From a virus, in IMG/VR virus record IMGVR_UViG_3300045988_173425, positions 36,970-100,969 of that record: DNA of 64,000 bases. One strand, given 5' to 3'. Below are positions 1 to 64,000 of this stretch, piece after piece. Made by a program: the position numbers and the translations under genes. Positions within the stretch are counted from its first letter, which is position 1. The number at the start of each line of letters is the position of its first letter. Under the pieces are notes generated by a model. It was not told the DNA's origin. It worked only from the letters and a program-made list of their open reading frames with translations, and made no database searches.

Positions 1-182
1 AAACTCCGGACGAAGAACTCTCCAACAGCGCCTTCGCTGCGGTTAACGTGTCGGCCAACGGCGCACGCTACACAGAACTGATTTACGGCACGGGTGACAC
101 GATTTGTAAACGTGTCTACTTTACCGCCGACGAGTTCGCCAAGGTTGTAGAAGCAATTAAACAATTTAACGATAAGAAATAA
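1..182 (+). CDS. partial CDS, 3' end only (enters from upstream of window)
   Basis: Reading frame is open from the window edge to TAA at 180-182, 1 nt before the next ATG (184). No motif recognised. Confidence 0.45.
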   Translation, partial: TPDEELSNSAFAAVNVSANGARYTELIYGTGDTICKRVYFTADEFAKVVEAIKQFNDKK

Positions 183-183
183 C

Positions 184-1011
184 ATGAAAACGTACCTTAT
201 CAACCAGTTCAAGACCAAGGAAGAGGTGATGGACGCCATCATCGACGTATTCAAGCGCCGCGAAGATTGGTGCGAGGCTGAAGCCCATCGCACCGGTACC
301 AACCCCGAGCCGTCATTCAAGGCTCAAAAGGCATACGACCTCGCCTTCCAAACGATGGGTGGTAACTCGTTCAAGCCTGGCGAGTACCAGCACACAAAGC
401 GCTATATGGTCGATTACCTGAAGAATATGGAGTGCCTGTTCCGTGAAGCGCGTGAGCGTTGGCTGCGCTTCTACCTCCAAGACACCTACCTCCGGTCGCC
501 GGAGGGGAGGGCACGCCAACAGGAGTTACTCAACACCATCAATCACAACAACGCCGAACTGGACCGCCAAAACAAAACGCTCCTCACCCAGTTGAATAAG
601 TTCGTTGAAGAGCACCGCAACTGCGAAGACTGGCGCGTGGCACGTTTCACCGAGAACTCCGTGACGTTTGGGTTGGCCGACGCTAAAGGCGAAATCGTTG
701 AAAAGTCGGCGCTGACGTTCTACATCGACCGTGGCGTCAGTGGTAACGATGAGCCCACGCTGGTAACAGCGGTGGACAATCACGGGCGTTTTTCGTGCGA
801 CGACGTGAATATCCAGGTCGTGCGCTATGCGTGGATGGGGGTGTTGCTGTTGGCAGGTCGTCTTAAATCGCTTAAAGACCTCTTGCTGGTATACGGGTCC
901 GCCGCAGCTAAAATCGCGACTGCCATCAGCACTGCCAACGTTCAACTGAAAGAACTCGGTCTTGAAGACTTTGAAGCCGCGTTCAACGAATACGAACTCC
1001 AAAACTGGTAA
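184..1011 (+). CDS. hypothetical protein (275 aa)
   Basis: Long ATG ORF, co-directional and tightly packed with neighbours. Antisense ORFs are shorter shadows. No motif recognised. Confidence 0.8.
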   Translation: MKTYLINQFKTKEEVMDAIIDVFKRREDWCEAEAHRTGTNPEPSFKAQKAYDLAFQTMGGNSFKPGEYQHTKRYMVDYLKNMECLFREARERWLRFYLQDTYLRSPEGRARQQELLNTINHNNAELDRQNKTLLTQLNKFVEEHRNCEDWRVARFTENSVTFGLADAKGEIVEKSALTFYIDRGVSGNDEPTLVTAVDNHGRFSCDDVNIQVVRYAWMGVLLLAGRLKSLKDLLLVYGSAAAKIATAISTANVQLKELGLEDFEAAFNEYELQNW

Positions 1012-1016
1012 AAGCG

Positions 1017-1316
1017 ATGAACCCTACTTTCATCAACCTCTACGTCGTAAACGCCACCGCCAACAGCGACCTTCGTGATATGTCTGTTGACGAACGACGC
1101 CGTGTGGAAGAGCGACGGCTGATAACGGCTCGTGAGTTGTTACCCGGCACCAACGTCTTGACCAACGTAACCATCAACAGCGAACTCCGCACCGCCATCA
1201 TGGTCCCTCGCTTAACACGCCGTGAAGTGGCTGATGCGTGGCACACCCTGACGACTGTATTCGGCGACTTCAACCCCGACCGCGTGATGTTCGAGAAAAT
1301 AGAAATCGAAGTTTAA
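1017..1316 (+). CDS. hypothetical protein (99 aa)
   Basis: ATG ORF 5 nt after the previous stop, co-directional. No motif recognised. Confidence 0.7.
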   Translation: MNPTFINLYVVNATANSDLRDMSVDERRRVEERRLITARELLPGTNVLTNVTINSELRTAIMVPRLTRREVADAWHTLTTVFGDFNPDRVMFEKIEIEV

Positions 1317-1335
1317 TCCCCTAATATCGTGAATT

Positions 1336-1563
1336 ATGGCACCTAATCGAGTAACTCGTGCGACGGCCATGGCTACGGCCCGTGACTACGCCCGCACTCA
1401 TTCCAAAGAAGCCGTCCGTGTACAGGTAGCGCTGTACCGTGATCAGGTCAAGTCCCTCAATCGCGCCAAGGCCAACGCCAGCGAAGAAGAAGTTCGTCGG
1501 TTGTGCGAACGTATAGCCGACACCCGTGAGTTGTTACGAGCGTTCGAGAAGGAGGCCCAGTAA
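1336..1563 (+). CDS. hypothetical protein (75 aa, basic/helical)
   Basis: ATG ORF, co-directional. No motif recognised. Confidence 0.65.
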   Translation: MAPNRVTRATAMATARDYARTHSKEAVRVQVALYRDQVKSLNRAKANASEEEVRRLCERIADTRELLRAFEKEAQ

Positions 1564-1603
1564 ACCGCCAAAACCCATTTAATCACTCAAATAGTACAAC
1601 ACA

Positions 1604-2596
1604 ATGGAAAACACAAAACCTATCAGCGTCTTCAACGCTACCGAACCCCTCCGCATCAACGACCAAGCGTCAATCACCCGCGGCCAGGTCCTGTTCCTTT
1701 ACGCCGTGGCTGCCGCAGCGGCTGACGTGCCGGTGATCGTACGGCTGGATGAAGGTCCGCTGCCGTTCACTGGCGTTGACGAAGCAGCGCCGCGTTATGG
1801 CGACGTACGCACGTGGCTGGGGATGTTCCTCGACGCCAACTTGGCGTTCCGCGTGATGATGCCTATTCCCGACGGAGGTCGCGTCACGGAAGAAATCAAG
1901 AAGATGTCTCACGAGTGCACCGACGCAGGGCTGTTGGAGTTCCACGCCGACGACGACACGCTCCGTTTCACCGCTCTTGGCGTTGAGGCCATCAACCTCT
2001 ACGGTTGGGTGTTCGAGAACGAGTGGCGCACGATTGAGAGCATCGTGCTGAAGATCGTCAACGACCGCTACGGCCACTGCGGTATTGGCGTTGAGGCGTG
2101 CACCGAACACGTCACCACGCTCAACCCGCGAGATCTGACGGGCCAGTTCGTGCTGGTAGACACCGACCTCATGGCAGCCACGTATCGCCGCACCGACGGT
2201 ATGCTGGTAGCGAACGTCTTTGGCGTTGGAACGTTCATCGTCGAACGGCTGTGTGCCGTCAACACGTCGCTGTTGGCCGCGCTGGCTGACGAAGGTATGG
2301 CGGAGCGTAACACCACTGACGAAATCCTCGACGAGTATCATCGCCGTTTCAAGGCAGCGTCGGAGGCTTACCAGCGTGAACACGGCATCGTCAACGACCC
2401 CGAACCTGAAGAAGCACCTCAAGACGGCGCTATGGCCCAGTTGGCTGCCGCGCTGGGTAAGGCTCTTGGCCATGGCGTCGGTCTGAAGCGTGTAGACATC
2501 CCTCACGACGGTGGTGAACCCACGGTGACGGACCTTGGCGAAAAGGTCGCTGATGCTGAAGTGGTGATCGAAGCCGCCGACAAGCCTGTGTCGTAA
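1604..2596 (+). CDS. hypothetical protein (330 aa)
   Basis: Long ATG ORF followed by a terminator hairpin. The 278-aa antisense ORF is treated as a shadow. Confidence 0.8.
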   Translation: MENTKPISVFNATEPLRINDQASITRGQVLFLYAVAAAAADVPVIVRLDEGPLPFTGVDEAAPRYGDVRTWLGMFLDANLAFRVMMPIPDGGRVTEEIKKMSHECTDAGLLEFHADDDTLRFTALGVEAINLYGWVFENEWRTIESIVLKIVNDRYGHCGIGVEACTEHVTTLNPRDLTGQFVLVDTDLMAATYRRTDGMLVANVFGVGTFIVERLCAVNTSLLAALADEGMAERNTTDEILDEYHRRFKAASEAYQREHGIVNDPEPEEAPQDGAMAQLAAALGKALGHGVGLKRVDIPHDGGEPTVTDLGEKVADAEVVIEAADKPVS

Positions 2597-2620
2597 CGAC
2601 GCTTTGGCGTTGACGCTTTT

Positions 2621-2655
2621 AGCCGCCTTGGATTTAGGTCCTTGGCGGCTTTTCT
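2621..2655 (+). terminator. intrinsic terminator-like hairpin
   Basis: AGCCGCC(TTGG)...(CCTT)GGCGGCT stem followed by TTTCTGTT, 25 nt after the stop of 1604-2596. Confidence 0.55.
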
Positions 2656-2660
2656 GTTGG

Positions 2661-2750
2661 CGTCCTCCTCCCCCTTTTCCCCCTTATGGTTCTCTTCCCC
2701 CCCTACCCCCTTTTACTCCTTTACCCCCTATAATCCCCCTTCTCCGCTTT
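2661..2750 (+). repeat. pyrimidine tract with six C5-C7 runs (G-runs on the - strand)
   Basis: Read directly. C-runs lie at 2670-2674, 2679-2683, 2697-2703, 2706-2710, 2724-2728 and 2735-2739, within an almost purely C/T stretch. This tract produces the artefactual Pro-rich ORFs in the track. Confidence 0.9.
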
Positions 2751-2754
2751 TCCG

Positions 2755-2930
2755 GTATAAACACCAAAAGACACTGGTGTTTATACTTTCGAGAGACTTC
2801 GTCTCTCCTCGCGCACATACGTGCGCTCACGTGCTTACGCACGCTCATACGCATACGCGAGACACATGCCAGCGAGAACACGTGTGTACCACCCCGCGTG
2901 CGCCTATACGCGCGTGACCAACACGCCAAC
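2755..2930. promoter_or_regulatory. cluster of perfect hairpins and alternating purine-pyrimidine repeats (candidate origin/regulatory region)
   Basis: Hairpins: GTATAAACACC(A)/(T)GGTGTTTATAC at 2755-2786; GAGAGAC-TTC-GTCTCTC at 2791-2807; GCGCAC-ATAC-GTGCGC at 2811-2826; CGTGC-TTAC-GCACG just after. Also an ACACGTGT palindrome near 2880 and reiterated ATACGC / CGCGTG units. No credible ORF. Confidence 0.4.
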
Positions 2931-2987
2931 AGCCAGCCATCATTCACAGCCAACGTTATTCACTTCGTAAACAAACAACACTTCAGA

Positions 2988-3533
2988 ATGAAACGATATT
3001 TCCAACGCTTCGTTGAATGGCTTTACGCCGACCGCGTGGCTGATGCTATTGGCACAGCGGTGACGCGTGAACTACGTCGGCGGATGCCTGAATTACGCGA
3101 CGACGAAGACTTGGCGCCTTTAACTCACCAAGACGTTTACGCCACAGTGGTGATTAACCTTCCTTCGCCAGCAGAAGTTATTCACGCCAACTGGGGTGAC
3201 GCCAACGAACTTCACTTGCGAACCCTTACCGTCAGCGTTGAGGGCTTGAAACTTCAACTCGAAATCACAGCCTCCCGCACCAAGGTGCTTTCAAACCACG
3301 ACGCCAGAATATGCTTTGGCGATTGGGTATACCTGCTGGACGTGAAGGTGACTGGCGACGAAGAGTGTTGGCTGTGGTTCCAGCTGAAGAAGCGTCGTAT
3401 CGCCAACGTTGGTGTTGAAGGCGAAATTCCCTATTGGCGCCAGCGCGGCGTTTACATACCCTTGGTTCATCGCTTCACAGCTGAAGTGTTGAAAGGCGTG
3501 GCACGAGGACTCCAAAATCTTGACGTGTTATGA
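2988..3533 (+). CDS. hypothetical protein (181 aa)
   Basis: Start trimmed from track ORF 2604 to the first ATG after the C-tract (MKRYFQRF...). The upstream extension is low-complexity Pro/Leu read-through of the repeat region. Confidence 0.7.
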   Translation: MKRYFQRFVEWLYADRVADAIGTAVTRELRRRMPELRDDEDLAPLTHQDVYATVVINLPSPAEVIHANWGDANELHLRTLTVSVEGLKLQLEITASRTKVLSNHDARICFGDWVYLLDVKVTGDEECWLWFQLKKRRIANVGVEGEIPYWRQRGVYIPLVHRFTAEVLKGVARGLQNLDVL

Positions 3534-3895
3534 GCGAATTCTTCCACGTTGGCCCCACGTCGGGCCGTGACGCCGAACGTACTCGCACCGAGCAGTTAGA
3601 GCGCCAAAAGCAAGAGCAGCGTTATCTTGGATCAGCCATTCGGCTACCGGGTATGCGGTTATACGAGTTCAACTATAAGACCGGAGAATGTCGCGAGATT
3701 GGTACTGAGATCACGTTGGAATTAGACGTCACCACCGGCACTCCACGTCAGCGTCGGGCAGTGAAGGTCCAGTACAACCCCGATTGCGTTTATTTACAAG
3801 CCTTGAATCACCGTAACGCTATACGCAAACTGACCAAGGCTGGGTACATCAAAATGGTGAAACACGATGGTAAAGGTCCACACGTCAAAGATTGA
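3530..3895 (+). CDS. hypothetical protein (121 aa)
   Basis: ATGA overlap with the upstream stop. Co-directional. Confidence 0.7.
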   Translation: MSEFFHVGPTSGRDAERTRTEQLERQKQEQRYLGSAIRLPGMRLYEFNYKTGECREIGTEITLELDVTTGTPRQRRAVKVQYNPDCVYLQALNHRNAIRKLTKAGYIKMVKHDGKGPHVKD

Positions 3896-4346
3896 CGAAC
3901 AACAGCAGCCTTCCAAGGCTCATAAGATACCCCGCGGTGCCAACGGTCTGCCGCTGTTTGGCGATAAATCAGCCGCTGAAAAATCCCGCCCCTACGACGC
4001 CCAGCGTAACGCCGACGATGGCGTTGACTACGATCTGTCGTTGAGCGATTTTCTGGATCAGGCTGAATCCTTGACCCAGAAAAAGCGCTTGAACGGCATT
4101 TTTATCGAGTTAGGCGACGCAGTGGTCCCGTGGTACGCCGTGCGTTCGTTAGAGCGTGCAGAGCGCTATAATGCCTCGTCAATGCAGTACGAGTTCGGTA
4201 TCGTTATCAACCGCGATACGATGGCCTCTGAAGGCGACAACATCAGCGAGTGGTGGGTAAACGCCACAGCGCGTGACGACGCGTGGTACTTATTACGCCA
4301 ACAACTCGTAGAACTGGGCATCACTATCGTTTCAGCAAAGGTCTAA
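3867..4346 (+). CDS. hypothetical protein (159 aa)
   Basis: ATG ORF overlapping the upstream gene by 29 nt. No motif recognised. Confidence 0.65.
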   Translation: MVKVHTSKIDEQQQPSKAHKIPRGANGLPLFGDKSAAEKSRPYDAQRNADDGVDYDLSLSDFLDQAESLTQKKRLNGIFIELGDAVVPWYAVRSLERAERYNASSMQYEFGIVINRDTMASEGDNISEWWVNATARDDAWYLLRQQLVELGITIVSAKV

Positions 4347-4385
4347 ACAACCCTCATAATCATCAACAATCAAAATTATCGTAAA

Positions 4386-4682
4386 ATGAAAACGCAAGAA
4401 TTTTACAACGTGCTGGCCACCAAAGCCGGCACCACCAAGGCTCAGGCCATCGCACTGGTCCGCGCCTTCGAAGCGGTTCTCGCCGAGGAGGTCCGCGACA
4501 AGGGTGAATCCATCACGCTCAACGGCGTGGGCAAGTTCGCTCTGAAGGACGTTCAGGCTCGTATGAGACGCAACCCCATCACCGGACAGAACGCCGAGGC
4601 CCAGCCGTATCGCACGGTTCAGTTCCGCGCGGCTCACGCCTTCAGGGTGTACGGCGAAACTGCCAAAAAGGGTAAGAAATAA
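4386..4682 (+). CDS. HU/IHF-family (type II) DNA-binding protein
   Basis: 98 aa. MKTQEFYNVLATKAGTTKAQAIALVRAFEAVLAEEV...ITLNGVGKFALKDVQARMRRNPITGQ...VQFRAA matches the HU fold pattern: helix-turn-helix body, then a beta-arm with RxxRNPxTG. Confidence 0.85.
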   Translation: MKTQEFYNVLATKAGTTKAQAIALVRAFEAVLAEEVRDKGESITLNGVGKFALKDVQARMRRNPITGQNAEAQPYRTVQFRAAHAFRVYGETAKKGKK

Positions 4683-4710
4683 CCCAAACTAACAACGTTT
4701 GCTTTCGCAG

Positions 4711-4746
4711 TCCGTCAGGGAGGTGGTTTGCCCTGACGGATTTTTC
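4711..4746 (+). terminator. rho-independent terminator
   Basis: Perfect 10-bp stem TCCGTCAGGG / CCCTGACGGA with a 10-nt loop, followed by TTTTT. Lies 29 nt after the HU-like stop. Confidence 0.8.
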
Positions 4747-5000
4747 GTTACTTACACGCCAACGTTATACTACCTGAAACGAGCGATACGCCGACTTACG
4801 CCAAGTGACGAAATGAGGTTTAGCAGTTAGTGTAGTTCTTTTCCAGTTGGCGTTCTGTAGTTTCTAACGGGCCGAAAGGTCAACCAAATTGTCTCCAAGG
4901 CAGCAACGCAGACTTCCTCCATAGCGAGCGCCGGAGCGGAGGAGACAGACTCGAACCGAGGGATAGAGTATAACGGACGCCGCAGTCCGATCCCTCACTT

Positions 5001-5074
5001 TGAGGTGTGGTGTAATGGTAACACACGAGATTTTGGTTCTCGCGTTGGAGGTTCGAATCCTTCCATCTCAACCA
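5001..5074 (+). tRNA. tRNA-Gln (anticodon UUG), CCA encoded
   Basis: Folded by hand. 7-bp acceptor stem (U1-A72, one G-U); D stem GTGT/ACAC with GG in the loop; anticodon stem CGAGA/TCTCG with loop TT-TTG-GT; 4-nt variable region; T arm GGAGG-TTCGAAT-CCTTC; discriminator A then CCA. Confidence 0.85.
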
Positions 5075-5425
5075 GCGCCGACGAGTGCGGCACGGCAAAA
5101 TGAACACTCGCTGGATCGTCGTCCAGAAAGAGGAGTGATACAGGGTGATGAACCTGAAGCCACTCCGAGGATCGTACCGAAGACCGTGTGAGAATCAGGG
5201 ACACGTTAACTCCCTGACGGAATTAACACCCAAGGTTAACTACCAGTGGACGCCCGGCCGGCAAAGGGAACCGCAATAGGTCGCTGCTCTTGTTAACTTG
5301 GGTGTTTCTTTTAGAAGAGAGAAACGCGGATAACCGCCGCGGGAGATCAAAGATGTCCGCCGCCACGTCGGAGAAGGCATTAAACCGATTGCGTAAGCGC
5401 TCCCGCGGCGGTCTCTTCTTTGTAA
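5075..5425 (+). ncRNA. candidate structured RNA(s) / leader downstream of the tRNA (unclassified)
   Basis: No ORF of 60 aa or more. Long-range pairings: 5225-5240 (AACACCCAAGGTTAAC) with 5292-5306 (GTTAACTTGGGTGTT); 12-bp perfect CCGCCGCGGGAG (5334-5345) with CTCCCGCGGCGG (5400-5411), extended by AGAAGAGA (5313-5320) / TCTCTTCT (5412-5419). Several 6-7 bp local hairpins. Confidence 0.25.
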
Positions 5426-5438
5426 AGTAAAAACGAAG

Positions 5439-6107
5439 ATGAAGAAAAGTAACTATTTGGTGTTTGACTGCGAGACCGGAGGCCTTGACCCCTCAGAAAA
5501 CCCCATAACGCAATTTGCAGCCGTTGTGTTAGACTTTAACACCCTGAAAGAGGTAGACCGCTGGGAGACCTACATAAAGCCGTACAACGGTCTCCAAATA
5601 ACGAAGACAGCCATCGAGAAAACGATGGTGAATATGGCTGAGGTGAATCGCGGTATGGAACTGAATGCGTTTATTGAGGCGTTTGGACGGTTTTGTACCC
5701 AGAACTTCGGTGACGTAAAGGGTAAGGACCAGCGGCGTCTGATTGGTGTTGGCCACAACGTGCTGTTCGACGTCGGGATGTTGGAAGCGGCGTTCTATTA
5801 CTCGTCGTACGCCAAAAAGCAAAGCCTGTTCACCTACATCCAAGACCAGACGCTGGACACGATGTACCTCTCGAAAATGATGTACGGCTTGACGGGTGAT
5901 GAAAAAATGACGTTGGGTGCCACGTGTGAACGCGCAGGAATCGTTCTTACGGACGCTCACGGAGCGATGAACGACGTTGAAGCCACGGCTGGGTACTTCC
6001 GCTACTGCGTACAGCGTTTGAGGGCTGTAGGCGGCTCGTTACCCACAGCGGAGAAAAAGGCGCGCCGTCGTGGTAACGAGTTCTTCGAATTTAAGTGCGC
6101 CAAATAA
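5439..6107 (+). CDS. DnaQ-like DEDDh 3'-5' exonuclease
   Basis: Exo I FDCETGG, Exo II GHNVLFDVGML, Exo III HGAMNDVEA (H-x4-D), in canonical order and spacing. Confidence 0.8.
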   Translation: MKKSNYLVFDCETGGLDPSENPITQFAAVVLDFNTLKEVDRWETYIKPYNGLQITKTAIEKTMVNMAEVNRGMELNAFIEAFGRFCTQNFGDVKGKDQRRLIGVGHNVLFDVGMLEAAFYYSSYAKKQSLFTYIQDQTLDTMYLSKMMYGLTGDEKMTLGATCERAGIVLTDAHGAMNDVEATAGYFRYCVQRLRAVGGSLPTAEKKARRRGNEFFEFKCAK

Positions 6108-6157
6108 CAATCGCCAACGTTATACAATACGTCAAACAACAAAACCGTATAACGAAA

Positions 6158-6847
6158 ATGGACAAGCAACAATTCATTACAGGCATTAAGGCGTCAATCG
6201 CTGAAATCTTTGAGCGTTCCCGCGATAAGTGGGTAAGCGTGAGAGAACCCGGAGCGTCGTTCGGCGCTATATTAGCCGCCAACGGCGTCAACAAGAAATA
6301 CACGCCGCCGCTTTTCGACGTGTTGACGAAAAACGGACTCATCGAGCGCGAAAGCGTTGGAACAGGGGTGCGTTACCGCTATCAGTCGCAGGCTTGTACA
6401 ACTCCTGATCTTGATAAGTTGGCTGAAAAGGTGTATGAAGCCCTTTGCGCGTATCACGCCGCTCGCCGTACCGACGGTCGTCCTAAACGTGTAACCCCCC
6501 CGCGCGACGTCAGCCAGAACGGAAATGTCAAACGTTTTGAGGGCAAACTGCTGCCTAATATTGGCGATTCGCGATATATACTTCACGTCGACTTCGGGCT
6601 GGCTCAGGTGGTGGAGGTTAAGATCATCGGCATTATGCGTGATATTACCAACGGCCGCTATACGTTCAACTTGGCATATCGCCTGTCTGATGAAGACGAC
6701 TTGGTGTACACTAACGACGTTCCGCTGCGTGATTTATTCACCAAACCGGAAGACATATTCGCCCACCTCCAGCGGACGATGATTCGCTTTCACGGCGAGT
6801 TGTTTCCAACTATAAAACGAGAAACCGTAAAACAAAATGGCAGATAA
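6158..6847 (+). CDS. hypothetical protein (229 aa)
   Basis: Start moved from 6095 to ATG 6158 (MDKQQF...), downstream of the previous stop and of the GCCAACGTTAT motif at 6113. Confidence 0.7.
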   Translation: MDKQQFITGIKASIAEIFERSRDKWVSVREPGASFGAILAANGVNKKYTPPLFDVLTKNGLIERESVGTGVRYRYQSQACTTPDLDKLAEKVYEALCAYHAARRTDGRPKRVTPPRDVSQNGNVKRFEGKLLPNIGDSRYILHVDFGLAQVVEVKIIGIMRDITNGRYTFNLAYRLSDEDDLVYTNDVPLRDLFTKPEDIFAHLQRTMIRFHGELFPTIKRETVKQNGR

Positions 6848-7313
6848 GACACGTGTCGCTCAAACGCCCGAGGAGGTAGAAGCGGCAAAGAAGTTCACCG
6901 AACAAGACGAAAATCGCCGCTTGGCGTTTTCTAAAGCGTTGGAATTGCTCCGTATTTTGGGCCTCGATAACTTGGAGCGCGAGATGATAGCCCAGCGTCA
7001 GTTCACTCGTACAGGGGTTGTGAAAAAAACAACGCTGTCGCACCGTAAGGCGCTGGACCTACTCGAAACGCTGGCGACGTTCGGTTACGTCGCGTTTCTC
7101 GATACCAACAAGACTAAATTCCGCTTCACCTTCAACGCCGATGACCGCGCAGCGGTCCACAAGGCCAAAATCATACAGCTGACCACCCTGCTGGGCAGTG
7201 CCATCGAAAGCTACAACGATCTGCTCCTGAAGGATTACCCCAAGGACGTATACGAGCGTGAGACGCTGGAAATGGAACGATATTTGAGTACGGCGCTGAA
7301 GTTGAAGAGATGA
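6837..7313 (+). CDS. hypothetical protein; the position immediately upstream of terL would fit a small terminase subunit
   Basis: 158-aa ORF overlapping the upstream gene by 11 nt. The small-terminase idea rests on synteny only. Confidence 0.6.
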   Translation: MADKTRVAQTPEEVEAAKKFTEQDENRRLAFSKALELLRILGLDNLEREMIAQRQFTRTGVVKKTTLSHRKALDLLETLATFGYVAFLDTNKTKFRFTFNADDRAAVHKAKIIQLTTLLGSAIESYNDLLLKDYPKDVYERETLEMERYLSTALKLKR

Positions 7314-7333
7314 GTTTTGTTGTGCGACGCGGT

Positions 7334-7368
7334 AACACCCGGAGGGATTTTCAGTCCCTTTGGGTGTT
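7334..7368 (+). promoter_or_regulatory. imperfect 14-bp hairpin between the putative terS and terL
   Basis: AACACCCGGAGGGA ... TCCCTTTGGGTGTT with two G-U pairs and no U-tract. Function unknown. Confidence 0.3.
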
Positions 7369-7389
7369 GCTATTAAAATGCCTTGACGT

Positions 7390-10107
7390 ATGATGCCTGA
7401 AATTATAGCCCCTTCGGTGACACACCGCTTGGCTTGTTTGGACCTCGTTGATGAAATTATCGAGGGTATGGACGAGCGCGGCCTGAACGAAATGATGAGC
7501 GGCGATATACACGACGTTGATACGATATTCGACGCCTTGATGGAAGACACGTACCGGATTATGTATACCGGCGACGTGTCGATCGATTTTAAGCCCCGCT
7601 ATGAAGAGAACGTCGCTGCCGTGGTGGAAGACACCTTGAGGTGCGCCAATTTGACGTATTTCATCACCTCTGTAATACCAGACTTCCAACTGTCGTGGCA
7701 CCACTTGGAGTGGGGTGAGTTGGTACACCAGTACAAGAAACTGTGTATCAACGCTGCGCGTGACCACGGAAAATGCGAAGCCGTTGGCACTCCCGTAAGA
7801 ATGTACGATGGAACTATCAAAAAGGTCGAAGACGTTGTCGTTGGAGACCTGTTGATGGGTGTTGATTCTAAACCGCGCCGCGTGGTTGCCACACACCGCG
7901 GTCACGATTCGATCATGTACCGTATCGACCAGTCGCGCGGTGATAGCTACATCGTTAATTCGCGTCACATTTGTACGCTAATCGAAAAAGGACGCGACGG
8001 AAGCGTTGAGCGCTGCTGTAAACGAATCGTTGACGTTGATATACCAACGCTGTTGAGTAAAACCCCAAACTGGGTAAGAGAGCGCTATCGCGGCTTCAAG
8101 GTAGCGGTGAAATATCCAGCGCGACCTGTAGGGGTGGAACCGTATTTCTTGGGGTACTGGTTGGGTGACGGAAATTCTAACAACCAAAAGATCACCACTG
8201 CCGACCCCGAAGTTGCGGAGTATTTACGCGGTTATGCCGAGCGTTTAGGACTTCATTACGGTCAGCAGGGTATGACGGTGACGATTGGAATCGATACCCG
8301 TGGACGCGGTAAGCGTAACCCGCTGGAAAGGATGCTAAAGGGTTACAACCTACTTTTCAACAAACACATTCCCGACCAATACCTCGTCAACAGCGAAGAA
8401 GTTCGTCTCCAGGTGTTGGCAGGGTTGATAGACTCCGACGGTAACTATTGGCAGGGCGGCTATCATTTCAGCAACACGAACCACCAGTTGGCGTGTGATG
8501 TGAAGAATTTGGCTGATAGCCTCGGTTTTTGTACACGATTAGGTGGCGGAACGCGGTATTGTAAAGCGTTGGGTCGTGACTATGCGTCGTGGGTCGTGAC
8601 TATTTCTGGCGAACTGGACCGTATTCCGGTAAAGATCGCTCGTAAGAAAGTCGTCACCGACTGGGTCTCAAAGACGTCACACAAAAACTGGGGCACGATC
8701 AACGGCATACACCCCAGCGTGGTATCGTCGTTGAAAATTACGCCCGTTGGCGAAGGTGAGTATGTGTCTATCACCACCGACGGCGACCACCGCTTCGTGT
8801 TGGGTGATGGTACGGTGACTCACAACTCGTTCTATTTCTCCAACGCCTACGCCGCGTGGCAGCTATACCGTTACAAACGTCCCTCAACAACTCGTTATTC
8901 AAAGCGTCCCACCGTGGCGTCGTCAAATCGCGGATTCTTATTTTCGTTCTCGCTACAGCAGAGCGTTGACCTTTTGGAGATTCTGAAAGGAACCATCGAA
9001 GAAAACGAGATTCTAAAAGAGCGGCTGTTCCCCCAGTCAACGGCCAACAACTGGTCAGCTACCAATATCGTGTGCCGCAACGGAGCGCGTTTGACGGGTA
9101 AGGGCTTTGGATCGTCGGTGCGCGGTGCTCACCCGTACTGGATTATCGTTGACGACGGCCTGAAGGACAACGTCATCTACTCCAGTCTCCAACGAAATAA
9201 GTCCACCGACTATTTCCACTCGGTGATTATGAATATGCTCGTCCCCGGCGGCCAGATTATCGTTGTTGGTACGCCGTTCCACGCCGAAGACCTTTACGGC
9301 GACTTGAAGACGAAGAACGGCTGGTTTGTGATTGAATACCCAGCTATCTTCCCTGACGGACGAATTCTTTGGCCTCAACGGTGGTCGTTTAAGGACCTGA
9401 TGGACAAAAAGGAGACTCAAGGATCGATCATCTTCTCACGCGAGAACCTTTGCCGCCCGATCACTAACGAGTCGTCTATATTCCCGATGGAAATTCTTAC
9501 ACGCGCGTTGCTACGAATGGAGAACTACACGTTGGTGGATTCACGTGAAGAATTCCCCGTTAAATTCTCCAAGGTGGTCGTTGGGTGCGACTTCGCCATT
9601 TCAGCCAACGTCGGTGCCGACTACGCCGTATTCAGCGTGTGGGGAATTGACGAATTGACTGACGAGCGTTGGCTGTTACACCTGTACCGTGAAAAGGGCG
9701 TGAAGTTCTTCGAGCAAATGAACGTTCTGCGCCGTATCAACTCCCGTTTCCGTCCAGACCTGATCGTGATGGAGAATAACACCTTCCAACAGATATTCGT
9801 TGAAGCCGCCGACACTGAAGGTATGCCTGTTATCGGCCACACTACGGGTATTGATAAATACGACCTGAAAACTGGTTGGCCGCACCTTTCGACGCTCTTT
9901 GAACGCGGTAAGATACACATTCCTGTGGGTAACGTATACTCACAACAGGTCAAGGACCTCATTTTCCAAGACCTCGGTTCAGTGGCTTTCACCGAAAAAG
10001 GATTGGAGAGCGTGGGCAGTCACGACGATATTTCGTCGTCGTTCTGGTTGGCCGACTTGGCTGCTTCGCGTATGACTACGGGCTTTAAGTTTGATATGTT
10101 AGGTTAG
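7390..10107 (+). CDS. terL: terminase large subunit, interrupted by an intein
   Basis: Removing 7774-8826 gives ...INAARDHGK|SFYF..., a Walker A (GKS). Walker B is YWIIVDDG. The C-terminal RNase-H-like nuclease has acidic motifs (VVGCDFA, IVMENN, SHDDISSS). The extein is 554 aa. Confidence 0.9.
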   Translation: MMPEIIAPSVTHRLACLDLVDEIIEGMDERGLNEMMSGDIHDVDTIFDALMEDTYRIMYTGDVSIDFKPRYEENVAAVVEDTLRCANLTYFITSVIPDFQLSWHHLEWGELVHQYKKLCINAARDHGKCEAVGTPVRMYDGTIKKVEDVVVGDLLMGVDSKPRRVVATHRGHDSIMYRIDQSRGDSYIVNSRHICTLIEKGRDGSVERCCKRIVDVDIPTLLSKTPNWVRERYRGFKVAVKYPARPVGVEPYFLGYWLGDGNSNNQKITTADPEVAEYLRGYAERLGLHYGQQGMTVTIGIDTRGRGKRNPLERMLKGYNLLFNKHIPDQYLVNSEEVRLQVLAGLIDSDGNYWQGGYHFSNTNHQLACDVKNLADSLGFCTRLGGGTRYCKALGRDYASWVVTISGELDRIPVKIARKKVVTDWVSKTSHKNWGTINGIHPSVVSSLKITPVGEGEYVSITTDGDHRFVLGDGTVTHNSFYFSNAYAAWQLYRYKRPSTTRYSKRPTVASSNRGFLFSFSLQQSVDLLEILKGTIEENEILKERLFPQSTANNWSATNIVCRNGARLTGKGFGSSVRGAHPYWIIVDDGLKDNVIYSSLQRNKSTDYFHSVIMNMLVPGGQIIVVGTPFHAEDLYGDLKTKNGWFVIEYPAIFPDGRILWPQRWSFKDLMDKKETQGSIIFSRENLCRPITNESSIFPMEILTRALLRMENYTLVDSREEFPVKFSKVVVGCDFAISANVGADYAVFSVWGIDELTDERWLLHLYREKGVKFFEQMNVLRRINSRFRPDLIVMENNTFQQIFVEAADTEGMPVIGHTTGIDKYDLKTGWPHLSTLFERGKIHIPVGNVYSQQVKDLIFQDLGSVAFTEKGLESVGSHDDISSSFWLADLAASRMTTGFKFDMLG
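7774..8826 (+). mobile_element. intein with LAGLIDADG homing-endonuclease domain (351 aa)
   Basis: Starts with Cys (HGK|CEAVGTPV) and ends ...GDGTVTHN|S (His-Asn plus a +1 Ser). Two LAGLIDADG motifs: YFLGYWLGDGN and VLAGLIDSDGNY. Length is exactly 1053 nt, in frame. Confidence 0.9.
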
Positions 10108-10126
10108 CGCCATCGTTTTAAGTGAT

Positions 10127-10942
10127 ATGAAAACTCTGATAGCACTATTCACTCGTGGTCGTGTTGACCGTCAGAAAACCCTTCAACGCCTCACTCCTGA
10201 AGCACGTCGGCGCGTGACCGTATTCTGCCACCCCGGCGAATTGGCGGCTCATCGTCGTAACTGGGGCGGTAAGGTTGGCGGCATCGAGGAATACAGCACG
10301 GCGTGTCGCGGCGTGGGGGACATACGCGACTACATTGTTGTAGAGGCCCAAAATCGGGGATTTGGCGGAGTCTTCTTTTTAGACGATAACGTGTCTTTCT
10401 CGCTACGTTTAGACGATGCCAAGACCCCTGTGGTCATAAACAACGACAATTTCACCGTCGAGGCTCAAGAATATATCTACGCGATGATGTTCGACTGGGT
10501 GGCTGAACAGCTGGACACCTATGCCGTGGCGGCGCTTTCGTACCGTCCTTTCAACCGCGATAAGGAACACGACGTACAGATCAACGGGCGGTTCTTCTCC
10601 ATTTGGGGGCTGAACATCGAGCAGTACCTGAGCCAGCCCGTGAGATTCAGCGAGTGGCCCATCAAGGAAGATTTTGCGGTGGCGTGTGGCTTACGCCGTG
10701 CGGGATTGGATAACGTGGTGTCGTACCAGTACTCGTTCGACAAAATGACCGGAGCCAACGCCGCTGGTGGTTGTAGCGTGTATCGAACCATCGAAAACTC
10801 CAACGCCGAATCACAACGTTTAAGAGAAGCGTTCCCCGAGTATATCACCCTTCGTACCAAGCGGTGCACCAACTGGGGTGGTGAAATGAAGGATCGCGAA
10901 ATGATCGAAGTCAAAATACACTTAAAAGGATACAAGAAATGA
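10127..10942 (+). CDS. GT-A-like (nucleotide-diphospho-sugar transferase-like) protein, paralog of 27953-28756
   Basis: N-terminal beta-strand/Arg (LIALFTRGR), DxD-like FFLDDN after a hydrophobic strand, later KEDF and AAGG..Y. The same motif order occurs in 27953-28756. The fold assignment is by eye only. Confidence 0.35.
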   Translation: MKTLIALFTRGRVDRQKTLQRLTPEARRRVTVFCHPGELAAHRRNWGGKVGGIEEYSTACRGVGDIRDYIVVEAQNRGFGGVFFLDDNVSFSLRLDDAKTPVVINNDNFTVEAQEYIYAMMFDWVAEQLDTYAVAALSYRPFNRDKEHDVQINGRFFSIWGLNIEQYLSQPVRFSEWPIKEDFAVACGLRRAGLDNVVSYQYSFDKMTGANAAGGCSVYRTIENSNAESQRLREAFPEYITLRTKRCTNWGGEMKDREMIEVKIHLKGYKK

Positions 10943-11619
10943 ACGTAAAATTCAAGAAAGTACACCCCAGCGCTGTTCTCCCGACATACGCTCACCCCGA
11001 CGGCGAAGACAACGGACTGGACCTTGTGGCTGTGTCGATCGAGGAAACCGACGACTACATCGAATACGACACTGGCGTGGCCGTTGAAATCCCCAAGGGG
11101 TACTGCGGTTTTTTGGTCCCCAATTCACGCTGTTCGAAAAAGGACCTGGTGATGTGTAACGCGCCGGGGGTAATCGATCCGGGGTATCGCGGTACGATGC
11201 GCGCTCGCTACAAAAACGTCTTCCACGCACCGACGCTGTGGCAGAAGATTGCCGGTAAACTACAGACGTATAGCCACGGAGTCGGAAAACTCTGCGTCAA
11301 TCCCGGCCCGACACATTCCAAGGCGTTCGCCGTCGGCGATGTCGTAGCCCAGCTGGTCATCGTACCTGCGCCTCAGATTGAGTCCGGTTGGGTTGAAGAA
11401 CTCACTCCGTCGAAGCGCGACACGGGTGGTTTCGGGTCAACGGTCAAGAAGGAAACGCCGCGTGCCGTGTGGGACGAAGACGTGAAACCGTGCCCGCGGT
11501 GCGGATCACCGATGTCGGTATCGGAGGACTTAGACGATACGGTTCTCTTGCAGTGTGAGGACTGCGGCTACTGGAAACGTATCGATAACGACGGTCACAC
11601 CGTCGACGGAGGATATTAA
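10939..11619 (+). CDS. dut: trimeric dUTPase with internal insertion and C-terminal zinc ribbon
   Basis: All five dUTPase motifs: NGLDL, PNSRCS, GVIDPGYRG, VVAQLV, RDTGGFGST. There are about 45 aa between motifs 3 and 4. The C-terminal tail has CPRC...CEDC. Confidence 0.85.
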   Translation: MNVKFKKVHPSAVLPTYAHPDGEDNGLDLVAVSIEETDDYIEYDTGVAVEIPKGYCGFLVPNSRCSKKDLVMCNAPGVIDPGYRGTMRARYKNVFHAPTLWQKIAGKLQTYSHGVGKLCVNPGPTHSKAFAVGDVVAQLVIVPAPQIESGWVEELTPSKRDTGGFGSTVKKETPRAVWDEDVKPCPRCGSPMSVSEDLDDTVLLQCEDCGYWKRIDNDGHTVDGGY

Positions 11620-11631
11620 TACTCGTAACTC

Positions 11632-12219
11632 ATGAAAACGATACTCTTACACAATCCCGCCAAACAGGATAACGTCGAAGCGATGGCTGACGCCATGGTA
11701 GAGTCGATGCGCTTCGCCGACCATGTAGTCGATTATCCGGATATTTCCAAGGCCAAGGCCGACGATGGCGTTCCAGCCGAGTGGTTCTACAAGGCATACG
11801 CCGGCATCAACGAGACGTCTGAACTCACGGCCATTCTCCAGTACACGCAGCAGCGGATGCTTTTTGACCAGATTGGCGAAACGTTCTTGGGGATCGCGCT
11901 GACCGAAATGAAGCATTACGATCGTTTAGGCGACTTCATCGCTCATCTGGGTCACGCTGTATCAAAACCCGTGTTTTCGGCAGCCAAAGTGAACATTACG
12001 ACCGAAAGCCCCATCGAAGCGGTGATGATCAACCTCCGCGCCGAGCAAGACACCATCACTTCGTACGAGAAACTCATTCAGCGCATTCAATCCAGCAACC
12101 CTACGCCAACCGTGACTTCTACGTTGGCTGTTCAGTTGATTAACAAGATTATCGCTGATGAGCGTGTACACGTGAAACTTTTGGCTGAACTGGCTCAAAA
12201 CCTTGACGAAACGTTATGA
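11632..12219 (+). CDS. ferritin-like di-metal carboxylate protein (Mn-catalase/CotJC-like pattern)
   Basis: Ligand pattern E (SELTAILQY), ExxH (TEMKH), E (RAEQD), ExxH (DERVH) on predicted helices. Confidence 0.5.
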   Translation: MKTILLHNPAKQDNVEAMADAMVESMRFADHVVDYPDISKAKADDGVPAEWFYKAYAGINETSELTAILQYTQQRMLFDQIGETFLGIALTEMKHYDRLGDFIAHLGHAVSKPVFSAAKVNITTESPIEAVMINLRAEQDTITSYEKLIQRIQSSNPTPTVTSTLAVQLINKIIADERVHVKLLAELAQNLDETL

Positions 12220-12503
12220 AACCAGATCGCCGACACGGTTCGTTGATGTTGGCCGCCGTAAAGCGAATTGAAGCCGAACGCCCGGGAGTAATTTCCTGGG
12301 CGTCGCGCCAAGAACGGTGGTGGGAGATATGCGTCAGCGACTACGACTTTTACAAGAGTGAGTCTTTCCAACGTATTAAGGCCGCATATCGTAAGGCATT
12401 ACAAGCCGTTGGTGGCGGTAAATTGATATTCTGTTACGCCAAACCAGATGCTGAACGATTGTATGCCTTGGAGTGTGAAGGTAATTTGGTGATGGATTGT
12501 TGA
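12216..12503 (+). CDS. hypothetical protein (95 aa)
   Basis: ATGA overlap with the upstream stop. Confidence 0.65.
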   Translation: MKPDRRHGSLMLAAVKRIEAERPGVISWASRQERWWEICVSDYDFYKSESFQRIKAAYRKALQAVGGGKLIFCYAKPDAERLYALECEGNLVMDC

Positions 12504-12586
12504 AAAATTTTCGTAATTCTCTTGGAGAATTCGCATTTTCGCCGTACCTTCGCTCTTGGAAAAGAAATCGTAAAACAAAATTGGTT

Positions 12587-13414
12587 ATGGAAAAGACTCA
12601 AGACATCAACTCGATCCTCTCGAAACTGAAGAAACTGCAGCGGCTCTACGAGGGCGCCAAGGCTATCAACTCCGAAGCAGAAGCCCAGAACGCCGCTGCC
12701 AAAATTCAGAACCTCCTCACGCAATACAACCTTTCGATGGTTGATTTGGAAGCAGCCGTTGACGACGAGCCGAAGACTAACGTCACGGAAGAGAAACTCG
12801 ACGACAGCTGGCAGCGTAAGTGTGGCGGTTTTTGGGACCAGCTTCTGTTGTACGGGATTTGTAAGTACAACTTCTGCTACACGATAGTCAGCGGGCAGTA
12901 CACGCACCGCATTAATCGTAACGGCAAAATGGTCTTCGAAAAGCGTCATAAGTACATCGTTATTGGCGAGCCGCAGAATATCGAGGTCGTAAAATGGCTG
13001 TTCAACGTCTTGGCAGGGCAGCTGTATCGCTTGGCGCTGAAGCGGTACGAAGAGTATCGCGAAGACGACCGTCAGGCGGTTATGCGTCTCTTTGTGGGTG
13101 AAAAGAAAATGCACCGCGGTACGTTCCTCCGCTCGTATTTAGCTGGCGCAGCCAAGGGTGTTCAGGACAAATTGCGTGAAGAACGTGAACGCGAACTCCA
13201 AGCCCAAGTGCAGGTAAACGCGCTGGTGCTCCGCCACGACCAGCAGCTGAACGACTATGTGGCTGAAAATTACAAGGACCTCCGCGCTTCCAAACCGGGT
13301 CACATTGGCAGCTATCAGGCCATGCAGCAGGGACGCGAAGACGGCCGCAAGATTAATATAACGCGAGGCGGCATCGCTGCTTCGAATACCAACCCTAACC
13401 GTATAGCGCAATGA
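12587..13414 (+). CDS. DUF2786-like domain protein
   Basis: Start moved to ATG 12587 (MEKTQDIN...). ILSKLKKLQRLYEGAKAINSEAEAQNAAAKIQNLLTQYNL resembles the DUF2786 N-terminal helix pair, recalled from memory. Confidence 0.55.
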   Translation: MEKTQDINSILSKLKKLQRLYEGAKAINSEAEAQNAAAKIQNLLTQYNLSMVDLEAAVDDEPKTNVTEEKLDDSWQRKCGGFWDQLLLYGICKYNFCYTIVSGQYTHRINRNGKMVFEKRHKYIVIGEPQNIEVVKWLFNVLAGQLYRLALKRYEEYREDDRQAVMRLFVGEKKMHRGTFLRSYLAGAAKGVQDKLREERERELQAQVQVNALVLRHDQQLNDYVAENYKDLRASKPGHIGSYQAMQQGREDGRKINITRGGIAASNTNPNRIAQ

Positions 13415-14403
13415 AAGTGAACCTCGTATTTGACGGCAATTTCCTGTACCACCTGTCATTCTCCGTATTCTCGACATACTATCGCGGCCAGGACCTAACA
13501 GAGGTCCTGGAAGACCGCGAAAAGCGTCAAGTTCTGATTCGTAAGTGCGTGATGAACCTTTGCGCTGCGGTGCGGCGTTTTGGCGACGACGTGAACCGCG
13601 TTGTGGTGGTCATCGACTCCCACTCGTGGCGGCGAACCATTTACGACGACTACAAGTACGCTCTCACGCGTGTGAAGGAACCGTGGAGTGATGCGTTCGT
13701 TGAAGTATTGGGTGAATTCGAAGCGCTGTTGCGTAAACGCGGGCTGATTGTTACGCGCGTACCGGGAGCCGAAGGCGACGACCTGATTATGATGTGGGCC
13801 TTTGCGCTGGACGAACTCCCTGACGAAGAGACGGTAATTCTCACCGCCGACAGCGATATTCGCCAGCTGATAACGCCAACCATTTCGGTGTTTAACTACA
13901 ACTCGAAGTTCATGAAGTTCTACGTCTTTCCAGGCAAGGAGGCGTTGTGGAATGAGCGCTTGGACGCCGAAATTCAGGTTCTCACCACCGAAGCGTTTGA
14001 GGTGTTGTTGTATAAGGTGCTCATGGGTGATAAGTCGGATAATATACCCAAGGTCCGCGCTGGATTTGGCGATAAGGCGTTCAACCGTTTTATCGAATCA
14101 CTGAAACCGGAACTCAACGGCCGATTGCCGTCGCCGACCGTATTCCAAGGCTACAGCTGTACGAAACTGGCGCTGTGGATTCAGTCCAAGTTTGAGCGAT
14201 TCTTGGGCACGGCGCTTTCAACGGAAGAAATAGGTCGTATCATCTCCAACATCCAGTTAACGTGGCTTTCACCGTCGGTGTACGGCCCCAAGCAGGAAGA
14301 ACTACTCATAGCGATGGCTGAAGAGGTGGCCAACACGAAGGACAGCTACAACTATAAGAAGGCATATACGCTTGAAGACTTCTACGGAATGTTAATAAAG
14401 TAG
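13411..14403 (+). CDS. 5'-3' exonuclease / flap endonuclease (T4 RNase H-like, PIN-like fold)
   Basis: FDGNF..., VVVIDSHSWRRTIYDDYK, GAEGDDLI, LTADSDIRQL, and the H3TH motif MGDKSDNIPKVRAGFGDKAF. Confidence 0.8.
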   Translation: MKVNLVFDGNFLYHLSFSVFSTYYRGQDLTEVLEDREKRQVLIRKCVMNLCAAVRRFGDDVNRVVVVIDSHSWRRTIYDDYKYALTRVKEPWSDAFVEVLGEFEALLRKRGLIVTRVPGAEGDDLIMMWAFALDELPDEETVILTADSDIRQLITPTISVFNYNSKFMKFYVFPGKEALWNERLDAEIQVLTTEAFEVLLYKVLMGDKSDNIPKVRAGFGDKAFNRFIESLKPELNGRLPSPTVFQGYSCTKLALWIQSKFERFLGTALSTEEIGRIISNIQLTWLSPSVYGPKQEELLIAMAEEVANTKDSYNYKKAYTLEDFYGMLIK

Positions 14404-14423
14404 TTTGACCAAAATAATATACT

Positions 14424-14624
14424 ATGAAAAAGTGGATGTGGATTCTTATTATCGCGGTGGTCTTGGTGATCGCTGCGGTGGTATACGCCCATGAGGCGAA
14501 GGTGATCCACACGCTGGTGGCTATCTTCTCGTTTGTGGCGGGCGTGGTAGCACACTGGGCGTGGGTGAAGTATTTGGCTGCCAAGGCCGCTAAACAATCG
14601 AACAGCGATGGAAAACATTCGTGA
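14424..14624 (+). CDS. small membrane protein (two predicted TM helices)
   Basis: 66 aa, with hydrophobic segments WILIIAVVLVIAAVVY and LVAIFSFVAGVVAHWAWV. Confidence 0.6.
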   Translation: MKKWMWILIIAVVLVIAAVVYAHEAKVIHTLVAIFSFVAGVVAHWAWVKYLAAKAAKQSNSDGKHS

Positions 14625-15270
14625 CATCATTTTAGGCGCTCGCGCCGAGCGTCAGGAGCACATGCTCAAGGGCTTTGGCCCGATCCCTGAAGGCGACGAA
14701 GTTGAAAAGGCCGACAACGTCTTCGAGAAAATGGCCGAGGCTATCGAAAAGGCTGAGTCCGACAACAGCGAGGAGGCTCTCCAAGGTGAACTCCAGAAGG
14801 CTGATATCATGAACGCCATCAGCTACGATTCCAACATCAGGTTCAGCAAACTCGGCAAGGAGATCAAGGCCAAACTGAAGGCCGACGTTCTTCCGCCGCT
14901 GAACGCCAAATTGCAGGTTCTGGCCGCAGAACTTGAAAGCAAGTTGGAAGAGTGTGGCGGTGCGCCTACTGAAACCACTCCGCCGTGGTGGACGGCCGAC
15001 ATCAAGGTAGACATCCCGTTCCGCATCTTCTCGTGGGAAAGCATGGACTGCTGTGAAGCGCCGCGAATTGCCGGTACACTCGTTGGCGAAGAGCAGGAGA
15101 ACCCCGTTACGCCCGAAATGCGTAAGTGCCGCCAAGAGTACAACGACAAGGTGCGCGAGTACGCCAACGTGGCTACCGACATCAAGGCGTGCGAAATTCT
15201 TGAAACCAATCTTTCCGACAACGAACGCTATCAACTGTCACCTCGTCAGTTGACGGTGTTCGGGTTTTAG
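14608..15270 (+). CDS. hypothetical protein (220 aa, acidic)
   Basis: ATG ORF overlapping the upstream gene by 17 nt. The antisense 200-aa ORF is treated as a shadow. Confidence 0.7.
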   Translation: MENIRDIILGARAERQEHMLKGFGPIPEGDEVEKADNVFEKMAEAIEKAESDNSEEALQGELQKADIMNAISYDSNIRFSKLGKEIKAKLKADVLPPLNAKLQVLAAELESKLEECGGAPTETTPPWWTADIKVDIPFRIFSWESMDCCEAPRIAGTLVGEEQENPVTPEMRKCRQEYNDKVREYANVATDIKACEILETNLSDNERYQLSPRQLTVFGF

Positions 15271-15345
15271 TTTCTTTTCCGTTTCCATTTTGTCAGGACA
15301 GCGGCCTCGATTCGGTAACGTTTCGGGGCCAACGTTTTTGAACGT

Positions 15346-15660
15346 ATGGACCGATGGAAATATTTCAGAATAGGTGATGTCGTTGCAGACCCTGAAGTTT
15401 GGGGTCGGACGACGTTTGTAATACGCGCGTTTCACGGTAACGACTACTGCCCGTTAATTACTGGCGAGTCCCTAAAACCGATTCGCGGTCGCCGCATAAG
15501 GGTAAACCTCGGCGTCGGGGAGGTGCGACTTGTAAACGCTCCTAAACGTCCGTTGATGAAGGTTCCAGATGGTACGTTGGTGCGGTTGACTGGGAAGAGC
15601 GTTGAAGCGCGGCGAGAATTGTTAATTAGAAGCTATCGTAAACAGCATGGCGACCTTTGA
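15346..15660 (+). CDS. hypothetical protein (104 aa)
   Basis: ATG ORF preceded by a GCCAACGTTTT motif variant at 15328. Confidence 0.65.
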   Translation: MDRWKYFRIGDVVADPEVWGRTTFVIRAFHGNDYCPLITGESLKPIRGRRIRVNLGVGEVRLVNAPKRPLMKVPDGTLVRLTGKSVEARRELLIRSYRKQHGDL

Positions 15661-16657
15661 TAATTATGCGTGGGCAGATAAGCTACCTGACGAAACGCTG
15701 GACGTGAGCGAAGAGCACCGCTCGGAGTTCTTCAGAACGATGTTCGAGCGCCAGATGATATGGAAACGCCGCTTCTTGGATGGAGCGCCGCGCCCGTGGA
15801 CCGAAGACCCGATCTTAAGGGACTATAAGTTTACCAACGTATATCGCGAGTTAGACCGCAATTCGCAGTGGCAAATACGAAACATCATTCTCGATCCGCT
15901 ACTTTCGTTGACGAATTTGGTTTGGAAGACGATGGTGTTTCGGTACTTCAATAATCCTGCAACGTTCGAATTCGCTCAACAGCGATACGGTTGGAAGGCG
16001 GGAATTCCAGATTACGACCAATACGACGAAGACCGCTTCGCAGAGATGATAGCTGTGTACCGTGCGTCGGGAAACAACCCTTACACTACGGCGTATTTGA
16101 TCAATTCGATGGCCACGCCCGGTAAACCGCGCGACTACTGTTACACGCACTTGGTGGTTCCTACGTTACACCGGCGCTTGGGTGAGTTGATACGGACGGT
16201 ATTGGCGGCTGAAACTCCTGAACAGATCATCAGGTTTTTACGCACCCTGCCTTCATCGGCTACATTCATCGCTCACGAATTTTACCAAGACTTTACCTAC
16301 ATATCACGCTACACCACGCGTCGTTTCATGCGTTTTACTCAAGACGACTATACCAACGTAGGACCTGGCGCATCGATTGGGTTGCGGTTGATATTTCCGT
16401 CGTTGAAACGTCAGGTGGATGGAATATATCGCCTGCGTGACGAATCGCGTGACGAGTTGGCGAAGTTGGGTAATTTCCCATACCTACACTGGGACCGCGC
16501 CGGGTGGCGTTACCGCGTATCGCGCGTGGGAGAAATAACGCTTCATCAGGTGGAAATGTGGCTGTGCGAGTACCAAAAGTATTGGAAAATGCGTATTGGC
16601 GAAGGCAAGCAGCGTTCTACATTTGAACCTCAAACTCGTAAATTAGTGGGACAATGA
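15647..16657 (+). CDS. possible alpha-glutamyl/putrescinyl thymine pyrophosphorylase (aGPT-Pplase)-like protein
   Basis: N-terminal ERQMIWKRRFLDGAPRPWTEDPILRDYKFTNVYRELDRNSQW resembles my recollection of the family signature (PWT.DPIL..Y.F.NVYRE.DR). The protein is all-helical in character. Not verified by a search. Confidence 0.5.
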   Translation: MATFDNYAWADKLPDETLDVSEEHRSEFFRTMFERQMIWKRRFLDGAPRPWTEDPILRDYKFTNVYRELDRNSQWQIRNIILDPLLSLTNLVWKTMVFRYFNNPATFEFAQQRYGWKAGIPDYDQYDEDRFAEMIAVYRASGNNPYTTAYLINSMATPGKPRDYCYTHLVVPTLHRRLGELIRTVLAAETPEQIIRFLRTLPSSATFIAHEFYQDFTYISRYTTRRFMRFTQDDYTNVGPGASIGLRLIFPSLKRQVDGIYRLRDESRDELAKLGNFPYLHWDRAGWRYRVSRVGEITLHQVEMWLCEYQKYWKMRIGEGKQRSTFEPQTRKLVGQ

Positions 16658-16977
16658 TAACCTTTCACACGCCTCTTGAAACGGGCGATTTTATGGGTAT
16701 CGACTTTCAGATTATGGCCGATGACCTGTCTACGAGTGCCGCACGATTAGTAGTCGTCGGCACTTTCATAACACCCTTCACCACGGAAGAAAAAGCGCGG
16801 TTTGAACGTTTGATCGTTGATATACGCCACGACGGTGAATGGAATGGTTCGTATGACGACCAGACGGACTATTTCACGTGGAATGGTTATCAGGTAGCGG
16901 TGTGGGGCGATATCGTCCATCGGGCGCTGATTATCAGGCAAACGGCACGGAACGACATTTTGAAACTGTTGTGTTGA
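16654..16977 (+). CDS. hypothetical protein (107 aa)
   Basis: ATGA overlap with the upstream stop. Confidence 0.65.
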   Translation: MITFHTPLETGDFMGIDFQIMADDLSTSAARLVVVGTFITPFTTEEKARFERLIVDIRHDGEWNGSYDDQTDYFTWNGYQVAVWGDIVHRALIIRQTARNDILKLLC

Positions 16978-17014
16978 CAGCCAATTATAGGTTAACAAAT
17001 CGCGTAAAAACATT

Positions 17015-18772
17015 ATGTCCGGTGTAAAAGAAAGATTGGAATCGGTGGAACGTGCCATGCAGGCTCTAACAATACGCAAGTCGCTGTTGGTAGAGCGTGC
17101 GTTGAGCAGCGACAACCCGTCCGATATACTCAAAGCCGCTGAAATATTCAATCAGCAATCCAAGCCTGCTAACGTTGCCCCGAAGGCGTACTTGATCGAT
17201 CCTTTGGAGTTCAATTCGTTTTTGGGGTATAAGGATAAGCCGTTTTCGCTCTCGTATGAGACACTGCGCCGGATGAGCCGCACCCCCATCATCAACTCAA
17301 TCCTCAAGACCCGTAAGAACCAAATAGCCGACTTCGCTGAACCGCAGGCCGATCGCTATTCTACAGGGTTCGTCATTCGTCGTAAACCGAAATTTGGTCA
17401 AGAGCAGAAGATGGATTCTCAAGACCGCAAGATTGCGGCCTCCATCACCGACTTCATTCTCAATTGCGGTGATACCGCCACTTGGGACGGCGACGAGTTT
17501 GACGAGTTTGTTCGTAAAATCGTTGACGACTCGTTGACGTTCGACCAGATGACGTTTGAGTGCATTCGTAACCGCCGCGGCAAACTGGTACGGTTTCAGG
17601 CCGTCGATGCTGCGACGTTCCGGTTGGCTGAATCGTACTTCGACGGTGAATACAACAACCCGTATTTTGACGGCGCTATGATGGATGACCGCCAAAACTG
17701 GGGTCCAAAGGTTGATGGCTATTATCCGGCCTACGTTCAGGTGTACCAAACAGCCAAGGTGGCGCAGTTCTATCCGTGGGAGTTGTGCTTCGGTATACGC
17801 AACCCGACCACGTCGATCTACGCCAACGGGTACGGAAACTCTGAATTGGAAGAACTGATTAACGTCGTTACATCGATGCTTTGGGGCGACGAATACAACC
17901 GCCGCTTCTTCTCTCAAGGATCAGCGCCGAAGGGTCTTCTTCGGATCAAGGGTAACGTCAACGAGGCTTCGCTTCAACAGTTCAAGCAGCAGTGGCAAGC
18001 CATGATATCAGGCGTTATGCAGTCGTGGAAGACGCCCGTCGTTGAGGGTGATATCGACTGGGTTGATCTCCAGAAGAACAACCGTGATATGGAGTACAAC
18101 TCGTGGATGGAGTACCTGATCAAGATCGCGTGTGCTGTATTCTGTATCGACCCGACGGAAATCGGGTGGGACATTTCCCGTTCCAACGGCAGCGGCCTGA
18201 CGTTCGGTGATGGCCAAAAGCAGCGCATGGAGCAGTCCAAAGACAAGGGTCTCTACCCGATGCTGAAGTTCATCCAGCGTAAACTCAACAAATTCATCGT
18301 CGAGCAAATCAACCCCGACTTCGAATTCGTATTCATGGGCCTCAACGGAATGACCATTTCCGAAGAGCTGGATATGGACATCAAACGCCTTCAGGCCTTC
18401 CAGACCGTGGACGAGATTCGCGAGAAGTGGGATCTCCCGGCTATTGGCGAAGAGAAGGGTGGCAACACCATCGAGAACTCAGTCATCCAACAGGCTCTCA
18501 GCGCCAAGCAGCAACAGCAACAGGCGATGGGTGACATGGGCGCCGGAGGCGGCAACCCGTTTGAAGAGGCTGCCGGTATGGGCGCTGAAGGCGTTCCGGG
18601 TGAAGAGCCCACTGGCGACGAAGGCGACGAAGGCCCCGAAGCGCAAGGCGGAAACCCGTTCGACCTTTACGCCGCTGGCGATGAAGAAGAAACTATGAAG
18701 GCTCGTGAAGCGAATCCGCTCGTGGCCGCATTCGACGAATACTTACAAAAAGCAATACACCATGACGAGTAA
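17015..18772 (+). CDS. portal protein
   Basis: 585 aa. The central region (YPWELCFGIRNP...GNSELEELINVVTSMLWGDEYNRRFFSQGSAPKGLLRIKG) has a portal-like pattern and the C-terminal tail is acidic. Size fits a portal in a phage with terL, MuF, protease and capsid genes. Confidence 0.7.
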   Translation: MSGVKERLESVERAMQALTIRKSLLVERALSSDNPSDILKAAEIFNQQSKPANVAPKAYLIDPLEFNSFLGYKDKPFSLSYETLRRMSRTPIINSILKTRKNQIADFAEPQADRYSTGFVIRRKPKFGQEQKMDSQDRKIAASITDFILNCGDTATWDGDEFDEFVRKIVDDSLTFDQMTFECIRNRRGKLVRFQAVDAATFRLAESYFDGEYNNPYFDGAMMDDRQNWGPKVDGYYPAYVQVYQTAKVAQFYPWELCFGIRNPTTSIYANGYGNSELEELINVVTSMLWGDEYNRRFFSQGSAPKGLLRIKGNVNEASLQQFKQQWQAMISGVMQSWKTPVVEGDIDWVDLQKNNRDMEYNSWMEYLIKIACAVFCIDPTEIGWDISRSNGSGLTFGDGQKQRMEQSKDKGLYPMLKFIQRKLNKFIVEQINPDFEFVFMGLNGMTISEELDMDIKRLQAFQTVDEIREKWDLPAIGEEKGGNTIENSVIQQALSAKQQQQQAMGDMGAGGGNPFEEAAGMGAEGVPGEEPTGDEGDEGPEAQGGNPFDLYAAGDEEETMKAREANPLVAAFDEYLQKAIHHDE

Positions 18773-19019
18773 CGAAAAGAACACCGCGCCCATCGTACAG
18801 CTGTTGGCTGACGCTATGCCTAAACCGATTGTTGACGCTTCTGGCGGTAGCGTCATTTACCGCGGTTATGCGCCCATCGGCACAGGTCAAAGCGAGGCCG
18901 GATGGCGCATCGAACGCGAGACCACTGCTGATGGAATTACCATCACGGAATATCCGATTGGCGACATGAGTTACAATTTCGTGTGGGCTAATCGCGCTGA
19001 CTACATTTATTCACGCTAA
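18762..19019 (+). CDS. hypothetical protein (85 aa)
   Basis: Start moved to ATG 18762 (MTSNEKNT...), overlapping the portal stop by 11 nt. Confidence 0.6.
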   Translation: MTSNEKNTAPIVQLLADAMPKPIVDASGGSVIYRGYAPIGTGQSEAGWRIERETTADGITITEYPIGDMSYNFVWANRADYIYSR

Positions 19020-19030
19020 TATCTCCGCAA

Positions 19031-20668
19031 ATGGCAACAGTTGACGTCGGAACCATAGCAGGTATATCCATCGGCACGACGCCCCCGTCGAACCCGGCGA
19101 TTATCTGGTACGACACCACCGACAAACTCCACAAAAGTTACGACGCCTCGCTCGGGCAGTGGGTTCCGATGTCGCAGGCGATTGTGGCTGAAATAGCCGA
19201 TTTCAACGACCTTATCAATAAGGCGAACCTCCCCGGCGGACTACCTATCGCGGCGTTCTACAACGTCATCAAGCGCGACGCTGACGGTCAGTGGAACACC
19301 ATGGTGTGGGTAGTAGGCCAAACCCGTATTCAGTACGTCGATAAGCAAAACAACATCATCGTCGAAGACCTCGCTGGGCAAGGTACCACAACGCAATACG
19401 TTGCTTCAACGAACTACTTCTTCGATAACGTCGTCGCCACGTTCGATCAACAAACGTCGCGTCTCAATTTCACCTTCCAGCAGGTGACGGATAACCCTGC
19501 TATGCAAGACGTACTTTTCGGTAGCCGCATTATCAACGATAATCCAACGTTGGTGAAGCGTACCGTGAAATCGTTGCTCTCAACGTCATCGAAGAACTCG
19601 CTGTCGTTCGTCAACGGGTTGTACTTCGACTTCAGCGCAGCGATGAATGGCGTTATCGTCTCCGAGCAAGAAAACGATACACAGGTCGTTGGATACAAGC
19701 AGTACACGGCCGATTATGCCGCCATGGATAAGACGTTCACGGAGGTAACGAAGATCATCAACGACTGGCAAAACGGCTCACAACAGATGATCTTCAGCGC
19801 CCGGTTGATTGAGGTTAATCCTGTTACGGCTACTATTGCCGCACCGCAAGACCTTACTACGACCGACGATTTGAAAATGGCGCTCAACAAGATTCAAGGC
19901 TGGTACAACCGCTTGAAACTGGCCACCGGAATGAGCCTGTCGTCGGCGTATAAGGCTGATCCCGCTACCAAGGGCGTTATGCCTGCTGGTGGTGATCCTG
20001 TTGAAAAAGCCATTGCGCTGCTTCACCAAGCAATCTTGGATGTCGATTTTTCGCAGTATGGCGATTCCAGTAACATCACGATAGGCGGTTCACAAGGTGA
20101 CTTCCCCGAAATACCCTATATGTCGTTTATCGACGTTGAAGGTTCGGTTCGTCAAGCGTTTGAGGTAGTGTGGAGCGCGTTAGGGAATATCATTACGGGC
20201 GATGATACTGGCGAAATACTGAAGAAACTCGTTGCTTCGTCTTCCATATTCGAACGCAACGTGTTGAAAAGCCACTTGGCAAGAGGTATTGTCGGCGGCT
20301 TCGACGATTATAGAATTCTGCCCGGCGGCAGTACTTACAACGTCGAGTTGGGGCACCGCTATTTTTACAATCTGAATGCGTCGGAAATTTCTTCATCGAC
20401 TTGGACTCTTAATTTGGGTACGCTTACCAACCCGTCGTCGTTGGAGGCATACACACAAGAAAGCGTCGGTGGAACCATCGAAGTGCTCGTCTATTGTAAT
20501 GTCGCTAACGGCCAGACTCTGCGCGTCGTTGACGGTAATGGCATTAAGGCGAATTACAATATGTCGCAAAAGGGATATTATCTTCTCACGGCTTGGGCTA
20601 CGCAGTTTATATCCCGAAGCAGTCTTGGTTTTGAGTGTTTCATCACGCGGCCGGAATATTTAGGATAG
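19031..20668 (+). CDS. hypothetical protein (545 aa), possibly structural
   Basis: Long ATG ORF. No motif recognised. Confidence 0.75.
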   Translation: MATVDVGTIAGISIGTTPPSNPAIIWYDTTDKLHKSYDASLGQWVPMSQAIVAEIADFNDLINKANLPGGLPIAAFYNVIKRDADGQWNTMVWVVGQTRIQYVDKQNNIIVEDLAGQGTTTQYVASTNYFFDNVVATFDQQTSRLNFTFQQVTDNPAMQDVLFGSRIINDNPTLVKRTVKSLLSTSSKNSLSFVNGLYFDFSAAMNGVIVSEQENDTQVVGYKQYTADYAAMDKTFTEVTKIINDWQNGSQQMIFSARLIEVNPVTATIAAPQDLTTTDDLKMALNKIQGWYNRLKLATGMSLSSAYKADPATKGVMPAGGDPVEKAIALLHQAILDVDFSQYGDSSNITIGGSQGDFPEIPYMSFIDVEGSVRQAFEVVWSALGNIITGDDTGEILKKLVASSSIFERNVLKSHLARGIVGGFDDYRILPGGSTYNVELGHRYFYNLNASEISSSTWTLNLGTLTNPSSLEAYTQESVGGTIEVLVYCNVANGQTLRVVDGNGIKANYNMSQKGYYLLTAWATQFISRSSLGFECFITRPEYLG

Positions 20669-20669
20669 T

Positions 20670-21239
20670 ATGTGTAAGGTGGTCTATTTAACATCGCGGC
20701 GTTTTAACGCTGAAGCACGGCGGTTCATCCAAGCACTGGCTGAAGAATTACGTCGCCGACGTATCGAAGTGGTAGTTGGCAACGCTTACGATGTTTGGAA
20801 TTACTTCAGACCCCATCGAACTTATGGTATCGCGTTGGCGGTGGACTTCTTCAATGATCACAAAGACGGCTGCAGTCTCACGCTGAACCGAGTTTGTCCA
20901 GCGCTTACACGTGATTTTGCTTACAACTTATCGAACCACTACGATATTTTGACGCCTCAAATTCGTTGGCGGTCGTTCCTATTTGTGGATTCGTACGACC
21001 GCCAGTGGTACCGTTTCTTCAATCGTGTGAGTGCAGAGGTTAAACTTATAATTTACCCTGCAACGCTTACCAACGAAGGCGACATGGATGCGTACCTCGG
21101 CGCACGCGACGGTATTATACGAGCGTTTGCTGATGAAATTGTGAGGTGTCTTCGCTCTAATTACGATTACAACTCGTACGCTAAAGCAGCTAAAGTTGCT
21201 CGCATACGCATTAACGAAAGAATGAAACGCAATGGCTGA
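20670..21239 (+). CDS. Amidase_3-like fold protein lacking the expected zinc ligands (possible degenerate endolysin)
   Basis: The C-terminal pattern ...VKLIIYPATLTNEGDMDAYL....IIRAFADEIV resembles the LvE.GFxsN..D...l.....a.ai end of MurNAc-L-Ala amidases. The GHGG and SxHxN positions are not conserved. Followed by two membrane proteins. Confidence 0.3.
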   Translation: MCKVVYLTSRRFNAEARRFIQALAEELRRRRIEVVVGNAYDVWNYFRPHRTYGIALAVDFFNDHKDGCSLTLNRVCPALTRDFAYNLSNHYDILTPQIRWRSFLFVDSYDRQWYRFFNRVSAEVKLIIYPATLTNEGDMDAYLGARDGIIRAFADEIVRCLRSNYDYNSYAKAAKVARIRINERMKRNG

Positions 21240-21732
21240 TGGAACTTTCATGACTACTATCTTCCCCATAATTTCGCTTCTATTCGGGGCGGGTGGTATT
21301 GGCTATGCCGTTGTAGCGCGTATGTTGGATCGTAAGAAATACGCCCAAGAAGTTCGTTGTAGCCAAGCCGACGCTGATTTGAAAGGTGAAGAATTTTGGA
21401 AGGGGCGATATGACACCTTGATGAACGAACTCGACAAGAAGGAATCGTGGTGGAAAGAGCGATACAACAATCTGTATCAGGAAGTGCAAAACGAACGTAA
21501 GTTATCAAACGAAATGATGACGAACTTTCGTAACGAACTTAACAAAATCCGCGACGAATATGAGGCCCAACGACAGGCCGACCGCGATAAGTATAACCGC
21601 CTGATGGAGGAGTTCCGTACTCAAGAGCGTGAAGCCAATAAAGCGGCTGAAGATTACAAGCGCCGTATCAATGAACTCGAAGCGTCGATCACGGCCTACG
21701 AAGAAATGATCAAGAACGGTAAACGGTCATGA
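21232..21732 (+). CDS. N-terminally membrane-anchored coiled-coil protein (spanin/holin-associated candidate)
   Basis: TM segment TTIFPIISLLFGAGGIGYAVVA followed by about 120 aa of charged heptad-like sequence. Confidence 0.5.
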   Translation: MADGTFMTTIFPIISLLFGAGGIGYAVVARMLDRKKYAQEVRCSQADADLKGEEFWKGRYDTLMNELDKKESWWKERYNNLYQEVQNERKLSNEMMTNFRNELNKIRDEYEAQRQADRDKYNRLMEEFRTQEREANKAAEDYKRRINELEASITAYEEMIKNGKRS

Positions 21733-22286
21733 AGACAGCATCCAGCATAATTATCGTTGTAGCGGCCCTAATTTTCGCGTTCTTTCTGGGGCGGGGTACT
21801 TATACCCCTGAACCCCCTAAAGTCGTTGAAAAGTGGTATACAAAGCACGATACGGTGGAATATCGCGATACGATCAAAGTTCCTGTTCCGTATCAGGTCG
21901 TGCGCGATACTACAATCTACCTGCCGGGGGTGATCGATACCGCCGCTCTTTTGGCTGATTATCTGGCTCGAAAAGAATATTCACTGGACTTTTCCAACGA
22001 TAGTATTGGCGAGTTTCGCGTTGATGCGGTTATTCAGCGTAACGCCCTCGCGCAAGTTACGTCGCACGTGAAACCCATAATCCGCATCCACGAAGTAGAA
22101 AACACGATAATCAACAAGCAGATACCATTCATTCAAGGTTACGCCCAAATAGGAACGTCCGTAGACTTTGGCACGCAAAAGTTCTCTGCCGGGGCCGACT
22201 TTCGGCAACGGTTCTTGGTTGGCGCTTCAGCTATAAGAGTTGATGATCGCTGGGGATACACGTTGGATTTTGGTATAAAATTTTGA
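21729..22286 (+). CDS. membrane-anchored or secreted protein with beta-rich C-terminus ending in Phe
   Basis: N-terminal hydrophobic segment IIIVVAALIFAFFLG; C-terminus ...GYTLDFGIKF. ATGA overlap with the upstream gene. Confidence 0.5.
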   Translation: MKTASSIIIVVAALIFAFFLGRGTYTPEPPKVVEKWYTKHDTVEYRDTIKVPVPYQVVRDTTIYLPGVIDTAALLADYLARKEYSLDFSNDSIGEFRVDAVIQRNALAQVTSHVKPIIRIHEVENTIINKQIPFIQGYAQIGTSVDFGTQKFSAGADFRQRFLVGASAIRVDDRWGYTLDFGIKF

Positions 22287-22318
22287 CGTATTCTCTTGGC
22301 AGTTTGAATAAAATTCAG

Positions 22319-22326
22319 TACCTTTG
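22319..22326 (+). promoter_or_regulatory. Bacteroidetes-type -7 promoter element (TAnnTTTG)
   Basis: TACCTTTG lies 34 nt upstream of ATG 22360 in a 73-nt intergenic gap. I found no -33 TTTG at canonical spacing. Confidence 0.35.
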
Positions 22327-22359
22327 TAGTGGAAATGAAACTTATAAACCGATAACGTT

Positions 22360-24123
22360 ATGAAAGAAATTATCAACTACGGCGAAGCGCGTCGCCAACA
22401 GATTCTCAAAGGATTCACCAACATCGACGAGGTCGCTGAAGAAGCGCCGATCGAAAAAGCGCGTCATGGCGTATACGCTGACAACGCCCAGAATCGTCGC
22501 CTCCAGCGCGTGGGACAGGAATACGGTCACGCCGCCAAAGAAGACCCTGAAGCAGGTCAAGAAGGCAACGAGGGTGTACCTGAAGGCAACGTGAGTCTCC
22601 AGAACCACGCTCGTCAGGCTTCCGAGGAGGCGCTGGTGAAAGTAGCCAACGACCCGTCGGCTGATGCCGAAATGCGCAAGGTGGCTACCGCTGAACTCGA
22701 ACGGCGCGGCGTGAACGTTCGTGCCAAGAACAAGAAGGGCGACCAGTCGCTGCGTAACGGTCTGGCTGACGGCGACGCCAAATCGGCTTCTACGTTTGAG
22801 TCGATGGGCTTCCGTCAAATGGACGACCGCGATCTGGAGCAGTACGCCGGAGTGGAGGACGCTTCTCACGCTTTCATCAAGCAGGTAGGTGGTGACGAGG
22901 ACGGCTTCGATCTGGTAGTTACCAAGACCAGCGAAGGATATCGCGTCGACAAATACCCCTACGCTGACGTGGACAACTTTGAGTCCGTGACGGTGAAGGA
23001 AATCGGCGACGTTGAAGGCGCTGCGTCGAAATTCGGCGATCCCGACGCTAAAGGAAAGGGTGGAAAGGCTGACGCCAAATCGCTCATCGACAGTTTCAAC
23101 GAAATGGCCGAGGGTAACGCTGACTTTGACGCCGAGTCGTTCAAATCCTTCGTCAAGGAAAAAGGCGGAAAGGCCGTGAAAGAACTGGCTGATGCTATTC
23201 GCAAGATGCCCAGCGAGGCTGGTCAGAGTGATCTCGCCGACGACGAAATTGTCGATATGATCGAGAATATGTTCGAGGAGGCCGACACGCGTGTACCCAA
23301 GGAAGCCAAGAAGGAACTCGACAACCTTCGTGGGTCGGGTGAAAGCGTTCTTGCCAAGTGGGACGCCTATACTTCGGAGTCGGGTGAAGACGATGACTTC
23401 GGCGCAGCGCTCGAAAGCCTCATCGACAACAAGGGCGAGGCCAAGGCCATCAAGGAACTGGCCGCAGCCATGAAAGCAAATCCGGTTGATACTGGCGGTG
23501 TTCAGTCCGACGCTACGGACGACGAAATTGCCGACACCATCGCCAATATGTTCGAGATGGCTGGCGTGAAGGTATCGAAGGACGGCCAGAAGGAACTCGA
23601 CGCGCTGATCGGCGGTGAGGAGGAAAGCGCCACCAAGCAAGGTAAGAAGGCCGATGCTGCCGCCAAGGCCGAAGTGAAGAGTGCCGAGAAGGGCAACAAA
23701 GCTACAAAGTCTTCGTCTGAGAAGGATAACGCTGCGGCCGATAAATTCATCAAGAAAACCGGCAGAGGGGCTGATCCGGCTGAGTATGCCAAGATGATCG
23801 CCAAGAACCCCGAAGGCATTGCCCGCGCTCTGAAAGCAAGGATCGCATCCGGCGACAAAGAGGCCCAGCGTGCTGCTTTGAGCCTCAATTCGCTTACCGA
23901 TCCGCAGTCGCGTGACAAGGGCGTCGGCCAAGAACTCCTCAGCCATCCTGAGTTGAAGAAAATCGCTGACGAGCGTCAGGCTGCGCGCGATTCGCTTCGC
24001 GGGGAGTATGATCCGGAAGAATACCGTAAGAAGGTTGACGCGCAAATCGAGGTAATGAAACGCACCAACAAGGAATTCGTTGACAAGTTCCTCGAAATCT
24101 ACGCCAGTAACACCGAAGAGTAA
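22360..24123 (+). CDS. highly charged (K/E/D/A-rich) protein with internal tandem repeat
   Basis: 587-aa ATG ORF. N-terminal GVYADNAQNRRLQRVGQEYG motif. Two ~70-aa repeats (see the repeat feature). Confidence 0.75.
   Translation: MKEIINYGEARRQQILKGFTNIDEVAEEAPIEKARHGVYADNAQNRRLQRVGQEYGHAAKEDPEAGQEGNEGVPEGNVSLQNHARQASEEALVKVANDPSADAEMRKVATAELERRGVNVRAKNKKGDQSLRNGLADGDAKSASTFESMGFRQMDDRDLEQYAGVEDASHAFIKQVGGDEDGFDLVVTKTSEGYRVDKYPYADVDNFESVTVKEIGDVEGAASKFGDPDAKGKGGKADAKSLIDSFNEMAEGNADFDAESFKSFVKEKGGKAVKELADAIRKMPSEAGQSDLADDEIVDMIENMFEEADTRVPKEAKKELDNLRGSGESVLAKWDAYTSESGEDDDFGAALESLIDNKGEAKAIKELAAAMKANPVDTGGVQSDATDDEIADTIANMFEMAGVKVSKDGQKELDALIGGEEESATKQGKKADAAAKAEVKSAEKGNKATKSSSEKDNAAADKFIKKTGRGADPAEYAKMIAKNPEGIARALKARIASGDKEAQRAALSLNSLTDPQSRDKGVGQELLSHPELKKIADERQAARDSLRGEYDPEEYRKKVDAQIEVMKRTNKEFVDKFLEIYASNTEE
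23125..23613 (+). repeat. protein-level tandem duplication (~70 aa x2) inside 22360-24123
   Basis: aa 256-326 FKSFVKEKGGKAVKELADAIRKMP...SDLADDEIVDMIENMFEEADTRVPKEAKKELDNLRG aligns with aa 347-418 LESLIDNKGEAKAIKELAAAMKANP...SDATDDEIADTIANMFEMAGVKVSKDGQKELDALIG. Confidence 0.8.
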
Positions 24124-24341
24124 TGCCCTACAACGCCAAACATACACACTTCCTTCCGTCGCCATTCCCCACCGTTACTCAATACGAGAACCAATTCATT
24201 AAGGAATGGAACGCCAATAACGCCGCGGCGCTCGGTGATGTCTTGAAGTACATCGCCGACGCTACGGCTGCGGCGGTTAAAGAACTAAACGAGGATGAAA
24301 CAAAGAAAGGCAATTTGGGCCATACCGTCAACGAAAATTGA
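24123..24341 (+). CDS. hypothetical protein (72 aa)
   Basis: TAATG overlap with the upstream stop. Confidence 0.55.
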   Translation: MPYNAKHTHFLPSPFPTVTQYENQFIKEWNANNAAALGDVLKYIADATAAAVKELNEDETKKGNLGHTVNEN

Positions 24342-24804
24342 AAAGATTTGGAGCGTCGGTACGATAATCGCTGGTAACAGCGCGTTGGAAAAAGAACCGC
24401 CGTATCCGGTGTGGGTTGTTACCCGCATTAGGGACGAAAGAGGTCGGCCGAAGTACAACGTCGGTACATTATCGCGTATTGCTGACGGTAAGTGCGAAGT
24501 GAAGGTGTACCCCTCTGATGTATCGATCACGGTGTCGTTACAACCCGACGAAGAAATCCGCCTTTGGCCAGACACCGATTGGTTTTTGAAGAAGATGTTT
24601 GACGAAGACGCCGTCAAAATTAAAGACTTCGCCGAACTCCTCAAGGGCAGCGTCGTTATTGTCAAGGTACGCACTGAAGCCGGATTCAGTTACAGAGTAG
24701 GAAAAGTCGTTAAACTCACCGACACCGCTGCTGAAATCAACCTCAACGACTGCGTGGTTATCTTTAAGCGCGGCCATGAATCAAAGGTACGATTATGGAA
24801 GTAG
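24295..24804 (+). CDS. hypothetical protein (169 aa)
   Basis: ATG ORF overlapping the upstream ORF by 47 nt. No alternative in-frame ATG nearby. Confidence 0.65.
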   Translation: MKQRKAIWAIPSTKIEKIWSVGTIIAGNSALEKEPPYPVWVVTRIRDERGRPKYNVGTLSRIADGKCEVKVYPSDVSITVSLQPDEEIRLWPDTDWFLKKMFDEDAVKIKDFAELLKGSVVIVKVRTEAGFSYRVGKVVKLTDTAAEINLNDCVVIFKRGHESKVRLWK

Positions 24805-25391
24805 ACGAAATCACAAGGACCTTTCACGAGGCCAGTAAATACCGCAACGATCACTTGCGAAAGGCCATTGGCTGTTTTCAAGGAAACACTTTGACCGATG
24901 ATGCGCTTGAAAAGGCGAAGAAGCATCAGGTGAATGACGTGAAGCCAGATGACCCGAGATACGTTTGGACTGAATACACTTCAGGAAAATTCGGATGGAG
25001 GCTCCGGAAACCTGTTCTTTCTGTTCCTCTCACGGCCATAAAGGGAAACATTACCAAGCCGATGAGGACGAAATATCCGTTGAGTGTGTATGCTTCGCCA
25101 GTATTGGAAGCGATTAGAAATTATGCTTTGAACGTTATCAACAATCCAGTCGTGTACACCGATGTTCAGTTGTCGAACGCTCAAGGATGGTTCGATAGCG
25201 TTGATAAGGAATTAGAGGAACGTCGGCGACAGAAAGAGGCTAAAAAAGAAGCCCGTCGCGCACGTCGGAAGGCTGATGCAATTCGCCGTTCTACAACTTA
25301 TTACGACGGAGGTGTACCGGGTACAGCGAAACACGAAGGGGAATTCGGTAAGAAACTCGCTCAAACGGGCGAACACAACGAAAAAGATTGA
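24795..25391 (+). CDS. hypothetical protein carrying the shared YVWTEY..GKF.WR motif
   Basis: 198 aa. Motif EKAKKHQVNDVKPDDPRYVWTEYTSGKFGWRLRK at aa 39-72. Basic C-terminus. Confidence 0.7.
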   Translation: MEVDEITRTFHEASKYRNDHLRKAIGCFQGNTLTDDALEKAKKHQVNDVKPDDPRYVWTEYTSGKFGWRLRKPVLSVPLTAIKGNITKPMRTKYPLSVYASPVLEAIRNYALNVINNPVVYTDVQLSNAQGWFDSVDKELEERRRQKEAKKEARRARRKADAIRRSTTYYDGGVPGTAKHEGEFGKKLAQTGEHNEKD

Positions 25392-26323
25392 TGATTTTTA
25401 ACAACCGCCAAATAGACGACATGGTCGGTATTCTCCGGCGTTGGCAGTATCTCTTTATTGCCAAACACGTCGGATTGGACTACCTTACGCAGTCTGAAAT
25501 TGATATCTTGGTAGCGTCGGGAGTCAACGTCGATAAGTACAAGAACTCAAAGGGTATCATCGAACACGCTTTTTTGTTTGGAATCTTGGCTGAAGCAATC
25601 GGTGACACACGCGCCAAGAAGATGAACTACAAGCAGTTTCTCCAGTTCTTGAAATCGGGGAACTTCGTTCCGCTCACCGAACAGGAAGAAAACGCGCTGA
25701 ACTACCTCAAGAACCGCGCCTATACCGACATCACGTCACTCGGCAACCGGATCGTCACCGGAACGCGCAACGCAGTACTCAAGTCGAACTTTCGCCAGCA
25801 ATCGGCAATACGTCAGCAAATCAAAGATAAGGCCATTCAAGCCGTTCAACTTCGTAAGGGAGCGCGGTATATAGCCAGCGAACTGGGGAACCTTACCCAA
25901 GACTGGGGACGCGATTGGCTGCGTATTGCGTATTACCTTCTCCACGAAGCCTACAATGTAGGTCGCGCTGAAAGTATTTTCAAGCAACACGGTCCTGATG
26001 CCAAGGTGTATTTCGACGTTTACCCCGGCGCGTGTGCTAAATGCCGCGAATTGTACTTGGAAGACCCTGAAGACCTCAACTCAAAGCCGAAACTGTTCCG
26101 CTTGGCAGACCTTATTGCCAACGGTAACAATATTGGACGCAAAGTGGCTGAATGGCTCCCGACGATTGACCCAACGCACCCCTACTGCCGGTGTACGATC
26201 AACTTCGTTCCTGACGGCTTCGAATGGGACCCCGCAACACGCGCCTTCACCAAGCCAGTTAAGCGTCAATTCAAGAACCCAAAGTTAAAGAACGTGAAAC
26301 TTAACATTAAAGTTACCAAATAA
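25391..26323 (+). CDS. MuF / SPP1 gp7-like minor head (head morphogenesis) protein
   Basis: The ATG at 25391 shares its A with the upstream TGA; the track start 25388 is TTG. Has CAKCRELY and the family-typical PTHPYCRCTINF near the C-terminus. Confidence 0.7.
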   Translation: MIFNNRQIDDMVGILRRWQYLFIAKHVGLDYLTQSEIDILVASGVNVDKYKNSKGIIEHAFLFGILAEAIGDTRAKKMNYKQFLQFLKSGNFVPLTEQEENALNYLKNRAYTDITSLGNRIVTGTRNAVLKSNFRQQSAIRQQIKDKAIQAVQLRKGARYIASELGNLTQDWGRDWLRIAYYLLHEAYNVGRAESIFKQHGPDAKVYFDVYPGACAKCRELYLEDPEDLNSKPKLFRLADLIANGNNIGRKVAEWLPTIDPTHPYCRCTINFVPDGFEWDPATRAFTKPVKRQFKNPKLKNVKLNIKVTK

Positions 26324-27282
26324 TGAAAAACAAAATCGTACAAGACCCCCCGTTTACCATGCAGATCGAGCCGACCGAGGGGTGCAATCTGGGGTGTTCG
26401 TTCTGTGGTCTTCACGGTATGCGCGAAAAAGGGACTAAACCGTGGAATTTCATGACCGTTGAAACCGCCGAGCGTATTGCTTCGGAGGTGGCACGCGTGG
26501 GGTGGAACTGTAAGTTCGTGTTCGCTATGCACGGCGAGCCGACGCTCAACCCCGCGTTCATCGACATCGTGGCTACGTTCCGCAAGCACTTGCCGAAGGC
26601 TGTGTTCCATATGTACAGCAACGGCTACGCCATGAACCACGCTGCTGACACGTCCGAGTACCTCGACCGCCTGTTCGAGGCCGGCATGAACGACATACTG
26701 GTAGACTGTTACACAGCCAACGGCGACTGGAACTTCGTCGAGAAGATCGACGTTGAAAAGTACAACGTCGTCACGCTGGAACCGGGCGTTCCGTACTACT
26801 ATCCCAAGCAGGGGCGCCGTATCTGCCTGCTGCCGCCTATCGCCGAAGACGATACCAACAAGATGACGCGTCGTCTGGCCAATCACTGCGGTGCAGCGTT
26901 CCCGCTCGACGATTCGTTCAACAACAAGCGCTGCACCTTCCCGTTCCGTGAACTGGATGTGCGCTGGAATGGCCAGGTGTGTCTGTGCTGTGACGACTTC
27001 CGCGGCGAATATCCTATCGCCAATATCCACGATATGCCTATCGAGGACCTTTGGAACCATCCGCGTTTCCACGCTGCTCGCGTTATGCTGTACAACAACG
27101 ACCGCCGCTTCCGGCCGTGTCAAGGGTGTACACACGTCAGCGTCCGCGTCGGATTCCTGCCTGACAAAATGGGCAAGAAAACGCTGCCGCCTATTACGCC
27201 TGAAATTCGCCGCATGGCTGAAGACGTGTCGAAGGACGGCCCGTGTGCTGAGAAGATTTACAAACGGCCATGGGAAAAATAA
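26323..27282 (+). CDS. radical SAM enzyme with extra C-terminal Cys-rich (SPASM/twitch-like) region
   Basis: CNLGCSFC (CxxxCxxC) at aa 21-28. C-terminal CTFPF...NGQVCLCCDDF...RPCQGC. TAATG overlap with the MuF-like gene. Confidence 0.8.
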   Translation: MKNKIVQDPPFTMQIEPTEGCNLGCSFCGLHGMREKGTKPWNFMTVETAERIASEVARVGWNCKFVFAMHGEPTLNPAFIDIVATFRKHLPKAVFHMYSNGYAMNHAADTSEYLDRLFEAGMNDILVDCYTANGDWNFVEKIDVEKYNVVTLEPGVPYYYPKQGRRICLLPPIAEDDTNKMTRRLANHCGAAFPLDDSFNNKRCTFPFRELDVRWNGQVCLCCDDFRGEYPIANIHDMPIEDLWNHPRFHAARVMLYNNDRRFRPCQGCTHVSVRVGFLPDKMGKKTLPPITPEIRRMAEDVSKDGPCAEKIYKRPWEK

Positions 27283-27950
27283 AGTACCTCTGTGTCGAGC
27301 CGCACGCGGGTGATCTCCTGATGAGCGCTTGTCACGTTTTAGTAGCACCCGAACGTCGTATTCGGGTGCTTACTGTTGATAACACGCCATCGCCGCTCGC
27401 TGAACAGCGTAAATTGTACGATTTTCTGGGAATCGGCGTGGACTGTCTGGACTTGGAGTTAGAAGATGTCCGTTGTAGCGATTTCAAGACCCATTACAGG
27501 GATTATAGCTATGAAAGCGTCTATATGTACCTTCGTACTAAATTCGGGACTGATGGGCTTAATTTCGCCGAACAAACGCTTCGTGATTATTTGCGTAAGT
27601 TTATGCGCCGCAACCCCGGATACACCCTGTTAGCGCCGTTGGGTGCAGGCAATCCCTTCAACCAGTTTGTACACGATACGGTGTATGATACGGCATCCGG
27701 GGCGGAATATTATCGCGACTTTCCGTATTCGTACACGCGCCGCGGCTGTAGCCAGATTCAAGTCCAGTGCTACGGTAGCGAAAGTTTGTTGATGAAACGC
27801 CGCGTTGATGTTGGTGATATGTTCGACGTTAAGTGGGAACTGGCGCTGCGCTTTTATCCGTCGTTAGAGCCTACGATGAACAAATATCAACGTTTTATAG
27901 AACAAAACCCACCCGAGGAAATTTGGTACGAGGGTGACTTACCGTTTTGA
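27270..27950 (+). CDS. hypothetical protein with weak LmbE/PIG-L-like pattern
   Basis: N-terminal strand plus LCVEPHAGDLL (compare the family motif AHPDDE; the His and the i+3 Asp are kept) and a later QFVHD. Overlaps the radical SAM gene by 13 nt. Confidence 0.3.
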   Translation: MGKIKYLCVEPHAGDLLMSACHVLVAPERRIRVLTVDNTPSPLAEQRKLYDFLGIGVDCLDLELEDVRCSDFKTHYRDYSYESVYMYLRTKFGTDGLNFAEQTLRDYLRKFMRRNPGYTLLAPLGAGNPFNQFVHDTVYDTASGAEYYRDFPYSYTRRGCSQIQVQCYGSESLLMKRRVDVGDMFDVKWELALRFYPSLEPTMNKYQRFIEQNPPEEIWYEGDLPF

Positions 27951-27952
27951 GT

Positions 27953-28756
27953 ATGAATTGTCAATTCTTCGTCGTGTCCAAGAACCGTCCTAAATGCGTC
28001 ACGACCAAACTTCTGAAAAAGGGCGGCGTCGACTATCACATCGTAGTCGAGAAAGAAGACGTCGAGAAATACGTCGAAGCGGGTCACGAGCGTGAACGCC
28101 TTATCGTGCTGCCGGCATCGAATCGTGGCTACAGCTATGTAGTCAATTTCTGTAAGAACACCTACCTGCGCGAGGGGCGTCCAGTAGTGGTCATGGATGA
28201 CGATATCGCCAATTTCTTCTACTCTATTGACGGTGAAGCAAAATGCGGGCTTTCGTTGAAAACCCCTGAAGAGTTGGCTGAATTCTTCGAAGAGTTCAAC
28301 CGCGAAGTCATGGAAACAGACTTCGAGTACGGGACCATGGGGAAGAGCGCGTTTGACTGGAACTGCACCGACGTCAGTCCTCGCTTCAAATACGGTGGCA
28401 TCCCTCATCTCATCGTGTTCAAAGGCTTACGCACGCTGGAACTGGATTTTGACGAAAAGTTGGAGTTAAAGTGTGATATCGACTATTCGTTGAAGTGCAT
28501 GTACCTCGGTATCGTATACGCACGGTTCGTACGCTTTCTTCTCCAGAGTAAGATGAACAAGGAAGCCACCCAAGGCGGCGGTCTTCAGGACGTATACAAG
28601 CGTCAAGAGCGTGTACAGCGTGCTCACGATATTATCTTGAAGCGTTGGCCGCTTAACGCTCGTGTTGACGAAAAGAAGAAACCCATAAACGGCGTTCCGG
28701 AGTTGCGTATTGTGTACAAGAAGTTTGATATTGACTTTGACGCTGTAGAAGTGTAG
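27953..28756 (+). CDS. GT-A-like protein, paralog of 10127-10942
   Basis: ATG at 27953 (the track start 27947 is TTG). FFVVSKNR, DxD-like VVMDDD, later KCDIDY and QGGG..DVY, in the same order as in 10127-10942. Confidence 0.35.
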   Translation: MNCQFFVVSKNRPKCVTTKLLKKGGVDYHIVVEKEDVEKYVEAGHERERLIVLPASNRGYSYVVNFCKNTYLREGRPVVVMDDDIANFFYSIDGEAKCGLSLKTPEELAEFFEEFNREVMETDFEYGTMGKSAFDWNCTDVSPRFKYGGIPHLIVFKGLRTLELDFDEKLELKCDIDYSLKCMYLGIVYARFVRFLLQSKMNKEATQGGGLQDVYKRQERVQRAHDIILKRWPLNARVDEKKKPINGVPELRIVYKKFDIDFDAVEV

Positions 28757-28790
28757 GATTCCAAGTATTTATTGGAAAACTGCACAACGT

Positions 28791-30542
28791 ATGTCTGATA
28801 CTATCCAAAAAGCAAAGCACAACGTCGGCGACCACCACCCTACCCAGCCGTGGGTGTGGACGGAATACAAGCCCGGAAAATTCAACTGGCGTGTCGATAA
28901 GAACGCCCATTCCAAGTCCAGCGCCGATGCCGGTAAACAGTCAAGCGAATCGTCGGCCGACACACGCCTTGAAGCGTGGGCCAAGAAGACCAGTGACGAC
29001 AACCTCCTCAAGGTCGTTAACAATCCTAAAGGTAATGCCCAATTGCGCCAGATCGCGTACAACGAGTTGAAGTCTCGTAACGTCGATCTTTCGCAGGTTG
29101 ATACCAGTGGTACGTTGGCTACGCTGTTGAAGATGACCGTCAAGCAAGACCCCGTCGCGCCTACTGGCACCAAAGCGCAGGTAGATATCAACGACGGCGA
29201 GGGCGGTAACGACGACGGTGAAATCATCGAGGACTGGTTCCTCAATCCTGAAGACCCGCGTATTCAGAAGAAGTTCAACAAACTTCAGAGCCGTCAAGAC
29301 CGTATCGCCTACGACCGTTTTGTCTACGCGATGAAGAAGAAGGACCCCGATTATCAGCCGCCCATCGAAGTGATGTACGACTTGAACCGCCAATATCTGG
29401 AGTTCTTGGATAACAAGGAGCAGCGATTCATGATCTCGGCTGGCGGTGCTGGTATCGGTAAGTCGTACGGTTTCAAGAAAATTGCTGAACTCCTCAACAA
29501 GCGTCCGTTTGACGCTGAAACTGATTCGCCGGGTGATGGTGACTACGACTATGTTGAGTTGGGTGATATCAACTCCAAGAAGCAGCTGTTGAACGTACTT
29601 AAAGCCCACAACGGCAAAATCCTTCTGTTCGACGATACTGACTCGGTAATCACTCGCGCCGACCTGGCTTCTATCATGAAGAAGGCTACGGCCGCATCTG
29701 GTAAGCGTGTGGTCGGCGATCCTGAAGACGTCAAGTCGAACTTCGTATTCACGGGCCGCATCATCATCATGACCAACAAGGACCTCGTCAACCTTTCCAA
29801 GAACGAGGACACCAAGGCTATTATTTCGCGTGCTACGCTGACGTCGGAAGTTTATCTCACCGTCGACGAAACGATCGAAGTACTGAAAGACCGTTACGAG
29901 GATATGGACATTCCCCAGCAGCCGCATCTCGATGACCCCGAGGAAGACAAGCAGGAGCGCAAGGAGTTGTACGATCTTATCGTTAAGAACCGTGCCAAGA
30001 TTGACCCTGCAAAGTTCACCACCCGTACCTTTGGCACTATTCTTTCGGAGAAGCGCCTTACGGATCGTGGCAACAAACGTGCAAAACTTGGAGGGCAGTG
30101 GACCAGCGTCATCGGCAACAAGCAAAAGGAGTGGGAACGGGCGGCAGTGCGTGCACTGACGAAGTCACTCGCGTACGAGGCCATACAACCGATCGAAACC
30201 TCCGATGAGATAGCCAAGGCCGAAGCCCTGCTCAACGAAGCAGAATCGCTTGAAAAGGCCGAATTCACCGAGAAGCAGCGTGAGCGTCTTGCCGACAAAA
30301 AGGAGGCTCTGCCTGACGGTTCGTTCCCGATTCGTAACAAGTCCGACCTGAAGAACGCCATTCGGTTGGCAGGTAACGCCAAAAATCCTGAACGCGCCCG
30401 CCGTTGGATCAAGCGCCGCGCCAAGTCGCTCGGCGCCGAAGACATGATCCCCGACACTTGGAAGGCTCAACAGACAGAACTCGGTGCGTTGCCGGCTGAC
30501 GATATGTCGATTGAAAAAGCAGAAACCCTTTTGTTTGGATAA
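28791..30542 (+). CDS. AAA+-type P-loop ATPase with N-terminal shared motif and C-terminal SFPIR..DL.NAI module
   Basis: Walker A SAGGAGIGKS, Walker B KILLFDDTD, sensor-1-like IIIMTNK, AIISRA. N-terminal KAKHNVGDHHPTQPWVWTEYKPGKFNWRVDK. C-terminal DGSFPIRNKSDLKNAIRLAGNAKNPERARRWIKRRAKSLG. Confidence 0.65.
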   Translation: MSDTIQKAKHNVGDHHPTQPWVWTEYKPGKFNWRVDKNAHSKSSADAGKQSSESSADTRLEAWAKKTSDDNLLKVVNNPKGNAQLRQIAYNELKSRNVDLSQVDTSGTLATLLKMTVKQDPVAPTGTKAQVDINDGEGGNDDGEIIEDWFLNPEDPRIQKKFNKLQSRQDRIAYDRFVYAMKKKDPDYQPPIEVMYDLNRQYLEFLDNKEQRFMISAGGAGIGKSYGFKKIAELLNKRPFDAETDSPGDGDYDYVELGDINSKKQLLNVLKAHNGKILLFDDTDSVITRADLASIMKKATAASGKRVVGDPEDVKSNFVFTGRIIIMTNKDLVNLSKNEDTKAIISRATLTSEVYLTVDETIEVLKDRYEDMDIPQQPHLDDPEEDKQERKELYDLIVKNRAKIDPAKFTTRTFGTILSEKRLTDRGNKRAKLGGQWTSVIGNKQKEWERAAVRALTKSLAYEAIQPIETSDEIAKAEALLNEAESLEKAEFTEKQRERLADKKEALPDGSFPIRNKSDLKNAIRLAGNAKNPERARRWIKRRAKSLGAEDMIPDTWKAQQTELGALPADDMSIEKAETLLFG

Positions 30543-30545
30543 CGC

Positions 30546-32930
30546 ATGGATGAACTGAGAAAAGCGTTGGAAACATTCGCCCTTCGTAATGCAGAGGGCG
30601 AAGTTTCTGACGCATTATTGGAGAAAGCGTGCGAAGCGTACAAGGCTCGTTCTTCAGAGTTCGTCGATGATTACGAGTACAACCTGTATGTGGCAAAATC
30701 AGTCTACGACCACATACACGGCGTTGATCAGGACCCTGAAATAACAAAAGCCATCATGCCCGGCCAAACCAAGGTCGTTAACGGCGTGGTGTATATTTGG
30801 ACGCTGACTCCAAACGCCAAAACAACTTACGATTGGCGAGTTTACAAAAATGCCAATGGTAAGCCCATAGGCGCTGCTGCTTCAAAATCGCCGTCTACTC
30901 TGGCCAAGGAGGAAAAGGTCGTCAACGAAATGTTCCCGGCCGATACTTCAGAACTGACGTTTGTAAAGAAATTAGGCGGTTCTACAGGGGCTGAGTTGAT
31001 GAAAGACTCCAAGGGCCGTGAGTTTGTTGTCAAGAGTTCGAAGAATACCAGCCGCGGTCACGTTGCCGCAGAATACTACGCCGCGCAAGTTTACAGTCTT
31101 TTGGGGCTGGACACCCCGGACTATGAGTTGTATGACGACGGAACCGACCTGACACTTATTTCGAACTACATGCGCGGTATGTCCGAACCGCAGGCCAAGG
31201 ACTATGACGCCATGGCCAAGGGGTTTGCGGTTGATGCATTTCTGGCCAATTGGGATGTATATCAAAATGACAATTGCTTGGTAGACGCTGCCGGTAAAGT
31301 CTATCGTGTTGATAACGGCGGCTCGTTTAACTACCGAGCGCAGGGAGCGCAAAAGCCTTTCATTGGTCAAATCGACTGGGACGGAATGGTGAAATACAAC
31401 CCGAGTATTATCGCCAACCTCACCCCGCAAGACTTTATTGACCAGATTGATGCTCTCAAGGCTCGTAAGGACGAAATATTGGCGTTCTTTGACGCTGGCA
31501 AACTGGCCTCTAAACCGAAGATGCGCGCCATAATTGAAGCCCGTTTTGACGATTTAGATCGCATTCGCGGCATGTATGAGGTAGAACTCCAGCGCACCAC
31601 CAGAAAGATTAAACCGCGGACACTGAAATCGCCTGCGGATATGTATCGCGATTTTACCGACGACGAGGTTAACAGTTTCTGGCAAAACGCCGCAGGTAAT
31701 TCGTATTACCAGAAGTTGCAAAACCACAGTGGCTCTACAGGTTGGAACATACTTTCTGCCGTGTGCGGCGAACGTGGTTTTGACGCTCGCCCTGAAGTAG
31801 TCGATGACGCTACGTTCTGGGCAAAGGTAGCGCAAGCCAAATACCATATGTTCCGCGGTGTTGACCGTAAGGGAACCGACAAAGACTATTACGCTGACGA
31901 CTTTAAGTACAACGACGAATGTTTCTACGGAACGGTTGGCGTTTACGCTGAAGGAATCTATTTCCATGTCAACGATTCAGCCAACGCTAATCGAACTCCC
32001 TCGGGGTATCAACACACCTCTGCCTACAAGAACGCGCGTGGTTACGCTGGGTCTGGGGCGATCATCGAGGCTTGTCTTGATTCCAGCGCCAAAGTCATAA
32101 CTGTCGAAGACGCCAAGAAGGAAGTGTCTCAGTTATCAACCGTTAATTCTCCGGCATTCAAGGCTGCTCGTAAGGAACTCGATGACGCTACGGCGGAATA
32201 CGAGCGTATCAACGACGAACTCATAAACCTTACCGATAACACCAAGAACAAGGTTAAGGCCGACATGCACTGGGACGATGCTTCGTTTGTAGACATTCCG
32301 CTTCAAATCGATCAGGTCATCGACTGGGGCGCTATCGACGATGACGGAAATCCGGCATACATGAAGTTTGACGAGTTCATGGATAATCACCTCAAGGGAT
32401 GGATAACAGCCAACGGCGGTACCATCACCGAAAAAGGTAAAGGCACAGGCGACTTTGTTATTCGAATGCCGAACACTACGGAGCGATTCGTGTTCTCGCG
32501 CTATCGGTACGAGAACGACGCCATAAAACGCAAGAACGCTTTTGCGCGTCCGTACAGCTATCCCGTCCGCCAGTTTAAGGAATGGATAATGCGCGAGCAC
32601 TTTGGTAAGATTGAGGACGCCATCAAGGAGGCTGTTGACAATTTGGGCGATGAAGTTAATCGTTTACAAGGCGAGCGGAGTAAAGCGTACAATGTTTACA
32701 AGGAAAAGCAAAACGCGGTAAATAAGTTGAACGTAGGCGCTGTTGGCGATCCTGACAAAGACATTTACGCCGCTATTTACAAAAACGTCATCAAGGATCA
32801 AGATAACGAAGCGCTGGGCATATACGCCGCTTTGAAGGGATATGACGCTCTTATTCAGCCTAACGGAAACGGTTGTGGTAATTCGTTCATGATCGTGTTG
32901 AATCGCTCAAAAATCATTACTCGTAAATAG
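30546..32930 (+). CDS. large multidomain protein: atypical kinase-like domain plus possible ADP-ribosyltransferase-like domain
   Basis: aa ~135-345: GREFVVKSS (Lys), AAEYYA (Glu), VDAFLANWDVYQNDNCLVD..GKVYRVDNGGS (catalytic-loop/DxG-like). aa ~405-525: HMFRGV ... YGTVGVYAEGIYF ... GAIIEACL, reminiscent of an ART R / Y-x-G-I-Y-F / E triad. By eye only. Confidence 0.4.
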   Translation: MDELRKALETFALRNAEGEVSDALLEKACEAYKARSSEFVDDYEYNLYVAKSVYDHIHGVDQDPEITKAIMPGQTKVVNGVVYIWTLTPNAKTTYDWRVYKNANGKPIGAAASKSPSTLAKEEKVVNEMFPADTSELTFVKKLGGSTGAELMKDSKGREFVVKSSKNTSRGHVAAEYYAAQVYSLLGLDTPDYELYDDGTDLTLISNYMRGMSEPQAKDYDAMAKGFAVDAFLANWDVYQNDNCLVDAAGKVYRVDNGGSFNYRAQGAQKPFIGQIDWDGMVKYNPSIIANLTPQDFIDQIDALKARKDEILAFFDAGKLASKPKMRAIIEARFDDLDRIRGMYEVELQRTTRKIKPRTLKSPADMYRDFTDDEVNSFWQNAAGNSYYQKLQNHSGSTGWNILSAVCGERGFDARPEVVDDATFWAKVAQAKYHMFRGVDRKGTDKDYYADDFKYNDECFYGTVGVYAEGIYFHVNDSANANRTPSGYQHTSAYKNARGYAGSGAIIEACLDSSAKVITVEDAKKEVSQLSTVNSPAFKAARKELDDATAEYERINDELINLTDNTKNKVKADMHWDDASFVDIPLQIDQVIDWGAIDDDGNPAYMKFDEFMDNHLKGWITANGGTITEKGKGTGDFVIRMPNTTERFVFSRYRYENDAIKRKNAFARPYSYPVRQFKEWIMREHFGKIEDAIKEAVDNLGDEVNRLQGERSKAYNVYKEKQNAVNKLNVGAVGDPDKDIYAAIYKNVIKDQDNEALGIYAALKGYDALIQPNGNGCGNSFMIVLNRSKIITRK

Positions 32931-32931
32931 T

Positions 32932-33348
32932 ATGAAAAAAGAACCAAGATACGGCATAGCGCGTATGCGAACGGCCTCTGTCGTTGGCGGTATGGCTTCG
33001 CCGTATGTAAATCGTAAACAACCCTCGCAGTTGATACCGTTCAAGGGTGATCTCCCGATGCTGAACGATATTGAAGCGATAAAATTCCGCAACGCCATTC
33101 GCGATACGTTGGCTCTTGACGAGTTGAGCACCGTATTCCAGCGCGTGGCTACCGAGGGGCATCGTATTGCAGTCATGGAAGAAGGGTTCACGAAGTATTT
33201 GCGTGACCGCGGTGTAACGCCTGACGAGTTTGTAAAATTAAGCAACGCCGAGAAATCGGACTACTTGCTGGATTGGATGAATTTGAACTCCATTAGCTTG
33301 GAATCGCTTAAAATTACAATACACAATGGCGAAAATTACATACAATAA
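32932..33348 (+). CDS. hypothetical protein (138 aa)
   Basis: ATG ORF 1 nt after the upstream stop. Confidence 0.65.
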   Translation: MKKEPRYGIARMRTASVVGGMASPYVNRKQPSQLIPFKGDLPMLNDIEAIKFRNAIRDTLALDELSTVFQRVATEGHRIAVMEEGFTKYLRDRGVTPDEFVKLSNAEKSDYLLDWMNLNSISLESLKITIHNGENYIQ

Positions 33349-33850
33349 TCCCGCAGCGTTTGCTATCAACGACACTGTGAAAGAACTTATCAGCCGTGTG
33401 GCTGACGATACTGTCAACCCTGAAGTCGTCATCACCTCTACGCTTCGCAGTCCTGAAGCGCAGGCCAAAGCCATGGCTGATAACCTTTACGCCGGCAAGC
33501 GTATTCGTTATCGCGCTCCGGGTGCAGCGGTTGTAAAGGTTTTTGACGACAACTGCAAGAAGCAGGCCCGTTCTGAAGTCGAGAAACTGATGGTCGCTGA
33601 AATCAAGCGTCAAGCCTCGTTGGGGCAGCGTGTTTCGCTCCACTGCACAACCGAAGAGTTATACCGCCAGTGCAACATCATCGATCTGTCGATCACCCGC
33701 ATGAAAAACCCACGCGACTTCACAAAAGCATTGGCCAAAGAAGAAAAGTGCCGTAAAATTATTACGCCGCTTGGCGATACGAAGTACGACAGTCCGAAGG
33801 TTTCTATTGACGCCAACGAGCCTGCAATACACGTTGAAATAATGGCGTGA
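33326..33850 (+). CDS. hypothetical protein (174 aa); faint LAS/M15-like N-terminal motif only
   Basis: ITSTLRSPEAQ resembles the ItSgyRs.e.Q motif of M15 peptidases, but the H-x6-D / H metal motifs are not evident. Confidence 0.6.
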   Translation: MAKITYNNPAAFAINDTVKELISRVADDTVNPEVVITSTLRSPEAQAKAMADNLYAGKRIRYRAPGAAVVKVFDDNCKKQARSEVEKLMVAEIKRQASLGQRVSLHCTTEELYRQCNIIDLSITRMKNPRDFTKALAKEEKCRKIITPLGDTKYDSPKVSIDANEPAIHVEIMA

Positions 33851-33856
33851 CAACTA

Positions 33857-33864
33857 TAAATTTG
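33857..33864 (+). promoter_or_regulatory. Bacteroidetes-type -7 promoter element (TAnnTTTG)
   Basis: TAAATTTG lies 24 nt upstream of ATG 33888 in an AT-rich 37-nt gap. Confidence 0.35.
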
Positions 33865-33887
33865 TAAATTCATAAAATAATAGAAAT

Positions 33888-35648
33888 ATGCCTACTTTTA
33901 TTGACATGTCTGCGTTGACGCTGAAGTCTTCGGCCAGCGGACAAGAAGAAATTCAGGTTTCTGAGTCCAACAAGATCAACACAAGCCAGATTGCGGCGTT
34001 GACGTTTTCGCAAGATCCGTCGCTTGGCAATTTGCCCATTTCCAGCAATTTTACATACGGCAATAGCAAGGTAAAACTTTGGAATATGCTCAGACTACTG
34101 ACCGCAGCGGCGAATATCGGACGTCTGCGTATCGTGTCAGGGAATCCCGCGTCAGGCGCATCAGGAAAACCTGAAATGGCGTTTATTGTCAATATACTCC
34201 AAGGAACGAACGCCGAAACCGGAGGCACGAACGGTCTCCAAATTTTCCATCTTACCAACGATTATATTCGCGTCATTCCTTCGTCCAGTGTTGCTATGGC
34301 ATGGTCTACACTCCAGACTCTGACCGACGAAGCAATCATCACGAAACTGCACTCGACCGCTTCTGGCGATTGGGGTGGTCTGGGTGTAACGATGGAGTGG
34401 GCCGGAAGCGGCGGCAGCGCCATGAAATATCTGACGGTTACTGATTTTACCCGCAACACTTTCAGTAATGGCGCGATTGGTGATCTCGCCGTTGGTGAGA
34501 TGTTCACGTTTACAAGCGCCGTTGACGCCGCTAACGGACCCGGTGCGGCTTTGGTAGGTTATGCTGTAAAAGTTTCTGCTTTGTCGGTTAAATATGTCGG
34601 CACTTCTACCTCAATCAATACTTATAGCCGCTCATATCTGTATACTTACCAGTCTACGAGTATTTACAATACGAACTGGTCTATTGTTGGCACCCCCACG
34701 GGAATCGAAGCCTCGGTGTACGAATTCACATACGGCGAAAGTGAAGGCGTGCCCACTGCCGATTTGAAATTCGTCAAGGTTGCCGATATCTTCCGTATGA
34801 TATTCAGTACCCCCGATCAGGCAGACTACGGTCAATTAGATTTTATCCGGTCTCAAGACAACGATAAAACCGATCAATATGTCTTCGTCTGTCCTTCGGT
34901 AGACACCGGCTCGACGTATGGCGGTACGCTACAGCGCATCGCTGTTGACGCAACAACCGGAGCCGTGGATATGACGGGAGTAAGTCTTGCTATTGCAAAC
35001 CAGCCAGCAACAACAATACGGGTGACTAACTTCAACGCCCCTACGAATAATATTATAAAACAGTTGGCCACAGGTCAAGGAGTGATCATATGTACAGCAG
35101 GCTCAACAGTTGGAGGACCTTCAGGCGTTACTGCGCCTTTATACGGTCATTGCTTCAGGAGTTCATCAGGACCTATTATTTACACCTATCTGCTTCAAAC
35201 GGCTGATGGTAGCCGTACTTTCTCTGGCTCGACGAACGGAACTACTGCTCAATGGACAGAACTTGGTGGCGGCGGAGCAGGAGTCGAGCAACTTTTCAGT
35301 GGCGATATTGCGTTAGCTAATGCAGCACCCGAAACATTCAATCTCGGCGGAGAGGTAAGCGACGGCGACCGCCTTATGATTGTTTATAACTTTATATCGA
35401 GCGATCATACCATGATCGGAAGCAAACAAGGACGGAGCATAATTTGGGTCAGCACCAGCGGCACTGAAGACCTAACCGTAGAAGCGCTTAATTACAATAC
35501 CCAAGGAGACGTTACGAGGTTAGTTGGCTTTAATCTGATGTTGTCGGCTTCGGGAAGCATACTCAATATGGAAGCGACAGGAGATGTTGACACAGTCATT
35601 GAGGCTTTCCATGTCGTAGGTATATACAGGCTATCTAAATCGCTGTAA
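33888..35648 (+). CDS. fibre-like / receptor-binding-type structural protein with switchable C-terminus (current orientation)
   Basis: 586 aa, rich in Ser/Thr/Gly/Ala. The last 123 aa follow the 63-bp inverted repeat (35215-35277). Ends ...VVGIYRLSKSL. The structural role is inferred, not proven. Confidence 0.75.
   Translation: MPTFIDMSALTLKSSASGQEEIQVSESNKINTSQIAALTFSQDPSLGNLPISSNFTYGNSKVKLWNMLRLLTAAANIGRLRIVSGNPASGASGKPEMAFIVNILQGTNAETGGTNGLQIFHLTNDYIRVIPSSSVAMAWSTLQTLTDEAIITKLHSTASGDWGGLGVTMEWAGSGGSAMKYLTVTDFTRNTFSNGAIGDLAVGEMFTFTSAVDAANGPGAALVGYAVKVSALSVKYVGTSTSINTYSRSYLYTYQSTSIYNTNWSIVGTPTGIEASVYEFTYGESEGVPTADLKFVKVADIFRMIFSTPDQADYGQLDFIRSQDNDKTDQYVFVCPSVDTGSTYGGTLQRIAVDATTGAVDMTGVSLAIANQPATTIRVTNFNAPTNNIIKQLATGQGVIICTAGSTVGGPSGVTAPLYGHCFRSSSGPIIYTYLLQTADGSRTFSGSTNGTTAQWTELGGGGAGVEQLFSGDIALANAAPETFNLGGEVSDGDRLMIVYNFISSDHTMIGSKQGRSIIWVSTSGTEDLTVEALNYNTQGDVTRLVGFNLMLSASGSILNMEATGDVDTVIEAFHVVGIYRLSKSL
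35215..35277. repeat. left arm of a perfect 63-bp inverted repeat
   Basis: GTACTTTCTCTGGCTCGACGAACGGAACTACTGCTCAATGGACAGAACTTGGTGGCGGCGGAG is the exact reverse complement of 36412-36474. The flanking bases differ on both sides. Confidence 0.97.
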
Positions 35649-36411
35649 GTAAAAGCCCCTCGAAATGAGGGGCTCTTCTATTAATTAGCCTTGAAATATA
35701 TCCCTTTTATTTGGATAATATCCGATACGTCTGACAAGTTGTTCGATTGCACGACAACGTTCATGCCTTGAACGCCGTTGGCTCCGGTGATAACCGACGA
35801 ACAGATAAGTTTGATAGAACCCGGAACCGAGTTACTACCCAGATATGTCGAGCATATCTCAAACAATACCCCTTGTCCGGTTCCATTAATAGCCGCGACC
35901 GTGAGAGGCACCGGGAACTTAATAGCAGCCGTTGCAGCAGGGCTGGACTGGATGGTCGCTTCGATAAGTATTTTCGCGGTGGTAGGTATCTCCTGATTGA
36001 AATTAATAACCCCACTCGTTCCGGATGGTCCTACGGCACTACTCCACGAACTTACAATCCGTTTCCAGCCGGGGAAGATTTCACTTGAGCCGCTCGATGA
36101 TAAATCGTACTTTTTCTCTTCTAAGACATCCCCTGCGCTGTTCAACAGTATTTGATACCAGATGCCCGAAAGGAAATTATCCTCCTGAAAGACATTAAGG
36201 GTTACCACATAACCGTCGTCGGAGGAAATAGTACCGTCGTCTACCTTTTGAACATTTCCGACCAAAGTACAATTCGATGGGACATCCGCAGGTAATCCAG
36301 CTACTCCCGCCGGGTCGTATATGATGACAGGATAAATTTGCCCTAACTCCTTCCATGTAACAGAAGTGACGGCTTTGGAGATGCTTTCGGCATCCGAGAT
36401 CATGATGACGC
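35278..36411. other. putative invertible segment (1134 bp) carrying two alternative C-terminal cassettes
   Basis: Bounded by the 63-bp inverted repeat. Contains the 3' end of 33888-35648, a bidirectional hairpin terminator, and the body of the only minus-strand ORF. Confidence 0.6.
35654..35674. terminator. bidirectional terminator hairpin between the convergent cassettes
   Basis: AGCCCCTC-GAAAT-GAGGGGCT, flanked by A-run/T-rich sequence on both sides. Lies 6 nt after the + stop and 7 nt after the - stop. Confidence 0.7.
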
Positions 36412-36490
36412 CTCCGCCGCCACCAAGTTCTGTCCATTGAGCAGTAGTTCCGTTCGTCGAGCCAGAGAAAGTACCAACGCGATTCGCCAT
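35681..36490 (-). CDS. alternative C-terminal cassette of the fibre-like protein (also has its own ATG; 269 aa)
   Basis: The only minus-strand gene. Residues 6-27 (GTFSGSTNGTTAQWTELGGGG) are encoded by the right repeat arm in the same codon phase as in 33888-35648. Ends ...IQIKGIYFKAN, similar to the + cassette end. Confidence 0.7.
   Translation of the reverse strand: MANRVGTFSGSTNGTTAQWTELGGGGGVIMISDAESISKAVTSVTWKELGQIYPVIIYDPAGVAGLPADVPSNCTLVGNVQKVDDGTISSDDGYVVTLNVFQEDNFLSGIWYQILLNSAGDVLEEKKYDLSSSGSSEIFPGWKRIVSSWSSAVGPSGTSGVINFNQEIPTTAKILIEATIQSSPAATAAIKFPVPLTVAAINGTGQGVLFEICSTYLGSNSVPGSIKLICSSVITGANGVQGMNVVVQSNNLSDVSDIIQIKGIYFKAN
36412..36474. repeat. right arm of a perfect 63-bp inverted repeat
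   Basis: Exact reverse complement of 35215-35277. Confidence 0.97.
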
Positions 36491-36526
36491 TACAAGTATA
36501 ACGGTGGTAACAATAGTGCCGTAAAC

Positions 36527-38071
36527 ATGTTTAAGGACGATAAATTCAATTTTTGGTGCCCTATCGAGCCCATAAAGAAGGCTACCGACGAGGAAACAGG
36601 CGAACCTGTTATGCGCATCGGCGGTATTGCTTCAACCGTCGATCAGGATGCTGACGGCGAAACACTCGATCCGTCAGGCTTCGACATCCAGCCCTTGAAG
36701 GAGTCGGGAATGGTCAACTGGCACCATCAGGCCAAGAACTCGCCTGCAGCAATCATCGGCGAACCATCGAAAGTAGAACTGCGCCCCGAGGGTCTTTGGA
36801 TCGAGAGTGATTTGTACGCTTCGTCACCTATGGCTAATGAGGTATATGAGTTAGCCAAAACTCTCGAAGAAAACAGCAAGACACGCCGCTTGGGATATTC
36901 CATCGAAGGCAAGGTTATAAAACGTGCTTCCAACGACAAGAAATCACCCTTATACAACAAGATCGTGAAGGCGGTGATTACAGGCGTTGCTGTAACACAC
37001 ATGCCGAAGAACCCTCACACGTTCGTCAACATCATCAAAGGTCAGGTTGACGCCGATGGTATTGAGGTAGATTTAGAAGAGGAGGACGATAACGCTGAAG
37101 AGCGTGGCGGCAAGACCGAAAAGAAGGCTTTAACTACTGAATCCGGCGCAGCGCTTATGCCTGAATCCGTAGACGGCCAACCGAAGAAAACGTTTTCAAA
37201 ATCTTCCGTCATGGAATGTATCTTCCGCGACATTCCAAATATTACAATACCGAACGCCCAAGAATTGTATACTTTAATCAAAAATATATCGGTTATGAAC
37301 AAACGCAAATCCATCACTTCCGAGGACATCGAGAAGGCATATGACGCTCTGGGGCTTGCTCCTGAGAAGAAAGCCGACAATGCCGAGGACGTGCAGAAGG
37401 GCGATGACGCTGATGGCCAGATGGGGAAGGAAGACGAAACCCACGACGACGAGCCGCGTCACAACGCCGCTAACGCAAAGAACGCCGTTGCAGGCAAGAA
37501 GGAAGAATCTGAGGAAGAGACCGAGGACGACGACGAGGGTTTCGAGGAGTGCGACAAGAACGGCGCCAAGATGAAGAAGGGTGCCGATAACGACATCCTG
37601 AAGGCTATTCATGGTGTTGGAGACGAATTCAAGTCGTACATTCGCGCTACTGCCGTACTGGTGAACGATCTTCGTCAGAAACGCGCTGAAGACGCTAAAC
37701 GTATCGGCGAACTCGAAAACATCATCAAGGGTCAGACCGAGATCATCGAGGGCTTCTCCACCAAATTGGAGCGCTACGGCAGCGAGGTTCCGCGGCCGAA
37801 GTCGCTGCGTTCGGCTACGGTGGTTGATCGTGCCTTCGCGAAGGGAAACGCCGACAACGGTATCGAGAAGGGCGGTAGCGCCACTCGCATTTCGTTGCGT
37901 GAAAACCCGAAAGCCGTTGCGTCGCTGCTCGACCAGGCATCGTTCGCCAAGGGCTACGACAAGGAGTACGGCGATGCGCTTTTGGCGTTTGAGGCACGCC
38001 CCGCTGACGGTCTCCCCAAGAACATTATCGCTCGCCTCAAGGCTGAAACCGGGTACGAGGTAGTAGAGTAA
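36527..38071 (+). CDS. prohead protease (HK97/S78-like) fused to a scaffold-like C-terminal region
   Basis: Start moved to ATG 36527; the track start 36437 is TTG inside the repeat arm. GGIASTVDQDADGETLDPSGF, VNWHHQ (His), LGYSIEGK (Ser). The C-terminal ~330 aa are charged and coiled-coil-like. Immediately precedes the capsid gene. Confidence 0.7.
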   Translation: MFKDDKFNFWCPIEPIKKATDEETGEPVMRIGGIASTVDQDADGETLDPSGFDIQPLKESGMVNWHHQAKNSPAAIIGEPSKVELRPEGLWIESDLYASSPMANEVYELAKTLEENSKTRRLGYSIEGKVIKRASNDKKSPLYNKIVKAVITGVAVTHMPKNPHTFVNIIKGQVDADGIEVDLEEEDDNAEERGGKTEKKALTTESGAALMPESVDGQPKKTFSKSSVMECIFRDIPNITIPNAQELYTLIKNISVMNKRKSITSEDIEKAYDALGLAPEKKADNAEDVQKGDDADGQMGKEDETHDDEPRHNAANAKNAVAGKKEESEEETEDDDEGFEECDKNGAKMKKGADNDILKAIHGVGDEFKSYIRATAVLVNDLRQKRAEDAKRIGELENIIKGQTEIIEGFSTKLERYGSEVPRPKSLRSATVVDRAFAKGNADNGIEKGGSATRISLRENPKAVASLLDQASFAKGYDKEYGDALLAFEARPADGLPKNIIARLKAETGYEVVE

Positions 38072-38109
38072 ACACCCAAACAATTTCCTAACATAATCAA
38101 TTCCAAATC

Positions 38110-39597
38110 ATGGACAGACTTTCTATCAATCTCGCCGACTATGGCATCCAAGCGCGTGGTGCCCAGTACGGCTCGTCCAGTCAGGAAGAGGTCGCTGCGC
38201 TGAACAAAGCCCTCGAAGCAACCGACATCACGGGTCGCCAGACGACGAACCTGACCGATGCCTCGGGTGCTCCGCTGAAGGTGGAGTCGCTGGAGCGTAC
38301 TCTGAAACATCTGACGTTCCGCGAGAGCGACATCGTTCTCTGGAAGAACCTGCCGAAAAAGGCCGCTTACAACACCGTTGAGGAGTACAACCAGCTGGCA
38401 TCGTACGGTGCTGACCGCGGTGGCTTCACCAACGAAGGCGAACTCCCCGACGAGGAAGACTCGATCTACATCCGTCGGGCTCAGCTCGTGAAGTATCTCG
38501 GCGTTACGAAGTCGGTTACGCACCAGATGACCCTCGTCAACACGATGGTGGGCAACATCATGGAGCGCACCATCAAGGACGGCACGCTGTGGATTCTCCG
38601 CAAACTGAACAAGTCGCTGTACTACGGCAACTCGGACATCATCCCGCAGGAGTTCAACGGTCTACTCGCCCAGCAACTGCAGTCTGACGCGTGGAGCGGT
38701 CTGGACGCCTACCTCAATTCGGAGAACGTCATCGACCTTCGCGGTCGCGGCCTGACGGAGGACCCCATCGAGACGGCGGCCAACTCGATCGTCGAGAACT
38801 ACGGCCTCGGCACGGAACTATACGCTCCCCCCGCCGTTCTGTCGGACTTCGTCAAGACGTTCTACGGCAACAAGTTCATCCAGCCCAACACCGCCCAGAC
38901 CAGCGCTGGTATCATGGGTCAGCGCGTTCAGGCCTTCGACTCGCAGTTCGGCCGCATCGGTCTGAATTACGACGTCTTCTTCAAGAAGGCTGCGTTCAAG
39001 GTCGCTGGTGCCCAGTCGACGCATCCCAAGTCGCCTGCCGCTCCCACGTGGGACGCTACCACCCCGGCTGCTGTCGTAGCTGACGTGTCGACCTCGAAGT
39101 TCACTTCGGAGGACGCCGGCAACTACATCTACGCTATCGCCGCCATCAACCGCCACGGCGAGTCGTCGCTGGTGGTCAACGAGACTCCGGTAGCCGTGAC
39201 GGCAGGTTCGGTCGTCGACCTCAAGTTCTCGATCGTGGACAACGCTCACCCGGCTACGGGTTATCGTATCTACCGTTCGAAGAAGGGTGGCGACAAGAAC
39301 AGCAAACTGTACCCGATCTTCGACATCTCGGTGGCTCAGCTGAAACTGGGCTACGCAGGCGCTGCCGGCGACCTGTGCCGCGACAACAACTACTTCCTGC
39401 CCGACTGCGATCAGGCCTTCCTGGTACAGTTCGACAACGAGGTGATTGAGTTCGCCCAGCTGGCCCCGCTGATGAAGATGGACCTGGCGATTCTGTCGCC
39501 TGCGTACCGCTTCATGGTGCTGCTGTACGGTACGCCGTTCCTGTACGCGCCGAAGAAACTGGTTCGTCTGATCAACATCGGACGCGCCGCCAACTAA
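38110..39597 (+). CDS. major capsid protein
   Basis: 495-aa ORF directly after the protease/scaffold, with strongly biased codon use and a strong terminator after it. Assignment rests mainly on synteny. Confidence 0.7.
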   Translation: MDRLSINLADYGIQARGAQYGSSSQEEVAALNKALEATDITGRQTTNLTDASGAPLKVESLERTLKHLTFRESDIVLWKNLPKKAAYNTVEEYNQLASYGADRGGFTNEGELPDEEDSIYIRRAQLVKYLGVTKSVTHQMTLVNTMVGNIMERTIKDGTLWILRKLNKSLYYGNSDIIPQEFNGLLAQQLQSDAWSGLDAYLNSENVIDLRGRGLTEDPIETAANSIVENYGLGTELYAPPAVLSDFVKTFYGNKFIQPNTAQTSAGIMGQRVQAFDSQFGRIGLNYDVFFKKAAFKVAGAQSTHPKSPAAPTWDATTPAAVVADVSTSKFTSEDAGNYIYAIAAINRHGESSLVVNETPVAVTAGSVVDLKFSIVDNAHPATGYRIYRSKKGGDKNSKLYPIFDISVAQLKLGYAGAAGDLCRDNNYFLPDCDQAFLVQFDNEVIEFAQLAPLMKMDLAILSPAYRFMVLLYGTPFLYAPKKLVRLINIGRAAN

Positions 39598-39619
39598 CGA
39601 AACAATCGTTCAACCGAGA

Positions 39620-39653
39620 AGCAGGGGCGGGGGTAGCCCCGCTCCTGCTTTTC
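39620..39653 (+). terminator. rho-independent terminator after the capsid gene
   Basis: A ~13-bp GC-rich stem AGCAGGGGCGGGG / CCCCGCTCCTGCT followed by TTTT. Confidence 0.75.
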
Positions 39654-39668
39654 ATTAAATCGTAAGCA

Positions 39669-40052
39669 ATGAAACTGAAAACCAACAATGCGTCCCTTTA
39701 CGGTTCGCGCCTTACCGTCCCCGTTGACGGCACAATCCAAATCGACCGCAACGGTGAGATCAACGTATCTGAAGCCTGCGCCCGCCATCTGCTGACGCTC
39801 CCCGAGTGGGTAGCAGCCGGAAAAGACAAGGCAAAGAACGCCGACCCCGAGCCGGAGGCTGAACCTGAAGAGGCCGATCAGAACAAGGCCGTCATCGATC
39901 AGATTCGCGCCATGTCGCTCGAAGAAATGATCGAGACCGCTGCCGAGGCTGGTTACCCCGAGGACGAGTACAAGAAGTTCGTAAAGAACGCCAAATTGAT
40001 GGCAGCCTATCTGGTGAAGAAATACAAGGCCGCTGTCGCCGCTGAGGAGTAG
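39669..40052 (+). CDS. hypothetical protein (127 aa), head-associated by position
   Basis: ATG ORF. Acidic linker and a helical C-terminus. Confidence 0.65.
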   Translation: MKLKTNNASLYGSRLTVPVDGTIQIDRNGEINVSEACARHLLTLPEWVAAGKDKAKNADPEPEAEPEEADQNKAVIDQIRAMSLEEMIETAAEAGYPEDEYKKFVKNAKLMAAYLVKKYKAAVAAEE

Positions 40053-40092
40053 TTTCCTCGTCTAACCGTTACGACTCGCAAAACAGACCAAA

Positions 40093-40887
40093 ATGACTCT
40101 TCAATTAGACATCCTCTATAACAAGAACGAAGGCCTCGTCATAAGCCCTTCGGAGTTGGCCGAAAACTACCTTTTTGGCATTCCGATGTGCGCTCCTGAC
40201 GGCCAGCGTGTCGCCGAGTCCTCCATCAAGACCCAGATCAAGGTGGCGCAGACACAGGTTGAAAACCTACTGTCGATAAAACTCAAAAGGCAGGTTATTG
40301 AGGAAAGCCGCGATTACATTCGCGAAGAGTGGAACAACTGGGGCTTCATTCGTGCGATGTACCCTGTGGTGTGTATACGTTCGTTGTGCGGTTTCATCAA
40401 CTCTGTTATGCAGACCCGCTACCCATCGGAGTGGCTTTCTATCAAGAAGATCGCTTCAGTAGCCGTGTATCGTAACATTTCGCTGATCCCTAATTCCGGT
40501 TCTGGAAAAGGGGCTATCATGACGCAGAATTCGTATGTATACAACGGCATTGCTCCCAATTTAGGGTGGTTTGGTCAAAAGTACATCCCCAACTACTGGC
40601 GGCTGAAATACGTCACCGGATGGAACGAAATACCTGCCGACCTGCTAAACTTCATAGCCAAGGCCGCAGCGTTGAACGTTCTGGCGTTGATAGGCGATGT
40701 ACTGTACGGCGTGGGCATGTCGTCGGTGAGCATTTCACTGGACGGTGTGTCGCAAAACACGCCGTTGACACGTTCGGCCCAAGGCGGTCTATTCGGCGGC
40801 CGCATTAAACTGTATCTGGACGAACTGAATCAACAACTGCCGAATCTCAAGAACCAATACCGCGGTATCGCGTTTGATGTACTGTAA
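40093..40887 (+). CDS. hypothetical virion protein (264 aa), head-tail connector region by position
   Basis: ATG ORF between the capsid and sheath modules. Confidence 0.65.
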   Translation: MTLQLDILYNKNEGLVISPSELAENYLFGIPMCAPDGQRVAESSIKTQIKVAQTQVENLLSIKLKRQVIEESRDYIREEWNNWGFIRAMYPVVCIRSLCGFINSVMQTRYPSEWLSIKKIASVAVYRNISLIPNSGSGKGAIMTQNSYVYNGIAPNLGWFGQKYIPNYWRLKYVTGWNEIPADLLNFIAKAAALNVLALIGDVLYGVGMSSVSISLDGVSQNTPLTRSAQGGLFGGRIKLYLDELNQQLPNLKNQYRGIAFDVL

Positions 40888-41720
40888 TGGCCAAGAAGCA
40901 ATCCATATTGAGCGCGTCTATCGTTGACACCCCACCCGTGAGCCTGACCCCCGCACAACCGGGGCGTCCGGCCGTGGGATGGGACGTGGGGCGTTTCGAA
41001 CGCTTGATATACGACCAAGGATATGATGCCTACATCGACCGCGCTATGCGTTGCCCGTGTGTGGACAAGACCAGCGGTCAGGCTTCGTCAACGTGCCAAA
41101 ACTGCTATGGCCGTGGCTGGTTCTTTGTAAATCGACGTGAAACACGCCTCATAGCCCAGACCATGGGTAACCGCCGTAAGTACGAAGAGTGGAGCGAACT
41201 CAATATCGGCACCGCGGCTATCACGGCTCGTGCTGTTGACCGTATGGGGTTTATGGACCGCGTCGTGCTGTTGGACTTGGAAGGCTATTTCTCTGAAATA
41301 CTCCGTCCGACTATCTACCGCAACGAGCTGTTCGCCTATCCGGTGTATGAACCGCTGGAAATTACCGACATATTCCTTCATGTCGCTGACGGTGAACCGC
41401 TGCGGCCGCTTACTACGGCCGAGTTCCGCGTAGACAAGAACAGGGTCGTTTTCAGCAAGGATTTGATCGGTATGGTAGAAAGTAACGACCCCAACGCAAA
41501 AGCCGGAAATTTGACCGTTTCCGTTCGTTACAAGCACTATCCCGTATACCACATAATCGACGTTGACCGTGAACTGATGCAAGTGCGCGAGGGAAAGCCC
41601 TGCGCTGCGCGACGTGAGGCGTTGACGGCGATGCCTGTAAAGGTTGTTGGCCGTAAGGCTGAATATGTATTCCCGCCTATGCGGTATGGCGATGTTCCTT
41701 ATGACAACACGGTGAAATGA
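40887..41720 (+). CDS. hypothetical virion protein with CPC...CxxC zinc-ribbon-like motif
   Basis: TAATG overlap with the upstream gene. RCPCVDKTSGQASSTCQNCYGRGWF. Confidence 0.65.
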   Translation: MAKKQSILSASIVDTPPVSLTPAQPGRPAVGWDVGRFERLIYDQGYDAYIDRAMRCPCVDKTSGQASSTCQNCYGRGWFFVNRRETRLIAQTMGNRRKYEEWSELNIGTAAITARAVDRMGFMDRVVLLDLEGYFSEILRPTIYRNELFAYPVYEPLEITDIFLHVADGEPLRPLTTAEFRVDKNRVVFSKDLIGMVESNDPNAKAGNLTVSVRYKHYPVYHIIDVDRELMQVREGKPCAARREALTAMPVKVVGRKAEYVFPPMRYGDVPYDNTVK

Positions 41721-42007
41721 AAAAGGTGATTGAAAAGTTCATTGGATGGCTTAATGTCGTCCCCAAGGATAAGTATCAGCATTTTACGCTTGGAGCAATT
41801 ATCGCTTCCGTGGCGTTAATAATCGCTGCGCCTTTGATCGACTGTTGGCGTTGGCTACCTTTGGTGATATCGGTAGTCGCTTTGGTGTCATTGGCCATGG
41901 TGAAGGAATACGCAGTAGATTCGAAGGTTGACGTGAACGACATTCTCTGGACAATGGGCGGTGGATATACGGTTTGGGTGATATTCATTGTATTCATCAA
42001 TGGCTAA
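41717..42007 (+). CDS. VanZ-like small integral membrane protein
   Basis: 96 aa, about 3 TM segments. PKDKYQHFTLG, then KEY....VDVNDILWTMGGG, which follows the VanZ-like DK..HF / E / D...N..G pattern as I recall it. Confidence 0.45.
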   Translation: MKKVIEKFIGWLNVVPKDKYQHFTLGAIIASVALIIAAPLIDCWRWLPLVISVVALVSLAMVKEYAVDSKVDVNDILWTMGGGYTVWVIFIVFING

Positions 42008-42803
42008 ACCAATCAACATAGACGTTACAGGTTTAGGCGCCCAGTTTGGACTCACGCAAGCCCAGATTGACGACCTAACTGAACTCTGTGTTCAAGCCGT
42101 TACTGCTGCTGTATACGCCAACTGGCAGGCGTTGGCCAAACAAGGATTAAATTCAACACGCCCCGAATACCTCCAAAATCTAAACATAATCGATCGCGGC
42201 CGTTTCGCCAAGTCGATTGTCCTCACGGGGGAATTACCAGTGATGCTGGAGGCCGGGGCAACCCCTTTCGACCAAAAGGAATATTTTCAACGGTCATCGA
42301 AGGTCCGCCACACGGTGCCTGTACTGCGCAAGGACGGTACGGTACTGAAACCCGGCGGCGATTGGTATTTGACTGTTCCGTTCCGTCACGGCACGCCGGG
42401 AACGGTTGGTCAGGCAGGATTCTCCGACGAAATGCCGCAAGAGGTTTACGACGTGGTCCGCACGTTTGTTACTGGCCAACGGCTACGCGCTTCGCAGATT
42501 CCTTCACCGTACAACGTACCGACCGAGCGTCGGGCCATTGCCGCTACTGACCGTTCACCAGCGTATGGCGCTTATATTCGCCGACACTCCATCTACGAGG
42601 GCATCACCAAGCAGACAGGAGTTTACGCCCGAACGACTCAAAACATGTACGTCTCATTCCGTCGAGCGTCAAAGAACTCCGACCCGTTGAGTTGGATATT
42701 CCCGGGCCTTACGGCGCGACGCTTCGCCGACAAGGCCATCGACCAGACGGATGTTGAAACAATAGTACACAACGAATCGGTTAATTTCTTAGAGAACCTA
42801 TGA
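42000..42803 (+). CDS. hypothetical virion protein (267 aa)
   Basis: Start set at ATG 42000 (ATGGCTAA overlap with the upstream stop); the track start 41988 is TTG. Confidence 0.65.
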   Translation: MAKPINIDVTGLGAQFGLTQAQIDDLTELCVQAVTAAVYANWQALAKQGLNSTRPEYLQNLNIIDRGRFAKSIVLTGELPVMLEAGATPFDQKEYFQRSSKVRHTVPVLRKDGTVLKPGGDWYLTVPFRHGTPGTVGQAGFSDEMPQEVYDVVRTFVTGQRLRASQIPSPYNVPTERRAIAATDRSPAYGAYIRRHSIYEGITKQTGVYARTTQNMYVSFRRASKNSDPLSWIFPGLTARRFADKAIDQTDVETIVHNESVNFLENL

Positions 42804-43504
42804 AAGTAGACGCCCTTATACTGCCCGAGGTGATAATCGCCCGCGTGTTGAACGCTATCGTGAAAATGATACGCGACGACATTGCACTCACCGTACCACA
42901 AGACGTCAAGAACACCATACTTTACCAGCTGTTGGGTGAAAACGAGGACGGACAACCCATCCGCATGAATGCCTATAACTATTTCCGGCAGGCGGTAAAG
43001 ATATTTTCTAATCCGGCGAATTTGGAGGTCCATTTAGGATACAATCCTCAGGTGACGACCGCCCTCGCCGTTCACATCATTTTGCCCGGCGAACAAGCCT
43101 CAAATGCCCCATTAGGCGAGGGGCAGGAATGGGACGCTGACGCGGACCAGTTCATGTACACGCAGTGGATGGACGCACAGTATCAAATTCTCATCACGTC
43201 GGATAACTCTTCCGAGGCTATGATAGCCTACAACGTATTGAAAGCCATGCTGCTGATGTACGCTCCAAACCTCGATTTAGTGGGGTTACGCATTCCGCGC
43301 GTATCAGGCGGCGATATAATCCTTCAACAGGATATAATTCCGCCAACAGTATTCCACAAGGCACTCACACTGGCGTTCAAATACGAGGTTACAGTTCCAA
43401 CAAGATTGCGTGCCCAAGTCGTAAAGGCCATCAGCTACAATTATAACATTTGCGACCCGTTTGACGGTGAAAACGTAATTCCCGGCGACGGTAAAACTGA
43501 ATAA
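42800..43504 (+). CDS. hypothetical virion protein (234 aa), tail-completion region by position
   Basis: ATGA overlap. Immediately upstream of the sheath gene. Confidence 0.65.
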   Translation: MKVDALILPEVIIARVLNAIVKMIRDDIALTVPQDVKNTILYQLLGENEDGQPIRMNAYNYFRQAVKIFSNPANLEVHLGYNPQVTTALAVHIILPGEQASNAPLGEGQEWDADADQFMYTQWMDAQYQILITSDNSSEAMIAYNVLKAMLLMYAPNLDLVGLRIPRVSGGDIILQQDIIPPTVFHKALTLAFKYEVTVPTRLRAQVVKAISYNYNICDPFDGENVIPGDGKTE

Positions 43505-43534
43505 ATACCAAAAACTTTCTAAACATACAACATT

Positions 43535-45220
43535 ATGAGTACTGTGGTAACGATGAATGGCAAAACCTACGTTGAGCCTGGTTCGTACGCAATCACCGTC
43601 TATCAGCCTACTTCGGTAGTCAACGTGGCTTCGTTTGGCCGCGTGATGATTATCGACACGGGCCTCTCTCAGGAGAAGGTGGGCGATGCAACGTACGAAT
43701 TCGCAGGCGGCGCGGGTATTGCCGGCGTTGACGCTTCCGGGCGCAAGGCCATTTACAGTTTCGAGAACTTCGAAGACTTCTCGGACTTCATGGGTGGCGG
43801 CATGATCACCGACATCGCTGAAAAGCTATTCACGCCGATCGACGGTGCGCTGGGTACGCCGCGCCTGTACTACACCCGCGCAGCAAAGACCACTCCGGCA
43901 ACTCTTACTATCGGCTCCGGCGCCAATTCTATCGTACTGACCTGCTTGAATGAAGGTGCGGTGGGTAACGGCGTGGCTGAAGGCGATATGAGTGAACTGT
44001 CGAACGGCACGCTGGAAAACCTCAAGGTCGGCTACGCTTTGGCCATCAAGGCTGGCGTTGACGACACGTCGAAGTTTATCGCCACTATTTATCGTGGTAA
44101 CTACCGCGGTACGGACGCTGCTGGCGAGCCTTATGGCACTTACACGCTGGAACAGGCCTATGGCGAGATGGTAGCCCAGTCGGGTGAAATCAGCACTTAC
44201 GACGAACTTTACAACTGGCTGATCACTTCGTCGATGGTTATGGCCAATTTCCGTCCGTCGAAAGGCGCAAGTTTCGCAGGCGCTACGGCTGTTGCGGCTA
44301 TGGAGCCTACAACCTTCGCTGGCGGCAACACCTCGTATCAGGGTGCAAAAGGCGAGAACGAGTATTACCCCGACGTGTTGGAAGCGATCCGCGAACTGGA
44401 GGTCACGTTCTTCCTGTGTACGGATTACGGAGTCGCCAACGGAATGAAGGCTTCTTCCAACGGTAAACTGTTCACCTTCCTCAAGAACGATGCCAAGTTC
44501 GACGAGTTCATGTTTGTAGCCGGAGGCGAAGGTAAGACCGATCTGCTCACGACCAATACCGTCACGCAGACTTCGCAGGCGCTGGCCGTACACTACAACG
44601 ACGAAAAGGTCATCATCATCCACGGGTCGCCTACTGTAGCGCGTAAAGACGGCAACGGCACCAAGAACCTGCCGTCGATCTATCTCGCCGCTGCTATCAT
44701 GGGTCTTAACGCAGGTCTGGCCGCTCAAACTCCGGTAACGTTCAAGCGTGTGGGGTATGACGCCTACGCCTACGACCTTACGTTCAGCGAGCGTGTCAAG
44801 GCTCTTCAGGCTGGCATTATGCACGTCCGTGAGGTATCGGGATATTACCGCGTCAATCAGGGCATCACGTCGCTTCAGAACAACAAGCAGACTATCGCCG
44901 AAGACGGTCAGACGTTTGAGTTGTCGATCGCCCTTATCAAGGCTCAACTCAACAAGGAACTGATCCTCGAAGGACAGACGCGCTTTACCGGCAACACCGC
45001 TGCTCAGGCTTCGCCCAATACCGTGAAGGACTTCACCGAAACCAAACTCACGTCGCTTGTAGCCAAGGTCGGCGACGACAACCTGATCATCTCGTGGAAG
45101 AACGTGAAGGTTTCAGCCAAGAACGGTGACTATAAAGTCACCTACGACTTCGTCCCCAACGTTCCGGTCAACAAGACGTTCTTCGTTGGTAACATGCTCG
45201 ACTATGTTTTTAACTCGTAA
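43535..45220 (+). CDS. tail sheath protein
   Basis: 561-aa ORF followed by a 166-aa tube-sized gene, a chaperone pair and a tape measure, the canonical contractile-tail order. Confidence 0.7.
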   Translation: MSTVVTMNGKTYVEPGSYAITVYQPTSVVNVASFGRVMIIDTGLSQEKVGDATYEFAGGAGIAGVDASGRKAIYSFENFEDFSDFMGGGMITDIAEKLFTPIDGALGTPRLYYTRAAKTTPATLTIGSGANSIVLTCLNEGAVGNGVAEGDMSELSNGTLENLKVGYALAIKAGVDDTSKFIATIYRGNYRGTDAAGEPYGTYTLEQAYGEMVAQSGEISTYDELYNWLITSSMVMANFRPSKGASFAGATAVAAMEPTTFAGGNTSYQGAKGENEYYPDVLEAIRELEVTFFLCTDYGVANGMKASSNGKLFTFLKNDAKFDEFMFVAGGEGKTDLLTTNTVTQTSQALAVHYNDEKVIIIHGSPTVARKDGNGTKNLPSIYLAAAIMGLNAGLAAQTPVTFKRVGYDAYAYDLTFSERVKALQAGIMHVREVSGYYRVNQGITSLQNNKQTIAEDGQTFELSIALIKAQLNKELILEGQTRFTGNTAAQASPNTVKDFTETKLTSLVAKVGDDNLIISWKNVKVSAKNGDYKVTYDFVPNVPVNKTFFVGNMLDYVFNS

Positions 45221-45239
45221 TTAAAGAAAGGAGCGCTAT

Positions 45240-45740
45240 ATGTCGAATAAGAGAGTAATGACTGCGCCGCTTGCGATTATCCGCATCAACAGCGTCGCCG
45301 TCGGTAAAATGAAGAACGTCCGTGTTACGGAGAACATCCGCCGCGGACGGGTCGTGGGCCTCGGTAGCCTCACCCCCAGTGAGGTTCCGGCGGTGGAATG
45401 GAGCGGCTCGCTGAGTTGCAGTTCGTATTCCATCAACTTCAACCGCCTGGCCAACGTGTCCCGGAAAGGCACCTTCCGCCAGACTACCAGCATTGAAGAG
45501 TGGGCCAACGCCATTCTCCTGCAGGAGGAAGGGCTGGAGTTCGCTATTCAGCGTAAGGTTAAGGACGGCGAAATCGACCCTGAAACCGGACTTGTAAAGG
45601 CCACCTACGAAACGTTCGCTCTGGTGAAGGGAGCGTTCGCTACGCGCGAGGGCTTTGACATCCAAGAGGGGCAGATCTCGGGTCGCGATACCGAGTTCGA
45701 GTACATCAATCCGATCCTCTTTGACGGTATCAGCGAATAG
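45240..45740 (+). CDS. tail tube protein
   Basis: 166 aa, directly after the sheath. Preceded by an AAAGGAG Shine-Dalgarno-like sequence and followed by a strong hairpin. Confidence 0.65.
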   Translation: MSNKRVMTAPLAIIRINSVAVGKMKNVRVTENIRRGRVVGLGSLTPSEVPAVEWSGSLSCSSYSINFNRLANVSRKGTFRQTTSIEEWANAILLQEEGLEFAIQRKVKDGEIDPETGLVKATYETFALVKGAFATREGFDIQEGQISGRDTEFEYINPILFDGISE

Positions 45741-45768
45741 AACCGCCGCTATATACCAACCCCAAGTA

Positions 45769-45806
45769 TAAAGAGAGTGCCGTGGAAAGCCCGTGGCGCT
45801 CTCTTT
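45769..45806 (+). terminator. hairpin (attenuator/terminator) after the tube gene
   Basis: AAAGAGAGTGCCGTGG-AAAG-CCCGTGGCGCTCTCTTT, with three G-U pairs. It covers the GTG start that the track proposed at 45777. Confidence 0.55.
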
Positions 45807-45830
45807 ATTGTTAAACAAAATAGTCTAAAA

Positions 45831-46244
45831 ATGGAAGATTACATGAAACAACTTTCCGAGGTAAAGGCTGTTGAATTCCGTGGCACGAAACTCAACGTCA
45901 AGTTCCCTAACGTCGGTGAGATGATCGACATCGAGAATCTCAAAACCGCGTACTCTGGCGGGCGTTACGGCGTGATGCTGGCGAGTGGCGTGAAGAGTAT
46001 GATCTACGCCGTTGACGTCATCGACGCCATGGCCTTCATCGAAATCAAACTCAAGGCCGTTCGTAACATGCTCAACATCCCCGAGGGGCAGTCGCTGATG
46101 AGCGTTGATTCAGCGTTGGCGTCGGAACTGACGGCGTGGTACAAGCAGCAAATTGCCCCGTGGTACAACTCGATGATGTCGAAACTGTATGAGGCAGGAA
46201 ATGCCCAGCCGTCTCTCCACAAAAAGGGCGGAGCCGACGCTTAA
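45831..46244 (+). CDS. tail assembly chaperone (G-like)
   Basis: Start set at the ATG after the hairpin. Lies between the tube and tape measure, and its 3' end overlaps the next ORF. Confidence 0.55.
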   Translation: MEDYMKQLSEVKAVEFRGTKLNVKFPNVGEMIDIENLKTAYSGGRYGVMLASGVKSMIYAVDVIDAMAFIEIKLKAVRNMLNIPEGQSLMSVDSALASELTAWYKQQIAPWYNSMMSKLYEAGNAQPSLHKKGGADA

Positions 46245-46524
46245 TGACGCTCTCGACAACGGCGTCGAGCGTTGGTTGAAAAGGTTCCCGATTGATCTTT
46301 GGTGGCGGAGAAAGTACAACGTGGCTTACGGTTCGCCGCAACACCGGGCGATGAGTTTCTTTGATCAGCTACAAGAGTATCGCGAAGAACTGACACTCCA
46401 ACGCTTGATACGCGAACATCAAGAGCGAGAGGCTATGGGCGACGGCTACGATTCGCGTGTTCTGAAAATGAGCCAAGAAGAGATCGACGAGGACTACGAC
46501 AATATCAACTTGGATGACTTTTAA
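46189..46524 (+). CDS. overlapping ORF downstream of the chaperone (independent gene or frameshift extension, GT-like)
   Basis: In the +1 frame relative to 45831-46244. That frame is open from 46177, and the overlap contains CAC-AAA-AAG-GGC. Confidence 0.5.
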   Translation: MRQEMPSRLSTKRAEPTLNDALDNGVERWLKRFPIDLWWRRKYNVAYGSPQHRAMSFFDQLQEYREELTLQRLIREHQEREAMGDGYDSRVLKMSQEEIDEDYDNINLDDF

Positions 46525-46535
46525 CGCAAACAACA

Positions 46536-48605
46536 ATGGCCGAAAGGGACATAACAGTTAACATCAACGGTAACGGCTCAGGAGGTACAGGTTCGCCTAC
46601 CACGCCTCCTGAACCAATTACCGGAGGTGATGACGCGCGGTTGAGTGCGTCAGTTTCAGAACTCGTTACAGAGATTCGTAATGCCTTATCTCAAGGAAAT
46701 GGCCCGGCGGTCGGTCAAAGCGGCTTCAAAGGTTATCTTGATGATGTTGGACGTAGCATCGTCACCCAGCGTCAGGCTGAAATCCGAAACCGTTTCGACC
46801 TCACGCGAGAAGAGAACTTCGGCCGTTATTCAGAGGAGATAGAAAAACTTGACGCCGAACGCGCTGCTCGCGTAAACCGCTATTCTTTCTCGCCTGACGG
46901 TACGCTGTATAACCCCGAAGGCAAGGCCCTCCCGACGGGCGCAGGCATCAGCAGTGACCTCGACAAGTGGTATAACGTCCGCCGTCAGCAAATAGACGAG
47001 CAATACGGAGGAATTGACGAGCGTTTAGCCTCTGAAGAAGAAAGTGAACGTGCGTCAGTAGAACGCGAAATGGTGGACGCCTTACGGACCGTTGCGGAGG
47101 CGTTACGAAACGAATCGCGTGAGAAGTCATCCGGTAGCGAAGATTCCTACATGGGCCGCCTCCGCTTACAGCGGAAAGAGCTGGTCGATGACATGGAACG
47201 CGCCGTTGGCGAAGACGACTTCGTTGCAGCGCGTCGTCGGCTTCAAGAGTTCGATCAGCGTCAGGCTGCTGCCGGTAACGGCGATCTGTTTGAAAATATC
47301 ACCAACGCGCGTCTTGCTACGTCGGGCGCCAGTATGTTGACCTCGGCCGCCAGCGGCAATCTCACTGGAGTAGGAATGGGTGCTGCTGGATTAGGAGCTG
47401 CAGCCCTTGGAATTCCTATTGCGGGCATTATCGCCGCAGCGGTTATCGCTGCCGTGGGGCAAACTGTTGTAGCTACGACGAACCGCATCGAAGCTATGGG
47501 TGATATTGCCGCCATACGAGGTATTTGGGGTGGCAATACCGGTAACGCCGCACTCCGCAACGCTACGGCTACCGTGATCAATGCCCGTACCCAAGGAGCC
47601 TACGGCGAAGAGATCACCCGTCGCCAGTTAGGATTGGAGGATGCTGAATTTATGCAGCGGGCGTTGGCGCTCATGACTACTTCCGGTGTACTGGCCAACT
47701 GGGAAAACCGGACGTTCTACAGCTACGCCAACGAAAGCCAGTTCAACCTTCGCGAAGGCAGTGTTGCTCAAGCATCGCGATACGACCGTTACGGGCTGGA
47801 ATCTAACACGGCTATTGCGCGGCTGGCCTACGAACTCGAACGCCTCAACGACGAGGGTGTCAATACGGGCATTGGCGGCGATTTAGGATACATCCGCATG
47901 CAGGAGCGCTTCGATATTCAACAGCAGTTGATGGGGCGCTACTACTCCATGTACAATCGCCCGAGTTACGAAGTGGCCAACGCTACCCAAGCGGCGTATT
48001 CTGCTGCCATGGACCCGCGATTCATTCAAGACGGCCGATTGGGCGACCTAATAGCCAAGTTGGATTCAGCGATAGGCAACCCCCAGTCTGAAACCATGCA
48101 GGCTATTTCGTTTGACGCTTTACGCACCTACGGATCGCAGTACGGAATTGGCAGTTTCAACAACCTGCAGATGCAGCACGTGTTACGAACCCCACAAACC
48201 TTTAGAATTAGCGAAGCCGAGCGCAACTCGATGATTATTCGTCATGTTGCTGACATGGCAGGCATTCCTGAAGAAGAGCGCGGCGATTGGAGTGCATTCT
48301 TTGGGTCGCCTGTGTTCTTGGACTATGCTGATATGTTGGGGCTGAACTACGAAGAAATGGCGCAAACGATTCCCGGCTTGGCTACTGGGGAAACAGCACG
48401 CCAATATGGCCGTTCGCGTCAGACTATGCGCCGCAACGCTACTGAATCGCATTACGGTATGCTGCAAAATGTAAGCGACTATTCACAGTTCCGGACTGCC
48501 GTTGGCAAGATCATCAGCGCTGCTGAAGAGTTCAGCACTCAACTGGGAAGCGCTGTGGCAGGTTACAACATCGAAGAAAACGAAGTTCACCCCGGTTTAC
48601 AATGA
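46536..48605 (+). CDS. tape measure protein
   Basis: 689 aa. Helical and charged, with a central Gly/Ala hydrophobic stretch (GVGMGAAGLGAAALGIPIAGIIAAAVIAAVG). Position after the chaperones. Confidence 0.75.
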   Translation: MAERDITVNINGNGSGGTGSPTTPPEPITGGDDARLSASVSELVTEIRNALSQGNGPAVGQSGFKGYLDDVGRSIVTQRQAEIRNRFDLTREENFGRYSEEIEKLDAERAARVNRYSFSPDGTLYNPEGKALPTGAGISSDLDKWYNVRRQQIDEQYGGIDERLASEEESERASVEREMVDALRTVAEALRNESREKSSGSEDSYMGRLRLQRKELVDDMERAVGEDDFVAARRRLQEFDQRQAAAGNGDLFENITNARLATSGASMLTSAASGNLTGVGMGAAGLGAAALGIPIAGIIAAAVIAAVGQTVVATTNRIEAMGDIAAIRGIWGGNTGNAALRNATATVINARTQGAYGEEITRRQLGLEDAEFMQRALALMTTSGVLANWENRTFYSYANESQFNLREGSVAQASRYDRYGLESNTAIARLAYELERLNDEGVNTGIGGDLGYIRMQERFDIQQQLMGRYYSMYNRPSYEVANATQAAYSAAMDPRFIQDGRLGDLIAKLDSAIGNPQSETMQAISFDALRTYGSQYGIGSFNNLQMQHVLRTPQTFRISEAERNSMIIRHVADMAGIPEEERGDWSAFFGSPVFLDYADMLGLNYEEMAQTIPGLATGETARQYGRSRQTMRRNATESHYGMLQNVSDYSQFRTAVGKIISAAEEFSTQLGSAVAGYNIEENEVHPGLQ

Positions 48606-49897
48606 TAGAAACAAAAGGATACATCGATATCATACACGACCAGAAGAGCGTGGCGACTATGAAGGACTTCATAGCCTTCTATCATATTGACGAAATAACG
48701 CCTGAAAAGCTATTCGACGATAATCGTGAAAATATCTTTGCGGCGATGTCGTGGCTGGATAAGTGTTCTTACATGGTTCAGCACGGCATGACTGGTGCCG
48801 CTGATACGCTCACGCCCGACAAGTTAGACCCCGAAATGACGTTACCGCGATTTGCCAAAATACGGGTCTATTATACAAACGTCCGCCAAGAAGACGTTCT
48901 ATACATCAGCAACGTCAAGGCCAAGATCGCCGATTACGCAAAGTGGTTTGACGAAAGATTGCTTGAAATAACGGACTCAAACGGTTTCCGGAGCGAAGGT
49001 AACGTCGTAACGAAGGAATATCGCAAAATGGCCCCTAACATTCGCGTGTGCGGGTGGTTCAAGGCGTTGGACTTCTTGCCGAACTATCGAGGCGCTGACA
49101 CGATAACCTCGACCGTGCGCGACATATCACGCTACGTTGGAGCCATGACAGTGAATACCACCAAAAACGGCGGCAACTTCACCTTCAGTCTTCCGCATAT
49201 TGCCGTTGAAAAGATAGTTCGCGGTAAGTCCGGGCTGTACGAAGATACGATTGTTTCAGCAGAAATCGAAAATAAGTCGTATTACAAAACCGCATTCGCT
49301 GACGACACATCCCGAAACGAAGACGATTATTTCAACTGGTTAATTTCGCCAAATGATTTGATATTCCTGCGTTTCGAAAAGACCGTTGAAGAAATAAACG
49401 ACGATTTAAACAACCGCACTGGAGAACCTCAACTCCACGGCGACGTGTGGGATATGATAGGCTTGGTAGATTCAGTTTCAATATCTACCGACGCGCAGGG
49501 TACGGCATCTAACGTGACGGTGAAGGGGCGCGACCTGATGAAACTGCTGATCGATGACGGCTCGTTCTTCTTTCCTATTGCCATGGACCTTGGGGCGCGT
49601 GAACTATTCGCCAACGCTTCAGGGGTTTCCGTTACCAGCGGCGGCGACGGATTAGGAGTCCAAATCAACTGCAAGAATGCCTTGAATCGCCTTATGGGGC
49701 GAAGTGTCAGTGGTAATATACTCCCCTTCAGAGGCAGTATGTTTACCTTGGAATTTGTGTTGAAAGAAGTCATCAACTGGCTATCAAACATAGCTATTGC
49801 CCCTGACTACCTTTTCACTCCTTGGGGTGATGAGCGTACTACGATGATGGATATTGAGCCGCCTGCTCCGGAGAACCCTAAAAAGAACGTAAAATGA
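48602..49897 (+). CDS. tail/baseplate protein (431 aa)
   Basis: ATGA overlap with the tape measure gene. Function assigned from position only. Confidence 0.6.
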   Translation: MIETKGYIDIIHDQKSVATMKDFIAFYHIDEITPEKLFDDNRENIFAAMSWLDKCSYMVQHGMTGAADTLTPDKLDPEMTLPRFAKIRVYYTNVRQEDVLYISNVKAKIADYAKWFDERLLEITDSNGFRSEGNVVTKEYRKMAPNIRVCGWFKALDFLPNYRGADTITSTVRDISRYVGAMTVNTTKNGGNFTFSLPHIAVEKIVRGKSGLYEDTIVSAEIENKSYYKTAFADDTSRNEDDYFNWLISPNDLIFLRFEKTVEEINDDLNNRTGEPQLHGDVWDMIGLVDSVSISTDAQGTASNVTVKGRDLMKLLIDDGSFFFPIAMDLGARELFANASGVSVTSGGDGLGVQINCKNALNRLMGRSVSGNILPFRGSMFTLEFVLKEVINWLSNIAIAPDYLFTPWGDERTTMMDIEPPAPENPKKNVK

Positions 49898-51735
49898 GTA
49901 TCGGACCTGGACTTGTACGCCGAGCGGAACAAAAAGAAAACGAATACTGGGCTTTCAAGACCTGGAGTGCCAAATGGTGCATATACGGTCAGTCGCCTTC
50001 AGCCCCGCTTGTAATTACGTCTATCGTCGGTAACAGAACGCTGTCTATCGACGGCAAAGAGGTGAAAGGTTTTCACCAAGGGCTGGATATTTCGATGCCC
50101 GTCGGTACAGGTATATATGCTCCGGTGTATTGTAAGTGCGTCCGCATAAGCCGCAATCCCGACGCTCCTTCAGGAAACTACGTTTCAGTGGTAATTCCAG
50201 CGTGGTGGTTTGGAGACGTTGGACCATTTGGCCAATTCCATACGGCCAATTTAGCAAATAACGCTTTATATCGAAACAAATGGGCCGAAGACGCCATAGC
50301 TTGCGGCGCTTACGCCACGGTGCGTTTCATGCACTTGAGCAGTATATCCAACGTCAAAGAAGGCGACTGGATGGAGCCGGGTGATCTCATAGGGCGATCA
50401 GGAAATACAGGCCGTTCTACTGGGCCGCACCTGCACTTGGATTGCGCGTTTGGAGCCGACTGGTTGAATCCGGCGCAAATGATGAGTAACTGTTACTTTT
50501 CTACTTCCAAAAAGGAATTCAACCCTTATATAACCCCATACGATCGACGGCGGTTTACTACTGATGTCGGTTCAAAACCTGTACCCGACTATCAATGGAT
50601 AATCGACTTTGTACGCTATCAAAAAGTTGACATTCCGTACGATTCCAACGCCACGGAGCCGTTGGTTCCTGATGTTAAACTCCAAAACCTTCAGGCCCAA
50701 CAACGGTTAGCGCCCGGAATTTGGCAAATAGTGAAACTTATCATTGACGAAAACGTGGCGAATCGCCAGTTGTACGATGGTACTATCACAAACCAGACTG
50801 GGCCGTTGCTTAATTGGTTCAATAAGGTTTGCCAAGAACCGTTCGTCGAGTTCATGGGTGAAACGTTTGGCGATCAGTATTACTTCATCGCTCGGCGCCC
50901 GCCCTTTGATCATGGAAGCGTGTTGAGGGCTTACAACTACGCCATTGGTGGAAGCGGTTTGTATCACGTTGTCCGAAAAGAGCAGGTCGTCGAAACTAAT
51001 TTCAGCCAAAGTATCTCAAACGCTTATTCATGGTATTATCTTCGTCCGCGTATTTCGTTTGGCGGAAATAGCAAAACTACCTACTACATCCCTGCAGTAT
51101 TCTTCCCTGAAATGGCTGCGATGTTTGGGTCACGTGCTTGTCACGTTCAGAGCAACTACTACAATGCCGTTGATACTGGCGAAGATGACATTGATAACGC
51201 CAACGAAGAGATCAGCAAGTCAGCACGAAATAACTTTGCGAAGTCGTACCTGCAAATGATGCTCGACTTGAAGTTCTTGATCGAAACGACGATCTATCTG
51301 CCGTTCACGCGCCAAGGAACTATCACACTGTATGGTTATCGCCAAATTAAGCGCGGTATGTGGATTCACTTCGCGCCAACAGACGAAATGTACTATGTCG
51401 ATGCCGTGACGAACACATTCCAGAGCGTCGGAAACAAGGTATTTCGTTCAACCGTGTTACAGGTTTCACGCGGAATGAAAGTGAGTCTAATTGATGGAAC
51501 AAACCAACGGTCATTAGGTACAGAAGATCGCGCAGGAGGGTACGCTCCTAAAGCAGGCTATTTTGGTCTTGTTGACTTTGGTTCAACCAGAGTGGGGGCT
51601 TCTTATCCTGAAAAGTGGAATGGTTTGATAGACGGTACAACTACTTTTAACGAGTGTATATCGAACATAAGAATTAATCAAACTATTTTGAATCAACTGT
51701 GTACAAAGGTAGGTTTCTTGCCTACGCAACAATAG
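49894..51735 (+). CDS. baseplate hub-type protein with M23 (LytM) peptidase domain
   Basis: GFHQGLDISMPVGTGIYAPV ... GRSGNTGRSTGPHLHLD (HxxxD and HxH motifs) in the N-terminal ~190 aa. Confidence 0.75.
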   Translation: MSIGPGLVRRAEQKENEYWAFKTWSAKWCIYGQSPSAPLVITSIVGNRTLSIDGKEVKGFHQGLDISMPVGTGIYAPVYCKCVRISRNPDAPSGNYVSVVIPAWWFGDVGPFGQFHTANLANNALYRNKWAEDAIACGAYATVRFMHLSSISNVKEGDWMEPGDLIGRSGNTGRSTGPHLHLDCAFGADWLNPAQMMSNCYFSTSKKEFNPYITPYDRRRFTTDVGSKPVPDYQWIIDFVRYQKVDIPYDSNATEPLVPDVKLQNLQAQQRLAPGIWQIVKLIIDENVANRQLYDGTITNQTGPLLNWFNKVCQEPFVEFMGETFGDQYYFIARRPPFDHGSVLRAYNYAIGGSGLYHVVRKEQVVETNFSQSISNAYSWYYLRPRISFGGNSKTTYYIPAVFFPEMAAMFGSRACHVQSNYYNAVDTGEDDIDNANEEISKSARNNFAKSYLQMMLDLKFLIETTIYLPFTRQGTITLYGYRQIKRGMWIHFAPTDEMYYVDAVTNTFQSVGNKVFRSTVLQVSRGMKVSLIDGTNQRSLGTEDRAGGYAPKAGYFGLVDFGSTRVGASYPEKWNGLIDGTTTFNECISNIRINQTILNQLCTKVGFLPTQQ

Positions 51736-51738
51736 TCC

Positions 51739-52602
51739 ATGGAAACAAAAGAATACAGACGCGCTCCGGCGCCATTTGGCGTACAAATGAACCACCTCTA
51801 TATGGGGTCTGGCGGTATAGGTTATATCGTCATACCTGAAGGAGGTGAGAATCGTGAATTGTATATCCAAAACTGCATGCGGACCAATACAGTTTCCATC
51901 CAAGGAGGTCCCGGCCGTTCGATTTACAACAATGTCCCTATTCCGCCGTCAGTGCTGGAAACCGTTGAATTTCCTGTATCTATTAACGAATTTGGAACGC
52001 CTATCGTTTGGGTACTGGATGAATACGAACAGTGGCCTATCGTGGTAAATTCGTTGGACTTGCGCAACTTCAACCAGCAGCAATACGGCCAACGAACGCT
52101 GCGCAAAGAATCTAACGGCGTTATCGCTGAAGTAAAGACCGATGCTTCTCAGGGCATCATCGACATCTATGTAAACGGCACGGAATACACTCCAGCGGAA
52201 ATAAATATTCGCGTTCAATCGACAAACGCCGATTCAAAGGTCAATATTGTTTCCGACGCTGACATAAGCGTATCTGGCGACAAGAACGTTGAAATCACCT
52301 CTGCCGCTCGTATCACGGCGCATATTGTAAATGGCGTTGATACTGAAGCGGGCATTGAAGTCGTTCTCCAAGACGACGAACTTCAATACGCCACTAAAGG
52401 TGCAAAATCGACCTTTATTGTGAAAGAGGGGAAAGCGTCATTCAACAACGGCGAAAACCGCGGTATGGTAAATATTGCACAAATTGAATCGCTGGTGCAA
52501 GCCCTCCAAAAAGACCTGCTGATCGCTTCGTCTGGTTCGAACCTTTCAACATGGATGGCAAACGAGATGCCTAAAATGGAAGACAAGAAATTATCACATT
52601 AA
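51739..52602 (+). CDS. baseplate spike/central-needle candidate (287 aa)
   Basis: Position after the hub. The C-terminal half has a repetitive beta-strand character (KVNIVSDADISVSGDKNVEITSAARITAHIV). Confidence 0.45.
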   Translation: METKEYRRAPAPFGVQMNHLYMGSGGIGYIVIPEGGENRELYIQNCMRTNTVSIQGGPGRSIYNNVPIPPSVLETVEFPVSINEFGTPIVWVLDEYEQWPIVVNSLDLRNFNQQQYGQRTLRKESNGVIAEVKTDASQGIIDIYVNGTEYTPAEINIRVQSTNADSKVNIVSDADISVSGDKNVEITSAARITAHIVNGVDTEAGIEVVLQDDELQYATKGAKSTFIVKEGKASFNNGENRGMVNIAQIESLVQALQKDLLIASSGSNLSTWMANEMPKMEDKKLSH

Positions 52603-52606
52603 CGCC

Positions 52607-53053
52607 ATGGGAAAGTTAGGAATAGACCCCTCAATGGTAATTCGCGCCACGTGTAAAGATTATATCGCTACACTCCCCGCAGAAGAGGCTGATAGCTATG
52701 TGGAAGATATGACAAAATCCGTCGGCGATTCTATCCAGCAGAAGATAGATGAGGCTGAAACGTGGTTGACCGCTGCCGAAACTTCCGGTCAAAACGCCAT
52801 TGAAGCCTGCTCCACGCTGGCGGTTCAGGCCGTATGCGCTGACCCTATGGCTGGCGTGGCGTCGGCAGGCGTTATCGCTTCAGCTAAATCGGGAGCAGCC
52901 ACAGCCAAGGCCACCGTTGCTACGGGCAATGCCGCTATTCAGCAGGTAATACGAATTGTTGGCGGTTTCATGCTACCTTTACCAGCGCCCGTTACCGCTG
53001 CTGCTCAACTGCTGGCTTCGGCCGATGCAGCGCTGTCTGCACTGCCCTTGTAA
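52607..53053 (+). CDS. hypothetical baseplate-region protein (148 aa, Ala-rich)
   Basis: ATG ORF, co-directional. Confidence 0.6.
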   Translation: MGKLGIDPSMVIRATCKDYIATLPAEEADSYVEDMTKSVGDSIQQKIDEAETWLTAAETSGQNAIEACSTLAVQAVCADPMAGVASAGVIASAKSGAATAKATVATGNAAIQQVIRIVGGFMLPLPAPVTAAAQLLASADAALSALPL

Positions 53054-53081
53054 CAAGTATAATTGATGTAAATTTACGACG

Positions 53082-53870
53082 ATGCCGACCATAGCAGGAA
53101 CAGTTCTGAACAAAGCCAAAGGAGACTTCGCTACCGCAGCGAGCGACGCGCTCGTTACGATGGGGCGCGGGTTGGTACACGCTGTTGCGCCGGACGACTA
53201 CGAGTATTACATGTGCACGTTGGAGTTGTTGAGGTCAAGCGGTGAAACAGCGGCTTTCATGAACTTACCTGTAATGCCCAGCAACATCACTGAAAGCCGT
53301 ACATCGCTAACTACCATCACCAAGACCAACAACGTGGTAGTGTCGATGATCAATCCATCGTTCAACCCCGTCGATATTTCACTGCGTGGTACGTTTGGCC
53401 GCAAATTGCGTATTTCATTCGGCCAGCAACAGTTCAAGGACCAAGCCGAGGACGGGGCTTCGATACCGTTTTTCAACATCGGTATGTTTACCGGAGCGGC
53501 TGGCGTTGGCGATAACCGAACGATGATTGCTAAAACGGGGTATGGTCTCACCAAGATGATGCAGAAAATCTTGACCGCTGCTACAAAGTTGGACCCCAAC
53601 GGCAAGCCCTATCGGTTGGTATTTACCAACCACGCTTTCAATACGGCGTATTACGTTGAGGTCGTTCAGGATAACTATTCGATGGATGAAAACAGCAACA
53701 TGATCTGGAATTACTCCATCGAACTCCGCGCTGTGGCGGCCTATACTACAATAAAGTCGGTGAACGACTTTTTAGGACAGGTCATGAACCAATCGTTGAG
53801 TAGAAGTGTGACACGCGTACTGGGGCAGGTTAGTGACCTGTTGACGTGCGGTGTCATGAATATGTTTTAG
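53082..53870 (+). CDS. hypothetical baseplate-region protein (262 aa)
   Basis: ATG ORF, co-directional. Confidence 0.65.
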   Translation: MPTIAGTVLNKAKGDFATAASDALVTMGRGLVHAVAPDDYEYYMCTLELLRSSGETAAFMNLPVMPSNITESRTSLTTITKTNNVVVSMINPSFNPVDISLRGTFGRKLRISFGQQQFKDQAEDGASIPFFNIGMFTGAAGVGDNRTMIAKTGYGLTKMMQKILTAATKLDPNGKPYRLVFTNHAFNTAYYVEVVQDNYSMDENSNMIWNYSIELRAVAAYTTIKSVNDFLGQVMNQSLSRSVTRVLGQVSDLLTCGVMNMF

Positions 53871-53872
53871 CC

Positions 53873-54874
53873 ATGTTGATACCTGAATACATAATCCGCT
53901 TTTCGAACGTCACGAAATATCGCCTGACGGAGTTCTTGGAACGGTATCAAGACTTCTTCGACAACGACTATGCATCCATAGACCAGTATTTTTCCGGTCT
54001 CAGCGAAAGCGTCGATCACGATCGTTTGCGCCGCCTTCAAAAACTTCTCGGCGATTGCCGCGAACTTCAGGCCCAGTTCAAGAACTACAGTAACCGCTTT
54101 GATAACTGCGGCTATTGGCTGCTGATGGAGTGGATAGACGATCTTATCATACAGGTGGAAAAGGTCATGAAGTTACCCAAGTTCCGCCGCACCACGCTTA
54201 CGGCTCGTAACTACAAGCCTGTAATTCAGGTCGAGTCTACTATTGGCGCACAACGTACCATGGAGGACTTGTCGTTTGCTATCCAGTCTAACGGCATGGA
54301 CCGCGTTTCATGGGAGCAACTGATGTTGGATAATGACCTTGAAGAAGACCAGTGGGAAATCGACGAACTGAAGCCTGTTACTGCCATGGTGAATAATATC
54401 ACTCCGGCTGCTGTGACGACTATTCTCGAACCGCCCGTCGGCGAACAGGTCTACGGCAAGGACATCGCGCGTAAAATTACGATCGAGGTTGAAGAAGAAG
54501 TGGAAACAAAGGCCGATTTCAGGCGATCTGGCGACCGAACGTCGGTTATATCGGCCCGGCGTATAGGTGACCTGAAAATCGCGAAATACAAGGATAATAT
54601 CGACCAAAAGGTGATGATCCTCATGGGACTAAACCGCGGAACGGTTCCTGATAATCCGTTACTGGGCGTTGACGCTAACCTCACCGCAGGCGTCACGGCG
54701 GCCCAGCTGTCATTACCCACGGTTCGACGCCAGATGGTCGATACGTTCCTTCAAGACGACCTGTTTGAATCGGTAGACATGACAGCCGTTGAACAGAACC
54801 AAGACTCGTTGGTTTGTACGCTTGAAATTAAGACGAAGTACAACGACAAAGTGACCAAAAAAGTGAAGCTATGA
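53873..54874 (+). CDS. hypothetical baseplate-region protein (333 aa)
   Basis: Start set at ATG 53873, 2 nt after the upstream stop; the track start 53846 is GTG. Confidence 0.65.
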   Translation: MLIPEYIIRFSNVTKYRLTEFLERYQDFFDNDYASIDQYFSGLSESVDHDRLRRLQKLLGDCRELQAQFKNYSNRFDNCGYWLLMEWIDDLIIQVEKVMKLPKFRRTTLTARNYKPVIQVESTIGAQRTMEDLSFAIQSNGMDRVSWEQLMLDNDLEEDQWEIDELKPVTAMVNNITPAAVTTILEPPVGEQVYGKDIARKITIEVEEEVETKADFRRSGDRTSVISARRIGDLKIAKYKDNIDQKVMILMGLNRGTVPDNPLLGVDANLTAGVTAAQLSLPTVRRQMVDTFLQDDLFESVDMTAVEQNQDSLVCTLEIKTKYNDKVTKKVKL

Positions 54875-56133
54875 TAACGCAAATAACGCCAATAGAGGAA
54901 CTCAAGCAGATGTGGCTTGAAATATTCCTGAATAAAACCGATAAGATATCTGACGTGTCAGCTGAGTCGGTTTTGAATGCCATGGCCTACGCCGATTCCA
55001 AAATCGGCCAGAAGATCATGGTCAATCAGGCCGTTATCGAAGGTCATATCTTCCCTGACACCGCCGCAGGCGAATACCTCGACGCGCTGGCTGCGTTACG
55101 AGGCGTTGCACCACGATTCGAAGCCGCTCCCGCTACGACCTACGTTCGCGTGATTGGCGATCCGGGCACGTTCTATCAGGCAGGCACGATGTTCACCTCA
55201 ACGACCGGGTTAACGTTCGTTTCCACGGAAGACGCGACTATTGGCGGCGTCGATGAAAATACAGGGCGTGTGGTTGTAAATTCACGGTTGGCGTATATCC
55301 CAGTTCGGTGTACGAAGTCCGGCGCTACTACCAACGTGCCTCCGCTGTCGTTGAATCGTGTTAATCCTACACCGCCGGGACATCAAAGTTGCACCAACGA
55401 ATATCAGGCCACTGGTGGGCGCGATAAGGAAGATGACGAAACGTTCCGCGTCCGTATCAAGGAAAGTGTCAACCAATTGGCAATGAACACTCTGTCGCAG
55501 TTGGAGCAGGTACTGATGAAAATCAACCCACGTGTTCTTCGAGTGTTGAAAGGCGGGTATGGCGAATCGCAAACTACAGGTTCTGCCGCTGAAAGCCGTA
55601 TCAACCTCACGGTGGTTTCAGTCAACGGCCAGAACTTCACTCAAGAAGAGTTTGACGAAATGTATTCCCGCGCCGAAGAGTATTTGTGTCTTACCGACCT
55701 GTTGCGCGTTTCTATCGCCGGAGCGCGTTATCCGGCTATCAACCTGCGTAACGTGAACTGGCTTGCGGTCAACGTCGACTTCCGTGTTGATATCGACCCG
55801 GCCTACAACACGGACGACGTTCGTACCCAGATTCAACTTCAAATGAACAAACTGTTCGACTATCGTTTCTGGAAACCGGGCGACAAGGTTGAATGGGAAG
55901 ATATGCTGTATGTCGTCAAGAACGTCGAGGGTGTGCGCTACGTTCCCGATACACACTTCAACCCCAGCTACGATATTAACGTTCCGGAATACACGTTACC
56001 TCGTGTACGGAGTTTCGTGATGCGCGATTTGGACGGTAACGTGATAATCGACAACAACGGAGTTCTTTCTGAAGTGTTCTACCCTAACGTCGAAGACTCA
56101 AACTACCAAGCAACCGTGTTAATGTCTATCTGA
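54871..56133 (+). CDS. baseplate J-like (wedge) protein
   Basis: 420 aa. The N-terminal region ...AESVLNAMAYADSKIG....IFPDTAAGEYLDALAALRGV resembles the Baseplate_J pattern. Position fits. Confidence 0.55.
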   Translation: MITQITPIEELKQMWLEIFLNKTDKISDVSAESVLNAMAYADSKIGQKIMVNQAVIEGHIFPDTAAGEYLDALAALRGVAPRFEAAPATTYVRVIGDPGTFYQAGTMFTSTTGLTFVSTEDATIGGVDENTGRVVVNSRLAYIPVRCTKSGATTNVPPLSLNRVNPTPPGHQSCTNEYQATGGRDKEDDETFRVRIKESVNQLAMNTLSQLEQVLMKINPRVLRVLKGGYGESQTTGSAAESRINLTVVSVNGQNFTQEEFDEMYSRAEEYLCLTDLLRVSIAGARYPAINLRNVNWLAVNVDFRVDIDPAYNTDDVRTQIQLQMNKLFDYRFWKPGDKVEWEDMLYVVKNVEGVRYVPDTHFNPSYDINVPEYTLPRVRSFVMRDLDGNVIIDNNGVLSEVFYPNVEDSNYQATVLMSI

Positions 56134-56134
56134 T

Positions 56135-58261
56135 ATGAATCTCACTACCTCTATACGCAGTAAGGTCGTTGTTTCGTCATCGAACGAAGTAACGATCACC
56201 GCCGTGGCTGAAGGCAAATTGCCTGAAATCTACGAGGCTGAGATTCTTCAGGAGCCGAAAACCATCAACAATACGTCAGGAGTTCAGGGCGACCTCATGA
56301 TCAGTCTCGATAAGCCGCCTGCTGATGCTGCTCTTACGAGTGATGGCCGACTGGTTTTAACCGTGTCTGACGGCGAAGAGGATAAGTACCGCCGCGACGG
56401 TGCAAACTTGATGTATGACCGCACAACGGAGCCTGCGCTGAATAATACGATGGCTAACGTCGGCGATCAGCTGTTGGTGGCCATAACGTGTGATATATCA
56501 GGCCGCGTGTCGTTGACGGAGTTCGTTGACGACCTTACAGGCGTAAGCGCTCCAGCCGACGTGGTGAGATTATTCCAAGTGTCGGCCGACGGTATTTTCT
56601 GGACTGAATGGACTGAACTAACCGACGCCGTTCTTCAAGCGTTAGACCCCATTACGGCTGATGGTGCGTTGATGATCTCGATTCAGTACATCCGTCAAGG
56701 GGGCCTCGACCCCATCGAGTTCAAGTCGGCTATGTTCAGCGGCGCGGTTGAGCCTATACAGTTTGTTGCCCCGGTTATCGACGAGTCAATATTCGCTTCA
56801 GTGGCTTCTTCTGAACAGACCAAGCGTATAGAGCGTAACCTGTTCAAGAAACTGTACTATCGCGGCGTGATGGCGCAATATGTTACCCGCGGCGCTAATC
56901 GTGACTACGACGAAGATCGTGACTACGTTTCGTTGTTTTCTACCGTTGGACGTTTCTTTGCCATGATGGTTTCGTTCGCTAAACGGTTTGAAAACATATA
57001 CAACGACTTCGAACTCCTGCGTGAGTACGTTCGTCAGATAGGACTGTATTTCGACGAAAAAAGCGTCACGCTGGAAGAACTTCAGTATTTGGCTTCACAC
57101 TACTACGATGAGATACGCCAGCGCGGTACAGCCATGGTGTTTGCTCGGCGTGACAAAAATAGACCCTACAACGGCGAATTCGTAAGGCTGTTCGGCATCG
57201 AAGACAGTGACGAACTTTTGACCGCCAACCTGCCTGCGTCAGCCATGGGTTGGTGTTTAGGGAAGTCGTCGCCCTTGTATCGCGGCGTTGGCGATTCTAA
57301 CCAGTTGAATAAAACCCGTGAAACGTCGCCTGACTTTGAGGCGTTGGACGACTTCGTGACTACGGGAAATGTATCCATCGAAGAAACCGCCGATAAGTAC
57401 ATCGTTGGCTACGACCGTGAAACAAAGGCTCCTATTTACAAGAACAAGGTTTGCCTCAAAATAACGGAACAAGGCGGTTTAGGACGCGGTGACGCCACTA
57501 CGCCTGTTGATGATCGGGTGTATACCGCTGACTGCAACCTTTCATACGAAGTGTCGTTTTGGATGAAGAGTAACGGCAAGGGAACGCTGAATTTCGGCGT
57601 TGAAGGTTTCAACATTTTCAAGACCGCACTCAACACGGGATTCATTCGTTTGGATTCCACGCAGGTGACAGATTATTTCGCCAACGAATTGCCACTTTCG
57701 TCCTTGAAGGCCAACACGTGGTATCACGTTCGCGGTATTATCCACGCTTACAACACCAAACCCATTACCGTAAACGCACCTGGCCTGAACATTGCGCCGC
57801 ACCTTGGTACGCAATTATGCTACAACAATTATTCGGTTGAGTACATTCTTCCGAAGATTCAGTTAAGTGGCGACGACTCCGCGGCTGTACTGTACATCTG
57901 GGACTACAAGATACGACCGCTCGTATACGGCAGGAATATTCTTCCGCTCAAGGAAACGCTCCGCGTTGACGCTCGTTCAAACGGATTTATACAATCACAG
58001 CGGTTGTTTTACATCTTCTTGAAGAATAACAACAACTCAATGTCGCAAGCCCAGCTGGAACAAATCGTGAATAAATACCTCATACCGTATGGATTCCAGC
58101 CTGTGTTTGTGTACGGTACTACGCCAGTTAACACTTCAACTACACCGTCGGAATTTACGCCGTATTTGGTATTGACGCCAAATTCAATTATCATAAACGC
58201 GAGTGGCACTCCAGCGCTTGTGGACCTGAAGACCAACACCAACGTCATTAAAGTTGAATAA
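56135..58261 (+). CDS. baseplate/tail-fibre-associated protein (708 aa)
   Basis: Long ATG ORF 1 nt after the J-like gene. Confidence 0.65.
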   Translation: MNLTTSIRSKVVVSSSNEVTITAVAEGKLPEIYEAEILQEPKTINNTSGVQGDLMISLDKPPADAALTSDGRLVLTVSDGEEDKYRRDGANLMYDRTTEPALNNTMANVGDQLLVAITCDISGRVSLTEFVDDLTGVSAPADVVRLFQVSADGIFWTEWTELTDAVLQALDPITADGALMISIQYIRQGGLDPIEFKSAMFSGAVEPIQFVAPVIDESIFASVASSEQTKRIERNLFKKLYYRGVMAQYVTRGANRDYDEDRDYVSLFSTVGRFFAMMVSFAKRFENIYNDFELLREYVRQIGLYFDEKSVTLEELQYLASHYYDEIRQRGTAMVFARRDKNRPYNGEFVRLFGIEDSDELLTANLPASAMGWCLGKSSPLYRGVGDSNQLNKTRETSPDFEALDDFVTTGNVSIEETADKYIVGYDRETKAPIYKNKVCLKITEQGGLGRGDATTPVDDRVYTADCNLSYEVSFWMKSNGKGTLNFGVEGFNIFKTALNTGFIRLDSTQVTDYFANELPLSSLKANTWYHVRGIIHAYNTKPITVNAPGLNIAPHLGTQLCYNNYSVEYILPKIQLSGDDSAAVLYIWDYKIRPLVYGRNILPLKETLRVDARSNGFIQSQRLFYIFLKNNNNSMSQAQLEQIVNKYLIPYGFQPVFVYGTTPVNTSTTPSEFTPYLVLTPNSIIINASGTPALVDLKTNTNVIKVE

Positions 58262-58265
58262 AGAT

Positions 58266-59624
58266 ATGTCGAAATTGAAACTATCGCCAAACCTCTTTCT
58301 CGAGGTGGCTGAATTGGAGAACTTTCGTCGCCTGATGGTAGACGAAGGTTACAAGGCCGTGTTCCAATCGATGGTGAAAAACTTCGGAATTGCTCGTAAT
58401 TCCGACTCCAGTGCTTTTGAAGTCACGGCTACTGGCGAAGAAAACATCGTTTCCGTGGCCCCCGGCGTGGCGTGGAATAAGGACTTTGATCGTATCATAA
58501 GTCAAGAGGCCGTTACACTTCAGGCCCTTCAGTCCGACGTCAAGACGTGGATAATTCTTTCTCGCGCCACAACAAACTACGAAGCAGGAACGGTTTCCGT
58601 CACTACCGACGGCACGCTTACTGGTGTTGGAACCGAATTCACAAAGGTACTGCGCGGTGGAGACAACTTCCCTAACGCCGTTAAGTTCATCGACTCTACA
58701 GCCAATATCCTCAGTTACGAAGTTATCAACGTGGTTTCTGACACGTCGGCTGTTATTGCCGCTCCCGCTACGGCCGAAAGCGACATGCGATACGGCGTTG
58801 TTGGAGCCTTCACGCCGGGCTTCGTTCCGTCGGCGGCCAATGAACTCATTTACGAGTATGACTCCTTCCAAATTAGGATGGTACAGTCGGAAAACGCGCC
58901 TGAAATTCAAGAGGGCTATGAGTTTATCATCGCCCAGCTGAACTGGGATAGCGGTGAAATGTCGATCGTCGATATGCGCAACTCGTGTACGTTTGACGCC
59001 GAACCCGCGCAGGAAATCGCTGCTGCTTCAACCAATATCGTGAGCGTATTGAACGTAGAACGGTACGGAAATATGCTCCGCGTTGGCGTTGAAAACGGAT
59101 ACACCGTAACGGGTTTCGAAATACGAACATCGACGCTTCAATTCCGCATTTTGGAAGGCAAGAATAACGTACTCGGTACGGTATCAGGCGGCGCAGGCAG
59201 TATTCCGACATCGGCATTTGCCGGTTGGACGCTGTTCAATCGTGCTACTGGAAAGGGTGTTCGTATCGTAGATAACGCCAACACTACACTTACGCTGGCT
59301 TCGTGGAGCGGCGATATTGCACTTGGCGAAGGCGACGAATTCGTGATTGTACCAACGGTGGCTGATATCGAATACCAGCTACTGGCCGCTGGAGCGACTA
59401 CATGGAGCAGCGTTCGAACCACAGCGCGTTTCCCCGTTACGGACGCTCAAGTCAACATCTTCGTACCGCTCAACAGCGGTCAAACTTCTCTCACGCTGCG
59501 CTACCGTGATATTGACGGTCGTGCTGCAAGTGCCTTCAAAGCATTCGCCGCTGCAGGTTATAAAGACCTCATTGACGGAATGTCGAAAATACTGACGAAC
59601 TCTGTTTTGACTGTAAATCTATGA
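58266..59624 (+). CDS. tail-fibre-region structural protein (452 aa)
   Basis: Start set at ATG 58266; the track start 58254 is TTG. Confidence 0.65.
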   Translation: MSKLKLSPNLFLEVAELENFRRLMVDEGYKAVFQSMVKNFGIARNSDSSAFEVTATGEENIVSVAPGVAWNKDFDRIISQEAVTLQALQSDVKTWIILSRATTNYEAGTVSVTTDGTLTGVGTEFTKVLRGGDNFPNAVKFIDSTANILSYEVINVVSDTSAVIAAPATAESDMRYGVVGAFTPGFVPSAANELIYEYDSFQIRMVQSENAPEIQEGYEFIIAQLNWDSGEMSIVDMRNSCTFDAEPAQEIAAASTNIVSVLNVERYGNMLRVGVENGYTVTGFEIRTSTLQFRILEGKNNVLGTVSGGAGSIPTSAFAGWTLFNRATGKGVRIVDNANTTLTLASWSGDIALGEGDEFVIVPTVADIEYQLLAAGATTWSSVRTTARFPVTDAQVNIFVPLNSGQTSLTLRYRDIDGRAASAFKAFAAAGYKDLIDGMSKILTNSVLTVNL

Positions 59625-60514
59625 TGCTCTACTTAACAGGCGCACCGAACTCCTTGATGACGTCATCTGACGCGCCTCAGAACGACCCTCGTATGAGTTT
59701 GGGAGGTTACGTCAGTTCGACCCCGGTGCCGAATGCGGCGTTGAATACGCTGTTTGACCAGGTGTCGCTGCTTACGCTTCAGAACCGTCCTACGGAATGC
59801 ATGGCGTTTGCGCTCATCAACAAGACGTCACAACCTGTGGCTGACGTTGAAATCAAGATCGTTGGTGCTGATGATGATTTATGCCAGTTTGAAGTGGCTG
59901 CGGTAGTGGTGAAGAACCTTCAAATGGAATCGCTCCGCAACCGATACTCGTTACCCATCGGCGCCACATTCTACAACGCCGACTTTCGACGTGCAGGCGT
60001 GCAAGTGACCATACAGTCGCCTGCGTCCGTAGGTGAGGAGTTTGTATTAGAACCCTTCAATATTCTCGTCAAATCGCCTAAAACGGCCGATTACGAAGGA
60101 ACGTTCAATGCTGTTAAAGCAGCGTTCGAGGGTAGTTCAGTATGGCAGGTGGTATACATCAGTGAAAAGGTCTTCCGCATTGAACGCAAAGACTACGAAG
60201 CTATCGAGCCGTTCCCTGTGGAAGTAATGGCTGAAGAAGACGGTCGAATACGCTTGGAGTTCGATGGTGACTTCCGCAACGCCATCAATAATACGCTGCT
60301 GTTGGCTGAGAAGCTAAATCCTGATGACTGCATAGGAATCTGGCTCAAGCGTACCATCAAGGAAACAGCGCATAAGACGTGCGATCAACTGTTCGAAGAA
60401 TACGACGAAAAAGTCAAAGAAGAAACTCTCGAACGTATTTCACTTGTCGTCAATTATAACCCTGTTGACACTCGTGAATACAGCGACGAGTATAACGAAC
60501 AAGAATATTCATAA
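59621..60514 (+). CDS. tail-fibre-region structural protein (297 aa)
   Basis: ATGA overlap with the upstream gene. Confidence 0.65.
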   Translation: MMLYLTGAPNSLMTSSDAPQNDPRMSLGGYVSSTPVPNAALNTLFDQVSLLTLQNRPTECMAFALINKTSQPVADVEIKIVGADDDLCQFEVAAVVVKNLQMESLRNRYSLPIGATFYNADFRRAGVQVTIQSPASVGEEFVLEPFNILVKSPKTADYEGTFNAVKAAFEGSSVWQVVYISEKVFRIERKDYEAIEPFPVEVMAEEDGRIRLEFDGDFRNAINNTLLLAEKLNPDDCIGIWLKRTIKETAHKTCDQLFEEYDEKVKEETLERISLVVNYNPVDTREYSDEYNEQEYS

Positions 60515-60519
60515 GCCTT

Positions 60520-61638
60520 ATGCCACTGTCTTATAACGACGTCCGTAAACTCATCCTTCAGACCCTCGAAGAGCGGCCCGAGGGGACCAAGGTAGAGGTC
60601 CCCAACCAGCAGAACTACGAGTTGGCGCTGTTGGACTACGTTCAGCAGTTGGAAACGACGATGAGTACGTCGATGGTCGGTATCGCCGACGCCACCACGG
60701 AGCCTATCGAACCGCCTTCGGCGCGTGTTGCGTACCTGTCGCAAGTGGGCGTCAACACCACCGTAACGTACAAGAACTTCGTCGATGCCCAGTTGAATCC
60801 GCTGGAAGTTACTACGGACGAAAGTCATGTGGCGTTTGTAACGCTGTTCTGGAATACCAACTACTGGCAGTTACAAGCCGTTATGATCCCCGTTATTGGC
60901 GGCGGTGGCGGTACAACGGATTATAACCAACTTAACAACCTCCCTACTATTAACGGTGTTACGATCAAAGGTGATCTTACGGCTGAAATGCTGGGGTTGG
61001 TTTCAACGGAAATATTCAACAACTACAAGAGCACTACCGACGGTCGCCTCAACGCAATCGAAGAGGTGTTATTCGGTCAAAAGGCTACGCTGACGGCGGC
61101 TGTGGTTCCGACTCATATCGCCGACGGTGTACCGACCGACGTGACTGTCAGCTGGTCTACACAGTACGACGGTCAAGAGGTAACGCCTGATTCACTCACG
61201 GTAAAACGCGGCGACACGGTACTTACGACCGACGTATCGCTTAAGAGCGTTGTAGACCGCGTATCTACCGCTGCACGGTACACGGTATCGGCTGTGATAA
61301 AAGGCGTCGCAAAAACGGCTGAAATCGTCGTTGAATCGAATTCCGCTATGTATTACGGAGCCAATCCGAAGGACACACTCACTGAAGACGATGTACTGGC
61401 TCTTTCGAAGCGTGAAATCGAAGGAAGCGCTGCAGGCGATATTGAGGTTATGTTCAACGAGGTGGCATATCTTTGGGTGTGCGTACCTGCGCCAATGACC
61501 ATTCGCGGCGTTTCATCCAGCGGTTTCACTGTGCCTATGAAGCCTGCTGTGGAGGTTTTGGTCAGTGGAAGCAGTTATAACTGCTATCGAAGCGCCAACC
61601 AGTTTGCAACGGGTGAATTTATCGGTGTTATATCATAA
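60520..61638 (+). CDS. tail fibre protein (short), C-terminal domain paralogous to that of 61651-63474
   Basis: The C-terminal ~190 aa (..VTVSWSTQYDGQEVTPDSLTVKRGDTVLTTD...YLWVCVPAPMTIRGVSSSGFTVPM...YNCYRSANQFATGEFIGVIS) align along their length with the C-terminus of the next gene. Confidence 0.65.
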   Translation: MPLSYNDVRKLILQTLEERPEGTKVEVPNQQNYELALLDYVQQLETTMSTSMVGIADATTEPIEPPSARVAYLSQVGVNTTVTYKNFVDAQLNPLEVTTDESHVAFVTLFWNTNYWQLQAVMIPVIGGGGGTTDYNQLNNLPTINGVTIKGDLTAEMLGLVSTEIFNNYKSTTDGRLNAIEEVLFGQKATLTAAVVPTHIADGVPTDVTVSWSTQYDGQEVTPDSLTVKRGDTVLTTDVSLKSVVDRVSTAARYTVSAVIKGVAKTAEIVVESNSAMYYGANPKDTLTEDDVLALSKREIEGSAAGDIEVMFNEVAYLWVCVPAPMTIRGVSSSGFTVPMKPAVEVLVSGSSYNCYRSANQFATGEFIGVIS

Positions 61639-61650
61639 TTACAAAGTATC

Positions 61651-63474
61651 ATGGGAGAATACATCAACATTTATGGCTTGCTGTTCGCGAAGACTGCTGA
61701 CGGTAAACTCGCTTTCACGGGCCAAATCTGGGACGAGACGCTGCAAAAGTTCCAGTCCGACATCAACGCCAAAACCCCTCAACTTGGTGAAGACGGGAAA
61801 CTGCCTATCGACCTGCTGCCTGAATCGCTTCAGAACGCTACGTCGAGCGAGGTTGTAGCGTCGCTGCCTGAAACGGGCGAAGCCAACAAAATCTATCTCG
61901 TCAAGCGCGAAGGAAGCGATCCGGTGGTTTACGATCCTTCGATGTGGATCGACGGCGCTTGGGCTTCGTTTGGAGGATCGGACGGCGGTTCGGTGACATG
62001 GGATGACATCCTCAACAAGCCGACCATTGCCAACACCTATCAGCTCCCTGACGATTTTCAGTTTGGTACGCCTGTAAGCGACGAAGTTCATGCCGCTATC
62101 ATGGCTGCTAAACTTATCATCGTCCCTCAAATGTACACAGGAACTCCCGCCTACGCAGGGATGATTCTCACTTTCACCACGGCGACGAACGGAATTCTCT
62201 ATTTCAATGCGCCTTATATCGCTGATTCTTTCGTCAGAATCACTTACACCGAGGCCACGAAGATTCTGTCGGCTCCTGCTTCTTCGCATTACATCGACTA
62301 CTCGGCTGTACACACAACTCAGCAAACACTCTCGACTGCACAGAAAACGCAAGCACGAACGAACATTGGCGCCGCCGACGAGGAAGCGCTCAAAACGCTT
62401 TCGGACAATTTCGTAATGCCGATGATGGAGGCACTGGTGCCGATGAACGCAGGCACGGGCGGCGACGATCTTTCACAATACGATATCGCCGCCAACAGCG
62501 ATATGTACAACTTCTTGATGAAGTTGATCAAATTCCAAAACACCATCGGCTCTGAACTCACGAACCAAGTGTTCTGGTTTTACACGCAAAACAGCGATCC
62601 TGACGATTCAGGCCGGGTATTCAGCGCAGTCATTTCATGGGCCAGCACCGACAACGGCAAAAAGTTCACCGTGATACGCGCTAATGGCGATGTTGCCGAG
62701 TACGAAATCACGATCGACGAAAGCGGAAGTGAGGTTGTGCCCACGGCGCTTACACGCTTGAACCACTCCAACCTGTTTGCCGCCGGAACAGGTGCGGTTC
62801 TCTACGACAAGGCTCAAACGCTTCAAGACGCCGAAAAACTCCAAGCACGAGAGAATATTGGCGCCGCTTCTCAAGCCGACGTCGATGAAATCAACCAAAT
62901 CCTGTTCACCCAGTATACGGCCCTTACGATGAGTCGTACTCCGGCGTCGTTCGAAAAGGGCGTTGAAACCGCTGTGACGCTGAACTGGTCTACGAAGTTC
63001 AACAATCAGGAAGTCACGCCTGATTCCATCGAGGTCAAAAAGGGGTCTACGGTTCTTACTACCGATAAGACCCTCAAGACAATCGGCGATAACGTTTCCG
63101 ACACTCAAGCCTACTCCATGACTGCGGTCATCAAGGGTATTACCAAGACGGCTTCGGTGACGGTGAATGCTTACTATCCGATGTACTTTGGCGCGTCGGC
63201 CAAGGACGCTCTGGTTTCGGCTGACGTACTGGCACTGACCAAGCAGCCCATTAAGTCTTCGCCCGCCGGCAACGTAACAGTCGAGGTTGGTGCCAACGAA
63301 TACCTCTGGCTGTGTGTACCTTCAACGATGACCATCAACAGCGTGAAGTCGGGAGGCTTCGACGTACCGATGGCTGCTCCGGTTACGGTTGCCGTTGACG
63401 GCAAAGGAGACTACAAGTGTTACCGCAGCGCAGGTCCCTTCGCTGAAGGTACGTTTAACGGCGTAATTGCATAA
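61651..63474 (+). CDS. tail fibre protein (long)
   Basis: 607 aa. Two Q..AR.NIGA motifs typical of phage fibres (TAQKTQARTNIGAA, AEKLQARENIGAA). The C-terminal domain is shared with 60520-61638 and the N-terminal module with 63480-63698. Confidence 0.7.
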   Translation: MGEYINIYGLLFAKTADGKLAFTGQIWDETLQKFQSDINAKTPQLGEDGKLPIDLLPESLQNATSSEVVASLPETGEANKIYLVKREGSDPVVYDPSMWIDGAWASFGGSDGGSVTWDDILNKPTIANTYQLPDDFQFGTPVSDEVHAAIMAAKLIIVPQMYTGTPAYAGMILTFTTATNGILYFNAPYIADSFVRITYTEATKILSAPASSHYIDYSAVHTTQQTLSTAQKTQARTNIGAADEEALKTLSDNFVMPMMEALVPMNAGTGGDDLSQYDIAANSDMYNFLMKLIKFQNTIGSELTNQVFWFYTQNSDPDDSGRVFSAVISWASTDNGKKFTVIRANGDVAEYEITIDESGSEVVPTALTRLNHSNLFAAGTGAVLYDKAQTLQDAEKLQARENIGAASQADVDEINQILFTQYTALTMSRTPASFEKGVETAVTLNWSTKFNNQEVTPDSIEVKKGSTVLTTDKTLKTIGDNVSDTQAYSMTAVIKGITKTASVTVNAYYPMYFGASAKDALVSADVLALTKQPIKSSPAGNVTVEVGANEYLWLCVPSTMTINSVKSGGFDVPMAAPVTVAVDGKGDYKCYRSAGPFAEGTFNGVIA

Positions 63475-63479
63475 GTGTT

Positions 63480-63698
63480 ATGGCAGAGATCGATATATAC
63501 GGCCTTCTTCATAATAAGGCAGCTGACGGCAAGTTGGCGCGAACGGAACAAATCTTCGATGAGGAAGAACAGCAATTTCAAAGCGCGATCAATGCCAAAA
63601 CCGTTCGTTCTATTTCAGTTCGCGGTGTAGAAATCACCGAGAACGCACCCTCTCAACAAGACAACATCTTATACATTGAAGTAAAACCCGAAGAATAA
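63480..63698 (+). CDS. 72-aa protein homologous to the N-terminal module of the long fibre
   Basis: MAEIDIYGLLHNKAADGKLARTEQIFDEEEQQFQSAINAKT aligns with MGEYINIYGLLFAKTADGKLAFTGQIWDETLQKFQSDINAKT. Confidence 0.6.
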   Translation: MAEIDIYGLLHNKAADGKLARTEQIFDEEEQQFQSAINAKTVRSISVRGVEITENAPSQQDNILYIEVKPEE

Positions 63699-63979
63699 TG
63701 GCCAATAGAAAGATAGCGGATGTGGTACTCAACGGACGGCGTTTGCTGTCCGGCGAGGCCGTCCGTCGTGTTCTATTCAACGGTCAGGTTATTTGGCCTT
63801 TTATTGAAGGACAAACCACACCGACTATTCAACGTGTTGTCTACAATGGTGAAGTGTTGTATGATCGACGTTCCTTGCCATATCTCGACATTGAGAAATT
63901 GATTGTCTATGTAAGTCAAGACCCCTTGGAAGAGAGCAAGAACATGGTATTTACGAATACAGAATTTACTGTAGAATAA
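63698..63979 (+). CDS. hypothetical protein (93 aa)
   Basis: TAATG overlap with the upstream gene. It is the last ORF before the A-run at the window end. Confidence 0.55.
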   Translation: MANRKIADVVLNGRRLLSGEAVRRVLFNGQVIWPFIEGQTTPTIQRVVYNGEVLYDRRSLPYLDIEKLIVYVSQDPLEESKNMVFTNTEFTVE

Positions 63980-64000
63980 CTTCCATCTCAAAAAAAAAAG

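Follow-up and report, generated by a model that had tools for sequence, protein, structure and literature searches.

A radical SAM, LmbE-fold and TAGT glycosyltransferase cassette behind the MuF-like gene of a human-gut phage, with a possible role in glycan tailoring of hmU DNA

The window (the whole stretch of DNA analysed, 64,000 nucleotides) belongs to a ~100-kb Herelle-like human-gut myovirus, with a probable host among the Bacteroidales. Raw sequence and the list of open reading frames place a cassette of three genes 3' of a MuF-like gene (table 1). The MuF-like stop codon is TAA and the radical SAM ATG begins at its final base (TAATG at 26321-26325, a 1-nt overlap); the radical SAM and LmbE-fold frames overlap by 13 nt; and the LmbE-fold TGA (27948-27950) is followed by a 2-nt gap before the glycosyltransferase ATG. 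An in-frame TTG at 27947 offers an alternative glycosyltransferase start, with a 4-nt overlap. All statements on junctions and motifs made in an earlier, sequence-only reading were confirmed on the raw sequence. The overlaps that it took for a tight translational unit are real, but such spacing is the norm in the window, where 33 of 69 gene junctions overlap and at a further 10 the genes are at most 10 nt apart (62% equally tight), so that the coupling of the cassette is not special. As a clue to function, the coupling to MuF says little, because overlapping genes are usual in the genome, other DNA-metabolism and DNA-modification genes lie in the same region and the most distant member of the family does not stand behind MuF.

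Table 1. Features of the cassette, its neighbours and related genes, in window coordinates.
Feature	Position	Strand	Basis
Second TAGT glycosyltransferase, highly divergent	10127..10942	+	PF20691 6.2e-13
dUTPase fused to Lar-like zinc ribbon	10939..11619	+	TIGR00576 1.9e-20; TIGR03655 2.4e-4; Pfam dUTPase
aGPT-Pplase / amino-acid:DNA transferase homologue (Pfam HMUDK_hel)	15647..16657	+	PF18723 2.3e-49
MuF-like head-morphogenesis protein, 311 aa, C-terminal HPYCRC motif	25388..26323	+	phrog_595 7e-5; conserved position in related contigs
Radical SAM enzyme, one twitch/SPASM auxiliary-cluster domain, BtrN-like, 319 aa	26323..27282	+	PF04055 2.6e-16; PF13186 2.6e-12
LmbE/PIG-L-fold protein, 226 aa, degenerate catalytic motifs PHAGD, GNPFN, FPYSY	27270..27950	+	AF2 and Foldseek; homologues
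TAGT-family (TET/JBP-associated) GT-A glycosyltransferase, 267 aa, conserved DDD	27953..28756	+	PF20691 1.8e-13; phrog_842
583-aa Walker-A P-loop protein, conserved downstream neighbour, candidate member only	28791..30542	+	conserved position in relatives

The label MuF-like is weakly supported, drawing on the phrog_595 match; the window protein had no Pfam match and did not reach the gathering threshold of Phage_Mu_F (PF04233), to which 5 of 10 homologues gave sub-threshold matches (best 2.9e-4). The gene is treated here as the upstream neighbour of the cassette and no part in cassette function is claimed for it. Downstream, the 583-aa protein, the sole canonical Walker A protein of the window, lies invariably 3' of the glycosyltransferase in relatives. 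Family and structure searches with it gave no informative match, and its C-terminus is similar to segments adjoining capsid maturation proteases. Probable virion or internal proteins with a common N-terminal motif flank the cassette on both sides.

The radical SAM protein passed the Pfam gathering thresholds of Radical_SAM (60.7 bits, cut-off 29.5) and SPASM (47.3 bits, cut-off 21.5). Its CX3CX2C motif (CNLGCSFC, residues 21-28) and C-terminal cluster were compared across 16 homologues: Cys21/25/28 of the motif and Cys204/222/223/266/269 of the cluster show no change, and Cys220 and Cys308 vary. With only five invariant C-terminal cysteines, the enzyme appears to be of the twitch type, with one auxiliary cluster rather than two; the second cluster that anSME has, with a full SPASM motif of seven or eight Cys, was not found in it. 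By profile comparison the closest solved relative is by far BtrN (4m7t), matched by the family profile at 3.2e-18 across both domains, with all four auxiliary-cluster cysteines aligned at the same spacing; anSME came second, 12 orders of magnitude behind. NCBIfam models of several peptide maturases were matched weakly. The dN/dS of the gene was 0.01-0.04.

For the middle protein, the AF2 model (pLDDT 91) presents an LmbE/PIG-L Rossmann-like fold; its top PDB match in Foldseek was teicoplanin pseudoaglycone deacetylase (2xad, 7.6e-8, TM 0.61), and viral PIG-L/LmbE-like proteins were also matched. The window protein had no Pfam match, PF02585 remaining below its gathering threshold, and 12 of 28 relatives matched that family below or near threshold (best 6.1e-7). 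The canonical motifs of the phage LmbE family are PHSDD and GHPFH, which align with AHPDD and HPDH. PHSDD, intact in relatives at 32-42% identity, is PHAGD in the window protein (residues 11-15), the general-base Asp being Gly14 across the whole window clade; GHPFH is GNPFN, both His being replaced (Asn128, Asn131) and the third zinc ligand lost at Asn131; and FPHSY is FPYSY. Of the zinc triad, His12 and Asp15 are kept and the second HPxH His is absent. In some close relatives Gln replaces His12. PHAGD and FVHD (residues 133-136) had been likened to the LmbE/PIG-L zinc site: the fold holds, but PHAGD is a degenerate form, and FVHD falls outside the canonical second motif. The gene evolves 5-10 times faster than its cassette neighbours (dN/dS 0.13-0.20 versus 0.01-0.04). 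Judged by these substitutions, the protein in the window clade has probably ceased to act as a deacetylase and been retained to bind or scaffold the two other cassette proteins. Relatives such as L003 pair a degenerate LmbE-fold protein with a GT-B enzyme, so the loss of the motifs is not simply explained by a swap from GT-B to TAGT.

The third protein matched TAGT (PF20691) over profile positions 3-203 of 205, at 51.4 bits (cut-off 27.5), and phrog_842, 'beta-glucosyl-HMC-alpha-glucosyltransferase', at 7.5e-18. Its GT-A DxD motif, VVMDDD, is kept as [ILM]DDD in all close homologues, and dN/dS was 0.01-0.02. The three family guesses made from sequence (SPASM/twitch radical SAM, LmbE/PIG-L fold and GT-A-type glycosyltransferase with DxD) therefore hold. 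A TAGT adds the second glucose to the DNA of T6-type phages (PMC13390438).

The terminase-portal-head region of the window also holds a second TAGT, a dUTPase and an aGPT-Pplase homologue. The second TAGT, which showed no similarity to the cassette TAGT by BLAST, is by family a likely partner in DNA glycosylation. The aGPT-Pplase homologue, for which tblastn returned the 'aGPT-pyrophosphorylase clade 1' of SP-10, PaMx11 and Nachito, is a marker of 5-hmdU hypermodification, and control of the nucleotide pool by the dUTPase would be consistent with hmU DNA. Elsewhere in the genome are encoded a YfbR-like 5'-deoxynucleotidase and a thymidylate synthase homologue that shares 44% identity with the dUMP hydroxymethylase of SP-10 (2e-56) and retains the uracil-type Asn. 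In the ~93 of 100.5 kb examined, no TET/JBP was found and no 5-HMUDK kinase was recognisable; nucleotide-sugar biosynthesis genes were not seen. An hmU acceptor for the cassette is plausible on this gene content.

The order MuF-like gene, cassette, P-loop protein was found in ~80 related 100-kb contigs; the linkage to MuF, on whose conservation the sequence-only reading had made its proposal depend, is thus kept. Cassette content is variable. All complete modules examined contain the LmbE-fold gene and a glycosyltransferase, while the radical SAM gene (absent from many relatives that retain MuF), an FkbM methyltransferase and homing endonucleases occur in some modules only. The transferase is a GT-B or a TAGT enzyme, and most relatives carry in this position a GT4-like GT-B that is generic, with sub-threshold matches only and no specific link to DNA. 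Two natural fusions, one of the radical SAM enzyme with an LmbE-like domain (P0019) and one of an LmbE-like domain with a TAGT (P0020), place the three genes in a single pathway. Together with the variants carrying GT-B or FkbM, they strengthen the general idea that a sugar or amino sugar is tailored. The most distant member of the family is flanked by a helicase and a TnsA-like nuclease and adjoins a GT4 and a methyltransferase. In one-genome-per-species collections (185,579 species) the family was essentially absent, the one match being a probable phage contig in a MAG.

We give a probability of roughly 0.45 to the reading in which the cassette carries out post-replicative glycan tailoring of the phage's own hmU DNA. 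In the scheme that we infer for target, sugar and radical SAM chemistry, the phage probably synthesises 5-hydroxymethyl-dUMP, and hmU would replace thymine in its DNA. The TAGT (in most relatives, the GT4-like GT-B enzyme) would take a hexose or N-acetylhexosamine from a UDP-sugar of the host and attach it to the hydroxymethyl group, or to a sugar placed there by the second TAGT, giving a product similar to base J or to the glucosylated hmC of T-even phages. The next step in the ancestral cassette would be removal of the N-acetyl group by the LmbE/PIG-L enzyme, leaving a free amine; where present, the BtrN-like twitch enzyme might abstract hydrogen from a sugar carbon, so that the hydroxyl beside the amine is oxidised or epimerised. 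In the window clade the LmbE-fold protein, lacking the general base and the third zinc ligand, would have passed to a binding or scaffold role. The fully specified form, in which a widespread group of human-gut Bacteroidales myoviruses remodels a base-J-like glycan on hmU in their DNA by an LmbE de-N-acetylase and a BtrN-like radical SAM enzyme, with the window-clade deacetylase a non-catalytic partner, is doubtful as a whole.

Parts of this scheme have counterparts in known systems. The DNA glycosyltransferase systems of T-even phages and metaviromes (T4 alpha/beta-GT, T2/T6 TAGT, 5mYOX/TET-associated GT clusters) and the trypanosome base J glucosyltransferase resemble the window phage in having a GT-A enzyme of the TAGT family with DxD, in a pair of glycosyltransferases per genome, in clusters beside terminase or structural genes and, probably, in a hydroxymethylpyrimidine pathway. 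They differ in that TET/JBP and C5-methyltransferase were not detected in the window phage, that the proposed acceptor is pre-replicative hmU rather than hmC, and that the transferase here has two companions, an LmbE-fold protein and a radical SAM enzyme of the twitch type; in the literature searched, neither was found. The butirosin pathway contains the same trio of enzyme classes, in which BtrN is the 2-deoxy-scyllo-inosamine dehydrogenase, accompanied by BtrM (GT4) and BtrD (LmbE-family deacetylase), but the present trio stands in a phage, without aminotransferase or cyclitol synthase. With the LmbE/PIG-L N-deacetylases (MshB, BshB, PIG-L, teicoplanin Orf2*/Dbv21) the window protein shares the fold, and the wider phage family keeps both motifs, whereas the window protein has lost the catalytic residues described above. 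The thymidine-hypermodification pathways of phages M6, ViI, SP-10 and PaMx11 comprise 5-HMUDK, aGPT-Pplase/AADT, a PLP enzyme and a radical SAM isomerase. The window phage resembles them in its dUMP-hydroxymethylase-like enzyme and aGPT-Pplase homologue, but 5-HMUDK and the PLP enzyme were not recognised here and the partners of the radical SAM enzyme are sugar enzymes, not amino-acid-tailoring enzymes. M6 gp53 is a precedent for a radical SAM enzyme acting on a DNA adduct (PMC8989533), though it is spore-photoproduct-lyase-like whereas the cassette enzyme is BtrN-like with a twitch domain. In phage Carin-5, glycosyltransferases and a sugar N-deacetylase are encoded together in a cluster that is believed to make oligosaccharides linked to thymidine (PMC12686479). 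The layout had been thought unlike described phage modification clusters; DNA-modification clusters adjoining structural or terminase genes are, however, on record (bioRxiv 10.1101/2023.12.21.572611; PMC13229309; PMC8256090).

DNA as the target is favoured by the above-threshold TAGT match and a PHROG family named after the T2/T6 DNA glucosyltransferase, by the hmU toolkit (the dUMP-hydroxymethylase-like enzyme, deoxynucleotidase, dUTPase, aGPT-Pplase homologue and second TAGT), by DNA-modification genes interleaved with terminase and portal genes, as in the published DNA-glycosylation clusters, by the helicase/TnsA-like nuclease neighbourhood of the most distant homologue, and by the BtrN profile match together with the LmbE fold. 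The evidence for a DNA acceptor is indirect, and the missing TET/JBP, 5-HMUDK and nucleotide-sugar genes, the generic GT-B of most relatives, the L003-type combination and the frequent action of SPASM/twitch enzymes on peptides weigh against it. So does the position between MuF and packaged- or internal-virion-like proteins, which brings in the main rival, that virion proteins (capsid, MuF-associated or internal) are glycosylated and that the LmbE-fold and radical SAM proteins tailor the protein-linked sugar. In some mycobacteriophages, glycosyltransferases near capsid genes glycosylate virion proteins, and this precedent, the fixed place behind MuF in ~80 contigs, the shared motif of the flanking proteins, the protease-associated C-terminus of the 583-aa protein, the unspecific GT-B and the FkbM methyltransferases, typical of glycan methylation, all suit it. 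Yet the characterised TAGT relatives (the T2/T6 enzyme and the trypanosome base J glucosyltransferase) act on DNA, a second TAGT and the hmU toolkit are present, the same late region has DNA-modification genes dispersed over it and the most distant homologue keeps helicase and nuclease company; we consider virion proteins an unlikely target, though one to be taken seriously.

It is improbable that the product is instead a lipid-linked or envelope sugar of the host (superinfection exclusion, receptor masking) or an aminoglycoside- or tunicamycin-like metabolite, made by GT4, LmbE deacetylase and twitch radical SAM enzyme in the order known from the biosynthesis of butirosin and neomycin. Aminoglycoside pathways use this very enzyme set, BtrN is by far the nearest solved relative and the closest folds of the middle protein are LmbE-family glycopeptide-antibiotic deacetylases; but the neighbourhood showed no membrane-anchoring features and no genes for an aminotransferase, a cyclase or nucleotide sugars, the cassette stands among late structural genes of a myovirus that appears to be lytic, and the family is essentially absent from the species collections. 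Very improbable is a radical SAM maturase (anSME- or sactisynthase-like) acting on MuF or another head protein, its adjacency to sugar enzymes being incidental packing. The SPASM family is dominated by peptide maturases, several of which were matched weakly, anSME is the second-best solved relative and the radical SAM start overlaps the MuF stop; but such overlaps are the norm, the P0019 fusion argues for one pathway, the BtrN match is far stronger, there is one auxiliary cluster and not two, and many relatives have MuF without the radical SAM gene.

Hypermodified DNA influences how phages fare against restriction and CRISPR systems, and its pathways supply enzymes for epigenetic sequencing; the cassette is a plausible new variant of this known anti-restriction strategy. 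If DNA is the target, radical SAM sugar tailoring and de-N-acetylation would be added to the known chemistry of hypermodification, and modified DNA of these abundant human-gut phages may bias sequencing and cultivation; a remodelled base-J-like glycan would have no described precedent on DNA, either as radical SAM sugar chemistry or as an amino-sugar adduct. Should the cassette act on virion proteins instead, it would join the few glycosylation systems documented for phages that infect Gram-negative gut bacteria. The ~80 related genomes, in which the locus varies in radical SAM gene, GT-B or TAGT, methyltransferase and intact or degenerate LmbE, constitute a natural experiment for assigning the individual steps.

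Directly downstream of a MuF-like ORF, three genes were found in the order radical SAM enzyme (rSAM, gene 1), LmbE-fold protein (gene 2) and TET/JBP-associated GT-A glycosyltransferase (TAGT, PF20691; gene 3). All motifs quoted in the sequence-only reading were found in the raw sequence and its junctions were reproduced: TAATG at 26321-26325 joins the MuF-like ORF to the rSAM gene, the rSAM and LmbE-fold genes overlap by 13 nt, and the TGA at 27948-27950 is separated by a 2-nt gap from the ATG at 27953. The tight packing it had pointed to is real but nothing special, as 43 of the 69 plus-strand gene junctions in the window are equally tight (overlaps at 33, gaps of 10 nt or less at a further 10). 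The upstream gene is labelled MuF-like on weak evidence. Promoter and terminator counts over 24-33.5 kb were no different from those of shuffles.

Coordinates of the cassette, its surroundings and related loci (window positions unless a locus is named).
Feature	Location	Strand	Length	Remark
Radical SAM enzyme (gene 1)	26323-27282	+	319 aa	
LmbE-fold protein (gene 2)	27270-27950	+	226 aa	
TAGT glycosyltransferase (gene 3)	27953-28756	+	267 aa	
MuF-like ORF	25388-26323			directly upstream of the three cassette ORFs
Upstream flanking protein	24795-25391			
P-loop protein	28791-30542		583 aa	
Putative effector	30546-32930		794 aa	
Antisense ORF	22342-24165	-	607 aa	
Acidic Lys/Glu-rich ORF	22360-24123	+	587 aa	
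aGPT-Pplase / amino-acid:DNA transferase (AADT) homologue	15647-16657			PF18723, 2.3e-49; directly upstream of portal
Terminase large subunit gene	7390-10107			contains intein
Second TAGT, then dUTPase fused to Lar-like zinc ribbon	10127-11619			TAGT from 10127 on
tRNA-Gln (anticodon TTG)	5001-5074			gene-poor stretch
Thymidylate synthase homologue, split Pol III alpha, YfbR-like 5'-deoxynucleotidase	L085 9686-16077			same genome, outside the window
Upstream flanking protein counterpart fused to MuF	L004 5024-7054			related locus
Cluster with rSAM relative	L115 107721-122482			Campylobacter phage vB_CjeM_WX1

Gene 1 passed both Pfam Radical_SAM (2.6e-16) and Pfam SPASM (2.6e-12), in agreement with its initial assignment as a SPASM-like radical SAM protein; NCBIfam assigns it to no specific family. 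Alignment of 16 homologues, with identity down to 43%, gave invariant Cys at 21, 25 and 28 and at 204, 222, 223, 266 and 269, and because of this set the enzyme is predicted to carry one auxiliary cluster, not two. The family profile matched BtrN (4m7t) at 3.2e-18 with both domains covered and the auxiliary-cluster Cys aligned, the next solved relative in the profile search being anSME (9.4e-6). Among isolated phages, relatives occur only in Campylobacter phage vB_CjeM_WX1 (23% identity), where several radical SAM genes cluster with genes for an amidinotransferase and an aminotransferase. The 'BtrN protein' locus of Campylobacter phages was rejected as a parallel because its neighbours are not LmbE-like; an LmbE-like protein is encoded elsewhere in these phages.

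Gene 2 itself had no match in Pfam, PHROG or NCBIfam, and a word-indexed search returned close relatives only; scanning 1.84 billion representative proteins with a profile yielded 48 relatives. AlphaFold reached a pLDDT of 35 from an 11-sequence alignment and of 91 from 28 sequences, after addition of 17 distant homologues drawn from that scan. The best PDB match of the latter model was 2xad, an LmbE-family teicoplanin pseudoaglycone deacetylase (7.6e-8, TM 0.61), and model and structure search thus bear out the LmbE-like guess for the middle protein. Viral structure matches carry PIG-L or LmbE-like annotations, and Pfam PIG-L is matched by 12 of the 28 relatives.

By profile alignment, PHSDD and GHPFH fall on the deacetylase motifs of Dbv21. 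Comparison across related loci showed that PHSDD, GHPFH and FPHSYK are kept in relatives at 32-42% identity; in the window clade (sequences with 72% identity or more) they are replaced by PHAGD or (P/S)QAGD, G(H/N/Q)PFN and FPYSY, respectively. Aligned to MshB- and Dbv21-type enzymes, this clade has lost both the Asp that serves as general base and the third of the zinc ligands, the residue roles being those established for the family. FVHD, initially read as resembling part of the zinc site, is not the canonical motif, and its His135/Asp136 were rejected as a relocated metal site: His also stands there in clades with intact motifs and so is not clade-specific compensation. Measured against eight relatives, dN/dS was 0.13-0.20 for the LmbE-fold gene, 0.01-0.04 for the rSAM gene and 0.01-0.02 for the TAGT gene; the LmbE-fold protein is therefore still selected, with relaxed constraint. 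The window protein is probably not an active deacetylase.

Gene 3 is a member of Pfam TAGT (51.4 bits against a cut-off of 27.5) with a conserved DDD motif, as expected from the earlier GT-A-like guess, and also matches phrog_842, which is named after the T2/T6 beta-glucosyl-HMC alpha-glucosyltransferase. The usual cassette glycosyltransferase in relatives is a protein of ~485 aa, for which Pfam matches alone, weak but consistent, point to a GT-B enzyme (among 16 members, Glyco_transf_5 in 13, Glyco_transf_4 in 11 and Glycos_transf_1 in 9); it had no match among PDB sequences. The second TAGT of the window, which directly follows the terminase gene, is so divergent that BLAST detects no similarity between the two. 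The terminase intein carries Hom_end-associated Hint and LAGLIDADG homing endonuclease domains.

The IMG/VR scan returned 79 loci, on contigs mostly of about 100 kb, in which the order portal ... MuF-like gene, cassette, 583-aa P-loop protein and 794-aa protein is kept; the linkage to the MuF-like gene is thus conserved, and cassette content varies. Every complete module read contains an LmbE-fold gene and a glycosyltransferase, which in the window clade is mostly a TAGT in place of the GT-B enzyme. Some lineages have the rSAM gene and many lack it, one adds an FkbM-type methyltransferase, and some cassettes have GIY-YIG/NUMOD3 homing endonucleases inserted. Two natural fusion proteins, rSAM with an LmbE-fold domain (P0019) and an LmbE-fold domain with TAGT (P0020), link the trio of genes in a single pathway. 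The family member most distant in sequence is not located behind MuF: it is flanked by a helicase and a TnsA-like nuclease and accompanied by a GT4 and a methyltransferase. In a collection with one genome per species the family is all but missing; its one match there is a contig that had been binned into a Bacteroidales MAG from human gut. No close relatives among isolated phages were found by megablast of 24-33 kb, and none were matched by tblastn with the TAGT or with a PIG-L-like relative.

The major capsid protein has its closest counterparts in Bacteroides phages DAC16-23 and SJC03 (49%) and in SP-10 (39%); because it is Herelle-like, a crAss-like phage, considered on account of one relative with a crAss001_48 domain, was rejected. 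Packaging genes in the window are interleaved with DNA-metabolism genes, among them the second TAGT, a dUTPase, a 5'-3' exonuclease and the aGPT-Pplase/AADT homologue, the last of which implies 5-hmdU hypermodification. The rest of the genome was recovered from IMG/VR contig 3300045988_158973. Encoded outside the window are a thymidylate synthase homologue of 412 aa, which shares 44% identity (2e-56) with the SP-10 dUMP hydroxymethylase, has its nearest relatives among such enzymes of hydroxymethyluracil (hmU) phages and retains the uracil-type Asn, the YfbR-like 5'-deoxynucleotidase, RecA, DnaB and other replication or repair proteins, and a Pol III alpha whose gene is interrupted by a GIY-YIG/NUMOD3 homing endonuclease and so falls into two ORFs. 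The genome appears to have what is needed to make hmU; within the roughly 93 kb covered, no TET/JBP was seen and no hmU DNA kinase (5-HMUDK) was recognisable. A single tRNA gene was found.

The three flanking proteins share an N-terminal motif, W.WTEY..GKF.WR, a possible signal for capsid targeting or packaging, and the upstream one is fused to MuF in some relatives. The 583-aa protein is always encoded directly 3' of the glycosyltransferase gene, and no other protein in the window has a canonical Walker-A P-loop. The last 80 residues of its C-terminus are similar to segments that lie close to the capsid maturation proteases in Microbacterium phages; no support was found for the 583-aa protein as the missing hmU DNA kinase. 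The 794-aa protein, which may be a packaged effector, gave weak matches only (Ntox30, 0.0093), and by eye the middle part of it (VDNGGSF, NWDV) resembles a kinase. The minus-strand 607-aa ORF, which is antisense to the acidic, Lys/Glu-rich 587-aa ORF and mirrors it, is probably a compositional artefact, not a gene.

As established for these families, glycosyltransferase plus LmbE follows a classic logic in which GlcNAc is added and its amine then exposed, and a BtrN-like enzyme oxidises a hydroxyl beside an amine; the same chemistry would be the candidate for the cassette. The most economical reading of the cassette is glycan tailoring on hmU of the phage's own DNA, with DNA as the candidate target, because the named TAGT relatives act on DNA, because the genome seems to encode the means of making hmU, and because two TAGTs are present, as in T6-type diglucosylation (PMC13390438). 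For phage Carin-5, thymidine oligosaccharides have been connected with a predicted cluster of glycosyltransferase and deacetylase genes (PMC12686479). Of radical SAM enzymes, M6 gp53 alone has been described as working on an adduct of DNA, and it is spore-photoproduct-lyase-like (PMC8989533). Full-text literature searches found no phage described as combining a twitch radical SAM enzyme, an LmbE-fold protein and a glycosyltransferase of DNA type.

A rival to be taken seriously is that virion proteins are glycosylated, favoured by the position of the cassette between MuF and probable internal proteins. DNA-modification clusters beside structural or terminase genes are on record (bioRxiv 10.1101/2023.12.21.572611; PMC8256090; PMC13229309). 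The reading as DNA glycan tailoring is also preferred because the cassette exchanges its parts fast, in keeping with an arms race against restriction systems.

Follow-up and report, generated by a model that had tools for sequence, protein, structure and literature searches.

Among temperate enterobacterial phages a few carry invertible tail-fibre switches, a textbook trait that depends there on a dedicated invertase. The host-range switches Mu G, P1 C, e14 P and p15B Min use the serine invertases Gin, Cin, Pin and Min, respectively. Isomerisation without a recombinase is known from the flip-flop of herpesvirus and plastid genomes, where it is brought about by long inverted repeats. In T-even phages adhesins are reportedly swapped by recombination between conserved gp37/gp38 motifs, an observation attributed to Tetart, Desplats and Krisch in 1998. 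Gene-altering programmed inversions have been surveyed in bacterial genomes, with tail-fibre cases in prophages and with Mpi, Tsr0667 and integrases enriched near predicted loci (Milman et al. 2023, PMC9881135), and a cyanophage has been described with a 30-kb invertible region and repeats of 400–700 bp (bioRxiv 10.64898/2026.02.14.705889). Here, we report a locus in a 64-kb window, meaning the whole stretch of viral DNA that was analysed, in which two short coding repeats enclose a pair of opposed C-terminal cassettes, and we relate it to genomes in which such pairs occur in either orientation.

The locus is made up of an expressed gene on the plus strand (33888–35648, 586 aa) and a silent ORF on the minus strand (35681–36490, 269 aa), each containing one arm of an exact 63-nt inverted repeat. 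The left arm (35215–35277) is the reverse complement of the right arm (36412–36474), both encode TFSGSTNGTTAQWTELGGGG in frame, and both start at codon position 2 (CGT/ACT on the plus strand, GGT/ACT on the minus strand). The expressed protein consists of constant residues 1–443, the arm-encoded residues 444–463, predicted to be a beta-hairpin plus Gly4 linker, and residues 464–586, which are the 123-aa tip now expressed (cassette A, 35278–35648, plus strand; AGVEQLF...GIYRLSKSL). In the AF2 model of this protein, which at full length is too poor to use (pLDDT 52), strands are placed at 444–449 and 454–460 and are followed by a low-confidence linker. Between the arms lies an invertible segment of 1134 bp (35278–36411) that contains cassette A, a terminator-like hairpin and the silent 243-aa tip (cassette B, 35681–36411, minus strand; GVIMISDAES...IKGIYFKAN). 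Inverting this segment would replace the 123-aa tip and yield a protein in which 443 constant, 20 repeat-encoded and 243 cassette B residues are joined in frame. For cassette B a pair of all-beta domains is predicted, B1 with about 100 aa and B2 with about 140 aa (AF2 pLDDT 76), and its protein similarity to cassette A is not significant (BLASTP E 0.35). The silent ORF has its own ATG and a MANRVG leader (36475–36490, minus strand), kept in all module-carrying relatives. The hairpin (35654–35674) is positioned between the convergent cassettes, measures 9 bp by pattern scan and has an A-run to one side of it and a T-rich stretch to the other; RNA folding of 35640–35690 gave an 8-bp hairpin at −18.3 kcal/mol (z −3.5). 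Equivalent central hairpins are carried by the relatives, and because the hairpin is located inside the invertible segment it would serve either expressed cassette. An earlier note, drawn up from the DNA letters alone, had described the perfect repeat, the common codon position of its arms, the two ORFs, the in-frame alternative C-terminus and a bidirectional terminator at this position, and all of these features were recovered. Its further statement that 35681–36490 is the only minus-strand gene in 64 kb is plausible but cannot be fully upheld, as a minus-strand ORF of 607 aa (22342–24165), which mirrors a plus-strand ORF of 587 aa, remains unresolved.

Inverted repeats of 28 nt or longer are otherwise absent from the window, which excludes a chance origin of the pair. 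Outward of the exact arms a weaker complementarity extends to 35173 and 36516 (105 nt in total, 83%). The degenerate stretch outside the left arm (35173–35214) is about 55% matched to 36475–36516 and is probably the leftover of a longer ancestral duplication.

As in the Mu G, P1 C, e14 P and p15B Min systems, a constant N-terminus is continued in frame by either of two opposed C-terminal cassettes, and the promoter is outside the invertible segment. The resemblance ends with the enzyme and its sites, since in this phage no invertase was detected by Pfam, either adjacent or elsewhere (part of the genome being read from relatives), and the arms have no dyad and are not gix-like, as judged from the gix sequence presumed here. 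Also unlike these systems, the cassettes are not accompanied by tail-fibre-assembly (U/U') genes, the phage appears virulent and the locus adjoins head genes. A serine-invertase switch is thus matched in having an invertible segment in a putative fibre gene with alternative in-frame C-termini, and is not matched with regard to 26-bp gix/cix/hix-type sites with two inverted half-sites. With the programmed inversions surveyed in bacterial genomes the locus shares an inverted repeat within coding sequence, a partial and opposed paralogous 3' cassette, and an effect on specificity-determining surface proteins; in contrast to those, it is part of a free lytic phage genome in which a site-specific recombinase was not detected. 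A shufflon of the Rci type is not supported, as Phage_integrase had no match among the scanned window ORFs or in the relatives' 36 kb, and the window contains a single repeat pair. A diversity-generating retroelement was considered for the Mtd_N proteins of relatives and rejected, as none of the scanned ORFs had a reverse transcriptase domain; nor was there any direct repeat involving the fusion gene that could represent a template/variable pair.

The cyanophage, herpesvirus and plastid isomerisations are similar in that both orientations are found in close relatives without phylogenetic structure, and in that no dedicated recombinase is evident and general recombination is proposed. Their repeats, however, exceed the present ones in length by a factor of 6–10 and flip tens of kilobases while leaving coding sequence unchanged, whereas here coding arms of 56–66 nt re-splice a single gene. 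Of the properties expected from flip-flop, perfect repeats and concerted arm evolution are present in eight genomes, and general recombination machinery is present by way of genes in the module-carrying relatives, not in the window itself. The T-even gp37/gp38 exchange is comparable in using short conserved coding motifs as homologous-recombination points at which receptor-binding modules are exchanged, and in a phage-encoded UvsX-type recombination system (here in relatives). The T-even exchange takes place between co-infecting genomes, whereas here both alternatives reside in one genome and exchange would be intramolecular and reversible.

The exact 60-nt arm gave zero matches as a query in IMG/VR because the arms are polymorphic, and a degenerate 47-nt arm pattern identified only 7 stretches in metagenome contigs. 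Related loci were collected by a protein-based locus search, and in these the second arm is inverted and located about 0.8–1.1 kb downstream of the first. The earlier note had inferred an inversion of the segment with exchange of the C-terminus and had proposed looking in related genomes for the opposite orientation, and such genomes were found. With cassettes named in the order expressed/silent, one pair occurs as A/C in L002 and as C/A in L006, L021 and L161, and another as A/B2 in L158 and as B2/A in L007, L156, L157 and L164. The segments of L002 and L006 are 97.9% identical when one is flipped and 50% when not, and those of L164 and L158 are 93% and 48% identical, respectively. Across relatives of opposite orientation the flanks are 81–90% identical, and the segments reach 93–98% only after flipping. 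Cassette A types occupy the silent slot in L006, L007, L020, L021, L156, L157, L161 and L164, B2 takes the expressed position in L007, L151, L156, L157, L163 and L164, and at least three cassette A lineages contain sequences from both slots, expressed and silent, interleaved with one another (97.4%, 99.5% and 96.6% identity). On the evidence of assembled genomes, then, at least two cassette pairs exist in both orientations in nature, and orientation is mixed within cassette lineages. The comparison is made between consensus contigs from different samples, without read-level data, and switching within a population is unproven. Short Logan contigs (L159 and L160) were rejected as evidence of mixed orientation, for an assembly at about k = 31, which we take to be that of Logan, would break wherever a 60-nt repeat or hairpin occurs, whatever the mix of orientations. 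A 706-aa protein joining the constant part to all of cassette B has yet to be recorded, so the cassette pair of the window itself has never been seen flipped, and only B2 has been seen expressed.

The outer edge of the arm (GTACTTTCTC...) is invariant across all module-carrying relatives, while the inner limit is set by the point where the cassettes diverge, resulting in exact arms of 56–66 nt. Arm identity within a genome is 100% in each of eight genomes, and five allele sets are found across genomes. Arms that are identical within a genome and different between genomes require gene conversion between them, and the alignments establish, at the level of sequence, that the two arms evolve in concert. 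The Pfam scan covered about 58 window ORFs, comprising every ORF of the plus-strand gene set from about 120 aa upwards and two minus-strand ORFs, and gave no match to a serine or tyrosine recombinase or a transposase. The genome was treated as circularly permuted, and the 36 kb outside the window were read from close module-carrying relatives whose linking genes are 94–100% identical at the amino acid level. Pfam identified no serine or tyrosine recombinase or transposase there either, and neither in the window ORFs nor in the relatives' 36 kb was there a match to Resolvase, Recombinase or Phage_integrase at E ≤ 0.01. What these relatives do encode, outside the window, is a RecA-like protein (RecA/UvsX-like; PF00154, E 2e-13), Metallophos/Mre11-like and SbcC/Rad50-like proteins and a UvrD helicase; in L082 the RecA-like gene lies at 1109–2272. 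No match to gix, in the sequence we presume to be correct, was found in the window at ≤3 mismatches, and no dyad reaching 5 nt is contained in the arm. The view taken in the earlier note, that the locus follows the logic of the Mu G and P1 C switches with a repeat unlike gix/hix and no recognisable invertase, is thereby supported for the scanned ORFs and by the orientations in relatives, and it extends to the other 36 kb as read from relatives.

The absence of a detected dedicated recombinase, the concerted evolution of the arms and the RecA-like gene in relatives together favour homologous recombination across the arms, which we infer to be the most likely mechanism. The strong mosaicism that members of the family show at Gly-rich linkers (P0014, P0018 and P0022) was counted toward the same mechanism. 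One promoter-proximal gene supplies a constant 443-aa body ending in the arm-encoded beta-hairpin and Gly4 linker, and the inverted second copy of the arm heads a promoter-distal, oppositely oriented alternative tip. Exchange between the arms would then flip the segment and join the body in frame to the other tip, the common central hairpin ending the transcript of either version. Flipping may be carried out by the RecA/UvsX-like recombinase of the phage with the Mre11/Rad50-like nuclease and helicases, not by a dedicated invertase, and if the tips are ligand- or receptor-binding domains a flip would change what the virion binds. That this is a genuine cassette switch, flipped by the general recombination of the phage and acting on binding tips, is a proposition we consider evenly poised between holding and failing. 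Arms of 56–66 nt are short for efficient homologous recombination, for which the T4 figure is about 50 bp.

The main rival to homologous recombination is a host site-specific invertase acting in trans, either a Mpi-type serine or a Tsr-type tyrosine recombinase of the Bacteroidales, by which the phage would borrow the phase-variation machinery of its host. The invariant outer arm edge could equally indicate the fixed crossover site of such an enzyme, and the lack of a detected invertase in the phage (Pfam; window ORFs and relatives) is consistent with one provided from outside. Still, the arm has no dyad, and a match to ARACGTWCGT, which we take to be the Mpi site consensus, was not found in the arms at ≤1 mismatch and was found 34 times in the window against 26 expected, a chance frequency. 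Concerted evolution of the whole arm needs gene conversion, which exchange at a fixed site does not give, and the identity of the host is unknown. Bacteroidales do encode global invertases that work on many distant sites (PMC4747536), and we regard a host enzyme as unlikely without being able to set it aside.

It is less probable still that no programmed switching is ongoing and that the silent cassette is stored or a relic, subject to rare accidental inversions, with the minus-strand ORF perhaps making an independent small protein. The conserved ATG and leader of the silent ORF would permit separate expression, the arms of L012 have decayed to a longest exact run of 21 nt, the silent cassette is wholly missing from many relatives (L009–L011 and L017), and cassette A is the expressed tip in a large majority of database proteins. 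A relic is nevertheless hard to reconcile with arms kept perfectly identical within each of at least eight genomes that have diverged from one another, with at least three independent orientation changes among cassette A lineages, and with a central terminator placed to serve both orientations. An unrecognised phage recombinase is very doubtful. Over half of the ORFs are without a match in Pfam or PHROG, which leaves room for one, but Pfam usually recognises the known serine and tyrosine recombinase folds, and no neighbouring gene co-varies with the module; the genes for proteins of 138, 174 and 794 aa and the protease gene occur in relatives both with and without it. Pfam is unable to rule out that one of the many unannotated ORFs encodes a novel recombinase. 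Repeat-induced assembly artefacts can be practically dismissed as the source of the opposite orientations, for although some flipped contigs are low-coverage SPAdes NODE contigs with k possibly below arm length, the A/B2 pair is seen in both orientations on MEGAHIT contigs at k = 141 (L158) and k = 127 (L164) and flipped A/C at k = 109 (L161), each k exceeding the 61–66-nt arms of these contigs so that their orientations are not artefacts, an identical protein is found on four contigs, and flipped genomes differ by 10–19% from their counterparts in the flanks and hence are different strains.

What the switched protein does is inferred only indirectly. The 586-aa protein has 678 homologues, one of them 100% identical on a 100,969-bp contig (P0038), and no sequence match in Pfam, PHROG or PDB. 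The model of cassette B had no significant Foldseek match in PDB (best E 3e-3), the weak hits including adenovirus fibre knob and concanavalin A (E about 0.01–0.03, TM < 0.2), and structural matches in BFVD were to uncharacterised relatives only. B1 and B2 recur as the C-terminal parts of proteins that begin with an Mtd_N domain, as found at tail-fibre N-termini, and the gene is common to the crAss-like phages cr111_1 and cr108_1 and a group of phages of about 63 kb. From the Mtd_N-fused homologues, the sharing across phage groups and the all-beta fold we infer a binding tip and a role for the protein as a fibre or receptor binder; its location in the virion is likewise an inference.

A broader proposal goes further, and we would sooner expect it to be revised than to stand in full: a virulent lineage would have a programmed and reversible host-range or adhesion switch without a dedicated recombinase, its silent slot serving as a tip library traded among unrelated gut phages. 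A coding inverted repeat of about 60 nt would be kept perfect by gene conversion and flipped by a UvsX/RecA-type system of the phage, and the library would be shared by this myovirus group, the group of about 63 kb and crAss-like phages. If so, an abundant lytic gut phage bet-hedges with a short coding repeat and general recombination alone, which would help explain the persistence of lytic Bacteroidales phages against phase-variable host surfaces. Surveys that look first for recombinase genes would miss such switches, which could be widespread across viromes. The beta-hairpin with its Gly4 linker would be a natural splice point for tip swaps between very different phages, and the compact design may be of use in engineering phages with two receptor specificities.

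The phage is best explained as a virulent SPO1-like myovirus of the human gut with a genome of about 100 kb, and it appears virulent because no integrase was detected. Its host is probably in the Bacteroidales; a scan of genome contigs with P0027 returned nothing and gave no host or prophage lead. A crAss-like identity of the window was rejected, as its baseplate J, portal and SPO1-like capsid genes are those of a myovirus near the Bacteroides phages DAC and SJC03. The locus is immediately upstream of the head module, as the earlier note had stated: a head maturation protease/scaffold gene (36518–38071, plus strand; PHROG 1028, E 1e-34) begins 43 nt past the right arm and is followed by that for the major capsid protein (38110–39597, plus strand; Pfam SU10_MCP), which is 49% identical to those of Bacteroides phages DAC16-23 and SJC03.

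An exact inverted repeat of 63 nt, the only one of at least 28 nt across the 64-kb window, places its left arm (35215-35277) inside a plus-strand ORF of 586 aa (33888-35648) and its right arm (36412-36474) inside a minus-strand ORF of 269 aa (35681-36490). Both arms encode TFSGSTNGTTAQWTELGGGG in a shared frame starting at codon position 2, so that a flip of the intervening segment (35278-36411) would swap tips behind the same 463 residues, putting the silent 243-aa cassette B where the expressed 123-aa cassette A now sits. The convergent cassettes are separated by a strong hairpin (35654-35674) with an A-run and T-rich sequence at its sides which, being inside the segment, would terminate whichever cassette is expressed. 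An earlier note had described the repeat, its placement within the two ORFs, the in-frame exchange of tips and the single terminator-like hairpin, and had read them as an invertible C-terminal switch of a fibre-like protein; each of these features was recovered here. Beyond the arms, about 55% identity persists in the flanks over a further 40 nt, which suggests that the presumed duplication was formerly longer. Cassettes A and B have no significant protein similarity to each other.

A protein-seeded search of IMG/VR collected 33 related loci. The module, comprising body gene, inverted arms and silent cassette, recurs, its arms exact over 56-66 nt and their outer edge identical, in L002, L006, L007, L021, L156, L157, L158, L161 and L164, and in decayed form in L012. 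Where A is paired with another tip type, C, A is expressed and C silent in L002, and C is expressed and A silent in L006, L021 and L161. Where A is paired with B2, a tip corresponding to the distal 140 aa of cassette B in the window, A is expressed and B2 silent in L158, and the reverse is found in L007, L156, L157 and L164. The segments of L002 and L006 are 97.9% identical when one is flipped and 50% in the same orientation (arms 100%, flanks 87-90%); for L164 and L158 the values are 93% and 48% (flanks 81-82%), with an exact arm pair of 66 nt in each genome. Identity that is high only upon flipping supports inversion. Copies of cassette A from expressed and silent slots also interleave by sequence, the expressed A of the window being 97.4% identical to the silent A of L020, that of L158 99.5% to that of L156, and that of L002 96.6% to that of L006, from which at least three independent changes of orientation are inferred. 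The opposite orientation that the earlier note had proposed to look for in related genomes is thus found for the A/C and A/B2 pairs, and bears out its analogy to the Mu G and P1 C segments. We hold it very probable that the segment inverts in nature, judging from consensus contigs without read-level data on mixed orientation within one population. The window's own A/B pair was never seen flipped, as a fusion of the constant part to full B is absent from recorded proteins. L012, to which the window is most closely related at both of its ends, carries two other cassettes; its arms (7325-7385 and 8198-8258) contain 3 mismatches, with a longest exact run of 21 nt, and it may represent a locked form derived from the switch.

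Pfam detected neither a serine or tyrosine recombinase nor a transposase among about 58 window ORFs of at least about 120 aa (the plus-strand gene set and two minus-strand ORFs), in agreement with the earlier note, which had recognised no invertase in the window. The genome measures about 100.5 kb and is apparently circularly permuted; its other 36 kb, as read from two module-carrying relatives (contig 158973 with L035 and L082, contig 145915 with L038 and L120), also lack a site-specific recombinase. In these relatives that part encodes a RecA-like protein (PF00154, E 2e-13), an Mre11-like phosphoesterase, a Rad50/SbcC-like ATPase, a UvrD helicase, DnaB, primase and a split DnaE, a predicted gene set resembling the recombination and replication toolkit of T4.

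Homologous recombination has, in our estimate, about an even chance of being the cause of inversion. Within any one genome the two arms match perfectly; between genomes they differ at several positions and form five allele sets, so that gene conversion between the arms is needed. Arm length is variable, each arm ending where the cassettes diverge; the arm contains no internal dyad and no match to the gix and Mpi motifs, consistent with the earlier remark that the arms are unlike gix sites. None of the genes near the module co-varies with its presence, and the protein family is widely mosaic at Gly-rich linkers (P0014, P0018, P0022). Taken together, these observations are more readily explained by homologous recombination than by an enzyme acting at a fixed site. 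In the three mosaic proteins, natural variants formed by mosaicism or deletion, the tips follow the constant body at other Gly-rich positions, one of them joining body aa 1-170 to B1, the first domain of cassette B, and the tip of module-free relatives; frequent recombination at linkers is inferred from them. Against homologous recombination stand the invariant outer edge of the arms and their length, 56-66 nt being short for that process; T4 needs about 50 bp of homology. On account of these same two points a host invertase flipping the segment in trans, although less likely, is still a serious alternative, and Bacteroidales do possess global invertases (PMC4747536). Such an enzyme is opposed by the joint evolution of the arms through gene conversion, their unfixed length and the lack of dyad and Mpi motif. 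An assembly artefact is ruled out for the decisive cases, in which the MEGAHIT k (141 for L158, 127 for L164, 109 for L161) exceeded the arm length of 61-66 nt, and the flipped protein P0141 was found on four contigs.

In its switch logic the module resembles the Mu G segment and the P1 C segment as well as the programmed gene-altering inversions that have been catalogued for bacteria (PMC9881135). Two features that define the invertase family, an encoded invertase and gix-type sites, were tested in the phage and not found. Among recombinase-free precedents, the nearest one found concerns Anabaena cyanophages, whose 30-kb isomerism involves 400-700-bp repeats (bioRxiv 10.64898/2026.02.14.705889); that inversion leaves no gene re-spliced, whereas inversion of the present module would re-splice one. 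Since the module's logic is known, those two features are lacking and no account of it was found in the literature searched, we consider the module a variation on known switches.

For the 586-aa protein no sequence match was obtained in Pfam, PHROG or PDB, and the AF2 model of its full length is of poor quality (pLDDT 52); in that model the arm-encoded residues form a beta-hairpin followed by a flexible linker. The cassette B ORF is modelled as two all-beta domains (pLDDT 76) without a significant PDB neighbour (adenovirus fibre knob and concanavalin A at E about 0.01-0.03, TM < 0.2), and its BFVD matches are uncharacterised relatives only, including proteins of crAss-like cr111_1 and cr108_1. 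Cassette B domains are also found C-terminally in proteins with an N-terminal Mtd_N tail-fibre domain. The gene is common to the crAss-like podovirus cr111_1 (L001 2765-4600, MT774387.1; a hypothetical protein 59% identical including cassette A), which implies a putative transfer between unrelated phage families, and a form of about 710 aa with a longer N-terminus occurs in a phage group of about 63 kb (L003, L004, L005, L008, L013, L014). Sharing of a gene across unrelated phages is typical of host-recognition modules. The Mtd_N-linked tips and the spread among phages point, indirectly and without a family or PDB match, to a surface adhesin; a tail and a head location are both possible, the latter in view of the adjoining genes for protease and capsid. 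In the 63-kb group a fibre-like minus-strand ORF comes next after the gene and converges on it, with B2-like or other tips at its end; the tip joint uses a different motif (IIYQITGSSG), and no inverted repeat was found in the five loci scanned (L003, L005, L008, L013, L014).

Nearly all window genes lie on the plus strand. Past the right arm the first gene encodes a head maturation protease (PHROG 1028), and the next is a capsid gene whose product is 49% identical to that of the Bacteroides thetaiotaomicron phages DAC16-23 and SJC03 and about 39% to that of SPO1-like Bacillus phages. Pfam further identified a portal (17015-18772), a baseplate J protein (54871-56133), an M23 peptidase and two exonucleases. 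Human gut metagenomes are the source of the related contigs, each of about 100 kb; by this capsid kinship, gene content and contig size the window is assigned, on sequence evidence, to an SPO1-like gut myovirus of about 100 kb. A crAss-like identity is rejected on gene content and capsid; crAss-like cr111_1 gave the only DNA match among cultured or named phages. The head module is oddly split, the portal lying about 18 kb upstream of protease and capsid (36518-39597); between them are genes for DNA modification together with large ORFs, of 583 and 794 aa, that have no annotation. A 5-hmdU DNA kinase, two TET-associated glycosyltransferases and a radical SAM/SPASM protein (10127-10942, 15647-16657, 26323-27282 and 27947-28756; Pfam) form a hypermodification set, to which relatives add a thymidylate-synthase-like gene (L120:1535-2761), and the phage DNA probably contains hypermodified thymidine. 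Two mirrored ORFs with ATG starts, 22342-24165 (minus, 607 aa) and 22360-24123 (plus, 587 aa), have no Pfam match and leave the coding strand unresolved; their region contains an 84-nt direct repeat (23239-23322 and 23518-23601, 76% identical). A LAGLIDADG homing endonuclease sits in the intein (Hint domain) of a 905-aa ORF (7390-10107), whose extein has no Pfam match. Relatives (L120 2763-7365 and 8967-9734) encode a split DnaE-type polymerase, with an HNH endonuclease in the intein of its second part, and a SegE-like GIY-YIG endonuclease, so that the genome is rich in homing elements.
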